A stretch of DNA of 64,000 nucleotides, taken from positions 422-64,421 of the IMG/VR virus record IMGVR_UViG_3300010351_000300, one strand, 5' to 3'. Positions within the stretch are counted from its first letter, which is position 1, and every line of letters begins with the position of its first letter. Positions 1-64,000 of this stretch are shown here, piece after piece. This DNA is from a virus. Its lineage: Duplodnaviria; Caudoviricetes. The translations under genes and the position numbers were made by a program. Below the pieces are notes generated by a model. That model was given only the letters and a program-made list of their open reading frames with translations, searched no databases and was not told the DNA's origin.

Positions 1-2
1 AA

Positions 3-284
3 ATCGACGTGACCCGCAAGGACTTCATTGTCACGTGCAGCAACGAGAAGATGCAGAAGCTGGCAATCACCCCGATTGCTGATGCGGCGTGGCGTAAGGA
101 AAAGGCGTTCGAGGCTAAGGTTCTGGCTGAGGCTGCTCGCTTAGTCCCGAAGATTCGCGGTTACGTAGCCAAGACAATCACCGCCGAAGACTACGCCATT
201 CAGCGGGGCGAATTCAACCCCCCGAAGGAAGAGGCAACGGACCCAAGCGATGAAGACCTGTCTCAGATGTTCAAGGTTGACTAA
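3..284 (+). CDS. 5'-truncated protein with acidic C-terminal tail, possibly ssDNA-binding protein
   Basis: Frame is open from the window edge (IDVTRKDFIVTC...). Acidic tail EEATDPSDEDLSQMFKVD. Directly upstream of recA, a common SSB position. Confidence 0.45.
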   Translation: MDVTRKDFIVTCSNEKMQKLAITPIADAAWRKEKAFEAKVLAEAARLVPKIRGYVAKTITAEDYAIQRGEFNPPKEEATDPSDEDLSQMFKVD

Positions 285-298
285 GCTAGGGGGTTGGG

Positions 299-1351
299 AT
301 GCCGAAGCGTAAGCCAGTAGTACGAGATGAGATGGAGGAGGGGCAGCCAAAAGCTGCCCCCACCTCCCGGTCTGCCGCCTCATCATTCGAGGCGATGTTG
401 ACCAAGTTCGAGGAGTTGTACGCGCCGGAACTGGAAGTCCCTCGCGTAACAACCAAGAGTGTGCAGCTCGACCAACTGATGGGTGGGGGCTTGCCTCTCG
501 GCAAGTACCTGACATTGCACTCTCAGGAGGGCTTGGGCAAGAGTACCATCGCTCTGTGCATTGCAAAGGCACTGGCAGAACAAGGGTATCGGACGGTCTA
601 TCTCGATACGGAGTCCGGGATTTCGGATCGGTTGCTGACCTCCATGTCCATCATGGAGCATTATCGCAACCACATGATTTCCTTCCTCCGTCCGCAGACC
701 TTCGGGGAGATGGAGAATGTCTTCACAGACATGATCCCCCATCCTGAAGTCTCGTTCATCGTGGTAGATTCGATCACGACGATCCTCGCCGCACAGATGC
801 TGGAGCAGAGTATTGAGAAGGCAATGGTGGGTACGGAGTCCAGACTCCAGACAGCGTTGCTCAAGAAGTACAAGATCGCTGCACAGGCGAACAAGACTAC
901 GATCTTGTGGCTGAATCAGATGCGCACGAAGATCAACATGAACAGCTATGGTGGGGCAACTGTCGAACCTTCGGGATGCAAGGCACTGCGCTACATGTCG
1001 GACATCTCGATGAACATGAAGCCCGTGCGTGACATCACGAAGGGTAGTGGCGACAATCGTGTAGTCATCGGGCGTGAACTCTGTATCTGGGCGGAGAAGA
1101 ATCGGTACACCGCGCCGAAGGTGGAATACCCGTTGTTCCTGCTCTACGGGGAAGGACTGTCAGGGTTGCGGTATATCGTAGATCTGCTTGTCCAGAATGA
1201 TATCGTGCATTTCTACGGGGCGGGGTACCACAAGTTTACCACCCCGGATGGAGAGCAGCAGATCATTCAGGGTTCTGAGAACATGGTTGCCTACGTGAAC
1301 GATCACTACGAGTGGGCTATCGAGCAGATCAAAGCAAGGGGGCTTCTCTAA
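299..1351 (+). CDS. recA: RecA/UvsX-like recombinase
   Basis: LDQLMGGGLP, Walker A SQEGLGKST, YLDTE, Walker B IVVDSI, LNQMR, SGCKALRYMSD are RecA-family motifs. Confidence 0.93.
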   Translation: MPKRKPVVRDEMEEGQPKAAPTSRSAASSFEAMLTKFEELYAPELEVPRVTTKSVQLDQLMGGGLPLGKYLTLHSQEGLGKSTIALCIAKALAEQGYRTVYLDTESGISDRLLTSMSIMEHYRNHMISFLRPQTFGEMENVFTDMIPHPEVSFIVVDSITTILAAQMLEQSIEKAMVGTESRLQTALLKKYKIAAQANKTTILWLNQMRTKINMNSYGGATVEPSGCKALRYMSDISMNMKPVRDITKGSGDNRVVIGRELCIWAEKNRYTAPKVEYPLFLLYGEGLSGLRYIVDLLVQNDIVHFYGAGYHKFTTPDGEQQIIQGSENMVAYVNDHYEWAIEQIKARGLL

Positions 1352-1352
1352 C

Positions 1353-2474
1353 ATGATTTCTGTTGTCGTCAGGGATTACCAAGTCATCAAAAAGCTCGAT
1401 CTCGACATCGAGGGGATAGTCTTCGTCACCGGCCCGTCAAACAACGGGAAGTCGAGCTTGGTAAAAGCCATCGAATCCTGCCTCTACAACCGGGCGGGCG
1501 AGAGCTTCATCCGTGACACCGAGGCACAGACTCTGGTGGGGATCACCTTTCGGCAACAGAACACCCCTACGCTACAGATCGCGTGGAAGAAGCCGCGAGG
1601 TTCGGGTGCGTCGTATGTCGTCAACGGCGTGAAGTACGAAAAGGCAGGGCGCACCCCCCTCCCGGAACTCATGCAGCATGGTTTCACAGAAATGGAAGCG
1701 TCCAAACGGACCTTCCGGCTTCCCTTCTGGCATCAGATGGAAGCCTTCCTCGTCGCAGAACCCAACACCGTAGTGTTCGAGGTGCTGTCGCGGCTTCTCC
1801 AAGACAGGAAAGTCATCCCCATTCTTCAGACCATGAAGACCGATTTTCAGGGAACGAAGAATGAGATGCTACAGCTCGAAGGGCGATACCAAGCTCTGTT
1901 AGAGGAGCAGGCAGCAACGGATGCAGCACTCGAACATCTAGCCCGACTGCCGGAACTCAAAACTCTGGCAGCTCGCGCACACGCCGGGAAGACTCGCTAC
2001 ACCATGCTCGTGAGCTTGCAGCAGCAATGGCAGACCAAAGCACAGATGGTTAGTCAGTTGGATCTCCAGCACCAGAAGCTCCATACACCTCTTCAACAAG
2101 CACAAGATGCCTTGCAGCGTGCCGGGGGTCTTGTAGAGCGGCACCAGAACTTGACCAGCCTACGTCAGCGTGTGGTGCAGCATAGTGCCGTAGTCAAGCG
2201 ACTAGCAGAACAAGATGTAGCATTCAAGGCACTACAAGGTATCCCCGATCCTACACCGTTGTTCACACGCTGGCAACAACTGACTGGTCTCCGGCAACAG
2301 TGGGCACAAGCACAGAAGACGGAAGGGTCACTTATCCAACAAATCGCGGAGACCCAAACGGACTATCAGAGTGTAAAACAGGCTCAAACACAGTTTGAAG
2401 AACAGGAACTGGCAGGGCTATGCCCGACTTGTGGGCGAGTCTTGCACGAGGAGGAAGCATGCCCGAGACCTTGA
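1353..2474 (+). CDS. Rad50/SbcC-like ATPase, N-terminal half with coiled coil and zinc hook
   Basis: VRDYQ start, Walker A GPSNNGKSS, about 190 aa Q/E/L-rich coiled coil, C-terminal CPTCG. Confidence 0.85.
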   Translation: MISVVVRDYQVIKKLDLDIEGIVFVTGPSNNGKSSLVKAIESCLYNRAGESFIRDTEAQTLVGITFRQQNTPTLQIAWKKPRGSGASYVVNGVKYEKAGRTPLPELMQHGFTEMEASKRTFRLPFWHQMEAFLVAEPNTVVFEVLSRLLQDRKVIPILQTMKTDFQGTKNEMLQLEGRYQALLEEQAATDAALEHLARLPELKTLAARAHAGKTRYTMLVSLQQQWQTKAQMVSQLDLQHQKLHTPLQQAQDALQRAGGLVERHQNLTSLRQRVVQHSAVVKRLAEQDVAFKALQGIPDPTPLFTRWQQLTGLRQQWAQAQKTEGSLIQQIAETQTDYQSVKQAQTQFEEQELAGLCPTCGRVLHEEEACPRP

Positions 2475-2725
2475 CCGAGAAGTACCAAACCTTTCAGAAG
2501 CGTCTAAAGGCGCTGAACGATCAAGCCATTCGACTGGAGACACAGCGGGAACAGGCACAACAGCAAGCCACGCTCATTCAGGAGGAAGTCGTCAAGGCTG
2601 TCGGGGAAGCCTCGATGGAAAGACTTGACACTGAGATCGCAAATGTGTATAATGAACTGGAAACCCTACTGAAAGAAGCGGACCCTCTACTCAGCGAGGC
2701 GGAACATGCCAGAGATAGTGGATAG
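2459..2725 (+). CDS. small coiled-coil protein, probable middle piece of the split Rad50
   Basis: ATG 2459 after GAGGAGG. All-helical Q/E-rich sequence. Overlaps both Rad50 halves. Confidence 0.65.
   Translation: MPETLTEKYQTFQKRLKALNDQAIRLETQREQAQQQATLIQEEVVKAVGEASMERLDTEIANVYNELETLLKEADPLLSEAEHARDSG
2625..2653 (+). promoter_or_regulatory. perfect sigma70 consensus promoter inside a coding sequence
   Basis: TTGACA (2625-2630), 17-bp spacer, TATAAT (2648-2653). Confidence 0.7.
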
Positions 2726-3359
2726 AACACAAGAATTCATAACTCGTGTTTCCACTCTTGAGATCCAACATAACGACCTTCTGCGGTTGCAAGCCGCCGC
2801 AGAAGCCAAGACACAGCAGGCACGTCAGCAACATGCTGATGCTGTAGCCTATTCAACTGATCTTGGTGAGGCTATCGAAGGTGCGAAACAGATCATTGAA
2901 ATTCTGTCCGAGAAAGGATTGCAGGGGCTGAAGAACCTCGTTACTGAGGGCTTGCAGGCGATCTTCGAGGGGTGCAATTACTCTTTCGATATCGAGATAT
3001 CAGACCGGGGCAAAGACAAAACCGCCGACCTGATTCTGGTTGAGGCCATGCCGGACGGAACTGTGAAGCGTACTCTACTATCGGACAACGGTTGGGGCAT
3101 CCAGAGCATGGTAAGCCTGATCCTCCGTGTATTCTTCATCTGCCATCTCGGCCTCCGGCGTTTCCTCGTCCTAGATGAGAGCATGGTGCAGCTCTCGAAA
3201 GAATACGTGGACGGTCTGTTCACCTTCCTGCGCTCCTTGCACACCGACTTGGGCTTTGACATCCTGTGCATCACACACGATCCACGATTCCTTCCATACG
3301 GAGATCGAGTCTATGAAATGTCGCAAGGAGAGCTTCATGCTACCAAGGAGGCATCGTGA
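2706..3359 (+). CDS. Rad50/SbcC-like ATPase, C-terminal half
   Basis: N-terminal coiled coil, signature-like LSDNGWG, Walker B LVLDES, H-loop CITHD. Confidence 0.85.
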   Translation: MPEIVDRTQEFITRVSTLEIQHNDLLRLQAAAEAKTQQARQQHADAVAYSTDLGEAIEGAKQIIEILSEKGLQGLKNLVTEGLQAIFEGCNYSFDIEISDRGKDKTADLILVEAMPDGTVKRTLLSDNGWGIQSMVSLILRVFFICHLGLRRFLVLDESMVQLSKEYVDGLFTFLRSLHTDLGFDILCITHDPRFLPYGDRVYEMSQGELHATKEAS

Positions 3360-4282
3360 AGTTTGGATTTGTGGTCGATCCACATCTTTCGCAGACGAAT
3401 CCTGCGGCACGAGTAGACGATTATGCACAAGCCATGATCAACAAGCTCCGTGCGCTTCGTACCATGGGAGTTCAGAATCAGTGGAGTGGGCTGATTATCA
3501 CTGGTGACCTATTCCACTCGAAGAACGTGGGGTTTGAGTTTCTAGGACAGGCATCGGAAGTCCTCGGAGAAATGCCCTTCCCTGTCGCGTCCATCTTTGG
3601 CAACCACGACCTGTACAACGACCGAATTGAGTCGAATGTTCGCACCCCACTAGGCTACCTCATGCGCATAGGGCTTGTGAAGAGTATTGCCAGTCTAGGT
3701 TTTCCCAACCTCGTGGGTTTAGATTTCGACCGCACGATGTCCCCGCCGGAAGCGCCGAATGTACCGGGAGTGAAGGTGCTCGTGTGTCACGCATTCGTTG
3801 ATGATGTTCCGCCCTTCGGGATCGGCAACTGGGAGTTCATTTCCTACGGTCAACTTGAATCACAAGGGTGGGATATCGTAGTTGCTGGACATGATCACAC
3901 CCCTCATCCGATACTGCATCACAGTGGCAGTCAGCTTACTGTCTACCGTCCGGGGTCCATCAGTCGAGGGACACGCCACGAGTACAACCGAGAACGAGAC
4001 CCGAAGGCTTTGGAGATCGAAGTCTCCGACACATGGGAGCTAATCCATGTACAGGAACGAATCATTCCTGCAGCCCCGGCCTCGGAGATATTCTCTCTTC
4101 TGGAGATTGCGCGTACTGAGGCCAACAAGCGCATCAAAGAGTTTGCGGAATCCCTGTTGCTCGGGATGACCCCGACCAAAGAAGCCACGGATTTAGACCG
4201 AATGGTAGAGAGTTTGGGTATCAGCGATTCCGCCAAAGCCATACTCAAGCGTTATCTGGTCGAGTCCGGAGTGCTGGGGTGA
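3356..4282 (+). CDS. Mre11/SbcD-like metallophosphoesterase nuclease
   Basis: DPH, GDLFH, GNHD, CH, GHDH phosphoesterase motifs. Coupled to the Rad50 half by a GTGA overlap. Confidence 0.9.
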   Translation: MKFGFVVDPHLSQTNPAARVDDYAQAMINKLRALRTMGVQNQWSGLIITGDLFHSKNVGFEFLGQASEVLGEMPFPVASIFGNHDLYNDRIESNVRTPLGYLMRIGLVKSIASLGFPNLVGLDFDRTMSPPEAPNVPGVKVLVCHAFVDDVPPFGIGNWEFISYGQLESQGWDIVVAGHDHTPHPILHHSGSQLTVYRPGSISRGTRHEYNRERDPKALEIEVSDTWELIHVQERIIPAAPASEIFSLLEIARTEANKRIKEFAESLLLGMTPTKEATDLDRMVESLGISDSAKAILKRYLVESGVLG

Positions 4283-4962
4283 CCAATATTCTACACACCC
4301 TGACTGAAGTCTACAACACTCTGGAGCCACTATCTGCAACAGTTGCTCCAGAACATACATGGGCGCAAATCATTGGGAACCGACCCAACCATTTGCGTGT
4401 TATGCGTTGTAGGGATATCGCAGAAATGCAGTGGCCGGACGAGTATCGTCTGCAGCAGAAATTCCTTGAGAGCTGTGCTGCGTGCATCGTCTTCCCACTG
4501 ACCTATTTCGGGGTGCTGATCGGGTATGGGTTTCGAGATTTGCAAACCAAGCGGTTCTCGATCATCCAACCTGTCAGTTTCTCTTCCAGCTTTTACACGG
4601 CTTATGCCGGGGTGAAACAGTGCAAGCAACGGCAATTCATGGATGCAATAGTCATTGTTGAAGGAGTTGCCGATGCTGAAGCAGTGGGGGCTTGTTACCC
4701 ATGGGTAGTTGCCGTGCTCGGGAACCACATCACAGACCCACAATATGCAGTGTTGCGTTCCACGACAGGGAAAATCTATACTATGTTTGACAACGATGTT
4801 GCTGGACAGAACGGCACCCGGAAAGCTCAAAAGCTGTTCAAGGAGCATATTCTATTGGAGCATAAAGCCTTAGCATATCCAGCCGAATACAAAGACCCAG
4901 CAGAATACTATCTGCACGATGCAGCAGGTCTTAAACGCCGACTGCGGGGTATGGGTCTATGA
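4279..4962 (+). CDS. DnaG-type primase catalytic/TOPRIM core without zinc-binding domain
   Basis: IVFP...GYGFR, IVEGVADA, VLG, FDNDVAG, KDPAEY. Confidence 0.8.
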   Translation: MTNILHTLTEVYNTLEPLSATVAPEHTWAQIIGNRPNHLRVMRCRDIAEMQWPDEYRLQQKFLESCAACIVFPLTYFGVLIGYGFRDLQTKRFSIIQPVSFSSSFYTAYAGVKQCKQRQFMDAIVIVEGVADAEAVGACYPWVVAVLGNHITDPQYAVLRSTTGKIYTMFDNDVAGQNGTRKAQKLFKEHILLEHKALAYPAEYKDPAEYYLHDAAGLKRRLRGMGL

Positions 4963-5474
4963 TTGACATGTCTCCGGTCATCGAGTATGCCAATGCCAAG
5001 GGAAAAGTCTCCCCCGAGGTCAACGAGAAAGTCTTTGACATCCTGACGAAGCTCGCGCAAGTTGTGCTGGTGCGTTTTGGGTACACCCTCGTTGGAGAAG
5101 ACCGTGATGACATGCTCTCCGATATGCGACTGTATGCCTTAGAAGGGCTAACCAAACCACACATCGATTTCGAGCAGTATGACTGTTTCAATCTGATTTT
5201 CAGTCGGATGAGAAACCACCTCACGGGTGCGCGGCGGAAGCAAAACCGAACCGTGTACATGGACACGGTAGAGCCCGCCCCCTATTCTCTGTCCCCTGAA
5301 TTCATCCTTTCCCAAGACACCCAAGCAATCTTCGACAGAACTGTCAGCCGTATGGGGGTCATGAGTTTGGATGTCGGACGATACTATTTAGCAATACTCA
5401 CCGCCGCACTGTTTCGGGGGATAGTGCGAGCTGATGCCAGCCTTCGCCCATTGTGTAAGGAAAAGAAGATATGA
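4959..5474 (+). CDS. sigma-factor-like protein (region 2-like)
   Basis: DDMLSDMRLYALEGL...FNLIFSRMRNHLTGARRK resembles the ECF sigma region 2 pattern. No clear region 4. Confidence 0.5.
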   Translation: MIDMSPVIEYANAKGKVSPEVNEKVFDILTKLAQVVLVRFGYTLVGEDRDDMLSDMRLYALEGLTKPHIDFEQYDCFNLIFSRMRNHLTGARRKQNRTVYMDTVEPAPYSLSPEFILSQDTQAIFDRTVSRMGVMSLDVGRYYLAILTAALFRGIVRADASLRPLCKEKKI

Positions 5475-5920
5475 TTCCAGACGACTCCTCGTTGACACAC
5501 ATTCCGAAGATCACAGGGCCGAATACTCTTTCCGAAATGGCAGTTCTCGCCATGCTCATGGAAACCCCCAAACAGCGGGAAGCCTATCGACTCCTCACCT
5601 CCTTGTTCTGGGAGGAAACCGCACTCTTTCTCGCCATCATGGAAGGTCGCCGTTTCTCCGTACCCGGTAGACAGAAAGTCGAAAGCCTGTTGCTGCAGAG
5701 CCGACTCTGGCTGTATATCCAGCAACGCAATACTACGCCGGAAGCCTTTGAACAAGCATGCAAGCTCTTCGGTCGTGGGCAGAAAGAAATCCACCGCATC
5801 TACAACCGGGTAGATCGATTGGTACAGGAACGCATGACTGAAATTCCGCGTTCCGAACAGGTGGATATCGAGAACATGTTCGAGAGCTTGCCACTGTTGG
5901 GGGGGACTGAAGATGAGTGA
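5471..5920 (+). CDS. Mor-like transcription activator / HTH protein
   Basis: MEGRRFSVP...EQACKLFGRGQKEIHRIYNR follows the Mor-family pattern (GG.x.Y.P, then a C-terminal HTH). Confidence 0.5.
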   Translation: MIPDDSSLTHIPKITGPNTLSEMAVLAMLMETPKQREAYRLLTSLFWEETALFLAIMEGRRFSVPGRQKVESLLLQSRLWLYIQQRNTTPEAFEQACKLFGRGQKEIHRIYNRVDRLVQERMTEIPRSEQVDIENMFESLPLLGGTEDE

Positions 5921-6476
5921 TACTCCAACCACCCTAGACCCACTAGGGGAATTTGTCCACGAGGATGAGAGCGATACACCAACAGAAACTCCGGTGGAGA
6001 CGCTGCCCCCATCTTCCGACCTTACACTCGCCAAATACATCGAACAGTACATGACTGACTACACCCCGGAAAAGCTGAACCAAGTGTTCTACCGTGATCT
6101 TGGGTGGGTAGTTGCTGCAACACTCGCGGATCTCTTCAAACGCCTGCCACGTCTGACTGAGTACATCAATGCTGCAGACGAGGCTTTGACAGATGCCAAG
6201 AACATCCCGCATGAGATGCTGCTGCAGAACAAGCGTGGGGAACTGATAGGGCCGAGCGTGGTCGGTGGAAAACGAGCCATTGCGGAAAATGCGCTCATGA
6301 CGATCTTGGACTTCGCTCGTAAATTCGCTGCCACCAACCTAGATATCCTGAAGGCCAACCAAAATTCAGGCAGTGATGAAGCGGCTCAGATTCAGAAAGC
6401 CATCAGCAACATGTCCAAGGAAGAACTCCAGTCACTCCTCAGCTTCCTAGAGGGCTTGAAGAGTCGTGGCCGGTAA
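5913..6476 (+). CDS. putative terminase small subunit
   Basis: Helical 187-aa protein overlapping the start of the large terminase. Positional inference. Confidence 0.5.
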   Translation: MSDTPTTLDPLGEFVHEDESDTPTETPVETLPPSSDLTLAKYIEQYMTDYTPEKLNQVFYRDLGWVVAATLADLFKRLPRLTEYINAADEALTDAKNIPHEMLLQNKRGELIGPSVVGGKRAIAENALMTILDFARKFAATNLDILKANQNSGSDEAAQIQKAISNMSKEELQSLLSFLEGLKSRGR

Positions 6477-8448
6477 TACCCCAACCCCCGAGCTATGGAG
6501 TTCATCTACTGTTGATCTCCTTGAGGCTTTAACCCGGCGTGAAATCCTACGCCGAGACGAAGACACAGACCCACATCAAATTGGGGATGTTCTGTCTTGG
6601 GAAGACTGGATATCGCAGGAATACTACTCAGGGCCATTCAGTCGAATACTCTATCCATTCTGGCGCAATGAGATAAGTGACTTCCTCGCTAATCAGCAAA
6701 GCGAATGGGTGATTACCGGCAGCAAGGGTGGTGGAAAGACCACAGCAGCAGAAGCCTTGACCGCGTACAAGATTTACTACCTATCCCGCTTCGAGTACCC
6801 ACAACGACTCTTCGGGCTTTCGGAAGTCACGAGTTTGGTCTTTGTTTACCTCTCCGTCTCGATAGCGAAGGCCAAGATCGCAGGGTTTGGTGAGATGCGT
6901 GAATACATCGACCACATCCCCTACTTCCGAGATGTATACAAACGCGACATGAACAACAACTTGATGCTGTTGTTCCCCAATCGTGTAGCTGTTATCCCCG
7001 GTTCAGGGGCAGCACAAACAGATTTGTCGTTGAACACCATTGGGATCCTGTTGGATGAAACCAACTTCTACAAGGCAGGGGGCGGCGGGAACATCGGTGA
7101 TTTGGCCGCAGCACAACGTATCTACACGGACACGAACACACGTCGGAAATCCCGTTTCGTCGTACAGGGGATTGACTACTCCTTTACCCTTTTGGTCTCC
7201 TCCGCCACACATGACCTGAGCTTCACTCAAACGCGAATCAAAGAAGCCGAACTCAGTGGGGAGCCACAGAAAGTCACGCAAACTTGCGGATGGATCACCA
7301 ACCCCGAGAAGTACACCAAACAGCGGTCTGTCATCTTCAAGGGTGATGACAAACGAGAACCGCGAATCATCAATGGAATAGACGATTACATAGACACTGC
7401 CGTGGACTTCGAGCAGGATAACAGTTGGCTGTTTGCCCTGTTGTGCGAAGGGGAGACCCCACTCAGCATCTACTATAAGCTCCCCCCTGAATCACAAAAG
7501 CGTTTCCTGCTCGTCCCCACCGAAGTGTTGCCTGCGTTCCGCACCAACATCTATGCTGCACTCAGCGATCTCGCAGGTATTTCGATTGCCCCGTCCGGTA
7601 AGCTCTATACCAGCGGACCTAACTGGATGGCAACCTGCAAGGCGGGGACTGCTGCCGGACTGCGTCACCCGTTCACCAGAGAAGAACTCCAGATCACCAT
7701 CAACTCCCCACAGCAGGTAATGGATTTCTTCATCCCGGAGATCCTATTTACCCCACCAGACTTCAAGACCTTCCGGCGACACCCGCACGCATTACGCTTT
7801 ATTCATGTGGACTCCTCAACAACTACGGACAAAACGGGTGTGGCAATGACGCATCTCGCCGGGATCACCAATGACCCATTGACAGGGCTTCCCCTTCCCA
7901 CAGTAGAGGAAGACTTTGTCTTGCGTATCAGCAACACACAATCCCCGGACCAGATCGATCTGTCGAAGGTATTGGCATTCTTCTTCTACCTGCGAAACGT
8001 ACACCAAGTCAAGTTCGGAAAGATCACCTACGACTCAGAAGCCTCGGAGATGCCGTTGCAGCAGATGATGAAGAACCACATCCCGGCTGGGCGTCTCTCG
8101 GTAGAACGAGATGGGCCGTGGCTTGACTTCGTGGAACTCCTCAACGGTGGGCGTTTCGTCCAATACTACAACGACTACTTCAAGAAAGAGTTCTTCATGC
8201 TGAATTGGGACCGGGGAACACACTCCGTAGACCACCCACCCTCTGGGACTAAAGACGTGTCGGATGCTGTCGTAGGCGCAGTCTACAACTGTCTGACGGG
8301 CACGGTGACAGGTGAAGTTCGCCCCACATCTGATATCACAGGACAAATCATCATCCCGAACCAACCCAAAGATATACTACATGCAGAGACGAGCTGGCTG
8401 TTCGGGGACTACGAACGCAAACACGGGAAAATCAGTAGGGGGCAGTAG
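6466..8448 (+). CDS. terL: terminase large subunit
   Basis: Walker A ITGSKGGGKT, Walker B ILLDE, coupling LVSS, RNase H motifs HVDSSTTTDKTG and DHPPSGTKDVSDAV. Confidence 0.92.
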   Translation: MAGNTPTPELWSSSTVDLLEALTRREILRRDEDTDPHQIGDVLSWEDWISQEYYSGPFSRILYPFWRNEISDFLANQQSEWVITGSKGGGKTTAAEALTAYKIYYLSRFEYPQRLFGLSEVTSLVFVYLSVSIAKAKIAGFGEMREYIDHIPYFRDVYKRDMNNNLMLLFPNRVAVIPGSGAAQTDLSLNTIGILLDETNFYKAGGGGNIGDLAAAQRIYTDTNTRRKSRFVVQGIDYSFTLLVSSATHDLSFTQTRIKEAELSGEPQKVTQTCGWITNPEKYTKQRSVIFKGDDKREPRIINGIDDYIDTAVDFEQDNSWLFALLCEGETPLSIYYKLPPESQKRFLLVPTEVLPAFRTNIYAALSDLAGISIAPSGKLYTSGPNWMATCKAGTAAGLRHPFTREELQITINSPQQVMDFFIPEILFTPPDFKTFRRHPHALRFIHVDSSTTTDKTGVAMTHLAGITNDPLTGLPLPTVEEDFVLRISNTQSPDQIDLSKVLAFFFYLRNVHQVKFGKITYDSEASEMPLQQMMKNHIPAGRLSVERDGPWLDFVELLNGGRFVQYYNDYFKKEFFMLNWDRGTHSVDHPPSGTKDVSDAVVGAVYNCLTGTVTGEVRPTSDITGQIIIPNQPKDILHAETSWLFGDYERKHGKISRGQ

Positions 8449-8450
8449 CT

Positions 8451-10010
8451 ATGACGAAATCCGAAGCCCTTCTCGGCAAGAAAGTCACCCTCATTGGATT
8501 CCGCAGAAAGTATGTTGTTGTCGGCGCACCGAAAGAAGATGTCGTACAACTTGTTGCTCTTGAGGGTGGTCTTCGGGATTCGGACTTGCAGGTTTCGCCG
8601 GATGAGGTAGAAGTTTCCCTCAGTCAGAACAAAGCCTTTGTAGGGTCAGTTGCTCGCCAGTTAAAGAACACCTACGACAGTTTCAAAGCCAGATTCGACC
8701 GCGAAGGCATCCCCTACCATCAGGGTTACATCCCTGTGAAGGTCGGAGAAGCACAGGAAGCACCTACGCCCAAGTATATCCGTGCTGAGGTGGGGGAGGA
8801 AGATGCTCGTCTCTTGAGATACCACCCGGAGTCACAAATCCGGTTGATGATTGACCCCAGTGCTTTTCTTGATCTCGTAGATCCGGGGTTTGTCAAGAAA
8901 ACCTCCCATGCCTTCTCGCAGCGATCTTACGACAAAGTGCTTCAGCGTTTACAGGACGGGGAAGCACTGGATTCTGTGTTTCTAGATGTTGATGTCAAGA
9001 CCGGAGATATCATCGGCCACGAAGGGCGCCATCGTTGTGCTGCGGCCATTGCGTTGGGGATCCCCAAAGTTCCAGCCATCCTCTATCTCCGAGAAGTGGC
9101 TCACCGGTATGTAGGATATGTGCGGGACGCTTCCCTTCACCAGAAAGATCCCAAGGTAGTTGAAATTATCAACAAGCTCCGTGGGTCAGATGTGGAATTC
9201 GTTGGTGAGGAAGACCCGGAACATAAGAGGCACCGTGAGCTATACGGCTACGACGAGAGCGTGGATAGAAACCCGACATCACAGGATTGGGTGGAACGAT
9301 TCCATGCGATCCTCTCTCGGGTGTCAGAGCTTCATCAGACCCAAAAGGACGAAAAATCTCAGCGTTCAGAGATCGAAGGTGTGTTCACTGCGCTGGAGCC
9401 CCTGTTTCTCGAAACCAGCCGTGCTGAAGTAGCACTCAGTAAAGCCGATGAAGAGACACAGGCTAGCAAACAGTGGGTCTCCGTGAATTCCGAACTGACA
9501 AACCATCTCTCGCAAATCGTCCCCGAGGCGGAACAGATTCTGGAAGAGCTGGCACAGTACATGACACGGATACAGCAAAACACCACCACTACGGCCAAAA
9601 CGGTGCAGCAGATGATTCAGCAGTTAGCGGAACACATCAAGCAGCACACGGAACAGTTTACTGCTCGCTATCGTCAATCGCTGGACACCATGCAAACAGG
9701 ATTCCAGCGACTGGGGTTCTATGCGGATGCCGAACAACGCATGGCCCGTGAGAGTGTGGCGATGCCGGAGACCCTTGCCTGTCTACAACGCTGCTCACAG
9801 ATGGAACGCACGAAGATTCGTTCGGAGATTCGAGAGGCAACACGCTTTGTCACCCCCTCCCAACATCGTGTACTCTATGAGCTTACCAGCCAAATTACGA
9901 AAAGCGCCACCCCGCGTCAGATCCGGGAGATTGCTGAGGAAGCAGTCAGCTTGATCGAGGAAAGCGGAGTGTGTGTGGTGAAGAGGGTTGACAACAGGAC
10001 GAAAAAGTAG
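8451..10010 (+). CDS. modular protein with internal ParB/sulfiredoxin-like domain and C-terminal coiled coil
   Basis: LDVDVKTGDIIGHEGRHRCAAAIALGIPKVPA is a ParB/Srx-type GxHR motif. The C-terminal half is helical. Confidence 0.65.
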   Translation: MTKSEALLGKKVTLIGFRRKYVVVGAPKEDVVQLVALEGGLRDSDLQVSPDEVEVSLSQNKAFVGSVARQLKNTYDSFKARFDREGIPYHQGYIPVKVGEAQEAPTPKYIRAEVGEEDARLLRYHPESQIRLMIDPSAFLDLVDPGFVKKTSHAFSQRSYDKVLQRLQDGEALDSVFLDVDVKTGDIIGHEGRHRCAAAIALGIPKVPAILYLREVAHRYVGYVRDASLHQKDPKVVEIINKLRGSDVEFVGEEDPEHKRHRELYGYDESVDRNPTSQDWVERFHAILSRVSELHQTQKDEKSQRSEIEGVFTALEPLFLETSRAEVALSKADEETQASKQWVSVNSELTNHLSQIVPEAEQILEELAQYMTRIQQNTTTTAKTVQQMIQQLAEHIKQHTEQFTARYRQSLDTMQTGFQRLGFYADAEQRMARESVAMPETLACLQRCSQMERTKIRSEIREATRFVTPSQHRVLYELTSQITKSATPRQIREIAEEAVSLIEESGVCVVKRVDNRTKK

Positions 10011-10016
10011 TATACT
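9988..10016 (+). promoter_or_regulatory. sigma70-type promoter for rlpA
   Basis: TTGACA (9988), 17 bp, TATACT (10011-10016). Confidence 0.75.
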
Positions 10017-10056
10017 AGGGCTGGAACAACGAGGCCCATTTGCGAGAGGATTAGAA

Positions 10057-10821
10057 ATGTTTACAGCAATAGCCATTACTGCCGGGGTTTTGTACAGCCT
10101 GCTGACCACGCCTTACCAAGAGATTCGATGCTCGTGGTACGGTGAGGCGTTCGCGGGTCGGCCTACAGCTTCCGGCCACCCGTTTGACCCCAAAGCGTAC
10201 ACGGTTGCTCACAGGACACTTCCACTCGGCAGTGTCCTTCTTCTTCAGACAGAATATGACACCCTACTGGTACAAGTCACGGATCGAGGGCCGTATGCGA
10301 CAGATTCCCTCGGTCGTGCTGTATTCCCTTTGCAGCCCCACCCGACACGAGACATGGATGTTTCCATGCAGGTTGCAAAGGACATGCGGTTCGTCACTCA
10401 GGGAGTGGGAACCGTTCAATATCGCCTAATCGGGCGTGCGCCCATCGGATACCTGTCATCCCCGCTTCGGGAAGGAGAAGAACACGGGAAGCGGAGTGCC
10501 GGGGCAACGTCAGCGGAAAAGGGAACCGACAGCCCGGAGGGGTTGGTAACTGAGATGAACTCTGAGCGTGAGTCCAGAGTCATGCTCAATGGGTGTGGCG
10601 AATGGGTTGTGTCAGGCCAGCGAAACCGGCTGGGGACTGGAGAGACCCATCACGCATTTTGCCCGACAACTGAGAACCTAAACCCTTCGGGGGTTAGGGG
10701 TTGCTCGGATGTGATGCGTGGCGCTTTCCGACTCTTTGTTTCTACAGACGCTAATACTTCAACAACAATTACGGATGTAGTATACTCAACAAGCACAATA
10801 GCGAAGCTATTTCTCCGTTAA
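10057..10821 (+). CDS. rlpA: RlpA-like (DPBB) lytic transglycosylase with N-terminal hydrophobic segment and atypical C-terminal extension
   Basis: CSWYG...GRPTASG..FDP.AYTVAHRTLPLGS...VTDRGPY...DMDVS..VAKDM are RlpA hallmarks. ATG 10057 follows GAGAGGA. The domain ends near 10430. Confidence 0.85.
   Translation: MFTAIAITAGVLYSLLTTPYQEIRCSWYGEAFAGRPTASGHPFDPKAYTVAHRTLPLGSVLLLQTEYDTLLVQVTDRGPYATDSLGRAVFPLQPHPTRDMDVSMQVAKDMRFVTQGVGTVQYRLIGRAPIGYLSSPLREGEEHGKRSAGATSAEKGTDSPEGLVTEMNSERESRVMLNGCGEWVVSGQRNRLGTGETHHAFCPTTENLNPSGVRGCSDVMRGAFRLFVSTDANTSTTITDVVYSTSTIAKLFLR
10462..10698 (+). other. cluster of stem-loops (candidate structured RNA or origin element)
   Basis: CCGCTTC/GAAGCGG (10462/10488), ACTCTG/CAGAGT (10559/10575), AATGGGTG..ATGGGT/ACCCAT-CACGCATT (10588-10658) enclosing CCAGC/GCTGG, and a CCTAA-CCC-TTCG-GGG-TTAGG hairpin (10677-10698). 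Confidence 0.4.
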
Positions 10822-10973
10822 TCTCTTTCTCTCTATATCTTAAGGGTTAACGGGGGTTGTAGGGGGAGCAAGGTAGGCAAGCGAAGAACGACAAGAAAAA
10901 CGCAACGAAGGATGAGATCAATTTGGTTTCCCGGTAATGGCTCCCGAAACTGTCTCGAAAGGAGCGATAAGGT

Positions 10974-11609
10974 ATGGAAGACGCAGTAGTAGGTTCCCGA
11001 ACTCACGAGTTTGTGGATTCCCTGTGTGAGAAGGTGCTGCGGAACAAAGGTGTACTGACTGATCCAGCCGTACAACTGCGGTTCGCGGCTGATTTTGTCG
11101 GGGGGGATCCGCTTGCGGATCGGGTGCGGCTGCTTGCGTACATGCTGGCAGATCCTGCGATGTCCCTGTCATACATCCTGAATACATGGGTCACCCCCGA
11201 GGAGTTTGCACGGATCATGTCGTTCGTAGTGGGTGCTGCATCTCGGCACTCTGATCTGTGTGTGATGACCCCCCCGAAGGATAACCCCCCTGCGCCCAAA
11301 CCCGAGGCTGTAGAACCCCCCGCCGCTAAGGCCACTAGGAAGCGTTCTACGAAGCCCACCCCTACTCCGGTAGTGGAAGAGCCTGTAAACCCCCCTGATC
11401 CTCCTGCGCCTGCCGCAGACCCCATTCCGCCGGTTGTAGAGTCTACCCCTCCGGCTACTCCAGCGGAAGAGGATGATATCAGTGCCATGTTCCGGGCGTA
11501 TGCGGAAGAGCCGCCAAAGGAGATTCCTGCCGATGAGGGTGGAGTCCCGACCAGTGAAGAGGGTGTTGGAGACATGACGCCGGATAACATCGAAGACTTG
11601 TTTGGGTAG
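10974..11609 (+). CDS. hypothetical protein with Pro-rich linker and acidic tail
   Basis: Helical N-terminal half, long PxP region, ends IEDLFG. GGAG/AAGGT RBS. Confidence 0.7.
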   Translation: MEDAVVGSRTHEFVDSLCEKVLRNKGVLTDPAVQLRFAADFVGGDPLADRVRLLAYMLADPAMSLSYILNTWVTPEEFARIMSFVVGAASRHSDLCVMTPPKDNPPAPKPEAVEPPAAKATRKRSTKPTPTPVVEEPVNPPDPPAPAADPIPPVVESTPPATPAEEDDISAMFRAYAEEPPKEIPADEGGVPTSEEGVGDMTPDNIEDLFG

Positions 11610-11611
11610 TA

Positions 11612-12139
11612 ATGGATCAGGCATTGGTGCCTTACGACCCGTTGAGTGTTGTGGTATACACTCCTGTGGAGGGCGACGAGTCTTCCGGGATGCTGAATGA
11701 GGTTCGTCGTATACTGATGGAGAGGGCTGAACACGGGGGATGTATGTGTCCTTTGTGTTCACAACTTGTCCGTGTCTACAAGTACACTCTGAATCATTTG
11801 ATGATAGCGTGTTTGCGTGGGCTTGGACAGGTGACCACACCGACAGGGGATTTCGTTCACATCTCTCGAATTCCGGTCGAGGGAAAGGATCGCAAGGCTG
11901 TTGAAGCACGCGCGTTCGGTGGTGTGCTGGCAAAGTTGCGGTACTGGGAGTTGATCGAGGGCGACGGGGCGCAGAGTGCGAGTGTCGGGAGTGTCCGTGG
12001 ATCCGGTCGGTGGAGGATTACGCAACGAGGTGAAGGTTTCCTGCGTGGAGATGTGTGTGTTGAGAGATACATCTACCTGTACAATGGCTGCTTGTTGCGT
12101 AGAGACGGTGAACTGATTAGCATTTCTGCTTTTCAGTAG
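11612..12139 (+). CDS. zinc-ribbon plus winged-helix-like protein
   Basis: CMCPLC, then LAKLRYWELIE and GRWRITQRGEGFL (wHTH wing). Confidence 0.55.
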   Translation: MDQALVPYDPLSVVVYTPVEGDESSGMLNEVRRILMERAEHGGCMCPLCSQLVRVYKYTLNHLMIACLRGLGQVTTPTGDFVHISRIPVEGKDRKAVEARAFGGVLAKLRYWELIEGDGAQSASVGSVRGSGRWRITQRGEGFLRGDVCVERYIYLYNGCLLRRDGELISISAFQ

Positions 12140-12147
12140 GGGGTCGT

Positions 12148-12903
12148 ATGACAGACGTTGAAGATCGGATCATGCGGGCGAGCTTCCAAGTCAAAAACCA
12201 GCTCTCTCCTGTTCTGTGGGGAAGTGACAAGCATCTTCGTCCGGCGGTGGAGTCGCGGGTTCAGACTGTGGTGAAACAGATACTGGATTCTATGGCTCTT
12301 GGATTCGACCCTAGTGAGATTTTGTTGACGGGTTCGGCAGCGAATTTCAACTGGAGTGCGGCTTCCGACTTGGATATCCATATCCTGTTTGACTTCAAGG
12401 AAATCGTAGGCGGTACCCCGCTGACTGAAGAAGGGCTGTTCAATCTGTTGATGGCAGCAGGGTCCGGGTGGAACGACCGACATGATATTCGGATTCGTGG
12501 CTTCGAGGTCGAGCTGTACCTCGGGCGTGATGATGAAGCTCTGGTGAGTGATGCAGGAGCCTATTCCCTACTGCGTAAGGAATGGGTGCATGAACCAGTG
12601 GCATTCATGACGGATCAGCCCATGACGCCGGAAGTTGAGGAACAGGTGAAACAGTGGGTGACTCGCATTGGTGGCATCCTCGGATTGCTCCAGACGGATC
12701 CTGCCGAAGCAGCATTGCAGGCACGCGAATTGCGAATGGATCTCCGTCAGGCACGATCTCAGTCTGTCCACGACGAAGGGGAGTTGGGGACTTTGAATGT
12801 GGCATTCAAGGTCTTGCGTCGGTCGGGATACCTGAACAAGTTGGCTGTAGCGTCGGCGGAAGCCTACGATCAGATGATGTCCATGGAGGAGCAGCGGGCT
12901 TGA
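12148..12903 (+). CDS. Pol beta-superfamily nucleotidyltransferase
   Basis: LTGSAANFNWSAASDLDIHI (GS...DxD), third acidic residue in FEVELY, NVAFKVLRRSGYL. Confidence 0.8.
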   Translation: MTDVEDRIMRASFQVKNQLSPVLWGSDKHLRPAVESRVQTVVKQILDSMALGFDPSEILLTGSAANFNWSAASDLDIHILFDFKEIVGGTPLTEEGLFNLLMAAGSGWNDRHDIRIRGFEVELYLGRDDEALVSDAGAYSLLRKEWVHEPVAFMTDQPMTPEVEEQVKQWVTRIGGILGLLQTDPAEAALQARELRMDLRQARSQSVHDEGELGTLNVAFKVLRRSGYLNKLAVASAEAYDQMMSMEEQRA

Positions 12904-12928
12904 CAAACTAGGCTCGGTGTGCTATACT
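12900..12928 (+). promoter_or_regulatory. sigma70-type promoter with extended -10
   Basis: TTGACA (12900), 17 bp, TG-C-TATACT (12923-12928). Confidence 0.75.
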
Positions 12929-12957
12929 TGTCTTCACTCGAAACTTGGAGGAGCGTC

Positions 12958-13575
12958 ATGGAAGGGCTAGGTCTGGATAAGGCGTGGCTGGATTTTCGGG
13001 ATGGTGTGAGGCCGGGGCGGCAGACACCCATACAGGAATTCTTTGGTGATCTTGTACCCTACAACTGTACTTTCAAGAGCTTGAAGCATGTACTTACGGA
13101 AGACAGTTGGGAAGTTTTGCGTCGGTGGGTGTATCGGCGCTCACATCTGATTTGCGACCTTTGTGGTGGGGTAGGCGATCTTTGGCCGACACAGGCGAAT
13201 GCTGTTTGGTGTTTCGATGACGCCAACCTCTATCAGCAGCTTGTGCGGGTGGAGTCGCTGTGCCCTGACTGCTACAACGCCAAGCATCTGGACATTGCTC
13301 TCTATCGGGCGAAGAGTGATGAGGAAGCCGCACAAGTGTTCCTGCCGTTGCTGCATCGTATCCAGATGCTGACAGGGGCATCTGACCATGAAGTGCGGGA
13401 TACCTTCGAGGCTGCTCGGCAGACGAAGACTCAGCGTGAGGGTATCATTTGGGAGACACTTGATCTCTCGTGGCTGCTGTCCTACACGGGTGGGTACCCG
13501 ATCGAGGCTAGTGTCGATGCTTTGGGGTCTGCGGTGAAAGAAGTTTCCCCGTGGGTGTTTACTTGGTCTTCGTAG
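12958..13575 (+). CDS. HNH-fold zinc-binding protein with degenerate catalytic residues
   Basis: CDLCG...QANAVWCFDD...QQLVRVESLCPDCYNAKH matches the CxxC...HEVW..DD..LCxxCH.VKH family but lacks the first His. ATG follows GGAGGAG. Confidence 0.6.
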   Translation: MEGLGLDKAWLDFRDGVRPGRQTPIQEFFGDLVPYNCTFKSLKHVLTEDSWEVLRRWVYRRSHLICDLCGGVGDLWPTQANAVWCFDDANLYQQLVRVESLCPDCYNAKHLDIALYRAKSDEEAAQVFLPLLHRIQMLTGASDHEVRDTFEAARQTKTQREGIIWETLDLSWLLSYTGGYPIEASVDALGSAVKEVSPWVFTWSS

Positions 13576-13648
13576 CTTGTTCGGGGTGAAATCTATACTC
13601 AAAGAGGGGTGGACGGTTTCATTTCGGATTTAGCATAAGGGGTGTTCA

Positions 13649-16600
13649 ATGGGTAAGCGATTGGTGGCGAGTGCTGGTGTAGATGAGGTGCTTTCTGCTT
13701 TGGTGGAAGCATTCAATTCGTCTTCGAGTAACGACCGAGTAGTGTTTCTTTCCGAAGACGGGCAGTCTACCACTGAGCGCCCTGACCCGTTGGAGTACCC
13801 GAGGTTGTTGTCCGTTGCAGAAGTGGTGATTGGCCGAAAGGCATCGAGGACAAATCACCGATTGGTTCTCGTTCATGCTACAGGGCAGGGTCAGCTTCCG
13901 GCAGGGTGGACTGTGGAGTATAAGCCTATTCCCCGCCTGAAGCCCCTGACGGAGCGCGTGGATGTCACAGGTATGCCAACAACTGCGGATGAGGTTGACG
14001 CACTGCTTGTGACTGAACGCAAGTTGTGGGATGATGCACATGCTTCTGATGAAGCTATTCCCGCAGCTCAGTATGCCCCGGCAGTTGAATATCTTGTTAT
14101 GTTGAAAGATGGTTTGGATCTGGTTGCTCGTATGAAAGAGCGCGATCCACAGGATATTCTTCTCAAGACGTTAGAAGCGGGCAATGCGTTGTGGTGGAAG
14201 CAGTATCAAGCCGCTAGGTTTCAGTCTGTAGGTATTGACGAGACCTTCCGAGTCAAGCCTGAAACACAACAGCGTTTTCTACGGGACTTGAAGGCAAACT
14301 CCGATGCGAATACGCGGGATCTCTATCAGCGTTTGCGTGCAAGACAGGCCAAAGATCCCGAGGGTGCTGCCAGTATCTGGGCAGAAATGGCTGACGAAAT
14401 GCTGGCGAAGCATCCCGATTTAGCATCCATAAAAGTGGCGGAGCGCGTGGATGTCAAGGACATTCCCACGTACTCGGTGATGTCTTACGATGTCGTGGGG
14501 GACACGGAAGAGGAGTTGAAGCTCGTTGCTCGTTCCATCCGGCTCGTCAAGGCATTGACTATCAAGAGCGCCCCATCTCGTAAGGGGAATGTTTTCGTTC
14601 TTCCAGTCGATGCTCATATCCCTACGGGGTCGGCCGATCCCGCGCAGGAGGGTTTCGACCTGATCCAGAACGCGATTCAGAAGGCCGGGGTGGAAGAGAG
14701 TCATTCACGGGTACAGTCTACTTTGACGGAGGACGAATCTACAAAGTTCATCAACTCCGATCTACAATGGTTGGTTGGTCCGGATCAAGATATGACTTGG
14801 GCGCAAGCAAAGAAGTGGGTTCAGAGTTTAGGGGAAGGCTGGCGAATGCCTACCCTTATTGAGCTTAAAGGGTTGTGGGAAGCAAATCTACCGATCAAAG
14901 GTAGGGGTGCCTTTTCGGCGGCGTATGTGTGGTCACAGGATAAAGGTATTGGTTCAGCCAAGCGTTTCAACTTCAGTGCTGGGGAGTATGAGATGACACC
15001 TCTCGATTTCCCTTACGGAACTCGGGCTATGGCTGTTCGTGAAGCAGATACCACACCAGCCAACGAAAGTCAACGGGTACACCCCGTGCAGGAAGGTCAC
15101 CGTCGTCTTCAAGATGCTATCGTTCAAGCCAAGAGACAAGCTGCGGATCGTCAAGCTGTGCGGTATGTGTTCGCTACCGCTTATGGTTATGCTGTATGGG
15201 ATTCTCAACCCCCCTCGGGACAGAGATACTATGCTGTTCAACCTGATGGCACAGTGAGTAAGTCTTTGGTAGCGGGACAGGTCACGGAGGGTGTACCCAG
15301 CAAGAGGACAATTCCCGTCCGCACCTACCTTGGCCGTATCGATTGGAATGGGCAGATGTGGTCTGCAGCGGTTGTGCGTCAAGTCTTAGAGGCTGTGCAG
15401 GGTGAACTTCAGGCTGTCTTTGGGAAGTACACATGGTATCTGGATGGAGATACAGGTGACTACTCCATCATGGCAAAGAGTCTGGATACCAAAGACTTGT
15501 GGGCTGACGGCCACGGGCGTACCCCGAAACAGGCCATTCTCGACTGCAATGCTACGCGGACCATCTTCCAGAAGAACGGGTGGCTTCCCAGTAATGGGAT
15601 GATGACGGATGAGTCTCGTGATCATCCTGTGGTGGAAATCTCTCTTAGAGAAGACCTTGATGTAGCAAATACGATTCTCCAACAGCTTGGTGGGCGGAAG
15701 TTCATAGCGATGACTGGTGCTAAGGATTTAATGGGTGGTCCTGATTTCTTGGCCTTTCGTGTGGGTGCAAACCCAAAGCGGGTCAATAAAGTCCGGATTA
15801 CACTTAATGCTCATGACTACTATGATGTAGAGTTTTTCCATCTGCGCAATATGAAAGCTACTCTACTCTCCCGTGTGGAGGATGTTTCCGTTGACATGCT
15901 TCGTGATGTGTTTACACAAAATACCGGGTTGTATACCTCGTTGGGAACTATGGGTCGGACCCCTGAAACAGAAGGGGTATGTCGTCATAGCGGAACGATT
16001 GCCACGGAAGGAGTATGCCAACCCCTTAGTGAAGACCTAGATGTGGCGAACACGATTCTCCAACAGCTTGGTGGGCGGAAGTTCATAGCGATGACTGGTG
16101 CTAAGGATTTAATGGGTGGTCCTGATTTCTTGGCCTTTCGTGTGGGTGCAAACCCAAAGCGGGTCAATAAAGTCCGGATTACACTTAATGCTCATGACTA
16201 CTATGATGTAGAGTTTTTCCATCTGCGCAATATGAAAGCTACTCTACTCTCCCGTGTGGAGGATGTTTCCGTTGACATGCTTCGTGATGTGTTTACACAA
16301 AATACCGGGTTGTATACCTCGTTGGGAACTATGGGTCGGACCCCTGAAACAGAAGGGGTATGGCATGGCCTACATTACACCCTCCGCTTCCCGCAGGTCG
16401 AGGGAAGATACATCAAGGGTACTAGAATCGAGTCGTGTGAGTTTGAGGTTGTAGTGCAGTGTGGCAGTGAGGCTCAAGCTAGAGAATTCTTCCATACTCT
16501 TCAAGCTAAGTTGCAGGAGGATGAGAGTTTGAGTCAGCGTTGGGGACTTGGGTACGGTTGGATTCGTGGCAATGATGCTGTGTCGGTGTATGGGAAGATG

Positions 16601-17443
16601 GATACTCAGGACGAAGCCGCAGAGTTTGATTTTGAGAGCGGGGACTTGGGCGGTCTCTATACTGCTGCTGAAGAATTGGTCGAGCAGATGTTAGTAGCCG
16701 TGCTTGGTGCGGATTGGGAGAAGAGTTCGGAAGATGACGAAGATTTGGAAGAGTCAGTTTCTCCGACACAGCAGGCCCTTTCCGTAGGGTTGAAGGGTTG
16801 GGTTAAGGACTACATCCTTGCCCGGCGTGCTGGGAACATCGCACTGGCAAGGAGTATCAAGGCCAATCTCGACCGTGAGATTAAGAAGCAGGGGTTGGAT
16901 GCGCATGAAGTGTATTTCGTGTTCGGGGATCCGGACGATCCGAAAAACGATGTAGTCGTGGAAGCGAACCCGCGCCTCGATTTGCGTACTCCCCCTGTGA
17001 GTCGTCCCGATCCTGTAATATCGGCTGTAGAGGTTTGGTACGACCCACACACCAGATCGTGGATCGTGCAGGACAATGACGCAGAGGGCAATCAGATTGG
17101 GGATGCACGGTACTACGGCGATAAACCATCCGCGCTTCGTGACCAGCAGTCTGCTCGTAAGCAGTATGGGTTAGTAAAATCCGTGCAGATGGCGGAGGGG
17201 TCGGCTTTGCCATATGTGATTGAAGATGATGCTAGTCAGAAAATCGCGCACTATGTGGCTGGGGACTTTCACTGGCAGGTTGATGGTGGAGAAGTGATCG
17301 TGTCTCGAAACACTAGTGGGGGCATTATGTCTATTAACCACTATGCATACAAGGATTTTGATACCGCTGCTAATGCAGCATGGAAAATGGCCACCCTACA
17401 GGCACGGACCACTGAAGCAAGTGATTCTTCTGTGCGGGACTAG
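13649..17443 (+). CDS. 1264-aa mosaic multi-module protein (putative head-cargo polyprotein)
   Basis: About 10 unrelated 65-135 aa modules separated by xxE|S/G/D/A linkers. Contains an Lcl/DUF1566-like module and an internal duplication. Confidence 0.8.
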   Translation: MGKRLVASAGVDEVLSALVEAFNSSSSNDRVVFLSEDGQSTTERPDPLEYPRLLSVAEVVIGRKASRTNHRLVLVHATGQGQLPAGWTVEYKPIPRLKPLTERVDVTGMPTTADEVDALLVTERKLWDDAHASDEAIPAAQYAPAVEYLVMLKDGLDLVARMKERDPQDILLKTLEAGNALWWKQYQAARFQSVGIDETFRVKPETQQRFLRDLKANSDANTRDLYQRLRARQAKDPEGAASIWAEMADEMLAKHPDLASIKVAERVDVKDIPTYSVMSYDVVGDTEEELKLVARSIRLVKALTIKSAPSRKGNVFVLPVDAHIPTGSADPAQEGFDLIQNAIQKAGVEESHSRVQSTLTEDESTKFINSDLQWLVGPDQDMTWAQAKKWVQSLGEGWRMPTLIELKGLWEANLPIKGRGAFSAAYVWSQDKGIGSAKRFNFSAGEYEMTPLDFPYGTRAMAVREADTTPANESQRVHPVQEGHRRLQDAIVQAKRQAADRQAVRYVFATAYGYAVWDSQPPSGQRYYAVQPDGTVSKSLVAGQVTEGVPSKRTIPVRTYLGRIDWNGQMWSAAVVRQVLEAVQGELQAVFGKYTWYLDGDTGDYSIMAKSLDTKDLWADGHGRTPKQAILDCNATRTIFQKNGWLPSNGMMTDESRDHPVVEISLREDLDVANTILQQLGGRKFIAMTGAKDLMGGPDFLAFRVGANPKRVNKVRITLNAHDYYDVEFFHLRNMKATLLSRVEDVSVDMLRDVFTQNTGLYTSLGTMGRTPETEGVCRHSGTIATEGVCQPLSEDLDVANTILQQLGGRKFIAMTGAKDLMGGPDFLAFRVGANPKRVNKVRITLNAHDYYDVEFFHLRNMKATLLSRVEDVSVDMLRDVFTQNTGLYTSLGTMGRTPETEGVWHGLHYTLRFPQVEGRYIKGTRIESCEFEVVVQCGSEAQAREFFHTLQAKLQEDESLSQRWGLGYGWIRGNDAVSVYGKMDTQDEAAEFDFESGDLGGLYTAAEELVEQMLVAVLGADWEKSSEDDEDLEESVSPTQQALSVGLKGWVKDYILARRAGNIALARSIKANLDREIKKQGLDAHEVYFVFGDPDDPKNDVVVEANPRLDLRTPPVSRPDPVISAVEVWYDPHTRSWIVQDNDAEGNQIGDARYYGDKPSALRDQQSARKQYGLVKSVQMAEGSALPYVIEDDASQKIAHYVAGDFHWQVDGGEVIVSRNTSGGIMSINHYAYKDFDTAANAAWKMATLQARTTEASDSSVRD
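14732..15043 (+). other. Lcl/DUF1566-like C-type-lectin-fold module within the 1264-aa ORF
   Basis: LQW..GPD..MTWAQAK.W...LG.GWRMPT..EL..L...YVWS...A..FNF..G...RAMAVR. Confidence 0.75.
15671..16362. repeat. two identical 311-bp direct repeats (15671-15981 and 16052-16362), period 381 bp, in frame
   Basis: Base-by-base identity from ACGATTCTCC to GAAGGGGTATG. Encodes the duplicated ILQQLGGRKFIAMTGAK...TGLYTSL module. Confidence 0.97.
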
Positions 17444-17502
17444 GTAAGTAATGCGTGCTTCGCGGTATCACAAGGATGTACCAAAAGAATTGGGGGCTTA
17501 GT

Positions 17503-17841
17503 ATGTTGAACGAGAGCGTTGTTGTTTGTGAGGACTTCGTGGAGAGTGAAGGGTACCCGGATACTCCGGCAGGGCGCAAGGAGGCTGTAGAGACGTTTGC
17601 CGGGGCGATGCTCGCTCGTATGAACGAGAAGTCTCTGCTCGGTGTTGCCGGGTGGAATACTGTCGAGTGGGTCACGGAAGACGCCATACCTCGGCTGGAG
17701 TTTGCCGTACACAAGGCCGCAGTGCGTGGCTTCCGTCCTGAAGACTTGGTAGATATCGCCAATCTCAGCATGTTCATCTTCGCTGCGTACCAAAAAGGGA
17801 TGTTGCGTGTGGAGGCCGAAGACAGCCTTGATGAGGTGTAG
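17503..17841 (+). CDS. putative all-alpha (MazG-like) NTP pyrophosphatase fold protein
   Basis: FAGAMLARMNEK...GW...LVDIANLSMF pattern. ATG follows a GGGGG RBS. Leader MLNES. Confidence 0.45.
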   Translation: MLNESVVVCEDFVESEGYPDTPAGRKEAVETFAGAMLARMNEKSLLGVAGWNTVEWVTEDAIPRLEFAVHKAAVRGFRPEDLVDIANLSMFIFAAYQKGMLRVEAEDSLDEV

Positions 17842-17844
17842 CTG

Positions 17845-18423
17845 ATGTCAGATGCTTTGCGCCCGATGGATGTCATCCTCTCGTACAAGAGGATACCTCA
17901 AGCATGGTGGCCTGTCAAAGACGCTTGGTGGTGGCCCCCGACCCGTCCGTTTGAAGTGGTAGCTGATGCGTCGATTCTGAAGTACGGGCGGAAACTCTAC
18001 CCCAATGGGGATATTCGGTATAACCATGTTCGTCTGTATCTTGGAGCGGCTGAGGATATACCTTTGATTTTCGAATTCACCTTCCCGGCGGCTAGGATTG
18101 CCCGTCTGGAGCCGTGGATGATACAGGCTCCGTATGGCAACGTCTTCCGTTACACAGGGCCTTGCCACCGTCTTCCGGTGCCGGGGTTGCTGGCGACTTG
18201 TCTCCCCTACATTGGAACGCTCTACGATCTCGGACAGTTGGTAGACATAGGTCTTGGTCGTCGCATCTTCGATTTCGGCAAGGATAACATGGTGTGCAGT
18301 GTGGGTGTGCGCAAGATCATCGAGACGATAGTAGGAGTGCCGGAGCTGTTCCCGAATGTGGCGCTGGACCGTACCCCGCCATGCTCGTTCGCTAATTCTC
18401 CTCACTTCTTGAGGGTGAATTGA
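17845..18423 (+). CDS. circularly permuted NlpC/P60 (YiiX/YebB-like) papain-fold enzyme
   Basis: His first (YNHVRLYLG), then G.LYD, then the Cys motif NMVCS. Confidence 0.7.
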   Translation: MSDALRPMDVILSYKRIPQAWWPVKDAWWWPPTRPFEVVADASILKYGRKLYPNGDIRYNHVRLYLGAAEDIPLIFEFTFPAARIARLEPWMIQAPYGNVFRYTGPCHRLPVPGLLATCLPYIGTLYDLGQLVDIGLGRRIFDFGKDNMVCSVGVRKIIETIVGVPELFPNVALDRTPPCSFANSPHFLRVN

Positions 18424-19166
18424 TGCTGACTCCTTTTTCTACCGAGACCTCACAAAAGGAGTTGTCCTACCCCGGACTTCTGCGACGTGGGATGAAGGGG
18501 GCGGCAGTGAAACGCCTGCAGGAGTGGGCGTGTTTGTCCTATTCTACGAAGATTGTGATTGATGGGGATTACGGAGCGGCTACTGAATATCTGCTTGGGT
18601 CAGTTGAGTGTCTTGAGGTGAAATGGCGTTGTCTGACGAATGCAATGCGTGTTGCATTGCTCCCTCCGTCACCGCTCCCACAGCAACTTACTTTCTCCAG
18701 TTTGCTGAGACAGTGTGCATGGACGCACCACGGGATGACTCCTACCGAGGTCGGTGGGCAGAATCGCGGGCCGTGGGTGCGTTTGTACATGGATGGTAAG
18801 CAAGGCAGGGACTGGCCGTGGTGCGCAGGCTTCGTTAGTTTCCTCCTACGACAAACTGCCTTCTTTCTCGATGCAGAACTCCCGGTGAATGTGTCCTATA
18901 GTAGCTCTATTCTAGCCGCTGATGCCCGAAAGAAGGGGCGACTTGTGTCGTTCGAGGAGGTACCAGAATCCTCCGCTGCAATCTTCCTCGTGCGTGGGGG
19001 AAAGACAGGGTACCGTCATACTGGGGTTGCGGTCGAGTTGGATCATACTGCGGGTACATTCTCGACTGTCGAGGGGAACTCGAATCTTGCTGGTTCGTCG
19101 GAGGGTAAGGAAGTCTGTTCATTAGTACGTGCGGCACAGGGTAAGGATTTCATCGTTCTCGACTAG
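18420..19166 (+). CDS. endolysin: peptidoglycan-binding domain plus CHAP amidase
   Basis: LLRRGMKGAAVKRLQ (PG_binding_1), EVGGQNRGPWV, PWCAGFVS, HTGVAV, TVEGNS. Confidence 0.85.
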   Translation: MMLTPFSTETSQKELSYPGLLRRGMKGAAVKRLQEWACLSYSTKIVIDGDYGAATEYLLGSVECLEVKWRCLTNAMRVALLPPSPLPQQLTFSSLLRQCAWTHHGMTPTEVGGQNRGPWVRLYMDGKQGRDWPWCAGFVSFLLRQTAFFLDAELPVNVSYSSSILAADARKKGRLVSFEEVPESSAAIFLVRGGKTGYRHTGVAVELDHTAGTFSTVEGNSNLAGSSEGKEVCSLVRAAQGKDFIVLD

Positions 19167-19174
19167 GAGGAAAG

Positions 19175-19942
19175 ATGTTAAAGGCAGTGCTTGGTTCAAG
19201 GATGCCCGTTTGGGTGGTTCTGTTGGTGTTCCTTGCTGTTCTGTTGACGGGTGTGATGTGTGTGCAACATGCACAGGATCTCTGGAGTGGTTCTTCAGGG
19301 CGTATCTGGCAGAGGCTCGGGCTTAACAAGATATTGGCAATTCCTGAGATCGTAGCGGTGGCGAGTTCGGTCCCTCCACGCGTGGTGGATCACTGGTACG
19401 AACGTGTGATCTATCGAGAGGTTGACCCAGACACAGTGGAGATCATTCGATATCCTGAGACGCCAGTGACAGTTGATCTCGTTCAGGCAGAGATTAAGGA
19501 AGACGGTCGTGTTCGTATCGAAGTGTTGGTCAATGCCACGGAATCGCGTGTACTTGAAGGCCATCTTGCTGGCGCGGGTGATACCCACATTGTGGTGAAT
19601 CCCGAGGACACGACTGTGACGTTCGTTTCTAACCGGTTTGGGTTCGACGCAGCGTGGACTGCCGGGTTGTCCACTTGTGGGAGTATGACCTCCCTCGAAA
19701 CATTCTACATCAATGGCATTCCCCTTTTGGGGACGCTCCACGGCCCCAACCCCACACTCGGGTATAATGCCGGGGACGAACTGGGTTGGTTGGGGATTGG
19801 CGCGAGTGTTGATGTGGCTCCCTTCCGTACCCCGGCGCGTTTGGGTGGAGGGGCGCGTGTTTCGTTTGATGATCTGGAGAATTTCTCCCTCCCCAAGGTT
19901 GGGGTGTTTGGCAGTTTGACTTTCAGTCTGTGGGATTTCTAA
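19175..19942 (+). CDS. membrane-anchored protein (spanin-like or outer-membrane candidate)
   Basis: N-terminal TM segment WVVLLVFLAVLLTGVM. Beta-strand-rich C-terminus ending in F. Follows the endolysin. Confidence 0.45.
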   Translation: MLKAVLGSRMPVWVVLLVFLAVLLTGVMCVQHAQDLWSGSSGRIWQRLGLNKILAIPEIVAVASSVPPRVVDHWYERVIYREVDPDTVEIIRYPETPVTVDLVQAEIKEDGRVRIEVLVNATESRVLEGHLAGAGDTHIVVNPEDTTVTFVSNRFGFDAAWTAGLSTCGSMTSLETFYINGIPLLGTLHGPNPTLGYNAGDELGWLGIGASVDVAPFRTPARLGGGARVSFDDLENFSLPKVGVFGSLTFSLWDF

Positions 19943-19967
19943 CTCTACTACACAAGGAGCGCGATGT

Positions 19968-22900
19968 ATGGGTTCTTGGCCCGAGGATAATGCCTATTCT
20001 CAGAAATTGATCGGGGATCGCTATCGTCAGCGTGGGACTACGGAAACAGCGGCAGACATTTTTCGTCGTATTGCACATCAGGTGGTTCAGTCTCCGAATG
20101 CTTTATCATATCTTCTTTCTTTAGATGCTTTGGAGGAAGTGTTTTATCAGTGGATGCTCTCGGGAGAGGGTTGCCCAGCGGGTCGAATTCTCGCTAATTG
20201 CGGAGGAATTGGCAGCAATATGAATGGGAACTGTTTTGTACTTCCGGTGCATGACAGTAGGGAAAGTATCTATCGATCGCTAGGAGAGATGTCAGAGATC
20301 GAGGCTTATGGTGGTGGTGTGGGATTCAATTTCTCCGAGCTGAGACCTGCGGGTTGGGAGATCAAGAAGCTCAATGGTGTGTCGTCCGGGCCTGTGGCGT
20401 TCATTGATATCTTCGACAAGTCCGTAGGGACGATTTCACAGGGGGGTAGTCGCCGGGGTGCTGCTATTGGTGTGCTGAATGTAAACCACCCCGACATCCG
20501 CAGCTTCATTCAAGCAAAGAGTGACCCAGAGAATCGGCGCTGGACAAACTTCAATGTCTCAGTCGGGATCACGAATGATTTCATGCAAGCCGTGAAGGAT
20601 GGTACCACTTTTCATTTTCGGTGGGGAGATTGGGTAGATCCTAACCCTCAGTCTGCTCGTGCTTTGTTCCGGGAGATCGCTGAAGCGGCGTGGGGGACGG
20701 GAGAGCCGGGTGTCTTCTTTCTGGACACCGTAAACCAGAAGAACCCACTCTCGCAAGTTGAAGTGCTGCAAGCAGTCAATCCGTGTGTTCCTCTGGATAC
20801 ATGGGTACAGACTACAGATGGGCCGCGTCAGGCTCGTGATTTGATGGGACAGTCCTTTACGGCTGTGGTTCGTGGAGTGCCGTATGATGTCCCAATGCCG
20901 GGCTTTTTTGCTACTGGTACACAAAAGGTTCTGCGTGTCTCCACGAAGCAAGGGTTTGTTCTTTCAGCAACCCCCAACCATTTATGGGCTACAGTGAAGA
21001 AGAACCCTCGGCGTAGTCTGTCTACGGATGGCTTGCAGGATGTGGTTTGGGTTGCAACACAGGACTTGCAATCTGGGGATCATATTGTTGTCAATAGGCA
21101 TCTCAATCTTTCTTGGCCCGGTGCTGGTTCTGAGGAAGAGGGGTATCTGCTGGGAGTGTTTCTTGGGGACGGTGTGTTCTGTGAGGACACCGCCCGGATC
21201 TCAAGTTGGGATACTTCTGCCTCTTCTGTAAAGGAAAGGGTGCTCAGTGGTCTCCAAAAACTTCCTCACCGCTCAGATTGTGGTACGGGAGAGGCATCTC
21301 CGGTCTGGTCCGTTAAGTCAAAGAGCCTGACGGAGTGGATAGCTTCGTTGGGCATTACCCCGACAAACAAGACGCTTACACCAGCAACTGAACAGCTATC
21401 CAGTGCTTGTACTATTGGAATACTGCGTGGTTTGTTTGATGCGGATGGTACGGTTGGGGATAAGTCACCTCAGAAAGGGCTTTCGGTTCGTTTGTCTCAG
21501 AGCAATATGGAAATGCTCCAAACCGTGCAGAGGATGTTGTTGCGTTTGGGTGTGTATAGTACCATTTATGCCACTCGTCGTGCGCAAGGTTTTCATTCTC
21601 TTCCAGATGGTAGGGGTGGGTACAAGGATTATCCGATCAAGGCTCAACACGAGTTGTGTATAAGCAGGGATTCTTTGTTAGTGTTCCAAGAACGTATTGG
21701 GTTTGGCGACAGCCGAAAGTCTGAGCAGCTTGCCAGTGCTCTTCAGCGAATGTCACGCTCAACCTATCGAGGTTGGGATATTGCAACAGTTTCCGAGGTG
21801 GTAGAAGCCGAAGCGATCCCGGTTGGTGATGTTCAAATCCCCGGTATCAACGCCTTTGATGCTAACGGTTTTCTCGTTCATAACTGCGGAGAGCTACCCC
21901 TCAACGCATACGGGATGTGTGCGCTATCCTCGCTCAATCTGTCGGTCTTTGCGGAGCAGGGGCATGTCTCATGGCGTCGGTTGGAGCAGTCGGTACGAAC
22001 TGGTGTTCGGTTCTTGGACTTGTTGATCGACACCTCGTTTTTCCCGCTGCCTGAGATTCGCGATGAAGTGCTGTCCAAGAGGAAGATCGGTCTAGGCGTC
22101 TTCGGGTTGGCGGATCTGCTGTTCCTCAAGGGTTTGCCTTATGGCGACTACCCTAAGACTTTGGCCTTTATCCACAAGCTCTTTGGGTTCATCGAGCAGA
22201 CAGCGTTGAGTGAGAGTGAAGAATTGGCTGAACGGCTTGGGCCTTTCCCGCTCTGGGAGAAGTCGGGTTTGGAGACTCCGCGCCGTAACGGGACACTGCT
22301 GTCTATGGCACCTACTGGGAGCATTTCCTCTCTGTATGGGGCTTCGTGGGGTATAGAGCCTTACTTCTCAGTGAGCATGATGCGTAATGAGCGCATGGGG
22401 GTAGATCAGGTTTCCTTCCGAGTGTTGGAGCAGTGGCGTCAGGAACACCCCGGACAGGCATGGCCGGAGTATCTGAAGCTCGTGCATTCTGAGGATGCTT
22501 CAAGGGTACTGAGTGTCAGGGATCATTTGGCTGTCCTCGGAGCAGTGGCGGAGCATGTGGACAATGCCGTTTCCAAGACAGTCAACCTTCCGCACAGTGC
22601 TTCGGTGGAGGATGTCGAGGCTGCTTTCATCAGTGCGTGGGAAGCCGGAATCAAGGGCTTGACGGTCTTCCGTGATCAGTGTAAGCGAGCAGCAGCAATC
22701 ACGCCTGTTGCAGAGGAGAAGGACATGGAATCCGATTTGTTGGATGACGAAGACGAGGGTATGGAGGATGACGACATGGATGATGAAGACGCTGCTCGGG
22801 ACGCCGAAGTCATTCAATTGGCCGAGTCTATGGTAGATGACATTCTCAGTAAGCCGAAGGATCGGCCTGATAAGGTCACAGCCACAACCTATCACATCAA

Positions 22901-23336
22901 GTACGCGCCGGACAAGCCTGCGCTCTACATCACCATTGGAGATGTAGACGAGGATCCGTTCGAGATATTCATCAATACGGAGGACTCTTTGATGCGTGAG
23001 GGGTTGGACGGCCTCTCTCTGACACTCACAGCATTGTTCCGTAGGGGCATTAGCTGCAAGTTCTTGGTAGAGAAATTCTTGAAGTATGAGTCTGCGCTAG
23101 GTGGTGCATTCTACAAAGGGAAGTACGTTCCGAGTGTGTTGGCGGCTGTTGGTCTCGTGTTGAAGGAACATCTCCAGAGTTTGGGGGCAATGCCCCCAGA
23201 TCATCAGCCAGAGTTGTTGCTCGGTAAGGGTAGTGATGCCCATGCTGATCGTTGCCCCTCCTGTGGGGAATACGCCTATGTTCGACAGGATGGATGTGGC
23301 TTGTGTGCAACGTGTGGGTTCTCCTCCTGCGGGTGA
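19968..23336 (+). CDS. nrdJ: class II (B12-dependent) ribonucleotide reductase with intein
   Basis: PAGRIL, NCFV, GGGVG.NFS.LRP, QGGSRRGA, NP[intein]CGE, MAPTGSIS, VDNAVSKTVN, GIKGLTVFRD, C-terminal TSCPD-like domain and CPSCG..CATCG zinc ribbon. Confidence 0.95.
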   Translation: MGSWPEDNAYSQKLIGDRYRQRGTTETAADIFRRIAHQVVQSPNALSYLLSLDALEEVFYQWMLSGEGCPAGRILANCGGIGSNMNGNCFVLPVHDSRESIYRSLGEMSEIEAYGGGVGFNFSELRPAGWEIKKLNGVSSGPVAFIDIFDKSVGTISQGGSRRGAAIGVLNVNHPDIRSFIQAKSDPENRRWTNFNVSVGITNDFMQAVKDGTTFHFRWGDWVDPNPQSARALFREIAEAAWGTGEPGVFFLDTVNQKNPLSQVEVLQAVNPCVPLDTWVQTTDGPRQARDLMGQSFTAVVRGVPYDVPMPGFFATGTQKVLRVSTKQGFVLSATPNHLWATVKKNPRRSLSTDGLQDVVWVATQDLQSGDHIVVNRHLNLSWPGAGSEEEGYLLGVFLGDGVFCEDTARISSWDTSASSVKERVLSGLQKLPHRSDCGTGEASPVWSVKSKSLTEWIASLGITPTNKTLTPATEQLSSACTIGILRGLFDADGTVGDKSPQKGLSVRLSQSNMEMLQTVQRMLLRLGVYSTIYATRRAQGFHSLPDGRGGYKDYPIKAQHELCISRDSLLVFQERIGFGDSRKSEQLASALQRMSRSTYRGWDIATVSEVVEAEAIPVGDVQIPGINAFDANGFLVHNCGELPLNAYGMCALSSLNLSVFAEQGHVSWRRLEQSVRTGVRFLDLLIDTSFFPLPEIRDEVLSKRKIGLGVFGLADLLFLKGLPYGDYPKTLAFIHKLFGFIEQTALSESEELAERLGPFPLWEKSGLETPRRNGTLLSMAPTGSISSLYGASWGIEPYFSVSMMRNERMGVDQVSFRVLEQWRQEHPGQAWPEYLKLVHSEDASRVLSVRDHLAVLGAVAEHVDNAVSKTVNLPHSASVEDVEAAFISAWEAGIKGLTVFRDQCKRAAAITPVAEEKDMESDLLDDEDEGMEDDDMDDEDAARDAEVIQLAESMVDDILSKPKDRPDKVTATTYHIKYAPDKPALYITIGDVDEDPFEIFINTEDSLMREGLDGLSLTLTALFRRGISCKFLVEKFLKYESALGGAFYKGKYVPSVLAAVGLVLKEHLQSLGAMPPDHQPELLLGKGSDAHADRCPSCGEYAYVRQDGCGLCATCGFSSCG
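20784..21884 (+). mobile_element. 367-aa intein with LAGLIDADG homing endonuclease
   Basis: Starts C-VPLDTWV and ends GFLVHN, followed by extein Cys. LAGLIDADG helices GYLLGVFLGDG and GILRGLFDADG. Confidence 0.95.
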
Positions 23337-23351
23337 GAGCCTAGTTTGATC

Positions 23352-23357
23352 TATACT
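23352..23357 (+). promoter_or_regulatory. TATACT box without a -35 element upstream of portal (candidate late promoter)
   Basis: GATCTATACT. Similar boxes occur at 13594, 25875, 35134, 53467 and 61036. Confidence 0.45.
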
Positions 23358-23398
23358 TGATTGTAGGTCTTGAAGTTTCCTCTCTGTAAGGAGTCTAC

Positions 23399-25285
23399 AT
23401 GCCGGGGTTGTTTGGATATTTGCAGCGTGTATTCGGTAACGGAGCCTCAGATAAACCCAAGCCACTATCTACGCGTCCTGTGGGCCATTCCGGGGGTTTG
23501 ACACCGGAGCAGAAGTTTATCCGTACTGACCCCGAAAGCCGAATCAATCTAGTTGCTAATCATGGGTTGCTTTCTCAGTTGTTCTTCGCTGCAACGGATC
23601 TCGCAGCTTCGCGCCGCATGCGGTATATCGAGTACGATCAGATGGAAGAGAATGTCATTATCGCATCCTTCCTTTCTCTGATTACGGAAGATGCATATCA
23701 GCGTGACCCAGATAGCGAAAAGAGTGTCTGGATCGACCCTGACTTCCAGTACGCCAAAGAATTGGAAGATCTGTTCGAGAAGCTGGATGTCGAGAATCGT
23801 GGGCATGGCTGGATGTATAACTGTGCTAAGTTTGGGGATTTCTTCCTCAAGCCTTCGTTAGCAACCGGGCTTGGTGTGGTGGCCGCACGAGATGACTTGC
23901 ACCCTACGGATGTTTGGCGTATTGATGTACAGGGCCAGTTGCTGGCTTTTGCGTACACGGATCGGTTGTTTGGCTCAGGGAATGCCAGTGCCTTCAACTC
24001 TGTTGGGGGTGTGGCAGGCGATGTGAGGATTGTTGTCCCGGATCAGATGATACACTTCGTGTTCAACTATCGTCCGACATTCGAGCGGTTCTCACTATCC
24101 ATTCCGGCTAACTTCTACGATGAGCTTGAGGACGAGGATGGCGATTTGGTCCAGAGTACCGAAAGCCGGAGTCTTGTCATGGAAGCCCAGCAGCGGTTGA
24201 TCGAACGGAAGCAGAATTTGCGGAAGCGGCTGGTAGAGGCGTTGCAGCAGGCGGCTGAAGTCTCGGGTGAAATGACTATGATGGGGGATCCGGTAGACGA
24301 CCATGTCTCACTGGCTATTCAGGTCTCAGGTCGATATGGTACCTCAGCGTTGTACGAAGTTCGGAAAGACTACAAGATTCTGACGCTTATGGAACAAGCT
24401 CTGGCGTTGGGTAGGTTGGCTCGTTCCGGTGTGGCTAGGATTTTCTCGGTCAATACCGTAGATGCAACCCCCGAAGAGCGTGCTCGGTTGCTGCGTGAAC
24501 TGGAAGACAAGCTCACGAAACGACAGGCATTTGATGCCACTACCCAGCTTTATCAGTCTGAATACTCACCGTTGAACTACTTGGATGACATCTTCCTACC
24601 CACGACTGGTGGGCGTGGGGATGTCACGGTTCAACAGCTTGGTGGGGATTTGAACATCAAGGATGCTGTGGACATCGATTATTTCCTGAGTAAGGTCTTT
24701 TCTGGTCTGCGTGTTCCCAAGGCGTACCTTGGATTTGAGGAGATGTTGCCGGGGTCTCTCGGGGCGGCTACTCCTTTGATTCAGCTCGACGTGCGGTATG
24801 CCCGGACGGTGAAGAAGCTCCAGCGGGCGTTTATGGAAGGGATCAAGGACTTGTGTTCCCTGCACTTGAAGTACAAGCTCGGGGTGAATATACCAGCGAA
24901 AGACATCCCGTTGAATATGTCTACCATTTCTGGTGCCGAAGAAATGGCTCGTATGGATATAGTCAAGAGCAGGATTGAAACCGCACAAGCGATTGCGGAT
25001 TTCGTGACGGCACATGGTGGAGACGGCTCGAAGGCTGCGCGGGAGTTGTTTGACGATATCGTTGCTCGGGCTTTGCCGAGTCTGAACACGGATGGTATCT
25101 TCGATAGCCCCAACCCGAATCCAGAAGCTGCTACAGCAGATGAACTGAATCTTCCTAAGCCCGAGGATCGTACACCCACCGCTTCTTCTACACCTGCGGA
25201 GCCTTCTCCTCCTGAAGTCGAGCCAGAGTTAACAGGGACACTGACCCCGGAGGAGGAGCCGACTGGTGGAGAGGGTGAAGTCTAG
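23399..25285 (+). CDS. portal protein (T4 gp20-like)
   Basis: RYIEYDQME, YNCAKFGDFF, ARIFSVN, DIDYF..KVFSGLRVPKAYLG, QLDVRYARTVKKLQ. Confidence 0.9.
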   Translation: MPGLFGYLQRVFGNGASDKPKPLSTRPVGHSGGLTPEQKFIRTDPESRINLVANHGLLSQLFFAATDLAASRRMRYIEYDQMEENVIIASFLSLITEDAYQRDPDSEKSVWIDPDFQYAKELEDLFEKLDVENRGHGWMYNCAKFGDFFLKPSLATGLGVVAARDDLHPTDVWRIDVQGQLLAFAYTDRLFGSGNASAFNSVGGVAGDVRIVVPDQMIHFVFNYRPTFERFSLSIPANFYDELEDEDGDLVQSTESRSLVMEAQQRLIERKQNLRKRLVEALQQAAEVSGEMTMMGDPVDDHVSLAIQVSGRYGTSALYEVRKDYKILTLMEQALALGRLARSGVARIFSVNTVDATPEERARLLRELEDKLTKRQAFDATTQLYQSEYSPLNYLDDIFLPTTGGRGDVTVQQLGGDLNIKDAVDIDYFLSKVFSGLRVPKAYLGFEEMLPGSLGAATPLIQLDVRYARTVKKLQRAFMEGIKDLCSLHLKYKLGVNIPAKDIPLNMSTISGAEEMARMDIVKSRIETAQAIADFVTAHGGDGSKAARELFDDIVARALPSLNTDGIFDSPNPNPEAATADELNLPKPEDRTPTASSTPAEPSPPEVEPELTGTLTPEEEPTGGEGEV

Positions 25286-25821
25286 TGCGTACACCGCAAG
25301 TTCTGCTCGGAGTGTTACGATGCGCAGGACCGAGCCAGTGGGAGAATGTGGTATGTGAATCATTTCCCGATGTAGTGGTGCAGGCACAAGATATCGGGGC
25401 ATGGGGGGTTTCCCCATTCACGCATGAAGTGGCTCGTTCTTTGCTTTGTCATCCGTTTACACTTGAAGAAGCCAGTGAGATACTGGGCCGGATGCGAGCG
25501 TTTCATCAATGTTTCATTGGGTCTGTGTTCGAGAGCATGGACCCGGATGTCGTGTTGCGGGTGCGGCAGGCGGTCATGGAGCGGTCTGCGTTGGCAAAGA
25601 ACTTGAAACGGTTGTTGTATGAGCAGGACTATTCGTATGAAAGTGCAAAGGCTTTGTTGTCGGCTTCGCAGCGATTGGTAGTCGAAACGGAGCACGGGTC
25701 TTTGGACCCCATCTCACAGTATCTTCCGTGGCTGACGGAGCAGGCAGCGCATTCCCTGACAGGGTTGCCGATGGAAACACTCGGGCTACTGCGCTTTCTC
25801 TTTCTCGGGGAGAACAGCTAG
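25285..25821 (+). CDS. hypothetical protein (head region)
   Basis: 178-aa ORF coupled to the portal stop. Confidence 0.55.
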   Translation: MRTPQVLLGVLRCAGPSQWENVVCESFPDVVVQAQDIGAWGVSPFTHEVARSLLCHPFTLEEASEILGRMRAFHQCFIGSVFESMDPDVVLRVRQAVMERSALAKNLKRLLYEQDYSYESAKALLSASQRLVVETEHGSLDPISQYLPWLTEQAAHSLTGLPMETLGLLRFLFLGENS

Positions 25822-25908
25822 TCACTCGCTAGTGCGTATCTGAAACATCATATCCAAATACAGCATTCCCAAGATATACTCAAGGTAGAGGATAAGGAGG
25901 TTTCGCCA

Positions 25909-26334
25909 ATGGCGAGGGACACTATTGAGTTTTTGTTTCGGTCTGGCGATGTTTGTTTCGTCGGTGTCGGAAGTGCTGTTCATGGTTACACCCCTCGTAA
26001 GGGCGAGGCTTCTGATCTCGTAGTCTTTGAAAACTGCATTCGTGAGGCGTGTGCCTCCTCCCAACCTTTGGCGCAGCTTTCTGAACATGCTATCCTGTTG
26101 ATGCGTGAGGGTGAAGAGGCCGTAGCTGATGAAGCACCCCCACCTAGCACGCTCGATCCTTCTGAGTCCCCCTTCGAGGCGGTAGAAGACGTGTACCGTG
26201 AGTACATGAAGGACAAGTCTGCGGACTTTATTGCCGGTTTGAGAATTGGGTATGATCTTGGGTATTATGATTCCATTGTCGGGGATTTGCCTTCCGAAGA
26301 GGTAGAGGAACCCGCGCATGAGGGGGTAGAGTAA
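25909..26334 (+). CDS. hypothetical protein (head region)
   Basis: Strong AAGGAGGT RBS, preceded by an AAGATATACT box. Confidence 0.7.
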   Translation: MARDTIEFLFRSGDVCFVGVGSAVHGYTPRKGEASDLVVFENCIREACASSQPLAQLSEHAILLMREGEEAVADEAPPPSTLDPSESPFEAVEDVYREYMKDKSADFIAGLRIGYDLGYYDSIVGDLPSEEVEEPAHEGVE

Positions 26335-27734
26335 TGGAGAACGCTGTGAACGGTCTGGTTGATTACAAGGACTCCAACCCCTCGGATGTAATCAAGAAGG
26401 GTCGTAAGCACGAGCCTTTTCGTCAGGTGATTCAAAACTCCCTATCGTGTATGGCGTGTGGGTATACTCGTCCCTTGGAGGATCCGAAACCCAAGGCTCC
26501 GGTCACGGGCGCGGCGCAGGACAAAGCGGATCAGGTGTGTCCAGAGTGTGGGGCTATTCTGCACCGACTCTCTTCGGTCGAGTTGGCTTACTACGGGTTT
26601 GTAGACCCGGATTCCACACCAATTCAGATGGAGCTGTTGCCTGAACCCCAGAAGTCGGATGTCAAGTTTTCGTTCCTTCGCGGGGATGTTGAGGTGCCTA
26701 CGGTCGATGTCTATACTGGGGGCAAGGCACTCTCGTTTGCAATGGTTTCTCCGATAGGACAGAAAGAATCTACTTACAAGGACTTCCGGCAGCGGTTCGA
26801 GGCGACCTTGAAGCGTTCTTCTGCCTTGGCAATGCGCATGCTCGCGGAGAGTTGTGTTCTCGTGTTGGAGGATGGGCGGACCCCTCGGTTTGGGTATCGT
26901 GCCGGGGTCTTTGGACGTTCGAAACTTCCGTTGATCGAAAGTATCTCGCATGGATTGCCGATTACATTGGCGGAAGCACGGAAGGCAACCGTGCGGTTCG
27001 TCTCCGATGACAAGCGCATCCTTACTGTGGAGATCAACGGGAAGCGATTTGGTTTCACCCCGCGTGTGGGGTTCCCTGTTGATGGTGTGCAAGTTTCTGC
27101 GTCGATCTTCGAGGACTTTGTGCGCCGGTTCAAGAATCTGCGGGAAGATGCCGGGCGGGCTGTGTGCTTCCTCCTCGGGCACGGCGAGTTGACAGAAGCT
27201 GTCGTGCAGCCTGATGCTGTTGTAGTCCGTCCTTCTACTCCGCAGGCGTTTCTCCACATCGTGCGTAAGGCTATCGCCGAAGGCAGGCATTGGTCGGGTT
27301 CTCCACAGGGTATGACTCTGGCTGGTGACACCACGACTGTGCAGGGTTTGCTTGCGGAAGCGGATGCCAAAGCGGTTGTAATCGAAGATACAACCTCGGA
27401 AGATATGCCAGATGCCAACGTGGTGTTTGCCTCGCGTTTCCCCTCATATCGTGAATTCACACGGAAGGTGTTAGCCGGGGTGGGGGGCAATCCAGTTGAG
27501 TTCGGAGTTGCAGAACAGTCCCCTAATTTCAAGGTCAAGGGTGTGCCGGAAGCAACTCTGATTGAGATGATGGCCGCGTTGGGTGATGCAACTCCGCATT
27601 TGTCTCAGGGAGAGGACGGCTACACCTTCGTGCAGTCCTCGTTGAAGCTGGAACATATCCTCCCGGCTGCGGATGAGCGGCGTAGGGTGTTTGAGCAAGT
27701 GCAGATGTACGCTGCACCGAGAATGGAGAGTTAG
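26334..27734 (+). CDS. hypothetical head-region protein with zinc ribbon
   Basis: CMACG...CPECG, with several LxE|S/A/D sites. Confidence 0.7.
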   Translation: MENAVNGLVDYKDSNPSDVIKKGRKHEPFRQVIQNSLSCMACGYTRPLEDPKPKAPVTGAAQDKADQVCPECGAILHRLSSVELAYYGFVDPDSTPIQMELLPEPQKSDVKFSFLRGDVEVPTVDVYTGGKALSFAMVSPIGQKESTYKDFRQRFEATLKRSSALAMRMLAESCVLVLEDGRTPRFGYRAGVFGRSKLPLIESISHGLPITLAEARKATVRFVSDDKRILTVEINGKRFGFTPRVGFPVDGVQVSASIFEDFVRRFKNLREDAGRAVCFLLGHGELTEAVVQPDAVVVRPSTPQAFLHIVRKAIAEGRHWSGSPQGMTLAGDTTTVQGLLAEADAKAVVIEDTTSEDMPDANVVFASRFPSYREFTRKVLAGVGGNPVEFGVAEQSPNFKVKGVPEATLIEMMAALGDATPHLSQGEDGYTFVQSSLKLEHILPAADERRRVFEQVQMYAAPRMES

Positions 27735-27735
27735 A

Positions 27736-28152
27736 ATGGGTTTCGAGGCTATTGCTGTCACGTTGTGGGTAGCCTTCGTTCTCTCGGTTGTGGTCGAGGC
27801 AGCAGTCAAGACATTTGAGCGATTCTGGTTCTTCGGTGCGGCGGTGGCAAACAACTATCAGTACAAGAAGGCATTAGCCGCTAGGAATCTTCAGCCGGGG
27901 CAGGCGTATGAGGATTTGCGCCCCCACTTCTTGAAGCTGGTACTTGCGGTGGTGTGTATCATCGTCACGCTCCAGTTTCATTTCACCATCCTAGACCCGG
28001 CGATTCAGCTTGTGATGCCTGAATTCCAATCAGGTTTTCTGGGCTACTTGCTTACGGGTCTGGTAATCGGTCGTGGCAGCAATGTCACCCACTCGATAAT
28101 CGAGAAGATCAAGGTTTTTTCGCAGTCTTCAACAACTGCTAACAGGGGGTAG
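27736..28152 (+). CDS. putative holin-like membrane protein
   Basis: Three hydrophobic segments and the LLTGLVIGRGSNVTH motif typical of small phage membrane proteins. Confidence 0.55.
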   Translation: MGFEAIAVTLWVAFVLSVVVEAAVKTFERFWFFGAAVANNYQYKKALAARNLQPGQAYEDLRPHFLKLVLAVVCIIVTLQFHFTILDPAIQLVMPEFQSGFLGYLLTGLVIGRGSNVTHSIIEKIKVFSQSSTTANRG

Positions 28153-28155
28153 GGA

Positions 28156-31100
28156 ATGACTCGTCAGTTTGGAAGTTTGGTACAGGTACTCCGTGAGGAC
28201 GTTGAAGACGAGGTTCTTGACCCTTCTGCGGAGGATTTTGACGGGGCTGTCGAGGCAGAAGTAGACGATTTTGGCGGTGAGGACTCCACCCCGCAGCCGG
28301 TTGACAAGGTGACGGTTCTTACGTCTAGCAGCCTGTGTGACAAGGGTTTCTACATGGCTGTCCCACTCCCGGATGACGATGTTGCCAAGCAGGTGAAGGA
28401 AGAGGGGGCTTGGTACGCGAATGCTCTGGCAGTTGCGCTCAACCAGTTCCTCGTAGATAACGGGTACGCGGATGTGACTACACAGGCATTGGAGAGCGAA
28501 GACGACTCTACACTGCGTGTTTCCGTGCTCTGGGCCGGTGGGCAGGAAAGCGAACCCGATGCGGTACTGGCGTTGATGCAGGAGTTCATCAGTGGGCTGC
28601 ACGATCACCCGGTGCTGTCGATCATCGGGCAGACAGACCCCGAGCCGCAGGTACACGGTGCTGAATATCAGGTGGAAATCGAATTCCCGGAGCCTATTGA
28701 TGATGCTGCTGTGGCTAAGTACATGGATCGTTTGGCGCAAGCTCTTGGGGCGTGGGATGAGAAGAACGGGGTCGAAGACCAGAACTTGGCACTTCGTTAC
28801 GTAAATCACGGTGAGTACACACTGGTTGTTGCAGTTGATTCTCCGATGGAGATTCCGGAAGATGTCTTTGTCGATCAGGTGCCGGAAGACCAGAAGAAGG
28901 ATGAGACGGTTGGCGAAGAAGAGACACAGGAAGCCGAAGATGAAGTAGAGTCTGACACCGAAGAGGATGCTGCTGATCAGGAAGCCGAAGCTGGAGTAGA
29001 CGGTGAAGCCGAAGATGCTGAGAAGGAAGAAGATGAGGACGAAGAGAAGAAAAAGAAGACTGAATCCCGTCATCCCCTGAAGGAGGGCTACCGCGATGTT
29101 CTGGAGCAGATTCTTCGTAGGGTAGCCCATGATGTGGTATATGACGCTGCGTCTACCTATCAGCAAAGAGGTGGTGGCGCAGCCGCAGGAGGGCTTCCAG
29201 CTCGGTATTATCTATACATGAAGCCTGCAACGGCGACGGAATACGGTGATTTGCAGTTCTTCCGTGGTTGGGGAGATGAGCCTGATCCACGGTTAGAGGG
29301 TTGGGATCTTGTGACGGGTGAGAGTCTGATCATCGACTACCATGGATCTCTAGGTGAGGAAGTGGTCAGGAAGTGGTTGGAGGACAAGGCTCAAGTTAGA
29401 AGGCTTCCTCTGATTGCACAGAATGCTGAGAAGGAAGAAGATGAGGACGAAGAGAAGAAAAAGAAGACTGAATCCCGTCAGCCGGTGAAGGAAATGGCTA
29501 CAGGAACAGCCGTGCTTATGGCAGAAATCAGGAAGATGTTTCAGGCGATTCTTGCGAAACTTCCAGATCGCTGCAAGATCGACGCCGAGATTGGTCAGTA
29601 CCGGGGACAAGGTGATCTGTATCTTTCCGGCGTGGGAAACGACAGCGCAGACATAGACTTCAAGTGGACTATTTCGAGTGGTGTGGCAACGCAAAAGGTT
29701 CGTCCCGACTGGGGTGATGAACAGCCGATAGTCTTTTGTTTGGGATTTATTGATTCACCGCAAGTAAAGGCAACTGTGAAGGAAGAGTGGAACATTCCGT
29801 TTGATAAGGATATGCTTGATTACGCCGATCCTATTGCACAGTGGATTATGGCGTTTGCGGGGCTGAAGCCAAACACAGAATCCAAGAAGCGCACCAACGA
29901 GGGTCGGAAACGATTCAATACTCAGACAGGTATAGGTAAGTCGAAGCATGTTCTCAACTTTCATGATGGTGTGAAGACACATAAAGATGGTAGTGACTTC
30001 TATGATATCCGAATATTCTCCAACGCGAAGGATCTTGCTGCGTTTGTAGCTGATCTGAAATCGAAGGGGTATGTTGAAGAGAGCATTGAATCCAAGAAGC
30101 CTGCCTCGAAGGCCCGTCAGCACCATCTTGTTCAGGAGAAGACTATGGCCCTCACCCCTGAGACTGCCAAGGCTGCGGCTTGGGATGCAGGCAATGCCAG
30201 CATGCGCAAGGCTGGGCGTACCTCGTGGAACGAAGAAGATATGATGGCTGCGGATCAGGAAATGGCCCGATTGATGCGTAAGGTTGAGCCTGATAATCCT
30301 ACATGGTGGACTGACGAGGAGAGAAACGCTGGGGTGGCTACTGAGTCCCGTAGTAGGCTTCGTGAGTCGATGTTTGACTACTCACCCGACCCCATCCATT
30401 TCTCCGAAGACATGCCATATCTAGACAATGTGTTGGAGATGTGGAATGGTGCTCCAGAAGAGAACGGGGATTTGGAGTGGTCCGGCCCCTACCGTGATTT
30501 CTTGACGATGAACGATGACTCTACAGACGGTATTCCTCCGGAATCCTGCTACATGAAGCCCGGTGAGGAGCGAGTCGTTGGGGGTGGGGCGTATGCCACA
30601 TTCACCCTCAAACTCTCCAAGAATCAATGGGAAGAGGGAAAGCGGGGGTCTCGGAAGCGCCCTTTTCGCGAGTCTACGGAGCCTGAAGGCTCGAAATACA
30701 TCACTGTCAGCTACGATACAGTCACCCCGGAATCCGCTGAAGAGGGGGATGTTGCTGAAAGTGGCTGGGAGGATGAAGAGGGCGTAGACATGACGCCGGA
30801 TGAGATCGATGTCGAGGACGGGATCTCCGCTGTGGACAAGGCTGTGGACTATCTGCAGAAGAACGGCCCTATGGAGCCGTCGTCTTCGCAGTTCACCCCA
30901 CATACTTGGTACACACACTACGAGGGGCAAGATCCGAGTGATGGTTCGGAAACCAGCTACTCCTACCATCTGAATGGCTTTACTCCAGAGGAAGAGCAGG
31001 AGATTTACAGGCGTATGACGAGCAAGAACGAATCTCGGTTGCGCGATTTCAAGTCTGTGGCAGGGTGTTCGTATGTCGAATCAGGGCAGGCGATACCACG

Positions 31101-33435
31101 ACGCGAGTTTGACCTTGGTGGGGTGGAGCGATTTGGTAAGTATGTCAGTATAGTCAAGGACGGCCCAGCTTATCTTGTAAAGCGTCATCCTGACCATCCG
31201 GCTGGTAGAGCTATTGCTGGGGTATCTTCTCTGACACGGGCTCGTGCAGTTGCAAAGAGGCTGGAGCGGGGGGATACTGTTGGGGATATTGAGAAGGACT
31301 TGAAACAGGGTTTCATATCCGAGGGACAGTGGTCAGGGCAGGCGATACCACGACGCGAGTTTGACCTTGGTGGGGTGGAGCGATTTGGTAAGTATGTCAG
31401 TATAGTCAAGGACGGCCCAGCTTATCTTGTAAAGCGTCATCCTGACCATCCGGCTGGTAGAGCTATTGCTGGGGTATCTTCTCTGACACGGGCTCGTGCA
31501 GTTGCAAAGAGGCTGGAGCGGGGGGATACTGTTGGGGATATTGAGAAGGACTTGAAACAGGGTTTCATATCCGAGGGACAGTGGTCAGGGAAGGTCGATA
31601 CCGACTGGACACCCCCCGAGGGCTTCTTCAATCAGAGTGCAGAGAAGATCGCACGCGGGTTGGAGTCGGCTTCAACTGGATTGCAGCAAGCAATGTCTCG
31701 ACTGAATTTCTACATCAACCGGGCGGGAGAGAACCTGTCTGATGATGATAAGAAGCGGTTGGAGAAGGCGAAGGACGAGCTACATCATCTTTACGACCAG
31801 CGTGAGTCTGTGCAGAAGGAAAGCATCGTCCAAACCGACACTTCCGAAGAGCTGCGAAAGGTGACTCTCGCGTGCGAAGCTTCGGGCTTGAAGTACGCTG
31901 TGACAGGGAAGCAAGTCGTGATCTCTGGAACACACGCACAAGTCGAAGAATCGTTGAAGGCTGCTGGTGTTGATGTTGTGTGTGATGAAGCCAAGAAAGG
32001 GCCTCGTCCGCAGAAGCCGAAGGATCCCAGCCGCCGTCCGAAGGGACGTGGCAAGCCTCGGGAAATTCATGTACCGAAGCCTCGTCCTCGTCCCGAAGTC
32101 GATGAGTCCATTCAAGTGAAGCCGTTTAAGGCGGACTACTTCATCGATTTGCTGTCTACTGATGTGGATGAACTGACCAAAGCATCCTCAATCCTCCGTC
32201 GCAAGGGGTTGAAGGTCGGTCGGCCTCAGCGGGCAGTGGATTCATGGTTCGTGACCGTCTCCGGAGTTGCCGCAACCAGTGGAGCAGAGGCTAGGCAGTA
32301 CATTGCATCCTTGCTGAATCTATCCCGGTTAGCAGTGACAATGAGTGAGTCACATTCTAGTGAACCGGAGTCTATTGCAGCCTCGCTGGATCAGGCTACT
32401 CAGGAAACAATCGAACACGCACGTAGGTGTGTGGCCATTATGAACCAGCTTCCTGAAGGGACAACGATTCACAGCGGACGTAAGACATGGACTAAGACTA
32501 CCGTTGCAGGAGATATCTTCTGGACGGATGGGAAGCGTTGGGTGTCTAACGTAGTTATGGAGGTTGGTGCAAAGATTGCCTCTCAGATCACCGGAATTGA
32601 TATGTTCAATCCACCTCCGGTAGGGACGGTGCTATCTGTTGGGAAACACCAGACCACTGAGCGTGTTGACTCGGAATCTTCGGAGCAGCCTATCCGATAC
32701 GACCCAAATACGAATCGTCATAATGGGCAAAAACTTGTTCGGGGTGACTTGATTCGAGATACTGAGGGTAAGGTCTATATTCTGGACCGTGATCGCGGTT
32801 ATTTCCTGAATCTGGATGTTGCCGTGCAGAATCCAGAAGGAATGTGGCGTCCATCATCTCAAGGCAAGACCTTCAGTGTTGACCCCACAAATAAGGATGA
32901 GTACCACGGTGATCTCTTCCTTATGGGGAAGAATGTCTTCGAGTCCAAGTCCGTGGTTGTTGAGCAAGCACCCCCAGAGGACAGCGAAACAATGACTGTC
33001 AGTATCCCTACAGAGAAACTGGTAGACAGTCTGTTGCCAGTACCTCGTGGTTTTTTCCGTATGGGGACAGGGTTCGAACATGAAGACGGAGAGGGGTCGA
33101 TTGATGGTACCTCTGCATTGGGCCTTCAACTTGAAATGTACCCCGACTGGATTCTTTCCAGTGCTGAAGTGACGCCGGAGAATACAACGCTGACGCTCTA
33201 CAAGCAGGGTGTTCTGGATTACATGCAGGATTCCGGTCAGTGGGCTGCTGATGCTACTCTTGATTTTGCATCCGAGGAACTGAACGATCAGGATGCGATA
33301 GTGGCGTTCTTGCGGAATACATTGCACGAAGAGCTAGTGCAGCGTGTAGACCTGTTCGATTTCTACACACCGTCACCTTCCGATGATATGTCGGAACTTG
33401 ATGATGAAGAGATGAACGATGGGGATGCGGAGTAA
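28156..33435 (+). CDS. 1759-aa mosaic multi-module protein (putative head-cargo polyprotein)
   Basis: Acidic N-terminal region, then about 15 small modules bounded by xxE|S/G linkers. Includes a DUF3175-like module and two internal DNA repeats. Confidence 0.82.
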   Translation: MTRQFGSLVQVLREDVEDEVLDPSAEDFDGAVEAEVDDFGGEDSTPQPVDKVTVLTSSSLCDKGFYMAVPLPDDDVAKQVKEEGAWYANALAVALNQFLVDNGYADVTTQALESEDDSTLRVSVLWAGGQESEPDAVLALMQEFISGLHDHPVLSIIGQTDPEPQVHGAEYQVEIEFPEPIDDAAVAKYMDRLAQALGAWDEKNGVEDQNLALRYVNHGEYTLVVAVDSPMEIPEDVFVDQVPEDQKKDETVGEEETQEAEDEVESDTEEDAADQEAEAGVDGEAEDAEKEEDEDEEKKKKTESRHPLKEGYRDVLEQILRRVAHDVVYDAASTYQQRGGGAAAGGLPARYYLYMKPATATEYGDLQFFRGWGDEPDPRLEGWDLVTGESLIIDYHGSLGEEVVRKWLEDKAQVRRLPLIAQNAEKEEDEDEEKKKKTESRQPVKEMATGTAVLMAEIRKMFQAILAKLPDRCKIDAEIGQYRGQGDLYLSGVGNDSADIDFKWTISSGVATQKVRPDWGDEQPIVFCLGFIDSPQVKATVKEEWNIPFDKDMLDYADPIAQWIMAFAGLKPNTESKKRTNEGRKRFNTQTGIGKSKHVLNFHDGVKTHKDGSDFYDIRIFSNAKDLAAFVADLKSKGYVEESIESKKPASKARQHHLVQEKTMALTPETAKAAAWDAGNASMRKAGRTSWNEEDMMAADQEMARLMRKVEPDNPTWWTDEERNAGVATESRSRLRESMFDYSPDPIHFSEDMPYLDNVLEMWNGAPEENGDLEWSGPYRDFLTMNDDSTDGIPPESCYMKPGEERVVGGGAYATFTLKLSKNQWEEGKRGSRKRPFRESTEPEGSKYITVSYDTVTPESAEEGDVAESGWEDEEGVDMTPDEIDVEDGISAVDKAVDYLQKNGPMEPSSSQFTPHTWYTHYEGQDPSDGSETSYSYHLNGFTPEEEQEIYRRMTSKNESRLRDFKSVAGCSYVESGQAIPRREFDLGGVERFGKYVSIVKDGPAYLVKRHPDHPAGRAIAGVSSLTRARAVAKRLERGDTVGDIEKDLKQGFISEGQWSGQAIPRREFDLGGVERFGKYVSIVKDGPAYLVKRHPDHPAGRAIAGVSSLTRARAVAKRLERGDTVGDIEKDLKQGFISEGQWSGKVDTDWTPPEGFFNQSAEKIARGLESASTGLQQAMSRLNFYINRAGENLSDDDKKRLEKAKDELHHLYDQRESVQKESIVQTDTSEELRKVTLACEASGLKYAVTGKQVVISGTHAQVEESLKAAGVDVVCDEAKKGPRPQKPKDPSRRPKGRGKPREIHVPKPRPRPEVDESIQVKPFKADYFIDLLSTDVDELTKASSILRRKGLKVGRPQRAVDSWFVTVSGVAATSGAEARQYIASLLNLSRLAVTMSESHSSEPESIAASLDQATQETIEHARRCVAIMNQLPEGTTIHSGRKTWTKTTVAGDIFWTDGKRWVSNVVMEVGAKIASQITGIDMFNPPPVGTVLSVGKHQTTERVDSESSEQPIRYDPNTNRHNGQKLVRGDLIRDTEGKVYILDRDRGYFLNLDVAVQNPEGMWRPSSQGKTFSVDPTNKDEYHGDLFLMGKNVFESKSVVVEQAPPEDSETMTVSIPTEKLVDSLLPVPRGFFRMGTGFEHEDGEGSIDGTSALGLQLEMYPDWILSSAEVTPENTTLTLYKQGVLDYMQDSGQWAADATLDFASEELNDQDAIVAFLRNTLHEELVQRVDLFDFYTPSPSDDMSELDDEEMNDGDAE
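29015..29480. repeat. 58-bp direct repeats (29015-29072 and 29423-29480) flanking one protein module
   Basis: Identical ATGCTGAGAAGGAAGAAGATGAGGACGAAGAGAAGAAAAAGAAGACTGAATCCCGTCA, encoding the linker AEKEEDEDEEKKKKTESR. Period 408 bp, in frame. Confidence 0.97.
31081..31590. repeat. perfect 252-bp tandem duplication with TCAGGG at all three junctions
   Basis: 31081-31332 equals 31333-31584. TCAGGG at 31081, 31333 and 31585. The 84-codon module is duplicated in frame. Confidence 0.97.
31576..31806 (+). other. DUF3175-like module within the 1759-aa ORF
   Basis: WS..V...W.PPEG.F...A..IA..L...AMSRLNFYINRAGENL....RLEKAKDEL. Confidence 0.75.
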
Positions 33436-34000
33436 TTCTGTGTCTTTGCTTGAGAAGGATATCTCGATACAAGATCTGCGTAAGGCAACGGACCCCCTTT
33501 TCCTTCGGAATAAGGAGAGGTCGAAGGATGTTCATCTCAAGATCGCAGAGATCACTCCGGCGGGCACGATTGTTACGCTCTCGAATTCCGTGACCCTCAA
33601 GAGAGAGAATCACTGGCGACAGTCAATCAAACTACTGGATTGGGATGAGGCTCTTGAAGTGGACGGTTTGTCGTTTCCGGACAGAGCTAATCTCGCTGTC
33701 TTCGGGAGACTGCAAGTAAAGTGTTCATGCCCTGCATATTTATACTGGGGTTATGAGTATATAGAAACTCAGCTAGGTTCCGATAACATTGAGGTGCCTG
33801 ACTACGAGGGGAAAAAGGGTGGGGAGAAGCGGTATCCGAAGGTGCGAAATCCGAAGCTACGGGGTGTGATTTGTAAGCATTTGACCGCAGTTCTTCTTAC
33901 ACTGGAGCGGTCGATACCTGAAGTGGCATCAGCCATGGCGTCATACGCACGTCTAGGCAAGATCAAGGTTGGGTCTGGGAAGGTGCAAAATGCCGAATAA
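33419..34000 (+). CDS. SWIM-type zinc-finger protein
   Basis: KCSCPAYLYWG...CKHL. Confidence 0.7.
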   Translation: MGMRSNSVSLLEKDISIQDLRKATDPLFLRNKERSKDVHLKIAEITPAGTIVTLSNSVTLKRENHWRQSIKLLDWDEALEVDGLSFPDRANLAVFGRLQVKCSCPAYLYWGYEYIETQLGSDNIEVPDYEGKKGGEKRYPKVRNPKLRGVICKHLTAVLLTLERSIPEVASAMASYARLGKIKVGSGKVQNAE

Positions 34001-34601
34001 GGTTGTTTATCTTGGGGACTCTCTTTACGATGCAGTGCGTCTTGGGGTGGGGGATGCGACTGTTACCGTTCGTATCCAGAGGGCTAGTGATGGGTTTGGG
34101 TGGGACTTCACTCAGGAAACCTTCATTGCTGACCCAGCGGACCCGCAGGAAACTTTGACAGAGAGTGATCTCCTTGCCGGAGTGTATCTGTTCGATTTCG
34201 ATACAGATTTCCTTCTTGCAGAAGATACGCTTTATCTGTTGTACGAGTGCGGCACGGAGTCTTTCGAGGAGTTGCATGCAGTTCAGGTGCTTCATCGAGA
34301 TCGTTTGAGTGTTCAACTCGGTGTATCCTACGATTTCGAGGGGAACTTCCTGCATCTGGTAGCATCACTCAGTACCCCGCAGGCAATTCTCACAGATACA
34401 ACTCGTGTTACTTTCTCAGTTTACGATGAAGATGGAACGCTTGTTGTCGCTGCTACCCAAGTAACTGATAACGTGGGTGGGGTCTTCAAACTCGTGAAGG
34501 CTGCGGTCAATCTTAGTGAGCATTCATGCTATACTATTGTGGCCGTAGCAGAACATAACGGGCGTTCGTATCGCGGGACTTCCGCGCTGATTACAGTCTA
34601 G
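33990..34601 (+). CDS. hypothetical beta-rich virion-region protein
   Basis: About 203 aa, two Ig-like-looking halves, overlaps the previous stop. Confidence 0.6.
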   Translation: MPNKVVYLGDSLYDAVRLGVGDATVTVRIQRASDGFGWDFTQETFIADPADPQETLTESDLLAGVYLFDFDTDFLLAEDTLYLLYECGTESFEELHAVQVLHRDRLSVQLGVSYDFEGNFLHLVASLSTPQAILTDTTRVTFSVYDEDGTLVVAATQVTDNVGGVFKLVKAAVNLSEHSCYTIVAVAEHNGRSYRGTSALITV

Positions 34602-34611
34602 GGGGTTTGCT

Positions 34612-35106
34612 GTGGGTGCGCGTCCCTCTTCGTCAGGGCTGCTGGTTGCCACAAAATCCGTCTATGACACACAGGGTCTGTATGAGCGGACCTTTACGCA
34701 GTTTGCGCGTCTTCGAGAGGGCGTGGAGTCAGCGGATCAGGTACCAGCCCGACGGATTGATTTGCATACGGGGCGGCGCACTACGCTCCGATTCGCGTTG
34801 TTGAAAGTCGATGCTTCGGGTAATGAGAGCGCGTTTGATCTTTCGCAAATCACGGCTGTAAAGCTCGCCTTTAATCGGAATCTCACCTACAACAGTGTGA
34901 AACCCACAGGAGAGACTACCCCGGCTCTGACGCTTACTGCTGCTGTTGAAACCCCTGCTTCGGCAGGATTGGTGTACTTCACTGTTGCTGAGAGCCATCT
35001 ACCCGCAACCATGGCGGGGGAATTCACTGGTGAAATCTACACTGAGGTCGGTACAGGGACAGTTCAAACAGGACATTTTGCAAGTCTTTTGATTCGGGTG
35101 CAGTAA
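34612..35106 (+). CDS. hypothetical beta-sandwich protein (BppU-N-like candidate)
   Basis: TLRFALL...FDLS...AGLVYFTV...GEFTGEI pattern. Confidence 0.45.
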   Translation: MGARPSSSGLLVATKSVYDTQGLYERTFTQFARLREGVESADQVPARRIDLHTGRRTTLRFALLKVDASGNESAFDLSQITAVKLAFNRNLTYNSVKPTGETTPALTLTAAVETPASAGLVYFTVAESHLPATMAGEFTGEIYTEVGTGTVQTGHFASLLIRVQ

Positions 35107-35186
35107 GTGTGTAGCATCTCGGAGATTTCAAGATATACTGTTTGTGAAGGGACACCCTTGACAAACGGAAATAACGGAGGCGTCTG

Positions 35187-36539
35187 ATGAAGAAACTGTT
35201 GTCTGAGACTCTGAACAATCCCTCGATGACGATTGTCGAGTCTAACAGCACCAATCTCCCGAAGGGTGTTCTCCTTCGCGTATCCGGACAGGTGGGGCTG
35301 TATGACCAGCCCACGCTGAACGGTCGCTCTTATCCGAAGCAGCTTTGGGTGGAGCGTGTTATCGGTTCCCCGGATATCGCGAAGAAGATGCAGGATCGTA
35401 ATCTGTTCGGTGAGGCAGACCATCCGCAAGAGCTGGAAGTCTCCATCCACCGTATCTCACACGCGATCTCGAAGATTTGGCTTGATGAGAGTACCAATCG
35501 TGTGATGGGTACTTTTGATATTCTGGATACACCCGCCGGGCGCATTGTCAAGACGCTTTACGATTACGGTGCGAAGGTCGGGGTCTCCAGTCGTGGATCA
35601 GGGGAAATCCACGAGAACAACGGTATCTCAGAAGTACGGGCGGATACCTACGAGTTCATTACATTCGACTTCGTGACCGACCCTGCCAATGTTGGTAGCT
35701 ATCCTACACCGGTTATGGAGTCGCTGGCGCGTCGTGATCTTGCAAAGTACAAGGAAGACATGCCCTTCTATGAGGGTTTGTTCCACAAGCTCGGTATTGA
35801 TCTCTCGACGCTGCAAGAAAAGGCTCCTTCAGAGACGACAGAGGGGACTCGGGAATCTTTGTGGGAGTCGCGTTTGAGTGAAATGGCCGAGACTTTGAAG
35901 ACGATGAATGCTTCGCTCTCCTCGCGTTCGAGTGAGATTCAGGCAAAGGATATTCAAATCATAGGGTTGCAGGAAACAGTTGCATCTTTGCGGGAGCGTT
36001 TACTTCTGGCTGACTCTCTGTTGGAGTCCAAGAGTGAACCTACTTCTGCTTTTGATGGGGAAGTCGTGCGTTCTCGACTCAACGCTATTGAGGAACGGGT
36101 TCGTCAACAGGCTTCTCAGGGTGCGGTTCAAGAATCCAAGGTTCGCAAGGAACTCGTACAGGCCCAGCAGGAGAGTCAGGGTTTGCGTGAGCAAGTCAGC
36201 AATCAGCGTGCAACTATTCTTCGGTTGCAGAAGCAACAGGAGATGATGCGGGAATTGCGGAAGCGGTTCTTTGCCGAGCGCAAGACACGGTTGGCGGCTG
36301 AACAGCGGGCGAAGGTGGTTCCAGTGACAGAAGCAGCGAAGCCGAAGCCAACGGCCCAGCCGAAAGTAACGGTTGCTCCTGTTGCGTCACCTCGACCTGT
36401 GTCTCGTGTAATTGAGCGCAAGCCTGTACGTGTCGAGTCAGAAGAGAGTCAAGAGGCTATGGAGTCCCGTTTGATCGGGATGTTCAATGCCGCAAGTGCG
36501 GGTGCCGGTCTTGATGACGGCACTGTACCCGAAGAATAA
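35187..36539 (+). CDS. prohead protease (T4 gp21-like) fused to coiled-coil scaffold
   Basis: LNGRSYP, FGEADHP, SHAI, DILDTPAG, GVSSRGSG, ITFDFVTDPA, followed by a coiled coil rich in LxE sites. Confidence 0.92.
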   Translation: MKKLLSETLNNPSMTIVESNSTNLPKGVLLRVSGQVGLYDQPTLNGRSYPKQLWVERVIGSPDIAKKMQDRNLFGEADHPQELEVSIHRISHAISKIWLDESTNRVMGTFDILDTPAGRIVKTLYDYGAKVGVSSRGSGEIHENNGISEVRADTYEFITFDFVTDPANVGSYPTPVMESLARRDLAKYKEDMPFYEGLFHKLGIDLSTLQEKAPSETTEGTRESLWESRLSEMAETLKTMNASLSSRSSEIQAKDIQIIGLQETVASLRERLLLADSLLESKSEPTSAFDGEVVRSRLNAIEERVRQQASQGAVQESKVRKELVQAQQESQGLREQVSNQRATILRLQKQQEMMRELRKRFFAERKTRLAAEQRAKVVPVTEAAKPKPTAQPKVTVAPVASPRPVSRVIERKPVRVESEESQEAMESRLIGMFNAASAGAGLDDGTVPEE

Positions 36540-36553
36540 TCTTCGGGAGAAGG

Positions 36554-37996
36554 GTGAGTCAAGTGGGTGATATTCGTCAGATCATTGAGGAAAGCCGTAG
36601 GCAGCGGAAGGAAGCCTTTGAGATCGTCAAGGCCAATCCGCGTCTTCGTCCTTACCTTGAGGCCATAAAGAAGGCCCGCCCCAAGATTTCTGACAAGATG
36701 CTTGAGGATACGGCTATCTGCATGGAGAACACTCGTCAGTGGATGCGTTCCTTGAACGAGACTACCAAGTCTTCGTCCATCGGTAACTTCATTCACCACG
36801 GGTTTGAGCTGATCGCAGCCGTCATGCCTAACCTGCTCGCGCATGAGTACGTCTCGGTTCAGCCGATGACTCGGCGCGTGGGGGAACTGTTCTTCCTCGA
36901 CTACAAGTACGGCACCACCAAGGGGAACATCACTGCGGGAACTACGCTGTTTGGCTGGCAGCAGGCTGGTCAGGGCGGGGAGCAGTATTACTCCTCCCCG
37001 AAGGTTCGGAATGAGCTGGTTGGTACTGGTAATGGCTCGACCAAGCATTACGAGTACACACTCAACACCATTCCGGTTGATTCGCTGGTTTCGATCACCG
37101 ACGGCGTAGAAATCTTCACGGATGCTACCAAGTCCGGTACGTTGACTGGTGATAAGACCGGTACCGGCTCCATCGACTACGACACGGGTGAAGTTGTCCT
37201 CGACTTCCATTCCAATGTCGTGAACCTGACCCCGATCTACGCCAACTACGATCTGAACTTCGAGAACAACCCGGACAACATTCCGGAAGTTAACCTCGAA
37301 GTCTCGGGTGTTACGGTGACGGCAGAGGAGAAGAAGCTCCGTGCTATCTACACCCTTGACGCTGCTTACGACATGGAGCAGAGTCATGGTCGCTCCGTGG
37401 ATGCCGACCTGTCCAACGCGCTGTCCTCAACGGTTCGTGCAGAAATCGACGCGAAGATTTTCGCGGAACTTTATGCAGGTGCCCACGAGGCCATCACGAC
37501 TTGGAACAGGAACACCCCGCTAGGTGTGAACTGGAGGGATCACAAGTTCAGCCTGATCTCCACGATCAAGGCCGCATCGAACCAGATCCTGAAGAACACC
37601 CGTAGGGTTGAGGGTAACTTCATCGTTGCCGGTGTTGATGTCTGCACCGTTATCGAAGACCTTGAGGGTCGGTTCCGCCGGACGGCTGCAAAGGCCATGC
37701 CGGGTCCGCACCTGATCGGTACTCTCGATGACATGCCAGTCGTCAAGAACCCGTACTTCAGTGACAAGACCTTCCTTGTCGGCTACAAGGGTGATTCCAT
37801 GGTAGACACAGGCTACATCTACGCTCCGTACATGCCGCTGTATGCTACCCCGAAGGTCACTCTGGATGACTTCAAGACCCGTCAGGGTATGGGTACGCGG
37901 TTTGCAACGTATCTTGTCAACCGTAGGATGTACATCCGTGGAGCCATCTCGGGTGACAACGTCCCAACCCCGTACACGATCACTGAGCAGACCTGA
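36554..37996 (+). CDS. major capsid protein (T4 gp23-like HK97 fold)
   Basis: SVQPM....G.LFFLDYKY, V.A..KKLRA.YT.DAAYD....HG, EID, GYKG....DTGYIYAPYMPL, F..RQGMGTRFA. Confidence 0.95.
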   Translation: MSQVGDIRQIIEESRRQRKEAFEIVKANPRLRPYLEAIKKARPKISDKMLEDTAICMENTRQWMRSLNETTKSSSIGNFIHHGFELIAAVMPNLLAHEYVSVQPMTRRVGELFFLDYKYGTTKGNITAGTTLFGWQQAGQGGEQYYSSPKVRNELVGTGNGSTKHYEYTLNTIPVDSLVSITDGVEIFTDATKSGTLTGDKTGTGSIDYDTGEVVLDFHSNVVNLTPIYANYDLNFENNPDNIPEVNLEVSGVTVTAEEKKLRAIYTLDAAYDMEQSHGRSVDADLSNALSSTVRAEIDAKIFAELYAGAHEAITTWNRNTPLGVNWRDHKFSLISTIKAASNQILKNTRRVEGNFIVAGVDVCTVIEDLEGRFRRTAAKAMPGPHLIGTLDDMPVVKNPYFSDKTFLVGYKGDSMVDTGYIYAPYMPLYATPKVTLDDFKTRQGMGTRFATYLVNRRMYIRGAISGDNVPTPYTITEQT

Positions 37997-38005
37997 TAGA
38001 TGACA

Positions 38006-38037
38006 GTAGTGGGGGCGATTGATTTCGCCCCCACTAC
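38006..38037 (+). terminator. 13-bp perfect hairpin after the capsid gene
   Basis: GTAGTGGGGGCGA-TTGATT-TCGCCCCCACTAC. The U-tract is weak. Confidence 0.65.
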
Positions 38038-38076
38038 CCAGTTGTTGTGCAGAGTAATTCACTTAGGAGGGTGATC

Positions 38077-38577
38077 ATGGGTGTAGTGCGTAATATCTCC
38101 GATAAGCCGCGTTCTTTGACCTTCTTGAAGACAGTGCGTGTTGTTGCTCCAAAGGCACAGGCTGTAGTTCGTAGGCTTCTGGTGTCGGAGTACGCTCGCT
38201 ACCGCAAGGATGCTTCGCTGGTTTTGTCAGGGGATTTCGATCTCTGCATTCGGGTGTATAGTGGCCGGTATGCAGTTGCCAAGTTGGTTTCCCTACCTGC
38301 TGAAGAACCCGTTGTTGATGCTCTTCCTGACATCCCTACTCTTGCCGAGTCCGAAGCTCTTGTTGAGGATGAATCTTCTGCTGACGCACAATCGGAAGAG
38401 AGTCCGGTGCTATCTCCCGCTCATGAACTCAAGAAGATGTACGATGCTTCGGGGTTAGATGCAGTCAAGATTGCCTATGGGAAACCGGCACTGACATCCT
38501 TGTGTGAGGAATTGGGTCTGGATTCTGACGGCAATAAGGTTGAGCAGATAGAGCGTATAGTCCAGAGTCTACAGTAA
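38077..38577 (+). CDS. hypothetical protein with C-terminal SAP/HeH-like motif
   Basis: AGGAGG RBS, then KPALTSLCEELGLDSDGNKVEQIERI. Confidence 0.6.
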   Translation: MGVVRNISDKPRSLTFLKTVRVVAPKAQAVVRRLLVSEYARYRKDASLVLSGDFDLCIRVYSGRYAVAKLVSLPAEEPVVDALPDIPTLAESEALVEDESSADAQSEESPVLSPAHELKKMYDASGLDAVKIAYGKPALTSLCEELGLDSDGNKVEQIERIVQSLQ

Positions 38578-38585
38578 GGTAGACT

Positions 38586-39308
38586 ATGGATACAAATACC
38601 CTGCTCAAGTATGTGACCAATGAGCTGACCGGCGGGGGGGTAATCGATCTCGATGTAGAGCCTTCTCTAATCGAGTCTTTTATCAACGATGCTCTGGAAC
38701 GGGTGCGTATCTGGTACAGAGAGCCGGTACTGATTGAGTCTGTCTCCCTACATCTCACAGAGACCCGAGCAGGGTATGTGGACCTAACCACCGCGTTGAC
38801 TAAGCCCGTTCATATCATCGATGATGTGTGGCCGATCCGGCTGCGTCACTCCGGGGATTTCGTCCTGCAGGAGATATCCGACTTGCTAGGGTTGCCGTCT
38901 GGTTTGTTCACCTCGGATGCTGTGCGTGAGTATGCTACATGGATATCTGTGCGCGACATGATTCGGAAGTCCATGGGGTTGAATATGACATGGCGGCAGA
39001 TGGGTAACATCCTTTACGTTGATGATGTGAGAGATGGGTTCCAGACAGTGACGGTCGTGTACTGCCCTGTTCCGCAAACCCTGAGTGAGATCACTTTCGG
39101 CCCCGCTATTTCATGGGTCAAGGATTGGGTACTAGCGAAGACAAAGGTGGCGTGGGCCGGAGTGTTGGGGAAGCTGACGGCAGGAGTTTCCGGGGTACAA
39201 ACTAACGCCTCTGAGCTACGAGCCGAGGGGAATACCATGTTGGAGAAGTTGGACGAGCGATTGAAGACTTTGCAGTTTTCGTTTGGCTCGACTTCTCGGG
39301 GGTTATAG
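38586..39308 (+). CDS. neck/head-completion protein (gp13-like)
   Basis: LTGGGVIDLDVE...INDALE..., WVKDWVLAKTK..W..VLGK..., ASELRAEG. Confidence 0.75.
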   Translation: MDTNTLLKYVTNELTGGGVIDLDVEPSLIESFINDALERVRIWYREPVLIESVSLHLTETRAGYVDLTTALTKPVHIIDDVWPIRLRHSGDFVLQEISDLLGLPSGLFTSDAVREYATWISVRDMIRKSMGLNMTWRQMGNILYVDDVRDGFQTVTVVYCPVPQTLSEITFGPAISWVKDWVLAKTKVAWAGVLGKLTAGVSGVQTNASELRAEGNTMLEKLDERLKTLQFSFGSTSRGL

Positions 39309-39316
39309 GGGGTACT

Positions 39317-40405
39317 ATGGCTGTACGATTGCTCCGTGAACAGGATCCTGATCAGGAACAGGATTTCGGTGCTGTAGACGATCCAGTGCTTGATTTTGAT
39401 GTAGAGGCTCCGGCGGAGCCGTCTACCGAACCCTCAGAAATGGGGGGTGAGGAGTTGACCAGTCTACTGACTCCGGAAACAATGCGCACACAGTTTGAGC
39501 ATGTAGACTCGTTACTGACCTACTTGAAGCAACTGGGGGCTGCTTTGAGCACCGTCCGGTCGCAGTCGTATGATCATGGCCCCGATGGTGAGGATGCCCT
39601 TGAAAATACGGTTAGTCTGGCTTCTGCGGAACAGTCAGTGACTGATTTGCAGATTGCCGCTCTCGATATGCTGAGTCGGCTTCAGACCTTGTTGGGTACG
39701 CAGGCTCCTCAATGGGTGGAGTATGCGAATCTGATGGGTGATAAAGACTCTGTTCCTTCGGAGACCACGACCGAAGAACCCCCTGCGGAATCTGCTCCCG
39801 AGGAGGGTGGTCTACCCACGGACGACGAATTGAAGTTCGAGGGCCGTAAGCGGATTCAGGAAGTTGCGATCTATGGGGTGACGGACCCCAACCAGCTTTC
39901 TTTGAAGGCTGTGGCAAACCTCATGCTCATCTACTTGCGCTCGAAGCAGGCTGCAAAACTGAATGCTGAACTCTCTTCTTTCAAAGCTACATCTAAGGCA
40001 GATGTCTCGAAGGCTCAGAAGACACTGGCTTCATGGCTCTCGGGTCAGTTTGGTCCAATGTTGCGTTGGTGGAGGGACGAGATCGCTGCCAAGTCTGGGG
40101 CTATCATTCCTGAAGTGATGAATGTTCTGGTTTCTGCGGGCAGTGCTTCCGCACTTACCCCTTCGAAGATGGGTTCTGAGTTGTCCAGAACGCAAACTGC
40201 GGATCAAGAAGCATCTCCCGGTGTCGTTAGCCGGGATAACCCTGCAGGAATTGCTCCGGGAGCGGAGATTACTGGGGAGTCTTTGGTGCTGAGGCAGGGG
40301 AAGTGGTGGTTGAAAGAAGAGGCTTTCGATACACTGGCTGAAGCATTTATGGAAGCTGTGAGGCGTGAGATCCCTATTGCTGATGTTCAGATTGATCGGA
40401 AGTAA
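39317..40405 (+). CDS. acidic putative internal head protein
   Basis: Leader MAVRLLRE followed by an acidic tract. Internal FE|GRKRIQE and GE|S sites. Confidence 0.6.
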   Translation: MAVRLLREQDPDQEQDFGAVDDPVLDFDVEAPAEPSTEPSEMGGEELTSLLTPETMRTQFEHVDSLLTYLKQLGAALSTVRSQSYDHGPDGEDALENTVSLASAEQSVTDLQIAALDMLSRLQTLLGTQAPQWVEYANLMGDKDSVPSETTTEEPPAESAPEEGGLPTDDELKFEGRKRIQEVAIYGVTDPNQLSLKAVANLMLIYLRSKQAAKLNAELSSFKATSKADVSKAQKTLASWLSGQFGPMLRWWRDEIAAKSGAIIPEVMNVLVSAGSASALTPSKMGSELSRTQTADQEASPGVVSRDNPAGIAPGAEITGESLVLRQGKWWLKEEAFDTLAEAFMEAVRREIPIADVQIDRK

Positions 40406-40408
40406 CTG

Positions 40409-40858
40409 TTGAACAGTACACGGTTTGTAGGAACAAAGGATGTCAACCTGTGGGAGAAGTTGCTGGTTGAACAGTACCGGCTACAGGCTCCGAGACTTAC
40501 CTACCGTGTTTTGAGTATCGAGAAATCGCTTGTTCACGACATTTACGATACAGCGGAGCATACGGAACGGTCATTCACCGAGGTACTGGAAGTTCCCCTT
40601 CGTCCTATTTTTGCTCCCGAGGAGATGGGGATGTCTGCATGGGCGATTGACATCTCCCGGCAGATTCTTTTTCGGTCGTCTCGAAAGGTTTTATCGGAAC
40701 GTGGGATAGCTCCTAAAATAGGGGATGAGATTATCTATGATGGGAGCCGTTATGAAATTGCGACAGTTTTGCGACGTGAAGAGTCTCAGGTTGGGGTGAC
40801 GAACGAGTTTTTGGAGTTTGATCTCGTAGCCAATATCCCATCGCCTGATCTGTTGTAG
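40409..40858 (+). CDS. neck/head-closure protein (gp14-like)
   Basis: DIYDTA...., EMGMSAWAID...F...PKIGDEI.Y.G.RYEI. Position in the neck cluster. Confidence 0.7.
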   Translation: MNSTRFVGTKDVNLWEKLLVEQYRLQAPRLTYRVLSIEKSLVHDIYDTAEHTERSFTEVLEVPLRPIFAPEEMGMSAWAIDISRQILFRSSRKVLSERGIAPKIGDEIIYDGSRYEIATVLRREESQVGVTNEFLEFDLVANIPSPDLL

Positions 40859-40859
40859 T

Positions 40860-41261
40860 TTGGGGGTTGTGGTGCAGACGTTTGTTTATCCTGCCAAGAT
40901 CGTCTATATCTACGATGCTGGTGTATTTGAAGCTATCGTGGATTTGGGCTTCAAGGTTCATTACAAAGCTCGATTGCGGCTGAAGGGGTTTACCCTTTCT
41001 GATCAAGACATCGCTGTTGTTCAACAGGCCAAACGCTTCGCTATGGATATCTTCCTCGACAAGCGAGCTATTATCCGTACCCATAAACAGGGGCGGGAGT
41101 GGTTAGCTGATGTCTTCCTGCCGGGGATCACGCAACGGTTTCTCCCAGCACAGGTGATCATCGATGGGAAGTCTTTTGTCGATATGAAGACATACTTGCA
41201 CATGGCTGCTGCGTATGAGTTCGATTCTCAGATGTCGGACTGGGAAGCAGGTGATTTCTGA
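40860..41261 (+). CDS. staphylococcal-nuclease-like protein with degenerate active site
   Basis: IVYIYDAGVFEAIVDLGF...RLRLKG...GREWLADVF resembles phage SNases, but DGDT and GID.PE are lost. Confidence 0.6.
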   Translation: MGVVVQTFVYPAKIVYIYDAGVFEAIVDLGFKVHYKARLRLKGFTLSDQDIAVVQQAKRFAMDIFLDKRAIIRTHKQGREWLADVFLPGITQRFLPAQVIIDGKSFVDMKTYLHMAAAYEFDSQMSDWEAGDF

Positions 41262-41932
41262 TGGGGGATATGGCCGGACAAGCGGATCCCGCAGTTGCGA
41301 CTCAGTTCGATATTTTCCAGCTTTACGACAGAGCTATGCTGGCTCGTTTTGGCTCATTTACATGGGCGAGCAAAGTCATCCCTCTCCATATGGTCACCCC
41401 TCAGCGGGCATTTGCAAACGTGGCTCGAATGTTCAATACTGAGCTGTATCGAATGCAGCAGACCCTGCGTCTCCCTCTCCCCCATCTTGGGTTGTATCGT
41501 GGGGGGATTACCCCGGATGCAAACCGTAACTTCTTCCGCAAAACTATGTTGGTGGGGGTGGATCGTCATCGGTTGATTGCCTTGGAAGCACAGACTCCCA
41601 CAGCAGTGAGTGTCGAGTATCGTTTGGGGTTCAAGGCAAAGACACAGGAACAGATGAACGAAATTGCGCGTCAGTTTACCAACTTGTTCGTTTTAGATAA
41701 CTCGTATGTGAATGTTGATATCCCTGATTGGGGGTATTTGTGTTTGCTCTTGAAATCCTCGGGGATCACCAATAGTACAGAAGAGGATCCCGGTGATAAG
41801 GAACGTGTGTTCATTGGGGTGGGCACGATGTCACTACTTGGATTTTCTTTCCGAGAAGTACAGCAGGTCAAACTCATAGGGAAAGTTCGTTCTTCATGGG
41901 AGGTGGGGTATGGAGAAATACCTCCTGTCTAA
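41261..41932 (+). CDS. tail terminator / sheath stabiliser (gp15-like)
   Basis: VIPLHMVTPQR, LPLPHL..YR..I..D, PTAVSVEY.L...K..EQMNEI. Position in the cluster. Confidence 0.7.
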   Translation: MGDMAGQADPAVATQFDIFQLYDRAMLARFGSFTWASKVIPLHMVTPQRAFANVARMFNTELYRMQQTLRLPLPHLGLYRGGITPDANRNFFRKTMLVGVDRHRLIALEAQTPTAVSVEYRLGFKAKTQEQMNEIARQFTNLFVLDNSYVNVDIPDWGYLCLLLKSSGITNSTEEDPGDKERVFIGVGTMSLLGFSFREVQQVKLIGKVRSSWEVGYGEIPPV

Positions 41933-42296
41933 TCGGGTGGGGTATGAAGTACCTATTCAGTTGTTCGAGAATGGGCGGCTGCGTACTTTGTTCTTGCAGC
42001 CGAAAATGGTGATCGAGATCGCGTCGGAAGCCATTACTTCCATGATCCGGGTGCAGGAGCGCCGGAAGGAGATTCGGCTTACAGAGGTGCCGGAAGTTCC
42101 GGAGACTGGTGGAGTAAGCGTTTCCACTTTGGGGATGTCGGTCGAAGTCGTTCCCAAGATCGAGAAGGGGAGTAAGAGGCACAGGGTCTCAAAAGATATA
42201 CTTCAACAGGAACAACAAACGGATGCCCCAGAGACGGCTCCAGAAGAATCGTTCGGGGGTTTAGATTCCCCAGTCGGGGATAAGGAGGTTGGCTGA
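41910..42296 (+). CDS. hypothetical protein
   Basis: 128-aa ORF between the terminator and sheath genes. Confidence 0.55.
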   Translation: MEKYLLSNRVGYEVPIQLFENGRLRTLFLQPKMVIEIASEAITSMIRVQERRKEIRLTEVPEVPETGGVSVSTLGMSVEVVPKIEKGSKRHRVSKDILQQEQQTDAPETAPEESFGGLDSPVGDKEVG

Positions 42297-43780
42297 TGGC
42301 CTATCCTGTGGGTGTTATTCAGCGTACTTTTGATGAGTCGCTGTATGAGACTGCCCCGAGCGGTACGATTCTTGGGGTAGTGGGTGTTGCACATAAGGGT
42401 CCGATCAATGTTCGGACGGAGATCACTTCCCCGTCTGAATACGTAGCGACTTTCGGGTTGCCTACGACTCAGTTGGGTTGTGCGGCGATGCAGTTCCTGC
42501 GTTGCTCCTCGAACCTGATTGTCGTGCGTGTGGAAGATGGGTCTGCAGCGGCAGCAACAGTGGATATTGTCAATAACCTGACAAGTATCCTGACTGTCAC
42601 AGCCAAGACCAAGGGTACTTGGGGAAACGACCTTTCCGTCGAAACAGTGGTAGCCGAGGATGGCGTTGCCGGTCATGTGAACATCAAGGTGTACTATCAG
42701 GGTGTTCTCATGCGCGAACATGCTAATGTGGACGGTTTTACGGCTGCTGCGGCATTGGATGATGATCTGGTGGACTTTGCTCAAGCCTCGGGATCTCCAG
42801 CATGGCCTGCTGCATGGACGGGTGAGTACCGTACCTACACGCTGGCATCTGGTGCCTCTGGTACTTCGGCTGTCGATACAGACTTCATCGGGACAGCAGC
42901 AGTTGAGCCTACAACTCCTGCTACTGGTCTTCACCTGTTCGATAACCCTGAAGACTGCGATATCGATTTGGTGGCATGCCCCGGCGAATCAGACAAGGAT
43001 GTCGTAGCTGCGCTATTGCTTCTCGCAGGTGTCACTCGTCAGGACTGCATTGCCCTGATCGACCCGCCGGACAACCTCACTCGTGATGAGGTCAAACAGT
43101 GGGTGAACGGAACGTATGCAGGTGGACCACCGGCTGCGTTGAATGATCGCTTCGGTACGACTTCATATCCGTGGCACTTCTACATCGATGAGTACAGCCC
43201 TGATGGTGTCTGGGTTGCACCGTCCGGCCCGCTTGCTGCGGTCATTGCCAACTCCGAGAAGGAGTCGAACCCGTTCATGGCCCCTGCGGGTCGTAAGCGT
43301 GGGCTACACAAGTTCACCTCCGAGCTGCGGTGGAACCCCTCGAAGCCGGATCAGGTTTCGATGTACAGCATAGCTGGGCAGAACATCAACCCGTGGGTCA
43401 AGCTCCGGGATGCGGGTATTGTCCTTCGTGGGCAGAAGACCCTGCAGCGGACTGCTACTGCTCTGGATCGACTCTCCGCGCAGCGGACACTGCTTTACGC
43501 ACAGAAGAAGCTCGACCGGCTGGCACAGAACTTCGAGTTCGATAAGTCAAACGAAAAGACGTGGGGTAATCTGATCGATGCCTGCAAGCTCGTTCTTGAT
43601 CCGATCCGTGGCGACGGCGGTATCTATGACTATCGTGTCCAGTGCGATGACAAGTTGAATACGGCTGCTGTACGCGATAGGAACGAGATTATGTCCAAAG
43701 TGTTTGTCCAGTTCGAGAAGGATGGCGAGTGGATCTTCATCGATTGGGTAGTCCGCTCTTACAGTGCGGGCCTAGAGTAA
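42296..43780 (+). CDS. tail sheath protein (gp18-like)
   Basis: KGP.N....ITS..EY...FG, RQDC.AL.D, YPW, VWVAPSG, PFMAPAG..RG, INP, GQKTLQ..ATALDRL..QR.L. Confidence 0.95.
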   Translation: MAYPVGVIQRTFDESLYETAPSGTILGVVGVAHKGPINVRTEITSPSEYVATFGLPTTQLGCAAMQFLRCSSNLIVVRVEDGSAAAATVDIVNNLTSILTVTAKTKGTWGNDLSVETVVAEDGVAGHVNIKVYYQGVLMREHANVDGFTAAAALDDDLVDFAQASGSPAWPAAWTGEYRTYTLASGASGTSAVDTDFIGTAAVEPTTPATGLHLFDNPEDCDIDLVACPGESDKDVVAALLLLAGVTRQDCIALIDPPDNLTRDEVKQWVNGTYAGGPPAALNDRFGTTSYPWHFYIDEYSPDGVWVAPSGPLAAVIANSEKESNPFMAPAGRKRGLHKFTSELRWNPSKPDQVSMYSIAGQNINPWVKLRDAGIVLRGQKTLQRTATALDRLSAQRTLLYAQKKLDRLAQNFEFDKSNEKTWGNLIDACKLVLDPIRGDGGIYDYRVQCDDKLNTAAVRDRNEIMSKVFVQFEKDGEWIFIDWVVRSYSAGLE

Positions 43781-43790
43781 GGGTGGGTGA

Positions 43791-44318
43791 TTGATAATGG
43801 TAGACAAGCTCTATGATGACACCATGCGGACTTGGGCTCCGCAGGAGCAGAACCTGTGGGATTTGACAATTCAGGGTGTGCCTAACTTCGAGAACGACTC
43901 GAACATTCTGTCCTTGTCATTGACTACGGTAGACCTGCCGAAGGAGACCACGGACAAGATTACAGTGCCTTACATGCATTCCGAGATGTATTACGCGGGT
44001 CGTACCACGTATGATGCGATCAACATCAAGTTCAAGGACTTCGTTGATCCTAACATCTGGAAGGCGATCATCGGCTGGCGTAGGATGGTCTGGAACCCGA
44101 TCACGATGCGTGCGGGTCTTCCTGCCGATTACAAGAAGATCGGATCCCTCACGCTCTACAATCCGAACTTTGAGGTCAAGCGTGTCATAAAGCTGATCGG
44201 GGCCTTCCCTCTGGATATGTCCCCGAGTAGCTTGGATCAGGGTTCGAGTTCTCAGGTAGAAATCTCGGTCACTCTCAGTATCGACAAGGCAATTCCGGAC
44301 GAGAACTTGGCTCCTTAG
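43791..44318 (+). CDS. tail tube protein (gp19-like)
   Basis: VDLPK......VPY....YYAGR..Y..I..KF.D, YKK.GSL.LY, GAFP. Confidence 0.9.
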   Translation: MIMVDKLYDDTMRTWAPQEQNLWDLTIQGVPNFENDSNILSLSLTTVDLPKETTDKITVPYMHSEMYYAGRTTYDAINIKFKDFVDPNIWKAIIGWRRMVWNPITMRAGLPADYKKIGSLTLYNPNFEVKRVIKLIGAFPLDMSPSSLDQGSSSQVEISVTLSIDKAIPDENLAP

Positions 44319-44361
44319 TGTGTTTGTTCGTTGTAGGTAGTAGGTTGTTTTTCTTTGGAGG

Positions 44362-45138
44362 GTGGATATGCGGAGTCTTGTAGTCAGTTTGCCTTCTCAG
44401 GGTCTTTTGGGGTATCCAGCGGACTTTGAGATTCGTGAGTGGTCCGTGAATGAGATTCGTAGTTTCTTCACAAGTAAGCGCCAGTTGGCGAAAATGTTGG
44501 ACTTCGTGAGGGGCTGTATTCTCAGCCCCTCCGGTCCTGAATTCAAGTTCCAGAAGATAGCATTGTCCGATGTATCCGTACTGGTTATCGAGGTGCGGAA
44601 GCTCTCGATCGATAATCATTACGAGTACAAAACACCATGTCGTGTTTGTCGGACTGCTATTCCTATGGCAGTTGATCTCGACGATCTGGTTGCAATCCCG
44701 ATCCGCAAGGACACGGTTCCGACCTTCAACATCACTCTCCCTGATACGGGGAAGGTGCTCACCATGCGTCATCTGCTGGTCGAGGATCAGATGGATATCG
44801 AGAAGCAGAATACCTTGCGTAAGCAGAAGCTCGGTGTCGATTACGATGATGGGTTTGTCTATTCGCGTGCGAAGCAGATATGCGAGATCAACAACGAACG
44901 AGTCTCTGTCCCACAGGCAGAGGGTCTGGTACAGAAGCTCTCCGCCCACGATATGGCGGCGTTTGAGCAGGGTTTGGCAGACGCCTCGTTCGGGTACGAT
45001 TTGCGGACTTCTTACGAATGTCCTCATTGCGGAGATGTCAAGGAAGTGACGATTTCGCTTGCCGAAGAGTTCCTTTTTCGAGCACCAAAGAGGAACTATT
45101 CTGCAGAAGGTAATGAATCGGCAAGTCAATCTGATTAA
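44362..45138 (+). CDS. baseplate hub assembly / tail chaperone (gp26-like)
   Basis: LPSQG..Y, CRVC, LPDTGK.LTMRHL, CPHCG, EFLF. Confidence 0.75.
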   Translation: MDMRSLVVSLPSQGLLGYPADFEIREWSVNEIRSFFTSKRQLAKMLDFVRGCILSPSGPEFKFQKIALSDVSVLVIEVRKLSIDNHYEYKTPCRVCRTAIPMAVDLDDLVAIPIRKDTVPTFNITLPDTGKVLTMRHLLVEDQMDIEKQNTLRKQKLGVDYDDGFVYSRAKQICEINNERVSVPQAEGLVQKLSAHDMAAFEQGLADASFGYDLRTSYECPHCGDVKEVTISLAEEFLFRAPKRNYSAEGNESASQSD

Positions 45139-45295
45139 GTACGGAGGGTTCTCATTCAACGATGTTGACAATCTGATGAGTGTGAGTGAGCTAGACGCCT
45201 ACTTTGCTCTTGTCAAACAGTTTGTGAACTACGAAAATGAGAAACGAGCCGAGGCAGTAGAGAAGGCTAGGACGGGACGTAAGCGCAAGTCTTAG
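45113..45295 (+). CDS. small baseplate hub assembly protein (gp51-like)
   Basis: Short ORF, LIKYGGFSFNDVDNLM..ELD....L...E.E, just before the tape measure. Confidence 0.55.
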   Translation: MNRQVNLIKYGGFSFNDVDNLMSVSELDAYFALVKQFVNYENEKRAEAVEKARTGRKRKS

Positions 45296-45317
45296 TTTAC
45301 TTTGGTCGTAAGGGGGT

Positions 45318-48300
45318 TTGAGGGACATGGCAGCAGGCATAAAGCCACCTGTCGGTGGGCCTCAAGCCCCCGTCAATCGTGCAGATCAGTCGGCATCCTT
45401 CCTTACGCAGGGAATCGATGCCGGAGCCGCACAGAGCATGTACACGGCTCTGATAGCACTGAAGACTCTTCTGAGTGATGATCTTCCGAATGCAATGAAG
45501 AACTTCTCGCCTATTCTGAATCAGATTCAGAAAGACGCAGATGCTACTGCTCAGGCGATCGAGAACACGGCTGCTCGGGCGACTCGTGATATCTCCAAAT
45601 CTGCCGATCAGTATCAAGCCTCACAGCTATCGCATTGGAAGAGCTTCCGGCAGAGCATGGAGAACATCATCTTGCTTCACGGGGATAAGACGAAGAAGAT
45701 GATGCGCAACATGTCGGATGAGCAGCGTAGGCTCTACCAGAATCAACTGCAGCAGATGGCAAACGACACCACCAAGCGTACTGATGCTTTGGCAAAACAG
45801 GTGTACAACATCCTCTTCCGCACGAGCTATAACGATACCAAGCGAGCATTCCAGATGCAGTTCGACCAGTTCTACGACTTCATGGACAAGAAGTGGAGAT
45901 TCCAGCAGAAGACCGCTTATGTCATTATGGAGAAATCGCTGGAGGGGATCCGAAAGTTCATCGGGAAGACGGTAGGCATTGTTTCGGATATCCTGAGTAC
46001 GATTTGGGATGGGTTGAAGAAGGTCGGAGAGTTCATCAAATTCGACATTTTCAAGGCTCTGGGGGATGGCTTACGCAAGGTTTCCAGCATCCTGAAGGCT
46101 TTACCGGGTGCTGAACAAGCTCTGAGTAGTTTGAAGCAGGTTCGTGAGGTCATGTCCGACATCACCCGTCGCTTCGGTGTCAACGGGCCGGAGTCGAATC
46201 GGTTGCTTGAGGGGTTGTACCGGATCAGCAATCAGTACATCACACTCACGCAGAACGCTACTGCGATGCGGGCCGCAATGGCTGCAGGCTTCCGTGGAGA
46301 TGTTGTCACTGCCATCACAGCGGATGTGGCACGAATAAGTCAAGCCTACGGGGTTGCTGAGGATCAGGCCGCTGCTACATTTGCTGCGATGCAGCGTACT
46401 CTTGGGTGGTCGCAGGGGCAGGGAACACAGTTCTATGCGGCAGCGGATTACTACCTGAACCGTATGGGGCAAGTCTCCGGGGTTGCATCAAACATCAACG
46501 ACTTGAATGCTTTGCTGATGAACAGCACGGATACGGTTGCCGGGCTGCAATTAGCTTTGGACAATCCCGAAGCAGCACGCAACTTCCAAGGGTTCCTACT
46601 CAGCACTTCACAACTCGCTACGCAGGCAGGTGCGAATGTTGGTGGGTTGTGGAACACGATTCTCCAAGGGGCTTCGTATACCAATCCTACAGCCTTGGCG
46701 CAAGCAGTGGGTGGCCCCGAAGTCTTCCTCAGTGCTTTGCAGTCCGGTGACGCACAAGAAGCATGGCGGGCTATCATAGATCGTATGCGGCCACTTCTAC
46801 GCGAGGCATTAGCCGCAGGGACTGAAGAAGAGCGGGCAGCGATTCTACAAGGCTTGTCTAGTCCTTCTGCTTTGGATACCGACATGGCGATGTGGTATCG
46901 TGTGATCACGCAGTTTGATGCCATGGGGGCTGAGGCGTGGGATACGGCTGATGCATTCATGGCTGTCGGGGATGGTGTGGACTACACAACTCAGCAAGTG
47001 CGGGATTCTCTAACACCAGCAGAGGCACTTGCAAGACAACTGGAGAGTTTCGCCAATAGCATTACCATAGGGAACACCCCGCTTCCTGTTCTGCTCGAAG
47101 GCTTGGAGCTATTGGGGGGTCGTCTCGATGTCTTGTCTCAAGGCTTCGGGATGGTGACGCAGGGTATCGACTTCATGTTCGGGCCTCTGGGTGGTGTGTT
47201 CACCCCTATTGCATCGTTGGTCACGGCGGTCATGGCTATTGGGGGGATCCTGACGGACTTTTCACCCGAAGAGATGGAATCGTTCGGGGTACTTGGTAGT
47301 CTATTCCAGTTCGGGAAGGACACTGTCGAGCAGTACGGGGATCAGATCAAGACATGGCTCTCCAGTATGTGGGATGGTATTCTGCGTTTCTTCGATGGGA
47401 CGCAGGGGCCTTCACCTTTCCAGCGGCTGATTCAATCGGGTGTAGACTGGATTCAGGCGAATGTACCATGGCTTTTGACGCAGGCTGAGACGATTGTTGG
47501 TGAGATCGCTAATGTGCTTACCATAGCGTTCGACCAGCTTACTGATCCATCCAATGAACTTGTTACCACTATGGGAGATACATTCGGCAGGATCCTCTCG
47601 ACCCTAGCAGATATTGTGGTCATTACTGTAGATGCTGTAGCACCTATTCTTGTGAAGATGTTGGACATGCTGATCAAAGCCTTTGATCGTCCAGAAGTCA
47701 AAGCCGGGGTCTCGAATCTGATGGGTGCGTTAGGTGGAGCGTTGGGTCAGGTTGGAGATCAGCTTGCTGTTGTGTTCAATGAACTAGTACCACTGCTCGT
47801 GGATGCAGTTAGGACAACCTTTGCGGCTGTGCGCTTGAGTCTGCCGGATGGTGCTTTGACGGATGTAGTGTTGGGTTCAAAAGATCAAGCGGTTAGTACC
47901 CTTGTTCTCAACGGTTTGGAGTCGTTGATTCCTGCTGGAGAGCGTGATAGAATGGATGCAGCGTATGCTGCTATGGCATATCGTTCAGGAGTCGGTGAGA
48001 CCTTCCATAGCAATACACTGGGGTACGAAAATCAGTGGGGTGCTTTAGTAGACCGTGGGTTTAACGCTATGGGTTTAGGCCCCGGAATGCAGGGTGGGGG
48101 TTGGATTGAGGTAGCTCCCGGTGAGTGGTGGCGTCCGGAAGAAGGGCTTACTGCGCAGCAGTCGTATGAGCGTTCAAGGGCTCCTCTTGGGGGGTCACCG
48201 GTTCTCAACCCGCAAGATACTATTGCCCGAGGAGGGGTTCCTGCATCCTTCCCGCTCAACTACACTCGTGATGATGGCACGCCAGCCGCAGGTCTTCCCG

Positions 48301-48965
48301 GTTATGGGACGGCGAGAAACAATGCGTCCGGGCAACATAATGGTATTGACCTTGATGCACTGCGTGGGACTCCGGTCTTAGCCCTCGAAGATAGTGTGGT
48401 TGTGACTGCTAATTTGGGTGGGGAAACTACTGGGGGCGGAAATGAGTTGTTTTTGCAATCCCTCAGTGATCCTAATCGATACTTTACATTTATGCATCTG
48501 GATACGTTGAGTGTTGGTACCGGAGATCGTGTCGCAGCAGGAGATATCTTAGGTACTGTAGGCACGTCGGGGAATGCACCGGAGAACGACCCAATGCTGC
48601 ACTTTGGTGTATCTTTTGGTGATGCTGATAGTGGTTATGTGGATCCGTTATCTGTCTACAGTGAAGCACAACTTGCACAGTTGTTGGGTAGCAGTTCAGA
48701 AGTTCCCCTAGCACCCCCACAAGAGGCCGGAGGTATCATTCTCGATGAAGTGTTAGCTCCGCTTGGGGAGGCCGGGCCGGAGGTAGTGCTACCACTCCCA
48801 ACGATGGAGCAGATCGCCGCAAAGCAGGATGTAGCTCGTAATGAGATGATTTCCGTGGTGCGGGAAGAGGTGCGCAGACTCGTGGATGCTATCTTCACCG
48901 TGAAGGATAGCGTGGAGGGTTTGAAGGAGTCGGATATGGGTGTTTTGCTCGGGAGGGATAGGTAA
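45318..48965 (+). CDS. tape measure protein with C-terminal M23 peptidase
   Basis: 1215 aa helical sequence with aromatic-spaced repeats. HNGIDL, FMHLD, LHFG M23 motifs. Confidence 0.88.
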   Translation: MRDMAAGIKPPVGGPQAPVNRADQSASFLTQGIDAGAAQSMYTALIALKTLLSDDLPNAMKNFSPILNQIQKDADATAQAIENTAARATRDISKSADQYQASQLSHWKSFRQSMENIILLHGDKTKKMMRNMSDEQRRLYQNQLQQMANDTTKRTDALAKQVYNILFRTSYNDTKRAFQMQFDQFYDFMDKKWRFQQKTAYVIMEKSLEGIRKFIGKTVGIVSDILSTIWDGLKKVGEFIKFDIFKALGDGLRKVSSILKALPGAEQALSSLKQVREVMSDITRRFGVNGPESNRLLEGLYRISNQYITLTQNATAMRAAMAAGFRGDVVTAITADVARISQAYGVAEDQAAATFAAMQRTLGWSQGQGTQFYAAADYYLNRMGQVSGVASNINDLNALLMNSTDTVAGLQLALDNPEAARNFQGFLLSTSQLATQAGANVGGLWNTILQGASYTNPTALAQAVGGPEVFLSALQSGDAQEAWRAIIDRMRPLLREALAAGTEEERAAILQGLSSPSALDTDMAMWYRVITQFDAMGAEAWDTADAFMAVGDGVDYTTQQVRDSLTPAEALARQLESFANSITIGNTPLPVLLEGLELLGGRLDVLSQGFGMVTQGIDFMFGPLGGVFTPIASLVTAVMAIGGILTDFSPEEMESFGVLGSLFQFGKDTVEQYGDQIKTWLSSMWDGILRFFDGTQGPSPFQRLIQSGVDWIQANVPWLLTQAETIVGEIANVLTIAFDQLTDPSNELVTTMGDTFGRILSTLADIVVITVDAVAPILVKMLDMLIKAFDRPEVKAGVSNLMGALGGALGQVGDQLAVVFNELVPLLVDAVRTTFAAVRLSLPDGALTDVVLGSKDQAVSTLVLNGLESLIPAGERDRMDAAYAAMAYRSGVGETFHSNTLGYENQWGALVDRGFNAMGLGPGMQGGGWIEVAPGEWWRPEEGLTAQQSYERSRAPLGGSPVLNPQDTIARGGVPASFPLNYTRDDGTPAAGLPGYGTARNNASGQHNGIDLDALRGTPVLALEDSVVVTANLGGETTGGGNELFLQSLSDPNRYFTFMHLDTLSVGTGDRVAAGDILGTVGTSGNAPENDPMLHFGVSFGDADSGYVDPLSVYSEAQLAQLLGSSSEVPLAPPQEAGGIILDEVLAPLGEAGPEVVLPLPTMEQIAAKQDVARNEMISVVREEVRRLVDAIFTVKDSVEGLKESDMGVLLGRDR

Positions 48966-49705
48966 TGCCGATCATTCCGTCTGACCCCTATCATCCTCAG
49001 ATCCCACAAGCGTCGAACAATGCACACGGCGGGATGTATGAGAGTGGCCATACAACGCAAAACGCTCTGGATGCTGTAGGGTTGGGGAGCATGATCTCCG
49101 TAGGGGACTTACCCTTCGTGGATAAGTCTTTGACTACCCTCGGGGTGATCTTCGACTACGAAAACATGTTGAATTTTCAGCGGTTGGTTTTCGTGGAGCC
49201 GAATATCCCGGAGACCATCACCGCCAACTACGAAGAAGTGCAGACGATGGGGCGCACAATCCCTCTCTTTGGGTATCGGAATACCTCTGGACGGGAAATC
49301 AAACTCACGATTCACTTGGTTGCGGATGTGATGCCTCTCTTGCAGATTACTCAGAAGATCAATTGGTACAAGACGTTTCTTTACCCAAGGGATACTGGTG
49401 GGAATCAGCGGCCACCCAAGAAGGTGATTCTAGCTGTTGGAGTCTATACTCTATTGAAAGGGGTAGTGAAGACTGTTTCGGTGTCGTATGACAAGGCACC
49501 GCTGGCCGGTTTGAACTTCCCCGGTTTTGGGAATCACGCAAACTTCATTCCCCTTGTGCCGATGTACGCACAGGTTGAGTTGACGATTGCCGAGACTGAA
49601 GCGTTTTGGACCGGAGGGCAGATGGATTACGAACAGGCTGAGTTGGATGCACAACTTAGGCTTCCGTTTGCACTGCCAAGTTTCGTTACAGGGGGGCTCC
49701 TGTAG
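48965..49705 (+). CDS. tail tube initiator / baseplate protein
   Basis: PETITANY.....MGR..P..GY..TS.R.I.L....., P.KVIL..G....KG..K.VSV.Y, P.YAQV.L...E. Confidence 0.7.
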   Translation: MPIIPSDPYHPQIPQASNNAHGGMYESGHTTQNALDAVGLGSMISVGDLPFVDKSLTTLGVIFDYENMLNFQRLVFVEPNIPETITANYEEVQTMGRTIPLFGYRNTSGREIKLTIHLVADVMPLLQITQKINWYKTFLYPRDTGGNQRPPKKVILAVGVYTLLKGVVKTVSVSYDKAPLAGLNFPGFGNHANFIPLVPMYAQVELTIAETEAFWTGGQMDYEQAELDAQLRLPFALPSFVTGGLL

Positions 49706-49741
49706 CAACATGGACTCCATAAGGGGTCAGAGGAGGAACAG

Positions 49742-50158
49742 ATGGAGATCAGTGTTACGATAGGTGCGACGGCTACTGGACAGACCCCAGTATCTGATGT
49801 AGCCTCGATTACAGGGATTGATGCTTGGGCAGTCACAGGCCCAGTAACTATTGCGCACGGGGACAGTGATGTGGAACTTAACATTGCTCCTGTAGATTCG
49901 GATGCGGATGTCAAGTTTGTCCTCATCAAGGTGAGTGCCTATCCCGAGACGGTACCCGGTACACCAGATGTATCCTACAAGATTCACGCAGATACAGGAA
50001 CGCCGATTCCGATGGGAAACTGTCATCTGTATCTAGACAACATGGACCTTGCGTGTGGAGCCGCCGGGTTGGCATTTGACAAGCTCTTCTTCTCGAATGC
50101 TCATGCCTCGACGGATGTCACTGTCACAGTCTATGTCGGGTACGTAGCCCTCGCATAG
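49742..50158 (+). CDS. hypothetical beta-rich virion protein
   Basis: 138 aa, GGAGGAA RBS. Confidence 0.6.
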   Translation: MEISVTIGATATGQTPVSDVASITGIDAWAVTGPVTIAHGDSDVELNIAPVDSDADVKFVLIKVSAYPETVPGTPDVSYKIHADTGTPIPMGNCHLYLDNMDLACGAAGLAFDKLFFSNAHASTDVTVTVYVGYVALA

Positions 50159-50166
50159 GTTGGGTG

Positions 50167-50547
50167 ATGGCACTCGGGCGTCTGAGTCAGGTTTCGGTAC
50201 AAACACGTAGCGCGAAGCGTGTTCAGGGGGCACCTTCGCGCTACGCCCAATGCCAGATCGTGACGGAAGGTGGGGTCCAGCGGTTATCCTTCCGCCGGTA
50301 CGCTGAATTCGATCAGGAGTCCACTGGGGCTACGCAAGTTGGGGTGCTTGCGCCGGGAAGTGAGCATCGGCTGGATTCTATTGCTCGTACCGTCTACGGG
50401 GATCCGAGGTACTTCTGGGCTGTGGCCCTCTTCAACCGGTGGGTTTCACTCAACCCCCTGCGGTATGTAAGCGGGGTGAAACTAGCCTTCCCGCCTCTGG
50501 TGTACGTTGTAACGAAGATCAGCACTGCGGCATCTCGTTTGTTCTAG
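50167..50547 (+). CDS. baseplate wedge LysM-like protein (gp53-like)
   Basis: RLDSIA..VYGDPRYFWAVALFN....P.....G..L.FP. Confidence 0.8.
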   Translation: MALGRLSQVSVQTRSAKRVQGAPSRYAQCQIVTEGGVQRLSFRRYAEFDQESTGATQVGVLAPGSEHRLDSIARTVYGDPRYFWAVALFNRWVSLNPLRYVSGVKLAFPPLVYVVTKISTAASRLF

Positions 50548-50579
50548 CTATTTTGTACTTGTTTGTTTGGGGGTTGTAG

Positions 50580-52106
50580 ATGGGGTCTGTGCTTTACACA
50601 CCGGATGATAACAAATCCAAGAATCCCCGTCTGCCCTATCTAGAGGTCATTCTCGGAGATATCAACGACCCATCACACATGGTGTTGTCTCGGCCCTCGG
50701 GGAGTTCCCCGGCGATCAATGGACCGTCGTACATCACATCTTTCGAGTATCGGAGACGAACGAGGAATTTCAGTGCTGGTGAGTTCACTCTGAACTTGTT
50801 CGATCCTACATACGATGTGTTGAATGTCCTGCACTACACACTCAATCAGGATGCGTTGTCTGACGCCCCTCTCGGGAGTATTAACTTCTGTTTCGGGTAC
50901 TTCGATAACACCGGAGTCTTTCATGGTGTCGGGGTGCCCAATTCTGTGACAGGCTTCGCGTCCTATCTTCGGGGCATTGTCTTGAAGGTGCGGACGAAGG
51001 TCTCTCGTAGGGGTTTGAATCTGACGCTGACGGGCTTTGATCTGGATATGACTACTTCAGCGGATTCATTCAGCTACAATGTGTTCAACCCAGAGAGTAT
51101 TCCTTCAGGCCAGACAGCACACGCCTTTTTCCAGACACAGATGGAGTCGTTGTTTGATGCAAGCGGTGGTGTAGCGATCGAGTGGTCGCCGGAAACATTG
51201 GGGCAGGACATACCAGCGACCGAAATCTCTACCTTCCTTGCTTCGGCTCAGTCTACCTACAGGTACCGCAATACAAACACAAACGCAGTTCTATTCCGTA
51301 ATCTGGCGCAGATCATCGAGGATTTCTTCCTCTCGAAGAATACAGGTGTACGGGTGATTCTCCAAGGGGGGATTTCGGCTAGTGAGTCCAACCCCGCACA
51401 AACCTATGTCAAGATCAAGCATATTGCTTCCGATGTGGAGCGCCGGGCGCGGTTCTTTGTTGACACCACGGTAGATGATGAGGGAAGCGGTAACTTTTCG
51501 GATGTGGAGTCTTTTGATGTCACGCTCGATGGTTTCACTCCGGCGATGATGGGCTTGGCAGATGCTCGGGCGGAACTATGTGATCCTGAGACACGGGAGT
51601 GGCAAGAATCCGAGTTGTCGATGGCTGAGTCAGCACCAGTCACTGTCGGGGATAACGTGCTTGCTCCGGGGTCAGAAGTCAGCCCGTGGCAAACACCGGG
51701 GATGGAGAGTGTCTTCGATGCTCAGACAGGGATGCACTATTTGGTGCAGACCGAGACGGATGCTACTCGTCAGTCCCGAGTGATGACAGTGGCGCAGTGG
51801 CAACAGATTGTCAAAATGCGGCAGCACAACTTGGGGATCATCCCAGTACAGGCGACAATGCGTCTGCAGTACCCGGAAGCCTCACTGTTGGAGCCGTTCT
51901 CCATGGTGGAAGTTTTAACACCAACCCCGAATGGCAGGATGTTCCCATTTGCCGGGGTCTACATGATCACGGATATCAGTTTCTCGTTGGCCCCCGGTGT
52001 TTACACCAGTTCGTTGTCTTTGCAGAAAATGGGGCCGATTGAGCGCCCGAAGGAGCCAGCCGTGGAGATGGCTGGAGAGCATGTTGCAGAGAGTAGTGGA
52101 GAGTAA
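50580..52106 (+). CDS. baseplate hub protein (gp27-like)
   Basis: F.L.LFDP, INFCFGY, C-terminal G.YMITDI.F....G.YTS.L.L.K. Confidence 0.7.
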   Translation: MGSVLYTPDDNKSKNPRLPYLEVILGDINDPSHMVLSRPSGSSPAINGPSYITSFEYRRRTRNFSAGEFTLNLFDPTYDVLNVLHYTLNQDALSDAPLGSINFCFGYFDNTGVFHGVGVPNSVTGFASYLRGIVLKVRTKVSRRGLNLTLTGFDLDMTTSADSFSYNVFNPESIPSGQTAHAFFQTQMESLFDASGGVAIEWSPETLGQDIPATEISTFLASAQSTYRYRNTNTNAVLFRNLAQIIEDFFLSKNTGVRVILQGGISASESNPAQTYVKIKHIASDVERRARFFVDTTVDDEGSGNFSDVESFDVTLDGFTPAMMGLADARAELCDPETREWQESELSMAESAPVTVGDNVLAPGSEVSPWQTPGMESVFDAQTGMHYLVQTETDATRQSRVMTVAQWQQIVKMRQHNLGIIPVQATMRLQYPEASLLEPFSMVEVLTPTPNGRMFPFAGVYMITDISFSLAPGVYTSSLSLQKMGPIERPKEPAVEMAGEHVAESSGE

Positions 52107-53060
52107 ATGGTACTTGTAGGTGTGGTAGAGGATACTCAAGACCCCGAGGGTCTTGGGCGTGTTCGTGTGCGTATTCGCCAGCTACACGGAAACATGGCTG
52201 TAGCTCTGTTGCCTTGGGCTTGGGTGGGGTATCCGGGGGCTGGGGCCTATGACATGGGGATGGAACTACCTTACCCACGCGGGGCTACTGTGTACGTTAT
52301 GTTCGAGGAGAATGACATCTCGAAACCGATCGTTTTCGCTGGATGTCGGAAGCGAGTAGCAGAGTCCCAACAATACGGGGAGGTGGGTTCTGAGTGGGGG
52401 CCTTCTGATGGTCAGCGTGCGTCCACACAAACCTCTGACCGCCCAGCCGAGTCTACAGAAACTGATCAACCCCAAGTGTTGTTGAAGACTCCGAAGGGTG
52501 CTACTATCTATGTGGTGGAAGAGGATGCATTGGAAAAGGTGCGGATTGTTGATCGAGCGGGACAAGTCTTCGAGATGAATAGTCCGGTCTCGGAAGATGC
52601 AAACCTCCATAATGCCCAACAGCGTGGTCTTCGAGATGTCATTGATGGTACGCAACTGGACTACAAGACGGATTTGGCAGGAGCAGCATCAATCCGTGCT
52701 GTGGACCTTGCAGGCAATATGGTGGAGATGTGGGCAGAGGACGGAGCGGAGCGTGTCCAGATTACCTCCCCGGTCACGAAGAACACACTGCTCTTCGACA
52801 AGAATGGTCTCACTCTCACCATTCTTGGTGGCAAGGATGACGGTGGTCTGACGCTTACGATGACTGCAGCGGGGTTGAAAGTAAACGGAAAGTTCCTTGT
52901 CACTGAGGAAATGGTTGAGTGGTTGATCAACTACAAGACTTCTCTTACTCAGTCATCACAACCGGGATCCCCTTCCCCGATCTTCCCGGCAGCGTTGTCC
53001 GACTTCCTGAATCGAGTAGGGGATTCGATCAATGCTAACGGTGTGAAGACTCAACTGTAG
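52107..53060 (+). CDS. baseplate spike (gp5/VgrG OB-fold)
   Basis: GVVED..DPEGLGRVRVRI..LHG....LPWA...P..G..V.V.FEE.D.SKP, followed by beta-helix repeats. Confidence 0.88.
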   Translation: MVLVGVVEDTQDPEGLGRVRVRIRQLHGNMAVALLPWAWVGYPGAGAYDMGMELPYPRGATVYVMFEENDISKPIVFAGCRKRVAESQQYGEVGSEWGPSDGQRASTQTSDRPAESTETDQPQVLLKTPKGATIYVVEEDALEKVRIVDRAGQVFEMNSPVSEDANLHNAQQRGLRDVIDGTQLDYKTDLAGAASIRAVDLAGNMVEMWAEDGAERVQITSPVTKNTLLFDKNGLTLTILGGKDDGGLTLTMTAAGLKVNGKFLVTEEMVEWLINYKTSLTQSSQPGSPSPIFPAALSDFLNRVGDSINANGVKTQL

Positions 53061-53068
53061 GGAGAGAT

Positions 53069-53449
53069 ATGGCATCGTTTCGAGACACGATTTACGACCT
53101 GATCAAAGCCAGTCTGCAGAGTGAAGCCTCGGGGCATCAGGCGACTGGGGCTACCCTGAGTGCTATCGAGGCGTTTGCCGGGCGGCTGGCAGATGCAATT
53201 GCCAATACAGCGCATTCAGACCTTGCAGGCAAGATCAATGCAGTTTCTTCCGCTGCTCGGGGCTTGGATACGGCGCTCAACACCTTCATGGCCGCTTTTG
53301 CTAGTTGGCAACCGAACGGTACACTCGGAGATGCTACTGCATTGAAGGCTGCGTGCGGGGCTGGGGCGGTACAGACGGTTGCTGCCATTAGTACGCTTAC
53401 CACAGCACTCACGACATTGGAGACTACTATCGCATCATACATCAGCTAA
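53069..53449 (+). CDS. hypothetical Ala-rich helical protein
   Basis: 126-aa ORF with GGGAGAG RBS. Confidence 0.55.
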   Translation: MASFRDTIYDLIKASLQSEASGHQATGATLSAIEAFAGRLADAIANTAHSDLAGKINAVSSAARGLDTALNTFMAAFASWQPNGTLGDATALKAACGAGAVQTVAAISTLTTALTTLETTIASYIS

Positions 53450-53481
53450 GGAAATGCTGTTGATGCTATACTTTACAGGGG

Positions 53482-53904
53482 GTGAATCGGGTGGCAGGAT
53501 GGGCGAGTAGACCAGAAAAACTGTTTCTGTATTTCTATTTCGAGCCTGATACCTATCGGGTGGAAATCCGGAAAGGTACTCGCCATCAAGCAATCGAGTC
53601 TCGAATCCGGGTTCTCTGTGGGGTACTGAGCGGGGAGATCCCGATGAGTCCGCTTGTCGGGACACAGTTGCCTGCTCTGGACTTCGAGAAGATGCGTGAT
53701 TTGCTCCCGTTTCAAGTTGCTCCCGCGATTACAGGGGCTTGTGCGGTTTGCATTCCAGAGATTGTGATTCGGGGCGTAACGGTCGATGAGGACTCAGTTT
53801 CCGATCATACTGTGCGGGTGTCCATCACATTTACCTATCGGGAATCTCCCAGCATATCGGAAACGCTGGATGTCTCAATTAGGAACTGGGGGGTACGAGG
53901 ATGA
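53482..53904 (+). CDS. baseplate gp25-like protein
   Basis: IESRIRVL.....GE.PM.P.VG..L..L.FE, ..PEI.I..V.V. Confidence 0.8.
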   Translation: MNRVAGWASRPEKLFLYFYFEPDTYRVEIRKGTRHQAIESRIRVLCGVLSGEIPMSPLVGTQLPALDFEKMRDLLPFQVAPAITGACAVCIPEIVIRGVTVDEDSVSDHTVRVSITFTYRESPSISETLDVSIRNWGVRG

Positions 53905-56186
53905 GTGCGTTTGAGCGGAAAGACTATACAGCTAGGGATTACGATTCGCTCAAGGCGAAACTCATAGCCGACATACAGGTGAAGTACCCGACCTTGAGTC
54001 TGGATTTTGCCACGGCTTCGGTGGAAGCGTTGCAGGCAGACTTTGTGCTGTACCCTGCGGATTCTCTACACTACTACATTGATGCTGCGCTCTCTGAGTG
54101 TTTTCCAGACACAGCCGTCGAGCGGCAGAATCTTGCCTCTCTCGGGAAGCTCAACGGGTATACCTTGACGGGTCGATCGGCGGCATTGGCGCAAGTGACC
54201 TACACTTACACCAAGTTGAATATTGCGGCACCCAACACGGTGACGATCTCGAAGGGGACATCTTTTGCCAGTAAGGATGGTCTGACTTTCACGAACATTC
54301 TTGCGCTGAATCTCATAGCAGCCGGTGGGGATTTCAACTTGTATCAGGGTGTGTTCGCTACGGATTCATTCGCGGCGACTTCCTCTCCCGGTCAGCGGTT
54401 CACATCCACTCGTCGCAAAGTAGCTCAGAATGTGGCAGTTTCTGTTACAGTTGCCGGGACGGAGTGGACACAGGTATCTGCATTGCTGAATCAGGGGACT
54501 GGGCAGTATTACATGGTGCAGTGGAACGGCGACGGCTCCTTCACAATCATCATGGGCGACGGGGTAGATGGAGATATCCCTTCGGGGACCGTGACTCTCG
54601 AATACTTCATTACTGACGGAGCGAGTGGTTGTTTGGACATCGGACGCGTAGCGGGGGATTTCAAGCCTCATGCACAGGTCCGTATCGACTACTCGAATGC
54701 TACGGCGGCAACGGGTGGGGTAGACGAAGCTGCGATTGAGGATATCCGTGCCGCTATTCCCGCGTATGGGGCTGCACAGGCTCGACTCACAGCTCTTCCC
54801 GACTACCAGTCAGCCCTCGAAGCGTATCCGGGAGTGTTATACGCAGCTCTGGAGTACGACCCTGTGCTGCGGCGCTCCATCGCGTACCTGCTTGCTGATG
54901 GGTATGGCAGCCTTTCGGAAGACACATTGGCTGAGATCGACCGATACTTCTTCGAGAAGTACCAACTCGGGAACTCGTTGATCTTCAAGAATGTGGAGCA
55001 CGTTAAGGCTACTGTGGCGTTGGAAGTGGCCCTCGTCAACTCCATGAAGCATGATTTGGCGAGTCGGAAGACATACATTTCGGATATGATCGATCGGTTC
55101 TTTGAGCCTCAGTCGGGCGATACCGTGTACAACCGTGTGGGAAAGCCGGTTCGGCTATCCGATTTCTACGAGATGCTTTCCAACATCGAGGGTGTGGCTC
55201 ATACTACTGTTTCGTGTTTCACTCGGGAACCGCAGATGACGCACAAAACATGGTCGGATGCTACGGGGACAATCTATCTTCCGACGAAGGGGTGGGGGAT
55301 CCGCCCTGCAGTGGGTTTGACCAAGAAGACCCCGACCCAGAATCGGGCATTGGTGCCGGGTGTTGGTGGGTTGCAAGGTACGCAGATTGCTCAGGAGCAG
55401 CGTATCTCTCGTGTGCTGGCATCTACTTCCCGGCTTACGGCTGGGAAGCGGAGTGCTATTACTCGTGTCGCGGGTGGTTCGTATATATCTGACGACTGGC
55501 AGCTTCAGCCCATCATTGTTCCGATAGATCGGCTGAAGATCACCCTATCGAATGCCAACCGCAGGTACGCTTGGGGTTCGTGGTACCAAACTCCTACAGG
55601 AGAGGTGCCTACACCTTTCCAATCTCGTGATGCCGAAACTGGAGTGGCTACAGCCCACTTCGTTGTGACCCACACCATCGACGGTGTGGAGTACCCCGAT
55701 TCGGCTGTCGGGTATGTAGGTAAGGTTTTCGAGGTGGATTCAGGAGCCTTCATGTTCCAGCTTGAAGCCACGTATGTGACCCCGGATGACCCAGTGGCCC
55801 TGACACAGTACCCACTCACTGTGGATACTACCGTCTACACGCTTTGGAAGTACCCCTACCGTCATTTGCGGGCCGGGGGTGTAAAGTGTGATGTCACTAC
55901 TACTTTGACTACATATACTCTGACGGATGATGGGTACGGTGGGTTGCTGTCCGAAGGGGTACAAGTTGGGTATATTGATTACGATACCGGTGATCTGCTT
56001 CTCACTACCAGTAAGTTTCTTGGGGGAGTAACAGCAGTCCGGGCCGTTATCGCGTATTACTTGTTCCCGAATCGTGCCGGGGAAGTTGCTGAAATCATCT
56101 TGTCTCCGTATGTCGGGGATATCCCGGTGGGCAAACAGGAGTTCTGTACTCTATCGGATGTGACGCTAGAGGTCACCTATGAGTAG
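53901..56186 (+). CDS. baseplate wedge protein (gp6/baseplate J-like)
   Basis: DYTARDYDSLK..L, TAVERQNL....KL.GY, FGDG-like MGDGVDG.IP, ATGG.DE..IE.IR..IP, RLT..DY. Confidence 0.88.
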   Translation: MSAFERKDYTARDYDSLKAKLIADIQVKYPTLSLDFATASVEALQADFVLYPADSLHYYIDAALSECFPDTAVERQNLASLGKLNGYTLTGRSAALAQVTYTYTKLNIAAPNTVTISKGTSFASKDGLTFTNILALNLIAAGGDFNLYQGVFATDSFAATSSPGQRFTSTRRKVAQNVAVSVTVAGTEWTQVSALLNQGTGQYYMVQWNGDGSFTIIMGDGVDGDIPSGTVTLEYFITDGASGCLDIGRVAGDFKPHAQVRIDYSNATAATGGVDEAAIEDIRAAIPAYGAAQARLTALPDYQSALEAYPGVLYAALEYDPVLRRSIAYLLADGYGSLSEDTLAEIDRYFFEKYQLGNSLIFKNVEHVKATVALEVALVNSMKHDLASRKTYISDMIDRFFEPQSGDTVYNRVGKPVRLSDFYEMLSNIEGVAHTTVSCFTREPQMTHKTWSDATGTIYLPTKGWGIRPAVGLTKKTPTQNRALVPGVGGLQGTQIAQEQRISRVLASTSRLTAGKRSAITRVAGGSYISDDWQLQPIIVPIDRLKITLSNANRRYAWGSWYQTPTGEVPTPFQSRDAETGVATAHFVVTHTIDGVEYPDSAVGYVGKVFEVDSGAFMFQLEATYVTPDDPVALTQYPLTVDTTVYTLWKYPYRHLRAGGVKCDVTTTLTTYTLTDDGYGGLLSEGVQVGYIDYDTGDLLLTTSKFLGGVTAVRAVIAYYLFPNRAGEVAEIILSPYVGDIPVGKQEFCTLSDVTLEVTYE

Positions 56187-57510
56187 CATTACCAAGAAGT
56201 TTGACTACCTAACAGCGGAGCGCAATCTCGACGGGACAATCAATCTTACCGTGTCCTTCGTTGATAGTGGCGGGTTGTACGACGCGTATGTCATTCGCCG
56301 CAAGGAGATCGAGTTTCCCACCTCGGAAACGAATGGGTGGGGGATTGACTCCGGGGCAGTAGCAGGGGGATTGACACTTACTCTTCTTGATGACGAGGGT
56401 ATTGTTGACGGTGTGGTCTACTATTACACACTGTTCTTGCGTCTTGCGGTCGGGGGTACGTACATCATTGCCGGACAAGCCTACTGTATGGGGTTAGTCC
56501 CGGAGTTCACATCGGTATCAGATGATATTGTACCTGATGCTTTACAGGGCGAGAGTACGATCACAGCTCGGGATACAGTTGGGTTTTTCAAGACCGCACT
56601 CCTCGATCCAGTCTTCGGTGAGATCGAAGCATTGATCCGCAACATGGTCCCGGATGTGGATCGGTGTGATCCCCATGTTCTTTCCTTTCTCGTGCGTATG
56701 TTGGGCTGGTGGCCCTCTCCGGTTATGGAGTTGGGGGCGTTCAGGACGCAGGTGAAGAGTCTCCCCACACGTTTTCGTAACAAAGGGCAGATCGGGGTAT
56801 CACTGGACCTCCTCGAAGAGGTTTCCGGTGTCACTTGTGGGTTGCATACCTACGATAACAACATCCTGATTTCAAACACCATCGACAACCAGCGGATTTT
56901 GGAAAAGACCATCTTTGGTGTTGGAGACGGGGTTACCGATACTTTCACCTTTTCTGGCACTTACCCGATTGTTCGGGGAACCGTGGTGGTCACCAGTAAT
57001 GGGGTAGACCTTACTGATGACTGTTCGGGGGTACTCCGTACTGCTACGGGGGTTGCCGCCGGGACAATCGACTACGACAACGGTGATCTTTCGGCTGTAT
57101 TTCCCGCTGGGAGCATCCCACCGAACGGGATCCCTGTTTGGGTGGACATGTATATTCAGTGTAGTGTCTTTTCTCTCACGGACCCGGAGCTGCATACTCG
57201 GATGGAGTACATCGGGGATCGCATGATGTATTCGCTTTCACACAATCCAGAACATGCGCAGACTGGCTCACGGTGCAATGTCTATCTATTTCTCCATCTT
57301 GAAGTAGGGGAGGAAGGAATCGTTAGCTTTTCGGACTCCTATGATAAACTCATAGTAGATGATGTCGAGCGTAAGACTCGGGTATTCTGGCCGCTAGGAC
57401 TGGACACCCGCTGGCACTTGATGGATCGTGTCGTAATCTCCGACATCCACGATATAGCTGCGGCGCATCTGCCGCTCGAACAGGAAGCGGGGGTATTTGA
57501 TGGGAGCTGA
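56179..57510 (+). CDS. baseplate wedge protein (gp7/P2 gpI-like)
   Basis: DVDRCD..VL.FL..MLGW, .R..VK.L...FRNKG...L..L. Confidence 0.7.
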   Translation: MSSITKKFDYLTAERNLDGTINLTVSFVDSGGLYDAYVIRRKEIEFPTSETNGWGIDSGAVAGGLTLTLLDDEGIVDGVVYYYTLFLRLAVGGTYIIAGQAYCMGLVPEFTSVSDDIVPDALQGESTITARDTVGFFKTALLDPVFGEIEALIRNMVPDVDRCDPHVLSFLVRMLGWWPSPVMELGAFRTQVKSLPTRFRNKGQIGVSLDLLEEVSGVTCGLHTYDNNILISNTIDNQRILEKTIFGVGDGVTDTFTFSGTYPIVRGTVVVTSNGVDLTDDCSGVLRTATGVAAGTIDYDNGDLSAVFPAGSIPPNGIPVWVDMYIQCSVFSLTDPELHTRMEYIGDRMMYSLSHNPEHAQTGSRCNVYLFLHLEVGEEGIVSFSDSYDKLIVDDVERKTRVFWPLGLDTRWHLMDRVVISDIHDIAAAHLPLEQEAGVFDGS

Positions 57511-57952
57511 GATCAGGGATTGGTATCGTGGTTCACTTTATCGGGGTGACTCACTCCTTGTTCGAGGTGTGTGGACAACGGGATCGACCCCGAGTATAAC
57601 GCTCACACCGGGTGTGGGTAAGGTTGCTCGGGTGACAGACCTTATCATCACGATGTCTGATGATCTGGACATCTCTCCGAATACGCTTGACCTGTCGGAT
57701 TGGGGTGGTGCTGCCGTTTCACTGGCGTCGATTCTGGAGGTGACAGCGGTTTCCACCGAAAGCGAAGGTCGCATCATTGATGGGAACAACTATCACTGGT
57801 GCAAAATTCATTTTCATCCGTTCCTTGTTTTGGTGCAGGCAGACGGAGATACGTTTACGGTGTCAAATTCTGGTGGGGAGACTGCAGCGATGCCTAACGG
57901 GTCTCTGTACATCACAATCGTCGGCCATGAAGTGGCCGCTGCGGATGATTAG
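57497..57952 (+). CDS. hypothetical beta-sandwich virion protein
   Basis: 151-aa ORF coupled to the previous gene. Confidence 0.55.
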   Translation: MMGAEIRDWYRGSLYRGDSLLVRGVWTTGSTPSITLTPGVGKVARVTDLIITMSDDLDISPNTLDLSDWGGAAVSLASILEVTAVSTESEGRIIDGNNYHWCKIHFHPFLVLVQADGDTFTVSNSGGETAAMPNGSLYITIVGHEVAAADD

Positions 57953-57960
57953 GGGGCGAT

Positions 57961-58380
57961 ATGGCAGCTAAAGGAACGCCAGAACAGCATCTTTACGGAT
58001 CACCTGTCTATGCGGGTCGTCCAGTGGATGAGATTGCTATTGAGGTAGTGATTGCAGCAGGGGAGTCGGTATCGGAGACATTCGACTTCTACAACTTCAA
58101 GACCTTGAGCTTGGAGATCCCTGCGACTTTCACTGGTGACACGATTACCTTCCTCGGGTCCATGGAGTACACGGAGGATGCTACGCACATGCTGGACTGC
58201 TACAACGGTAACAAAGGGGAGATCAATATCAAAGTGGTTCCCGGTTCCATTTGCAATCCTGAAGACGGCCAGCTTTACGGCCTGAAGAATATGCGGTACC
58301 TAAAGCTACGTTCTGGCACTTCTGGGACACCTGTTCCACAAGCGGCTGCAGCCACCATCCGTATTTCACGGTTGGGTTAG
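57961..58380 (+). CDS. hypothetical jelly-roll-like virion protein
   Basis: IAAGES.S..., L.IPA.FTG..ITF.GS, YLKLRSGTS.TPV.Q, a pattern seen in small phage structural proteins. Confidence 0.6.
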   Translation: MAAKGTPEQHLYGSPVYAGRPVDEIAIEVVIAAGESVSETFDFYNFKTLSLEIPATFTGDTITFLGSMEYTEDATHMLDCYNGNKGEINIKVVPGSICNPEDGQLYGLKNMRYLKLRSGTSGTPVPQAAAATIRISRLG

Positions 58381-58384
58381 GAGG

Positions 58385-59014
58385 ATGAAAATGTCGCGTG
58401 GGTTGATGTTGATTGCACTCGTCATGTTTGTGTTCGGTTGGTTTTCGAGTTTAGGTGCTGCCGACAATACCGGGTTGCCTCTGTACGATACGGATCGAAA
58501 CCCAGTCACTACTGGCGTATATCTTGGGGATTCGTTGCCGGGGATTCGGTGGATACAAGTTGACTCTACAGGTGTCCCTATTGTAGCGATCTCTGGGGGA
58601 GCCATCTCGATTGATTCCATGCCCTCGATGACTGTGGCTGTAGACTCGATCGTTTACGTCACGTCGATAGGAAGCATAGTCTCTACAGTTACCACACAGG
58701 AAGAACGTCTATACCCATACTTCATGAGTGGGATCGTGGACTCTACCATGGTAGATTCACTCTATTCCTTCTACTTCCCTACTGTGTCATTCTGGCTCCG
58801 AAATGCATCATCAGCAGACACTTTGTATGCTTCGTGGTGGGGTCCATCATTCCCCAGCAGTTACATCACGATTCCGCCGTTGTCTTCCCTCGGATTGGAG
58901 CACATTGCCCGGCCCGACTCTCTGAATGGGCTGTACTTGGACTCTTCCGTGGATAGCCTGCCGTGGGAGCTGATTGTGCTTTCCGACTCTCTATTCGTTC
59001 CTGTTGTGCCGTAG
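58385..59014 (+). CDS. secreted protein (Sec signal peptide)
   Basis: MKMSRGLMLIALVMFVFGWFSSLGA|AD, with many xDS[LIMT] motifs. Confidence 0.7.
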   Translation: MKMSRGLMLIALVMFVFGWFSSLGAADNTGLPLYDTDRNPVTTGVYLGDSLPGIRWIQVDSTGVPIVAISGGAISIDSMPSMTVAVDSIVYVTSIGSIVSTVTTQEERLYPYFMSGIVDSTMVDSLYSFYFPTVSFWLRNASSADTLYASWWGPSFPSSYITIPPLSSLGLEHIARPDSLNGLYLDSSVDSLPWELIVLSDSLFVPVVP

Positions 59015-59021
59015 GGGGTGA

Positions 59022-59942
59022 ATGATGAAGAGAATTCTTACCGGTTTGCTTCTCATCTTCACTTCTCTGTTCATGACAGGAATGTCCGGCTGGACACCCG
59101 CCCCATCAACCGGCGGGGAAACACCTGAGATTCCAGACTCTCTGGGAACAGTTAAGATCGTTGCTGACACCTTGAATTGGACAGAGGCGTTCGGGGGGAC
59201 CACGACCCTCAGTGGTGGGGTCTGCCTTGTGTACTACCCGGACTCGTCCTACGAGTACCAGCCCTTCAACGGGGGGTCGTCCTATCAGTGCCCCGGACTC
59301 TCGCATATCTACTCCAATGTCTACGTGAGTTCAGGCTTCAAACTGACGCAAGTGACCATACGTCTGAACCTGAGTGCTGCACGAACCTTCAACTTCCGAG
59401 TGTATGGTACTGAGAATTTGGGTGGAGGAGCGGCGCTGTTTGATTCTACTGTTTCGTTGGATGGGGCAGCTTACGACCAAGAAATTACATGGTACCCGGA
59501 CTCGCTAGAAGTCTACAACGACAGCATCTCAGTCGAGATTGAGGACGAGTGGGGGCAGACATTCTCGCTGCCATACGATTCCGCAGCAACCCCGATATCG
59601 AGGACATACGCGAAGGACTTCGAGGGAACCTTCTCCCCCATAGAGAGCATCGATCCATCTCTCTACATCAGCGGTATCGAGACTTCTCCGGCCACAGTTC
59701 CTGTCGAGGTGGGCTACATTGGTCGAGTGATGGGGGGCTTCTTCGATCTCGGTGTGTACATACCGAATCTGCAATCTGATACCCTGTCCGTTGGCGTTTT
59801 CCAGCCAGCGAACATCGTGAACGACGGGGGTAGTATGTGTTCGGAGGGAATCTCCGTACTAACCGATACCTGCTTCACTTCTTCGGGTGATATGTTTGTT
59901 GTGATCAACGGTTTGATTACTGAGTTTACGCCAACGCCATAA
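59022..59942 (+). CDS. secreted protein (Sec signal peptide), beta-rich
   Basis: MMKRILTGLLLIFTSLFMTGMSG|W, jelly-roll-like body. Confidence 0.7.
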   Translation: MMKRILTGLLLIFTSLFMTGMSGWTPAPSTGGETPEIPDSLGTVKIVADTLNWTEAFGGTTTLSGGVCLVYYPDSSYEYQPFNGGSSYQCPGLSHIYSNVYVSSGFKLTQVTIRLNLSAARTFNFRVYGTENLGGGAALFDSTVSLDGAAYDQEITWYPDSLEVYNDSISVEIEDEWGQTFSLPYDSAATPISRTYAKDFEGTFSPIESIDPSLYISGIETSPATVPVEVGYIGRVMGGFFDLGVYIPNLQSDTLSVGVFQPANIVNDGGSMCSEGISVLTDTCFTSSGDMFVVINGLITEFTPTP

Positions 59943-59953
59943 AGGGGTTGTAG

Positions 59954-60247
59954 ATGTCAAAGTGGCTTTGTTTGTTGATGTGCGGCGCAGCCTTGGTGTG
60001 GGCTGCACCTCAAAACAACTCAATCCAGCAGCAGAGTTCATGGAATGGCTGGGGTGGGCTTGTTGACTGGAGCTTCCGAAGCCTACGTATAGGATTGGCT
60101 CTACAAGACTCTCTCCTTGAAGATGGATGGCTGCTCGCAGACAGTATTCTAGTGACTTACTTGGAAGCCGACTCACTGCACGTAGAACAGTACGGGTCTG
60201 TCACGTTCAGGGCAGTCACTGACAGGATATGGGGAGTGTGGGAATGA
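59954..60247 (+). CDS. small secreted protein
   Basis: MSKWLCLLMCGAALVWA|AP. Confidence 0.6.
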   Translation: MSKWLCLLMCGAALVWAAPQNNSIQQQSSWNGWGGLVDWSFRSLRIGLALQDSLLEDGWLLADSILVTYLEADSLHVEQYGSVTFRAVTDRIWGVWE

Positions 60248-60510
60248 AAAAGGTTCTATATACTCTTCTTTTCCTAACTTCTGCAGCTATGGCTCTTACT
60301 ATAGTAGAGCTTACAGCTTCTCATACCGGCCCTCAACCCTATCCTCAGATATGGCAGGGACAGGTTGATGATACGGTGATGGTTGCGATTCCGGACTCTG
60401 TGACCAAGATTTTCATGATGGGTAACGAGGTTCAAGTTTGTGTCGTTGGGGACTCGATAATGTGGGTGTGGTCAGCATCGAAACGTACTGTCCATATCGG
60501 GGCAGAATGA
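60244..60510 (+). CDS. small secreted protein
   Basis: MKKVLYTLLFLTSAAMA|LT. Confidence 0.65.
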   Translation: MKKVLYTLLFLTSAAMALTIVELTASHTGPQPYPQIWQGQVDDTVMVAIPDSVTKIFMMGNEVQVCVVGDSIMWVWSASKRTVHIGAE

Positions 60511-60614
60511 TTGATGCTGGTGTGCTTGTCAAGATACACTTCAACAGATAGAGAGGTAGGCTCCGTGTAGCCTAGTAGGTTTCAACCATGAATACCAGAG
60601 AGGTGTGTACAAAC

Positions 60615-61025
60615 GTGAAGGGGCTAACAGTAACTCTGACTCTCTTATTGCTGTTGGGTGTATTCATGGTCCCTGTGGCTTTTGCTCAGTCGGAGCAACC
60701 GGGGGCAAATTCGGCGCTTGCTGTGTCACCGGGGATGTCTATCACTATTTCGTTAGTGACTCTCGTGAACATCTTGTTGACTGCTGTGAGTGTGGGGATG
60801 TGGATTCAGTCGCAGAAGGAGCACAACAAGGCTCTGAAGAAGTTGTTTGATCTATCAGATGCACACGGAGACCGGCTGCTTGCTTTGGAGATGGATGCTG
60901 TAGGGAGAAAGCCTCTTGAACAGTGTACGCAGCGGTTTCATGCTATCGAGGAGGTTCAAAAGGATTGTCTGTTTCCGAAACTCGATCCGAGTGAGTTTGT
61001 GCGTAAACCTAGCTCCGGTCGGTAG
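60615..61025 (+). CDS. signal-peptide plus transmembrane protein
   Basis: GTG start after AGAGAGGT. MKGLTVTLTLLLLLGVFMVPVAFA|QS, second TM segment ITISLVTLVNILLTAVSVGMW, cytoplasmic coil. Confidence 0.65.
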   Translation: MKGLTVTLTLLLLLGVFMVPVAFAQSEQPGANSALAVSPGMSITISLVTLVNILLTAVSVGMWIQSQKEHNKALKKLFDLSDAHGDRLLALEMDAVGRKPLEQCTQRFHAIEEVQKDCLFPKLDPSEFVRKPSSGR

Positions 61026-61097
61026 TGTCTGATGCTATACTTCTATGCCGGGTGCGTTGGTCATGTGAGTGGGGTATCCCACTAAGAAGGGGGAGAC

Positions 61098-61679
61098 ATG
61101 CGTAGGTTTCTAGGGTTGATGTTGTTGGTTATGGCTGTGTCTGGAATTGCTCTGGCACAGGAGGGGCGTTCGTTCGAGGGTGTTACAAAGGTTGACACCA
61201 TCATAGGGCACCTCGGGATTTTCGACTCTCTGCGTGGAATATACTCCAAGTGGGAGATCGCTACATCTGGGGACACAGTTGAGGTTTCGGTTCCGGGTCT
61301 GTTGGAGGTTGATGCTGGTGATGGTCTGATTCTCACTGGCCCGCTGAGTCTGGACACTCTGACGGTTAGCAATTGGGTCGATGCAACACTCGGTCTCTTC
61401 GGTAGTGTACAGGTGGATACCACGATCTCTACAGACTCTCTGTATGCTCGGGATGCTTTGATTACGGATATCAGGGCAGATTTGTGCAGTGTAGATAGCC
61501 TGATCACTTCCCTGTTTATGGATGTAGGCAGCTCTCTCACTACGGTGAACCTGACTGCTACTGGTACTGTTGATCTCGGTGGTGCCACGGATACGCTGAC
61601 TTGGATTTGCTTGAGTCCTGCGGATACGGTTCGTGCTATCATCATCGACGGTTCCATCCGTCTCATTGATCTGCCGTAA
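61098..61679 (+). CDS. secreted protein with beta-strand repeats
   Basis: MRRFLGLMLLVMAVSGIALA|QE, with repeated xDT/xDSL strands. Confidence 0.7.
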   Translation: MRRFLGLMLLVMAVSGIALAQEGRSFEGVTKVDTIIGHLGIFDSLRGIYSKWEIATSGDTVEVSVPGLLEVDAGDGLILTGPLSLDTLTVSNWVDATLGLFGSVQVDTTISTDSLYARDALITDIRADLCSVDSLITSLFMDVGSSLTTVNLTATGTVDLGGATDTLTWICLSPADTVRAIIIDGSIRLIDLP

Positions 61680-61694
61680 GTAGTGTCGGATACG

Positions 61695-61732
61695 GGGGGG
61701 TGCTCAGGCACCCCCCAACCCTTCGGGGGTTG
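61695..61732 (+). terminator. double hairpin (terminator or translational control element)
   Basis: GGGGGGTGC-TCAG-GCACCCCCC, immediately followed by CAACCC-TTCG-GGGGTTG. Confidence 0.5.
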
Positions 61733-62206
61733 TACTTGGATTACTCACATTCCTTTTGTTCTGTGGGGGCTTCACAGTTTCTAGCGTGGATGTACGGAGG
61801 CCGTGACATGCACGACCTCTCACCATATCTTGCTCTTGGTGTCGGGGACGAAGCGTGGGATACGACACCCGTTCCTGTTTCTACAGATGCCACTGCACTG
61901 ACGAGTGAGTTCTATCGAGTCCCCCCCAAGCATTGGATGTCTTTGGATACTACGTTGTACGATTTAGGCAAGATTCTCTATTCAGCTACGGATACGGAAG
62001 TCTATCGTTTTGTCGGAGAGTTTGATGGCCGGGTTCTTACCCTCTACAAGGAGAGTGGTATCTACATCCGAGAATATGGCCTGTTTGTCAATGCTTCCTC
62101 GGATCCGAATTCGGGTTTGTTAGTGGCCGTCGTTAGACATTCCCGGTGGTGGTGGAGTGCCAATATGTTCCTGCGGCGTGAGATGATTCTCGACGTTCGG
62201 GGTTAG
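61700..62206 (+). CDS. baseplate/tail-fibre attachment protein (gp8-like or P2 gpH N-terminal-like)
   Basis: YLALGVGD..W....P.....AL..EFYR, IREYGLF.NA. Confidence 0.65.
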   Translation: MLRHPPTLRGLYLDYSHSFCSVGASQFLAWMYGGRDMHDLSPYLALGVGDEAWDTTPVPVSTDATALTSEFYRVPPKHWMSLDTTLYDLGKILYSATDTEVYRFVGEFDGRVLTLYKESGIYIREYGLFVNASSDPNSGLLVAVVRHSRWWWSANMFLRREMILDVRG

Positions 62207-62218
62207 AAGGGCGGAAAT

Positions 62219-63820
62219 ATGGCTGATGTCTCTGCATCGCTTTTCAATAAGGCCAAGAACTTCATTTGTGGCATTTTCCAGCAGGGGAAAGCACCCATCG
62301 ATTCGGATATCAACGATTCGCGTCAGTCGCTTTTCAGTCACATCGAGGATTTGGGGCGCGTGGTTGGTGTGGAAGGATGCATTGGCACCGGGTGGCAGGT
62401 CATTGCTTGGCCCTCAATCCCGGCTAACAACTTCGGGCTGACTGCCGGGTATGCTTGGCATCAGGGGCTGCGTTGCTATCTCGCAGAGACTTCAGGGCGA
62501 AGGCCGGATACTGGTACGGTCTCGAACTTGAATCTTTCATCTGTAATTTCGTCCGTACAGGCGTTGGTGTTGGCTGATTTGCGGGCGAACTTCACCATTG
62601 ACGAACATATAGGCAAGACTTTGGCTGTCTGGAGAAAGACAGGTGGCCCGGTCTTGACCTACACGATTACCACGAATCAGGCTACGACTATCACAGTCTC
62701 TCCCGGTGACGACATGCTTAGTGACGGGATTTCCGAACTCGACCACTACTGCATTCTCCCCAGCACGCCCGCTGGATCAGACCGAACTGATCTCGTGGTG
62801 TTGAATGTGTACACGGACGAGGTTTCTTCGACGGAAGACGAGTCGATTGCCCATACTATCGGTGGGGTGTACGAAGGAGAGCGTCGGCTAAAGATCAGGA
62901 CCGTCGTTGAGGTCGTTGAGGGGGTTGATCCTGCGGCACCGTTGTCCAGTTTGCCTGCCGATTATGTGGATATGCTGGGCAACAGTCACTCGTATCTGGC
63001 GTTGGCGACGATTGCTCGTTTCGTTGGGGTTACTACAATTTACACAGCTAACATCACTGATCTTCGCACCCCGTTCTATGCTCTGAATCAGTACCTCCCA
63101 CTTGCGGGGGGTACGATGCTTGGTGACATCGATATGAAGGCACAAACGATTACAGGAGATGCCGCTGAGATAGACTTCGATGCCGGGGATGTAGTGGTGG
63201 ACAACGATGTTGTGGCAGCACAGCATGTGGTTGTGGACAGTGATGGAAATGAAATCGTTTATCTTGACTGTTTGAACTCCACAAGTTTCCCTCCCGTACC
63301 AGTTGCGCAGATCCGATCTCGTGCTGATGACGAGTTGGCACGTATCCAAGCCAAGTATCCTAAAGACTCTGATGACCTTACAACGAAAGAGTATGTAGAC
63401 GAAAATATCAATTCGCATACGCACTCTCAGTACCTGACCCGTGACTCCATCAACATGAATTCGATCTCGAACCTCACGGATTTGTGCGAGCTGGCTTACG
63501 GGGCAGGGCATACCTATCTGGCGACCACCGAATATGTAGATTGGGCACATGGATTGGCAAACCCATTTCTGCGTGTTCAGGTACAGTACAGTCCGACAGG
63601 TGGGACATTCCCCGATATGTGGGTAGACGCGACGGGCGTGCTGGACTGGGCCATCGTGGACGAGGACACGATCCGTATCTTCAACGGGAGTGCCACAACG
63701 ATTGCCGGAAGTCGGATTCGTGTGTGTGCGATGTTGGTTGACTTCCAGTTGGATTCCTATCTCGAAGACACTCTGATTAGTGGACTGTTTACCGAGAAGA
63801 TAACGGTTTCTGTTTCGTAG
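62219..63820 (+). CDS. tail fibre / baseplate-associated protein (DUF6519-like N-terminus)
   Basis: FQQGK.PIDSDIND, RTDLV.L.VY..EV...ED..I, LATI.R, YLPLAGGTM.GDIDM fibre motif. Confidence 0.7.
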   Translation: MADVSASLFNKAKNFICGIFQQGKAPIDSDINDSRQSLFSHIEDLGRVVGVEGCIGTGWQVIAWPSIPANNFGLTAGYAWHQGLRCYLAETSGRRPDTGTVSNLNLSSVISSVQALVLADLRANFTIDEHIGKTLAVWRKTGGPVLTYTITTNQATTITVSPGDDMLSDGISELDHYCILPSTPAGSDRTDLVVLNVYTDEVSSTEDESIAHTIGGVYEGERRLKIRTVVEVVEGVDPAAPLSSLPADYVDMLGNSHSYLALATIARFVGVTTIYTANITDLRTPFYALNQYLPLAGGTMLGDIDMKAQTITGDAAEIDFDAGDVVVDNDVVAAQHVVVDSDGNEIVYLDCLNSTSFPPVPVAQIRSRADDELARIQAKYPKDSDDLTTKEYVDENINSHTHSQYLTRDSINMNSISNLTDLCELAYGAGHTYLATTEYVDWAHGLANPFLRVQVQYSPTGGTFPDMWVDATGVLDWAIVDEDTIRIFNGSATTIAGSRIRVCAMLVDFQLDSYLEDTLISGLFTEKITVSVS

Positions 63821-63830
63821 GGGGTTGAAC

Positions 63831-64000
63831 ATGACGGTTCAGATTAAGGTGCGTAAGGGCAGTGTGCGTCCCATCCATGAGGCGAAGGATGCCACACCGC
63901 AAGCTCAGACTGTAGAAGGCCTCGAAGCTCTAGCTGAGGCAGAAGGCATTGACCTCGGGGATATCTCGCGGGATGAGTTGCTGGTTGGTATCGGTGTGGA
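63831..64000 (+). CDS. 3'-truncated protein, probable DUF5661-like domain
   Basis: ATG after AGGGGGT. MTVQIKVRKGSVRPIHE|AKD...ELLVGIGV(E) matches the start of the L..GI.VE.EH motif. Confidence 0.5.
   Translation, partial: MTVQIKVRKGSVRPIHEAKDATPQAQTVEGLEALAEAEGIDLGDISRDELLVGIGV

Follow-up and report, generated by a model that had tools for sequence, protein, structure and literature searches.

The window (the whole 64,000-nucleotide stretch analyzed here) belongs to an uncultured T4-like giant phage, and its plus strand carries a stop-free open reading frame (ORF) at positions 13649 to 17443 that encodes 1,264 amino acids, in agreement with the original prediction. The portal gene follows 6 kb downstream of this gene, which is outside the core head cluster and has an HNH endonuclease and lysis-like genes as neighbors. 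The window also encodes a gp21-family (Peptidase S77) prohead protease together with gp20-like portal and gp23-like capsid proteins, which have PHROG head matches as well, and a sister polyprotein of 1,759 amino acids (Table 1; arrows mark predicted cleavage points). The 1,264-residue ORF is a genuine mosaic polyprotein of about 12 modules, four of which (D, E, G, and H) have free-standing homologues, and the linker strings quoted in the prediction, from SALVE↓A through VEE↓SHSRVQSTLTE↓D to TTE↓A, all occur in it in the order in which they had been listed. Scanned against Pfam as a whole and module by module, the protein returned only the subthreshold Lcl_C match of module B.

Table 1. Features of the 1,264-residue ORF and of related genes in the window
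Feature	Positions	Strand	Remarks
TATACT, candidate late-promoter −10 element	13594..13599	+	50 nt upstream of the ATG of the 1,264-residue ORF; putative function
N-terminal 20-residue leader, ends L-V-E↓A	13649..13708	+	pattern resembles T4 capsid-targeting sequence; kept in P0004
Module A-N, residues 21-102, ends LTE↓R	13709..13954	+	always N-terminal in relatives P0004, P0007, P0064, and P0065
Module A-mid, residues 103-265	13955..14443	+	flanked by repeated (T/A)ERVDV sequence; absent from P0007
Module A-C, residues 266-350, ends VEE↓S	14444..14698	+	at other positions in P0062-P0065 and P0067, always after x-x-E↓R
Linker SHSRVQSTLTE↓DE	14699..14737	+	B-C insertion breakpoint relative to P0004, exactly after LTE
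Module B, residues 364-466, weakly Lcl_C/DUF1566-like	14738..15046	+	Pfam PF07603 E=2.4e-5, below gathering score
Linker with VRE↓A, ANE↓S, VQE↓G	15047..15094	+	sequence
Module C, residues 483-547, ends VTE↓G	15095..15289	+	not in P0004; other contexts in P0007 and P0064
Module D, residues 548-655, ends TDE↓S	15290..15613	+	~25 free-standing homologues, 93-118 aa, end-to-end coverage
Linker SRDHPVVE↓ISLRE↓D	15614..15652	+	sequence
Module E copy 1, residues 669-765, phrog_9437	15653..15943	+	PHROG E=1.8e-30, module alone
Linker between E copies (ETE↓G, ATE↓G, LSE↓D)	15944..16033	+	sequence
Module E copy 2, residues 796-892	16034..16324	+	direct repeat of 300 nt at 381-nt spacing, 98% identical
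Module F, residues 903-1035, ends LEE↓S	16355..16753	+	in P0004, P0062, P0063
Module G, residues 1036-1105, ends VVE↓A	16754..16963	+	~50 free-standing homologues, 60-110 aa
Module H, residues 1106-1183, ends MAE↓G	16964..17197	+	~35 free-standing homologues, 45-100 aa
Module I, residues 1184-1257, then TTE↓A and 7-residue tail	17198..17443	+	P0062 homologue before module F, not after
gp20-like portal protein	23399..25285	+	PF07230 E=1e-36
1,759-residue sister polyprotein	28156..33435	+	between portal and protease genes, the prohead-core gene position
gp21-family prohead protease fused to coiled-coil scaffold-like tail	35187..36539	+	PF03420 E=2.1e-10; phrog_207 E=2e-46
gp23-like major capsid protein	36554..37996	+	PF07068 E=5.7e-56

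Residues 17 to 21 of the leader read A-L-V-E↓A. An [LI]-x-E within the first 25 residues is only weakly specific, being found in 14 of the 48 ORFs of the window; it also occurs in the 1,759-residue ORF, the protease, the capsid protein, and three other head-region ORFs. No free-standing homologue of module A-N was present among 133 matches, and this module is a candidate for targeting or anchoring. The TATACT element, counted with its flanks, occurs in 21 copies against 7.6 expected, a number that none of 100 shuffles reached; 16 of the copies are on the plus strand. Three genes, those of the 1,264-residue ORF, the portal, and the protease-scaffold protein, have a copy 44 to 57 nt before their start codons. 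The T4 late promoter TATAAATA is not in use here.

Module turnover and free-standing relatives

Orthologues at the syntenic locus carry variable sets of modules with breakpoints at the linkers (P0003, P0004, P0007, and P0065), and they differ in length by whole modules (1,137 amino acids in P0003, 832 in P0004, and 1,079 in P0065). Compared with P0004, the 1,264-residue ORF has the B-C block as an insertion with LTE↓ and VTE↓ as its exact borders; P0004 also has a zinc-ribbon-like module in place of module I, and its junction between module H and the last module is without a Glu site. Module B is missing from P0007 as well as from P0004, module G is also found inside other mosaic proteins, and L004 has a copy of module H fused to a different gene. 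Where linkers can be aligned, P1 Glu is kept while P1' changes (for example, VEE↓K in place of VEE↓S and TDE↓A in place of TDE↓S). The locus passes the test set by the original prediction, which expected variable module composition with conserved linkers.

That prediction had further described the modules of the two polyproteins as dissimilar, which holds within this genome, where the best BLASTP match between the two ORFs has an E value of 0.76. In related phages, orthologues of the 1,264-residue ORF have modules in common with the 1,759-residue ORF and with its orthologue (P0065 versus P0191, 61% identity, E=8e-33), and the two arrays draw there on one module pool. P0191 (L009), the orthologue of the 1,759-residue ORF, has extra modules bracketed by repeated linkers; the repeats that flank inserted modules are 32 nt and exact in L009, and 70 nt at 96% identity in the 1,759-residue ORF. 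A 34-nt direct repeat with 79% identity at positions 13947 and 14436 brackets module A-mid, which has a free-standing 110-residue homologue (P0092). Farther afield, an unrelated low-GC T4-like phage encodes, between its protease and capsid genes, a mosaic protein with E↓SVNE↓ linkers and module E, and the catalytic domain of its protease ends MNE↓SVNK.

Modules D, E, G, and H occur in other phages as separate proteins of 56 to 120 amino acids, which they match from end to end, with the linker Glu falling 1 to 6 residues before the equivalent of the homologues' Met. Modules recur as independent genes in many unrelated phages, including phages that do not have the T4-like head type, and these free-standing homologues are without a leader; their function therefore does not require packaging. 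For module E, the phrog_9437 profile (98 positions) is matched over positions 3 to 98 by one copy, with the whole protein matching as two stretches, and more than 50 free-standing homologues of about 100 amino acids have their Met at the module start. An AlphaFold model of module E (pLDDT 82, pTM 0.71) suggests that it folds on its own, with a disordered tail after residue 97; the full-length model, built from a four-sequence alignment, is too poor for domain borders (pLDDT 38, pTM 0.24). Comparison of the module E fold with solved structures gave no convincing match (the lowest Foldseek E value was 0.036, and the highest VIA Z score, 6.2, is under the noise level stated for that tool), a PDB sequence search was without a match, and the ESM Atlas returned only viral hypothetical clusters (score 0.80).

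The window is a metagenomic contig, and the tandem duplication of module E is missing from another assembly, in which P0003 has a single copy. Both facts would suit an assembly or annotation artifact or a decaying, functionless fusion of accessory genes. Such an origin is extremely unlikely, however: the 1,264-residue ORF is intact in at least three independent assemblies, independent samples and diverged phages also have the long frame open, with different modules that always stay in frame, and the frame is still open where modules have diverged to 66 to 87% identity. Nucleotide and protein searches of cultured phages recovered single modules only and never the polyprotein, and no virion proteome is transferable to the 1,264-residue ORF for this reason. 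IMG/VR scans with the polyprotein and the capsid protein as queries gave no matches, and in the literature searched we found no publication on such a polyprotein architecture in a tailed double-stranded DNA (dsDNA) phage.

Linker composition and predicted processing

We defined linkers independently through the ends of homology blocks, and the segments so delimited make up 11% of the residues of the 1,264-residue ORF. Within them Glu is enriched (17 versus 8.5 expected, p=0.004) while Asp is not (10 versus 10.7), and the same is seen for E[GAS] (9 versus 3.1 expected, p=0.0025) and D[GAS] (1 versus 1.9). Every homology-defined linker carries an E-(G/A/S/D/I) site, and the candidate sites fall between folded units, in segments that are enriched for Glu and apparently exposed and unstructured, the tail after module E being disordered in its model. 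Across the whole ORF there are 29 E[GAS] sites against 18 expected (p=0.002) and 18 D[GAS] against 23; 20 of the 29 lie inside modules, and a small residue after x-x-E makes for a loose pattern. The E-S dipeptide is not significantly enriched (8 versus 4.9 expected, p=0.11), and ES[RKQH] is found 3 times against 0.9 expected (p about 0.06). P3 at the linker sites is T, N, A, V, L, or E and not consistently L or I as in T4. The linker grammar of the 1,264-residue ORF is thus real but soft, since Glu and E[GAS] are enriched in the linkers yet E-S is weak, and it is far stronger in the 1,759-residue ORF, where ES occurs 26 times against 12.3 expected (p<0.001). BLAST high-scoring segment pairs run across linkers, so gaps in BLAST coverage fail to delimit them.

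The E-S-(R/K/Q) motif, strongly enriched in the 1,759-residue ORF, extends beyond the two polyproteins. It is enriched in the protease-scaffold protein (ES 11 versus 4.3 and ES[RKQH] 6 versus 0.9, p<0.001, mostly in the tail), and it occurs at the N terminus of the capsid protein, which reads IIEE↓SRRQRKE↓A and is identical in L009. The codons of E-S-R/K vary freely; constraint therefore acts on the protein, and we rejected a DNA-level recombination signal as the origin of the motif. Recent module insertions do carry DNA-identical linker repeats. Two linkers of the 1,264-residue ORF, ESQRVHPVQE and ESRDHPVVE, do resemble ESRHPLKE, as the original prediction noted, and also ESRQPVKE, both from the 1,759-residue ORF. 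The H-P-V element probably moves along with particular modules as part of their sequence and is not a universal code. The broader claim, that both arrays use one processing code indicative of a general cargo architecture, stands in part: modularity, the common module pool, and the motif in the protease-scaffold protein and capsid N terminus speak for it, whereas the nonsignificant E-S count in the 1,264-residue ORF alone and the probable module linkage of H-P-V do not.

One reading of these linkers is that the protein stays uncut, as a multidomain "polyvalent" protein whose modules work tethered in the cytoplasm or virion, with flexible acidic or polar spacers copied along with the cassettes. 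Linker likeness can indeed come from copying, given the DNA-identical repeats that bracket recent insertions; the E-S enrichment in this ORF is weak; and some polyvalent proteins, such as N4 vRNAP and ArdC, are delivered uncut (PMC5512222). We nevertheless regard this as rather unlikely. The enrichment is for Glu and not Asp, P1 Glu is retained although neighboring residues and codons vary, the motif appears in the scaffold tail and in the propeptide region of the capsid protein, both classic protease substrates, and linkers of the low-GC phage lineage, though different, end in Glu with equal regularity and come after the catalytic domain of that lineage's protease too.

Enzymes of the gp21 family cut after Glu, at L/I-x-E in T4 and S/A-x-E in phiKZ, and the SPN3US protease favors Ser at P1' (PMC9026906, PMC10052503). 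Because of this known specificity, we propose that the head protease processes the 1,264-residue polyprotein into small cargo modules, a reading to which we lean, if by a modest degree. The protein would be a "beads-on-a-string" polyprotein, with a short leader, a conserved N-terminal module, and about 11 independently folding modules of 65 to 160 residues that would be the counterparts of separate small accessory genes of other phages. It may be transcribed together with the head genes, and its N-terminal part would bring it into the assembling prohead, where the T4 gp21-type maturation protease would cut after Glu at the x-x-E↓(S/G/A) sites of the linkers; the freed small proteins would remain inside the capsid until they entered the host along with the DNA, as T4 internal proteins do. 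Cleavage, packaging, and delivery are each predicted here from the P1-Glu specificity of the family. Points against this reading are the nonsignificant E-S count of the 1,264-residue ORF, the variable P3, the looseness of the site pattern, the place of the gene away from the core head cluster, the leaderless free-standing homologues, and the Glu-less junction in P0004.

A different peptidase might perform the cuts, for which the candidates are the weakly papain-like (Peptidase_C92) product of a 192-residue ORF downstream, a SprT-like zincin, or a host protease. In L002 and L004, synteny is preserved between the polyprotein and this downstream ORF (17845-18423), which matches PF05708 weakly (E=0.005). 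The sister polyprotein of L009 is directly followed by a SprT-like domain (PF10263, E=2.5e-8), and Iyer et al. predict that zincin peptidases process polyvalent proteins (PMC5512222). Against this, the C92 match is below the curated cutoff, is without counterpart among solved structures, and adjoins a CHAP-like lysis gene, and P1-Glu specificity is known for the gp21 family and not for the C92 or SprT-like families. The window contains no SprT-like domain, which led us to dismiss such a peptidase as the enzyme generally responsible for processing, and no HExxH protein near either polyprotein. Overall, cleavage by one of these other enzymes appears improbable.

Presence of the linker motif in the scaffold tail is also what would be seen if the polyprotein were a prohead core or scaffold filler, packaged and then degraded like T4 gp22, gp67, and gp68, whose small cleavage peptides exit the head (PMC9958956), so that its fragments would leave and have no later role. 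This is very improbable, because the modules are folded domains kept as independent genes in many unrelated phages, some without this head type, the set of modules turns over fast, unlike scaffolds, and fragments of 7 to 18 kDa are large for exit through the shell.

Relation to known systems

Processing by the head protease would place the polyprotein beside the T4 internal proteins IPI, IPII, IPIII, and Alt, which lose a capsid-targeting sequence to the prohead protease gp21 (PMC9026906, PMC9958956). Similarities include the gp20/gp21/gp23-type head, a short candidate N-terminal leader ending L-x-E↓A (a weakly specific pattern), predicted cuts after Glu, and predicted products the size of IPI to IPIII that would travel with the DNA. 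In T4, however, each gene has a single product that loses only a 10-residue leader, whereas here one leader would serve about 12 unrelated predicted products that internal sites separate and that differ among close relatives, and the preferred site has Ser at P1' and a basic P2' instead of L or I at P3. Phages phiKZ, 201phi2-1, and SPN3US offer another parallel in their ejection and inner-body proteins, which gp175/gp245 process, with a gp21-family protease, a three-residue motif cut after Glu (Ser being favored at P1' in SPN3US), propeptides with multiple sites, and abundant cargo that enters the host (PMC9026906, PMC10052503, PMC7411985); there the N-terminal propeptide is removed and degraded to leave one mature product per gene, and a chain of many products has not been reported.

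Polyvalent proteins of phages and conjugative elements (Iyer, Burroughs, Anand, de Souza, and Aravind 2017, PMC5512222) likewise bring 2 to 15 unrelated domains together on a single polypeptide, with delivery alongside the DNA and processing into units proposed; the sister ORF near the head genes fits this likeness. Unlike them, the present modules are small and, as far as visible, nonenzymatic, with no zincin MPTase, ArdC-N, DarB-type enzymes, or LPD families detected in Pfam scans, and the predicted enzyme is a prohead protease acting in trans at regular linkers, which was not proposed there. The 1,264-residue ORF would join polyvalent-protein features to processing of the T4 internal-protein type, a new combination in which the processing is predicted from sequence. 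RNA-virus polyproteins and nematode polyprotein allergens also have one ORF, short protease sites, and many products (predicted here), but in this tailed dsDNA phage the protease is encoded elsewhere in the genome and the products would be accessory cargo and not replication machinery.

If the cuts are real, they amount to a polyprotein strategy in a tailed dsDNA phage, by which one gene and one targeting signal would place a dozen ready-made small proteins in the host at DNA entry. Large T4-like phages could then swap, add, and duplicate cassettes at linkers and so change their injected arsenal quickly, and the orphan small ORF families (phrog_9437 and the D, G, and H families) would become candidate early host-takeover or counterdefense proteins. 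Capsid cargo would become predictable from metagenomes by a simple sequence rule, and the arrangement suggests a natural way to load T4-type capsids with several foreign proteins.

More tentatively, it is possible that tailed phages with T4-type heads have a general, expandable polyprotein system, in which one targeting module loads interchangeable small effectors, the protease frees them at lineage-specific Glu-ending linkers, cassettes of module plus linker move between loci and genomes through linker recombination, and the linker grammar coevolves with the protease. Were this so, the capsid would be a programmable delivery vehicle with a fast-evolving arsenal. The lineage-specific linkers concerned are T-E↓S-R/K in the present phage and E↓S-V-N-E↓ in the low-GC lineage.

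Module architecture and its turnover

The 1264-codon open frame contains every linker string quoted in the original prediction, and the reading of its product as a modular array is supported, at the level of sequence, both by free-standing homologues of its modules and by the turnover of modules at linkers among orthologues. Modules were searched for with a full HMMER scan (query, the orthologue P0004) and a word-indexed search (query, the present ORF), and modules D, E, G, and H were each matched end to end by dozens of free-standing proteins of 56 to 120 residues. These proteins have a Met at the module start, and the polyprotein has a Glu 1 to 6 residues ahead of the corresponding position; examples are VTE↓GVPS-K, VVE↓ISL-RE↓D, and VVE↓ANPRLD-L (↓, predicted cut point). 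In Vibrio phage KVP40 the homologue of module E is one in a run of small hypothetical genes. Modeled alone from a 37-sequence alignment, module E is confidently predicted to be a compact alpha/beta domain (pLDDT 82, pTM 0.71) with a disordered tail that bears the ETE↓G site; no solved structural relative of it was found, and its BFVD matches were uncharacterised phage proteins only. The model of the full-length polyprotein was too poor in quality for use. Residues 21 to 350, initially taken as a single first module, are actually three units split at LTE↓R and VAE↓R; copies of a 34-nt direct repeat flank the middle unit, which the related protein P0007 lacks.

We considered whether the polyprotein might be an artefact; the locus was recovered with the same flanking genes from independent samples, and its orthologues show the predicted combination of variable composition and conserved linker logic (P0003, P0004, P0007, and P0062 to P0067), which excludes a fixed domain architecture. 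Module E and its linker are duplicated in tandem in the window (300 nt at 98% identity, period 381 nt), and P0003 (1137 aa), from another assembly, is the same protein with a single copy; either the copy number is polymorphic or the repeat was collapsed in one of the assemblies. P0004 (832 aa), whose flanking genes are mostly 91 to 98% identical to those of the window, has none of modules B, C, and E, and its last module is a different one that resembles a zinc ribbon; relative to it, the B-C block is an insertion exactly between LTE↓ and VTE↓, and one P0004 junction has no Glu. P0065 (1079 aa; flanking genes about 50% identical) retains only the N-terminal module, A-C, and the last G module, the rest being different, and P0007 and P0062 to P0067 carry further combinations in other orders (I-F-G-(A-C) in P0062 versus F-G-H-I in the window). 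Alignable linkers retain their P1 Glu but vary around it (VEE↓S to VEE↓K, LTE↓D to LTE↓E, TDE↓S to TDE↓A, VVE↓A to VTE↓A), and common cargo modules, at 66 to 69% identity, are more diverged than most flanking genes.

Positions of the features discussed (window coordinates unless a residue range or another contig is named)
Feature	Position	Strand	Match or remark
Mosaic polyprotein, 1264 aa	13649-17443	+	
Module D	residues 551-645		free-standing homologues
Module E, two copies	residues 669-765 and 796-892		phrog_9437; free-standing homologues
Module G	residues 1031-1100		free-standing homologues
Module H	residues 1109-1175		free-standing homologues
Tandem duplication of module E and linker	15644-16324		
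Counterpart of a 504-aa gene in L004	8451-10010		
Two ORFs immediately 3' of the polyprotein	17845-19166	+	synteny in L002, L004
Ribonucleotide reductase large subunit	19968-23336		intein with LAGLIDADG homing endonuclease (PF14528, E=6e-21)
gp20-like portal	23399-25285	+	PF07230, E=1e-36
Sister polyprotein, 1759 aa	28156-33435	+	
SWIM-like ORF, 193 aa	33419-34000		
gp21-family prohead protease with 250-residue coiled-coil scaffold-like tail, one fused ORF	35187-36539	+	PF03420, E=2e-10; phrog_207, E=2e-46
gp23-like major capsid protein	36554-37996	+	PF07068, E=6e-56
TATACT copies (e.g.)	13594, 23352, 35134, 42197, 49445, 53467, 61036		intergenic
P0192, 1005 aa	L009 5795-8812		gene after the sister polyprotein
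Module H homologue	L004 6089-6283		45% identity, E=1.6e-13
P0005, low-GC mosaic	L007 5146-7284		

Linker composition

The linker grammar of the present ORF is real yet soft. The likeness proposed between the two arrays holds, since ESQRVHPVQE and ESRDHPVVE resemble ESRHPLKE and ESRQPVKE of the 1759-aa ORF, and no module is common to the two ORFs within this genome (best BLASTP E = 0.76). The E-S dipeptide occurs 8 times in the present ORF versus 4.9 expected (p=0.11) and ES[RKQH] 3 times versus 0.9 (p about 0.06); corresponding E-S counts are 26 versus 12.3 in the 1759-aa ORF (p<0.001) and 11 versus 4.3 in the protease-scaffold protein, which also has 6 ES[RKQH] sites versus 0.9 (both p<0.001). 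Over the whole present ORF there are 29 E[GAS] sites versus 18 expected (p=0.002) and 18 D[GAS] versus 23, and the x-x-E↓small pattern is loose, with the majority of E[GAS] sites lying inside modules. When linkers were defined independently, from the ends of homology blocks (11% of residues), they held 17 Glu versus 8.5 expected (p=0.004) and 9 E[GAS] versus 3.1 (p=0.0025), with Asp at 10 versus 10.7 and D[GAS] at 1 versus 1.9, so the linkers are specifically Glu-rich, beyond mere acidity.

Across 34 non-redundant ES[RKQH] sites in the mosaic proteins of the clade, a logo shows a preference for Thr at P2 and for Arg or Lys at P2', with a second Glu six residues past the Ser in 12 of the 34. 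We also considered an unprocessed polyvalent protein whose linkers are alike through copying of cassettes together with their linkers. From site to site, however, E, S, and R/K are encoded by freely varying codons, so it is the peptide that is under selection. Polyvalent proteins (Iyer et al. 2017) likewise string unrelated domains in one chain, but their defining domain repertoire and predicted zincin-based processing are missing from the present polyprotein.

The prohead protease as a candidate agent

The window is nearly all of a 64.4-kb IMG/VR viral contig estimated to be 29% complete, implying a genome of roughly 220 kb, and its long ORFs are all on the + strand. Judged by profile matches, its head module is of the T4 type, with closest cultured relatives of the capsid protein at only 33 to 37% identity; protease (gp21) and scaffold (gp22) are separate genes in T4, but the protease of the window is fused to a tail that looks like a scaffolding protein. 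The 1759-aa ORF lies between the portal and protease genes, the slot that T4 gives to its prohead-core genes, and the present ORF lies 6 kb upstream of the portal gene, adjoining an HNH endonuclease gene and lysis-like genes; a role for the polyprotein as scaffold filler was also considered. The ribonucleotide reductase large subunit gene in between is split by an intein, and at the same position L004 and L005, which are more distant relatives, carry another enzyme, of class II type and 658 aa.

The gp21 family cuts after Glu and reads only a very brief motif (L/I-x-E for T4, S/A-x-E for phiKZ), and the SPN3US enzyme prefers Ser at P1' (PMC9026906, PMC10052503). At the predicted sites, P3 departs from the L/I seen in T4. 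E-S-(R/K/Q) clusters in the protease ORF's scaffold-like tail (six sites, five of them kept in the relative L009), and the capsid protein N-terminus, IIEE↓SRRQRKE↓A, is a complete 'E↓S-basic-E↓' unit. The prohead protease is thus the likely agent of any cutting at the linkers, and it is plausible that the polyprotein would be cut, packaged, and injected. Its mode of action would then parallel that of the T4 internal proteins, which carry a leader and are cut by gp21, and that of the ejection proteins processed in phiKZ and SPN3US, except that a single gene would yield many mature products; in the literature searched, no prohead-protease-jointed cargo polyprotein was described for tailed phages. 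The portal protein has two E-S-R sites, DPE↓SRI at residue 46 and STE↓SRS at residue 255; removal of a portal propeptide is known for SPN3US but not for T4.

Processing by another peptidase was also considered, but the ORF downstream of the polyprotein has only a sub-threshold papain-like match, and the window lacks the SprT-like domain that L009 encodes after its sister ORF. The two ORFs 3' of the polyprotein, with sub-threshold matches to families of cysteine peptidases or amidases (Peptidase_C92, E=0.005; CHAP, E=0.0016; PHROG endolysin, E=1e-10), are probably lysis genes.

The element TATACT, which has no obvious -35 box, occurs 21 times versus 7.6 expected, about a threefold enrichment, with 16 of the 21 copies on the + strand (window 10781-61039). 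It stands 44 to 57 nt upstream of the start codons of the present ORF, the portal gene, and the protease gene, also precedes the tail-sheath and other structural genes, and is rare in the replication-gene region (1 to 10 kb). TATACT may mark a class of middle or late promoters in this phage, and its common presence upstream of the polyprotein, portal, and protease genes suggests their co-expression.

Exchange between loci and a parallel low-GC lineage

The L009 phage, whose protease is 86% identical to that of the window, encodes P0191, an orthologue of the 1759-aa ORF with several extra modules, each of which has recurring linkers on both sides (TE↓SRLHE↓S, in two copies identical over 32 nt, and E↓S..RLRE↓S). 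A P0191 module is 61% identical (E=8e-33) to one in P0065, the L004 orthologue of the present ORF, and the 'GGGA' module of the 1759-aa ORF is found again in P0062 to P0066, indicating that the two loci swap modules over evolutionary time. Modules also join proteins beyond these loci, as a module H homologue forms the C-terminus of a different, 504-aa gene product in L004. The gene following P0191 in L009, P0192, encodes a SprT-like zincin domain and then a SWIM-like domain split by an intein with an HNH endonuclease; its window counterpart consists of the SWIM-like part only, without peptidase or intein.

An independent low-GC T4-like lineage has mosaics of its own with reshuffled modules (P0005, P0034, P0038, P0051, and P0053), in which the module joints are a strikingly regular E↓S-V-N-E↓. 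Several have DUF3008 at the start and a phrog_9437 module at the end, and one with such a C-terminal module E is encoded between an S77 protease and the Gp23 capsid gene. That S77 protease has MNE↓SVNK right after its catalytic domain.

What the first reader, a model, noticed from the sequence alone, without database searches (positions are those of the whole stretch)
28156..33435. Candidate new system: protease-processed, expandable head-cargo polyprotein (1759 aa)
Seen in sequence: after an acidic N-terminal region, the ORF is a chain of about 15 unrelated 55-160 aa modules. Nearly every boundary carries x-x-E followed by S/G/M/A/K, often doubled into a short basic linker: KTE|SRHPLKE|G, KTE|SRQPVKE|M, NTE|SKKRTNE|G, VEE|SIE|SKK..LVQE|K, ATE|SRSRLRE|S, WEE|G..PFRE|S, KNE|S..YVE|S, ISE|G, QRE|SVQKE|S, VDE|S, MSE|S, VFE|S. 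The same pattern fills the phage's own protease-scaffold (LLSE|T, VME|S, LWE|S, LLE|S, VQE|S, VTE|A, AME|S) and the capsid leader (IIE|ES, LNE|T). Established: the T4 gp21 prohead protease cuts after Glu in I/L-X-E and processes scaffold, capsid and internal proteins. Inference: this ORF is packaged through a core-like N-terminus and cut during maturation into many small proteins that are injected with the DNA, acting as a cassette of early effectors such as anti-defence factors. Several modules resemble stand-alone small phage proteins of unknown function.
Basis: partly seen in the sequence, partly recalled or inferred. Interest (0 to 1): 0.92.

Follow-up and report, generated by a model that had tools for sequence, protein, structure and literature searches.

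The report
Phage head-cargo polyprotein with protease-site linkers
An uncultured wastewater phage with a T4-type head strings about 15 unrelated small protein modules into one 1759-residue protein, joined by short peptides that fit the cutting rule of its own capsid-maturation protease; related phages swap modules exactly at these joints, so the chain is probably loaded into the capsid and cut into many separate internal proteins, although no cutting or packaging has been measured.

Summary
ORF 28156-33435 (1759 aa) lies between the T4-type portal and a gp21-like protease-scaffold plus gp23-like capsid gene. It has a disordered leader, an acidic conserved N-domain and 14 further modules. These are mutually unrelated apart from one exact 252-nt duplication.

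Twenty-three Glu|Ser/Gly/Lys/Met sites mark the boundaries, often paired around a 5-19 aa basic spacer. Thirteen boundaries defined without using the motif were tested: 11 of 13 lie within 3 aa of an E|S/G site, against 2.8 expected. These boundaries come from indels against a 2235-aa and a 2574-aa syntenic relative, contig joints in four other metagenomes, the termini of stand-alone homologues, and an AlphaFold model.

At least five module configurations exist in sludge, digester and landfill samples. ES is enriched twofold here and in the scaffold, but not in other acidic proteins. Module-proximal sites have a hydrophobic P3 (10 of 13), as in the T4 L/I-x-E rule. One module's homologue in T4-like contigs carries a leader like the T4 capsid-targeting sequence.

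Cleavage, packaging, injection and anti-defence function remain inference. I class it as a new variant of known kinds: T4 internal proteins and Aravind-type polyvalent proteins. The scan has flagged the same class on other DNA before. I found no published description.

The parts
28156..28197 (+). N-terminal leader, aa 1-14 (MTRQFGSLVQVLRE|D). It is CTS-like and ends in L-R-E.
   Evidence: Sequence. The L-R-E is conserved in the 36%-identical ortholog P0006. AF2 predicts aa 1-50 as disordered. Compare the T4 CTS MKTYQEFIAE (PMC8442874).
28198..29064 (+). Conserved acidic N-domain, aa 15-303 (pI 4.05, net charge -67). It ends in an acidic tract followed by KKKKTE303|S.
   Evidence: 90% identical in P0002 and 36% in P0006. 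AF2 gives an alpha/beta fold for aa 51-240 at pLDDT about 75. Charge values.
29065..29493 (+). Spacer SRHPLKE310|G, then module A (aa 311-439), then spacer SRQPVKE446|M. The unit is bracketed by a 58-70 nt linker repeat.
   Evidence: Repeat D3. The unit is absent from P0002 and from run X9. It is present at 67% identity inside P0006, at residues 1157-1274.
29494..29901 (+). Module B (aa 447-575), then spacer SKKRTNE582|G.
   Evidence: The stand-alone 124-aa homologue P0099 has its Met1 aligned to M447 and ends in ...YTE|SRKIK. Run X6 replaces modules B and C with 586 nt of other sequence.
29902..30138 (+). Module C (aa 583-642, basic), then spacer SIE|SKK...LVQE661|K.
   Evidence: Absent from P0002 and X9. 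Homologues include P0105, P0112, P0012, P0155 and P0004. P0105 begins MKTFKQIMTE|GKKRY and lies next to a T4 gp14-type neck gene.
30139..30366 (+). Module D (aa 662-730), then spacer SRSRLRE737|S.
   Evidence: Shared with P0002. P0002 and X9 insert a 224-aa module exactly at E737|S738.
30367..30672 (+). Module F (aa 738-827), then spacer GKRGSRKRPFRE839|S.
   Evidence: Shared with P0002. P0002, X9 and X6 insert modules at E839|S840.
30673..31080 (+). Module I (aa 840-959, pI 4.05, net charge -24), then a short piece SRLRDFKSVAGCSYVE975|S.
   Evidence: Module I accounts for 135 of the best 150 of the 1389 hits in the exhaustive search, and many of these are stand-alone proteins of 110-150 aa. 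AF2 gives pLDDT 92.7 with aa 848-959 ordered. It is flanked by E|S in P0002, P0005/P0157, P0031 and P0010.
31081..31584 (+). Module J in two copies (aa 976-1059 and 1060-1143), an exact 252-nt tandem duplication. Each copy carries ISE|GQW.
   Evidence: J is absent from X4, X6, X9 and P0002, where I is joined to M by E|SRLRE|K, by E|SRLREVQKE|, or by another module. The copy number has no independent support.
31585..31821 (+). Module M, a DUF3175-like module (aa 1144-1217), then spacer SVQKE1222|S.
   Evidence: Pfam PF11373 at E 4.6e-12. Similar small hypothetical genes occur in jumbo phages BCSR5, phiRSL1 and PhiXhv.
31822..32349 (+). Module N2 (aa 1223-1317, basic with a Pro/Lys/Arg tail, ending EVDE1317|S) and module Q (aa 1318-1398, ending TMSE1398|S).
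   Evidence: P0002, X5, X6 and X9 insert about 205 aa exactly at E1317|S1318.
32350..32943 (+). Module R1 (aa 1399-1507, ending VDSE1507|S) and module R2 (aa 1508-1596, ending NVFE1596|S).
   Evidence: P0159 joins the end of Q directly to R2. P0160 carries R1 alone, fused to a homologue of the downstream gene.
32944..33435 (+). Conserved C-terminal module S (aa 1597-1759) with an acidic tail, then the stop codon.
   Evidence: 91% identical in P0002 and about 43% in P0006. Both relatives add further modules after it, in P0002 after ...MGE|S.
35187..36539 (+). Prohead protease (gp21/S77-like, aa 1 to about 178) fused to a scaffold-like coiled-coil region rich in hydrophobic-x-E|S sites.
   Evidence: Pfam S77 at 2e-10 and phrog_207 at 2e-46. 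GEADH79P and GVS134S135RG align with T4 gp21. E7, E18-S19, E178-S179, E227 and E280 are invariant in the 46%-identical ortholog. ES count is 11 against 4.4 expected.
36554..37996 (+). gp23-type major capsid protein with candidate leader sites IIEE|S (aa 13-14) and SLNE69|T.
   Evidence: Pfam Gp23 at 6e-56. In the alignment with T4 gp23, E69 is conserved and lies 17 aa upstream of the position of the T4 LTE|A site.
23399..25285 (+). T4-type portal protein.
   Evidence: Pfam Portal_T4 at 1e-36. In T4 the gene order is portal, gp67, gp68, gp21, gp22, gp23, so this polyprotein occupies the gp67/68 position.
13649..17443 (+). Second polyprotein (P0158, 1264 aa) with the same linker grammar: VEE|SHSRVQSTLTE|D, ANE|SQRVHPVQE|G, DE|SRDHPVVE|. 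Its leader is ...VLSALVE|A.
   Evidence: A TATACT box lies 55 nt upstream, as for the portal and protease genes. A related phage (L010) carries modules of both window polyproteins in the corresponding genes.

Best explanation
The ORF is a modular head-cargo polyprotein of a T4-type phage.

Shown by comparison: it is a chain of independently folding, mutually unrelated modules. Their boundaries carry Glu|Ser/Gly sites, and modules are gained, lost, duplicated and moved between phages, and between two polyprotein genes, exactly at these sites.

Inferred:
- The gene is expressed late with the head genes.
- The protein enters the prohead core through its leader and its conserved acidic N-domain, and perhaps through the conserved C-terminal module.
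- The phage's gp21-like serine protease cuts it after Glu at each linker during maturation.
- The short basic spacers between paired sites are released as peptides.
- The folded 7-18 kDa modules stay in the head like T4 internal proteins.

Inferred more weakly: the modules leave with the DNA and act at the start of infection. The linker thus has two roles. It is a processing site, and at the DNA level it is a short shared sequence at which modules recombine in frame.
For: Context:
- The gene lies between a T4-type portal and an S77 protease-scaffold plus a gp23-type capsid gene.
- The slot is syntenic in two relatives, L001 and L003, and corresponds to the T4 gp67/gp68 core-protein position.

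Protease:
- The catalytic His and Ser motifs are conserved with T4 gp21.
- T4 gp21 cuts after L/I-x-E, phiKZ gp175 after S/A-x-E, and SPN3US gp245 after A-x-E with a preference for Ser at P1' (PMC9026906; PMC10052503).

Motif statistics:
- ES is enriched 2.1x here and 2.5x in the scaffold, against 1.18x in the rest of the proteome.
- P3 is hydrophobic at 10 of 13 module-proximal sites, against 22% of all Glu (p = 3e-5).
- Candidate sites in the protease-scaffold keep their Glu in a 46%-identical ortholog.

Boundaries:
- 11 of 13 motif-independent boundaries lie within 3 aa of E[SG], against 2.8 expected.
- Every P0001/P0002 indel falls at a linker.
- Contigs from four other studies show module deletions, replacements and insertions at aa 295/423, 425/659, 578/668, 738, 839/840, 960-964/1142 and 1317/1318.
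- Met1 of the stand-alone P0099 aligns to M447, the P1' residue.
- The ordered core of module I is aa 848-959, just inside E839|S and E959|S.
- Module I is flanked by E|S in five different polyprotein contexts, but not where it is a free or C-terminal domain.

Link to T4 internal proteins:
- Leaders ending in hydrophobic-x-E occur on both window polyproteins and on relatives.
- The module C homologue P0105 starts MKTFKQIMTE|G, compared with the T4 CTS MKTYQEFIAE, and lies next to a T4-type neck gene.

Generality: E|SVNE|-linked polyproteins (P0155, P0012) and others (P0005/P0157, P0031) use the same grammar.
Against: There is no protein-level data of any kind: no virion proteome, no neo-N-termini and no expression data were laid on the gene.

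P3 is not uniform. The first site of paired linkers is usually x-T-E|S, and three module-proximal sites have T, Q or D at P3. The protease's specificity therefore has to be broader than T4's, or not all sites are cut.

Glu makes up 10% of the protein, so loose site definitions match easily. Only the ES and E[SG] tests are stringent.

The N-domain has no detectable similarity to T4 core proteins or to any known fold.

Most modules are acidic, unlike the basic T4 IPs.

The second polyprotein lies outside the head gene block.

P0159 keeps E|S-flanked modules in a small gene among non-structural genes. The flanks can therefore travel with a module without a polyprotein context.
Confidence: 0.6

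Rival explanations
1. The protein is an uncut 'beads on a string' virion or internal protein. It is packaged or used full length, as the N4 virion RNA polymerase is. The linkers are only flexible connectors and in-frame recombination joints.
For: The mosaic structure and DNA-level linker repeats show that the linkers act as recombination joints, which by itself would conserve them. Polyvalent proteins can be delivered unprocessed (PMC5512222). P3 is heterogeneous.
Against: A connector or recombination joint needs neither a strictly kept Glu followed by Ser/Gly nor a hydrophobic P3. Linkers that differ in DNA and peptide sequence still end in E|. The same grammar marks the phage's scaffold and capsid leader, where T4-type proteases are known to cut. 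Paired sites around a 5-19 aa basic spacer look like excision units.
Confidence: 0.17
2. The protein is a disposable prohead core or scaffold component. It is cut by the protease, but the pieces are expelled or degraded to make room for DNA, as with T4 gp22, gp67 and gp68. The modules would then be fillers or size determinants rather than delivered effectors.
For: The gene sits in the gp67/68 slot between portal and protease. It has a very acidic N-domain and acidic tracts like the T4 gp67 tail. T4 core proteins are cut at many sites and mostly leave the head (PMC9026906).
Against: The modules are folded domains of 7-18 kDa (module I has pLDDT 92.7). They have stand-alone homologues in arrays of small non-structural phage genes and in T4-like contigs with a CTS-like leader. 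Rapid turnover of module content between near-identical phages fits an arms-race cargo better than a structural filler. T4 keeps proteins of this size (the IPs) in the head.
Confidence: 0.13
3. The protein is not a head protein at all. It is a cytoplasmic polyprotein or multi-domain protein, cut by another protease or not cut, whose location near head genes is incidental.
For: No direct evidence of packaging. The second polyprotein lies outside the head block. The contig is only part of the genome (64.4 kb), so other proteases may exist.
Against: The position between portal and protease is conserved in three phages down to 36% identity. The gene has no promoter-like box of its own and follows the TATACT box at 25875, which it shares in kind with the portal and protease genes. 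The leader and linker grammar is shared with the scaffold and capsid.
Confidence: 0.07
4. The long ORF is an artefact: mis-assembled or falsely fused small genes.
For: The exact 252-nt tandem duplication could be an assembly product.
Against: Independent assemblies from JGI, ENA and Logan give uninterrupted ORFs of 2235 and 2574 aa in the same slot. Contigs from four other studies bridge the linkers in frame.
Confidence: 0.02

Closest known systems
Phage T4 internal proteins IPI, IPII, IPIII and Alt: capsid-targeting sequence plus gp21 processing (PMC9026906, PMC3012670, PMC8442874)
   Same: Both have a T4-type head with a gp21-family protease that cuts after Glu. Both have a short N-terminal leader ending in hydrophobic-x-E. 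The cargo is diverse, fast-evolving and non-homologous. Proteins of about 8-20 kDa would stay in the head. One module family has a member with a leader very like the T4 CTS.
   Different: T4 IPs are separate small genes, each with its own CTS, and are cut once. Here about 15 modules share one leader and N-domain and would be released by some 23 internal cuts. Most modules are acidic rather than basic. There is no sequence similarity to any T4 IP.
Polyvalent proteins of phages and conjugative elements (Iyer, Burroughs, Anand, de Souza, Aravind 2017, PMC5512222)
   Same: Many disparate domains (2-15) sit in one polypeptide. The gene is encoded next to portal and packaging genes. Domains are extensively shuffled. 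The proteins are proposed to be packaged and delivered with the DNA, and are compared to RNA-virus polyproteins.
   Different: Those proteins are defined by recognisable enzymatic and LPD domains, and by embedded peptidases (zincin MPTase; a C-terminal assemblin-like peptidase) proposed to process them. Here no such domain is detected. Processing would be in trans by the separate prohead protease at explicit repeated linker sites, which that paper does not mention (the word 'linker' has 0 occurrences).
Multi-site processing of head, inner-body and ejection proteins in phiKZ, 201phi2-1 and SPN3US (PMC10052503, PMC9026906)
   Same: A gp21-related protease cuts after x-x-Glu at several sites in one substrate, with a Ser preference at P1' in SPN3US. 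The cargo is ejected into the cell.
   Different: In those phages the multiple cuts lie in long N-terminal propeptides that are discarded, and each substrate yields one mature protein. There is no homology and no module mosaic.
T4 prohead core proteins gp22, gp67 and gp68
   Same: The genomic position is between portal and protease, the proteins have acidic tracts, and gp21 cuts them at many sites.
   Different: The fragments of the core proteins are short peptides that mostly leave the head. Here the pieces are folded domains with free-standing homologues. There is no sequence similarity.

Membership tests
T4-type internal proteins (CTS + gp21 site) | N-terminal leader of about 10-20 aa ending in an L/I-x-E cleavage motif | tested here: met
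   The leader is MTRQFGSLVQVLRE14|D. L-R-E is invariant in the 36%-identical ortholog, and the leader lies in a region predicted to be disordered. This is a sequence-level match only; targeting function was not tested.
T4-type internal proteins (CTS + gp21 site) | Encoded by a phage with a gp21 (MEROPS S77) prohead protease | tested here: met
   Pfam Peptidase_S77 at 2e-10 and phrog_207 at 2e-46. The His and Ser motifs align with T4 gp21.
T4-type internal proteins (CTS + gp21 site) | Small basic protein cut once, present in the mature head and injected | tested here: not met
   The protein has 1759 aa and about 23 candidate sites, and most modules are acidic. Presence in the head and injection cannot be tested with these tools.
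Polyvalent proteins (Iyer et al. 2017) | Many unrelated domains in one polypeptide, encoded with portal and packaging genes | tested here: met
   There are 15 modules, unrelated by blastp apart from the duplicate, and the gene lies three genes downstream of the portal.
Polyvalent proteins (Iyer et al. 2017) | Hallmark domains: MPTase, ArdC-N, ART, MuF, helicases, LPDs or an embedded peptidase | tested here: not met
   Pfam finds only DUF3175. PHROGs, NCBIfam and PDB sequence searches find nothing.
Substrates of a gp21-family prohead protease | Cleavage after Glu in a short x-x-E motif, shown by neo-N-termini | not testable with these tools
   Only the motif could be tested. Enrichment of ES, a hydrophobic P3 and coincidence with domain boundaries all hold.
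T4 prohead core proteins (gp67/gp68/gp22) | Sequence or fold similarity to the core proteins | tested here: inconclusive
   blastp of the N-region against T4 gp67, gp68 and gp22 gave no hit below E = 4.9. The N-domain model is of middling confidence and gives only generic ferredoxin-like matches at Z of 6.1 or less. The similarity in gene position holds.

The most novel reading that the evidence does not exclude
Phages with T4-type heads use a general, evolvable 'cargo bus'. Proteins that other phages express as separate early genes are strung behind one capsid-targeting domain, loaded into the prohead as a polyprotein, and freed by the maturation protease. A ready-made set of counter-defence or takeover proteins then enters with the DNA. 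The protease-site linker doubles as the in-frame recombination joint, which lets near-identical phages in the same habitats carry different cargo sets, with modules moving between two or more polyprotein genes.
Probability: 0.35. Interest if true: 0.85.

Novelty: new variant of a known kind. Interest (0 to 1): 0.75.

Why it matters
If the chain is packaged and cut, it is a polyprotein strategy in a tailed phage. One targeting signal would load a dozen or more unrelated proteins, and the maturation protease would double as a releasing enzyme. The cargo set would be rewritten by recombination at the cleavage-site linkers.

That would explain how large uncultured phages deliver many proteins before any gene is transcribed. 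It would give a sequence rule for finding injected proteins, which are candidate anti-defence factors, directly in metagenomes. It would also supply natural boundaries for testing each module.

The present-day variation adds to this. At least five module configurations occur among close relatives in sludge, digester and landfill samples from 2016 to 2025, which points to ongoing selection on cargo content.

Tried and rejected
- Word-indexed homologue searches over the whole protein found almost nothing: 3 long and 1 short protein. The exhaustive search found 1389 hits, so the earlier blanks were a sensitivity problem and not evidence of absence.
- The N-domain profile found only the already known contig in metagenome contigs and nothing in viral contigs.
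- ESM Atlas gave no usable hit for module I or the N-domain.
- Cluster look-up gave no informative names.
- NCBIfam, the PDB sequence search and PHROGs on modules and homologues gave nothing.
- Foldseek against PDB gave nothing at E of 1e-3 or better for module I. The best VIA match is cyanophage Mic1 Gp72, a 'novel fold' of unknown function (Z 6.5, rmsd 3.7, 90 aligned), which gives no function.
- The N-domain model gave only generic alpha/beta matches.
- Complex prediction of the scaffold region against the N-domain gave no answer. This is evidence neither for nor against binding.
- tblastn of P0105 against cultured phages gave no match.
- PHROGs on the neighbours of P0148, the protein with 'RNP' linkers, did not identify its head protease.
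- The exact alignment of the capsid leader site with the T4 gp23 LTE|A site failed. The window's SLNE|T lies 17 aa upstream of that position, so it remains a candidate site only.
- The idea that linkers such as VKE|M (GTGAAGGAAATG) are fossil ribosome-binding sites plus start codons was considered and left open.
Full report
WHAT IS THERE

The window is almost all of a 64.4-kb metagenomic phage contig. ORF 28156-33435 (+) is an uninterrupted 1759-codon frame.

It lies in a T4-type head block. The order is:
- a Portal_T4 gene (23399-25285);
- four genes with no family match;
- the long ORF;
- three small genes;
- a Peptidase_S77/phrog_207 protease fused to a coiled-coil scaffold-like region (35187-36539);
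- a Gp23-family capsid gene (36554-37996).

In T4 the order is portal, gp67, gp68, gp21, gp22, gp23, so the long ORF occupies the place of the small prohead core proteins. The capsid protein is at most 36% identical to any cultured phage, the best matches being Listeria phage LIS04 and Bacillus phage SP-15. Sequencing runs that hold the gene come from activated sludge, anaerobic digesters, landfill and wastewater, in 16 studies from 2016 to 2025.

THE OBSERVATION

Exact positions of the 23 boundary Glu residues are given.

The architecture is as follows:
- a leader (aa 1-14, ending L-R-E|D);
- an acidic N-domain (aa 15-303, net charge -67);
- modules A, B, C, D, F, I, J (two copies), M (DUF3175), N2, Q, R1, R2 and S, each 60-163 aa.

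The modules are separated by single E|S sites or by paired sites that enclose a basic spacer of 5-19 aa, such as SRHPLKE, SRQPVKE, SKKRTNE, SRSRLRE and GKRGSRKRPFRE. They are mutually unrelated by blastp, except that J is an exact 252-nt tandem duplicate.

The enrichment figures are:

| Protein set | ES observed | ES expected |
|---|---|---|
| This ORF | 26 | 12.2 (p = 4e-4) |
| Protease-scaffold | 11 | 4.4 |
| Rest of the proteome | 86 | 73 |

Other acidic proteins of the contig are not enriched. Ser follows Glu 2.15 times more often than composition predicts in the two polyproteins plus the scaffold, against 1.16 times elsewhere.

ARE THE E| SITES REALLY DOMAIN BOUNDARIES?

I defined boundaries without using the motif, from five sources.

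1. A 2235-aa protein (P0002) comes from a syntenic contig. It shares the N-domain (90% identity), the C-terminal 470 aa (91%) and modules B, D, F, I, M, N2 and Q. It lacks A, C and J, and it carries seven modules that the window lacks. Every indel breakpoint falls in a linker.

2. A 2574-aa protein (P0006) sits in the same slot of a more distant phage, with the N-domain 36% and the C-terminal part 43% identical. It carries module A at 67% identity and two of P0002's extra modules, but in a different order.

3. Contigs from four other studies were laid on the ORF. Their joints are:

| Position (aa) | Event | Runs |
|---|---|---|
| 295/423 | A deleted | X9 |
| 425/659 | B and C replaced by 586 nt | X6 |
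| 578/668 | C replaced | X9 |
| about 738 | insertion | X9 |
| 839/840 | insertions | X6, X9 |
| 960-964/1142 | J absent or replaced | X4, X6, X9 |
| 1317/1318 | about 205 aa inserted | X5, X6, X9 |

In the J-less forms, I is joined to M by E|SRLRE|K or by E|SRLREVQKE|. With the window, that makes at least five module configurations.

4. Stand-alone homologues. The 124-aa P0099 aligns Met1 to M447, which is the P1' residue of E446|M, and it ends ...YTE|SRKIK, inside the next spacer. Module I accounts for 135 of the best 150 of the 1389 hits of an exhaustive profile-free search. The free-standing members, 109-160 aa long, start at about aa 842-848 and end at about aa 955-962.

5. An AlphaFold model of module I, built with 44 sequences, has pLDDT 92.7 and an ordered core at aa 848-959, just inside E839|S and E959|S.

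Of these 13 boundaries, 9 lie within 3 aa of an ES site (1.8 expected) and 11 within 3 aa of E[SG] (2.8 expected). At most 1 of 20,000 random placements did as well.

P0159 adds one more boundary. It joins the end of Q directly to R2, which splits R at E1507|S.

DOES THE GRAMMAR FIT THE PHAGE'S PROTEASE?

The protease aligns with T4 gp21 through GEADHP and GVSSRG, which are the catalytic His and Ser regions. Its N-terminal LLSE|T aligns with T4's LLIE|T, the 'LIE-9' site discussed in PMC9026906.

Published specificities are:
- T4 gp21 cuts after L/I-x-E.
- phiKZ gp175 cuts after S/A-x-E.
- SPN3US gp245 cuts after A-x-E, with a preference for Ser at P1'.

In the long ORF, the site next to each module has a hydrophobic P3 in 10 of 13 cases (L, V, V, L, F, Y, I, V, M, V), against 22% for all Glu (p = 3e-5). 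The first site of paired linkers is mostly x-T-E|S.

In the protease-scaffold, E7, E18-S19, E178-S179 (the end of the protease domain), E227 and E280 are invariant in a 46%-identical ortholog. The capsid leader has IIEE|S and SLNE69|T. E69 is conserved and lies 17 aa upstream of the position that aligns with the T4 gp23 LTE|A site, so it is a candidate site and not a homologous one.

LINK TO T4 INTERNAL PROTEINS

T4 IPs are diverse proteins that share only a roughly 10-aa capsid-targeting sequence, MKTYQEFIAE, which gp21 removes. Any protein fused to it is packaged (PMC3012670, PMC9026906, PMC8442874).

Leaders of the same shape occur on:
- the long ORF (…SLVQVLRE|D);
- P0006 (…LFLSTLRE|T);
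- the window's second polyprotein (…VLSALVE|A);
- P0031 (…SRMRLLE|S);
- P0157 (…LIDDLRE|G).

A 118-aa homologue of module C, P0105, starts MKTFKQIMTE|GKKRY and lies directly after a T4 gp14-type neck gene in three T4-like contigs. That is the closest tie between a module of this protein and a bona fide IP-like gene.

A WIDER PHENOMENON

The window has a second polyprotein (13649-17443, 1264 aa) with the same linkers. A TATACT box lies 55 nt upstream of it, like those before the portal, protease and 25909 genes.

In a related phage (L010), the corresponding genes carry a module of the second polyprotein together with modules I, B-end and C of the first. Modules therefore move between slots.

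Other lineages have polyproteins with very regular E|SVNE| linkers (P0155, 791 aa; P0012) or with E|SRRRPVQE| types (P0005/P0157).

Earlier notes of this scan describe the same class on other DNA (e1-5828135, e1-5339016, e1-5929542, e1-5689061, e1-5785372, e1-5899035). These are unchecked AI notes and I did not use them as evidence.

WHAT THE MODULES DO

This is unknown.
- The only family hit is DUF3175.
- Module I matches only uncharacterised small phage proteins in BFVD (TM 0.78 to a 101-aa protein of Pseudomonas phage PspYZU01). In the PDB it matches cyanophage Mic1 Gp72, a 'novel fold', at Z 6.5.
- In Pseudomonas phage vB_Pae-SS2019XI the module I homologue is one of 14 consecutive small hypothetical genes next to the primase, which is a typical accessory or early array.
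- Several modules are strongly acidic (I, F and S have pI about 4). This would suit DNA mimicry, but that is speculation.

MECHANISM AND RIVALS

The best-supported reading, with confidence 0.6 for 'packaged and cut by the prohead protease', has these steps:
- late co-expression with the head genes;
- entry into the prohead core through the leader and N-domain;
- cleavage after Glu at the linkers;
- loss of the basic spacer peptides;
- retention of the folded modules.

Delivery into the cell and a counter-defence role are weaker inferences, at about 0.35-0.4.

The rivals are:
- an uncut multi-domain protein whose linkers are only recombination joints (0.17);
- a disposable core protein whose pieces are expelled (0.13);
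- a non-virion protein (0.07);
- an artefact (0.02).

The strict Glu-Ser/Gly pair, the hydrophobic P3, the paired-site spacers and the shared grammar with the scaffold and capsid argue against a pure connector role. The folded modules with free-standing homologues, and the rapid turnover of cargo, argue against a pure filler role.

COMPARISON WITH THE KNOWN

The mechanism would be that of T4 IPs (CTS plus gp21), scaled to a polyprotein. The architecture is that of Aravind's polyvalent proteins. Those, however, are defined by recognisable domains and embedded peptidases (PMC5512222, section 8). None of these is present here, and that paper does not describe cleavage-site linkers.

Giant-phage head proteins are also cut at several x-x-E sites, but within discarded propeptides (PMC10052503). 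Four literature searches found no description of a prohead-protease-processed multi-module polyprotein. The library does not cover most subscription journals.

I class the finding as a new variant of known kinds.

LIMITS

- There is no protein-level or expression evidence.
- The copy number of module J rests on one assembly.
- The N-domain fold is only moderately confident.
- The site statistics depend on boundaries that I extracted by hand from alignments. The coordinates and ambiguity intervals are listed.

Noticed in passing
window 13649-17443: A second polyprotein (1264 aa) has the same E|S...E| linker grammar, a CTS-like leader and an internal duplicated module. A related phage (L010: 10001-13435 and 15432-17903) mixes modules of both window polyproteins in the corresponding genes.
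   Followed up: partly
window 19968-23336: The ribonucleotide reductase large subunit is interrupted by an intein with a LAGLIDADG homing endonuclease (Pfam LAGLIDADG_3 at 6e-21, plus Intein_splicing).
   Followed up: no
window 33419-34000; L001 7740-10739; L003 17731-20415: The 193-aa gene just downstream of the polyprotein has a weak SWIM-like hit and a hit to phrog_1722, 'tail protein'. In the two syntenic relatives the downstream gene is 999 and 894 aa long and contains an intein. In P0160 a homologue of it is fused behind module R1 of the polyprotein.
   Followed up: no
proteins P0148 (L011 10001-12988), P0016, P0026, P0053, P0008, P0086: In other lineages, proteins that carry the module I domain are punctuated by a different short motif: basic-x-N-P, as in RRNP|S, QRNP|S, SNP|Y, TRNP|E, KRNP|E. 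This may be a second lineage-specific linker or processing code. The head protease of that phage could not be identified.
   Followed up: partly
window 13594, 23352, 25875, 35134, 53467, 61036: TATACT boxes lie 15-55 nt upstream of the starts of morphogenesis genes and of the second polyprotein. The hexamer occurs 22 times on the + strand and 8 times on the - strand. It is a candidate late-promoter element.
   Followed up: partly
L006 7620-7976 (also L007, L008): The 118-aa protein P0105 lies directly after a T4 gp14-type neck gene. It starts MKTFKQIMTE|G, which is very close to the T4 capsid-targeting sequence MKTYQEFIAE, so it is a candidate internal protein of an uncultured T4-like phage.
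   Followed up: partly
window 29473-29496: The linker before module B reads ...GTG AAG GAA ATG (V-K-E|M). Its Met aligns with the start Met of the free-standing homologue P0099. This may be a fossil of a gene fusion: a purine-rich stretch followed by a start codon.
   Followed up: no
L017 10001-10636: P0159 (211 aa) carries the end of module Q joined to module R2, with the E|S flanks kept. It sits among small non-structural genes of a different element, with an exonuclease, DUF2201, DUF5131 and IS605-type transposases nearby.
   Followed up: no
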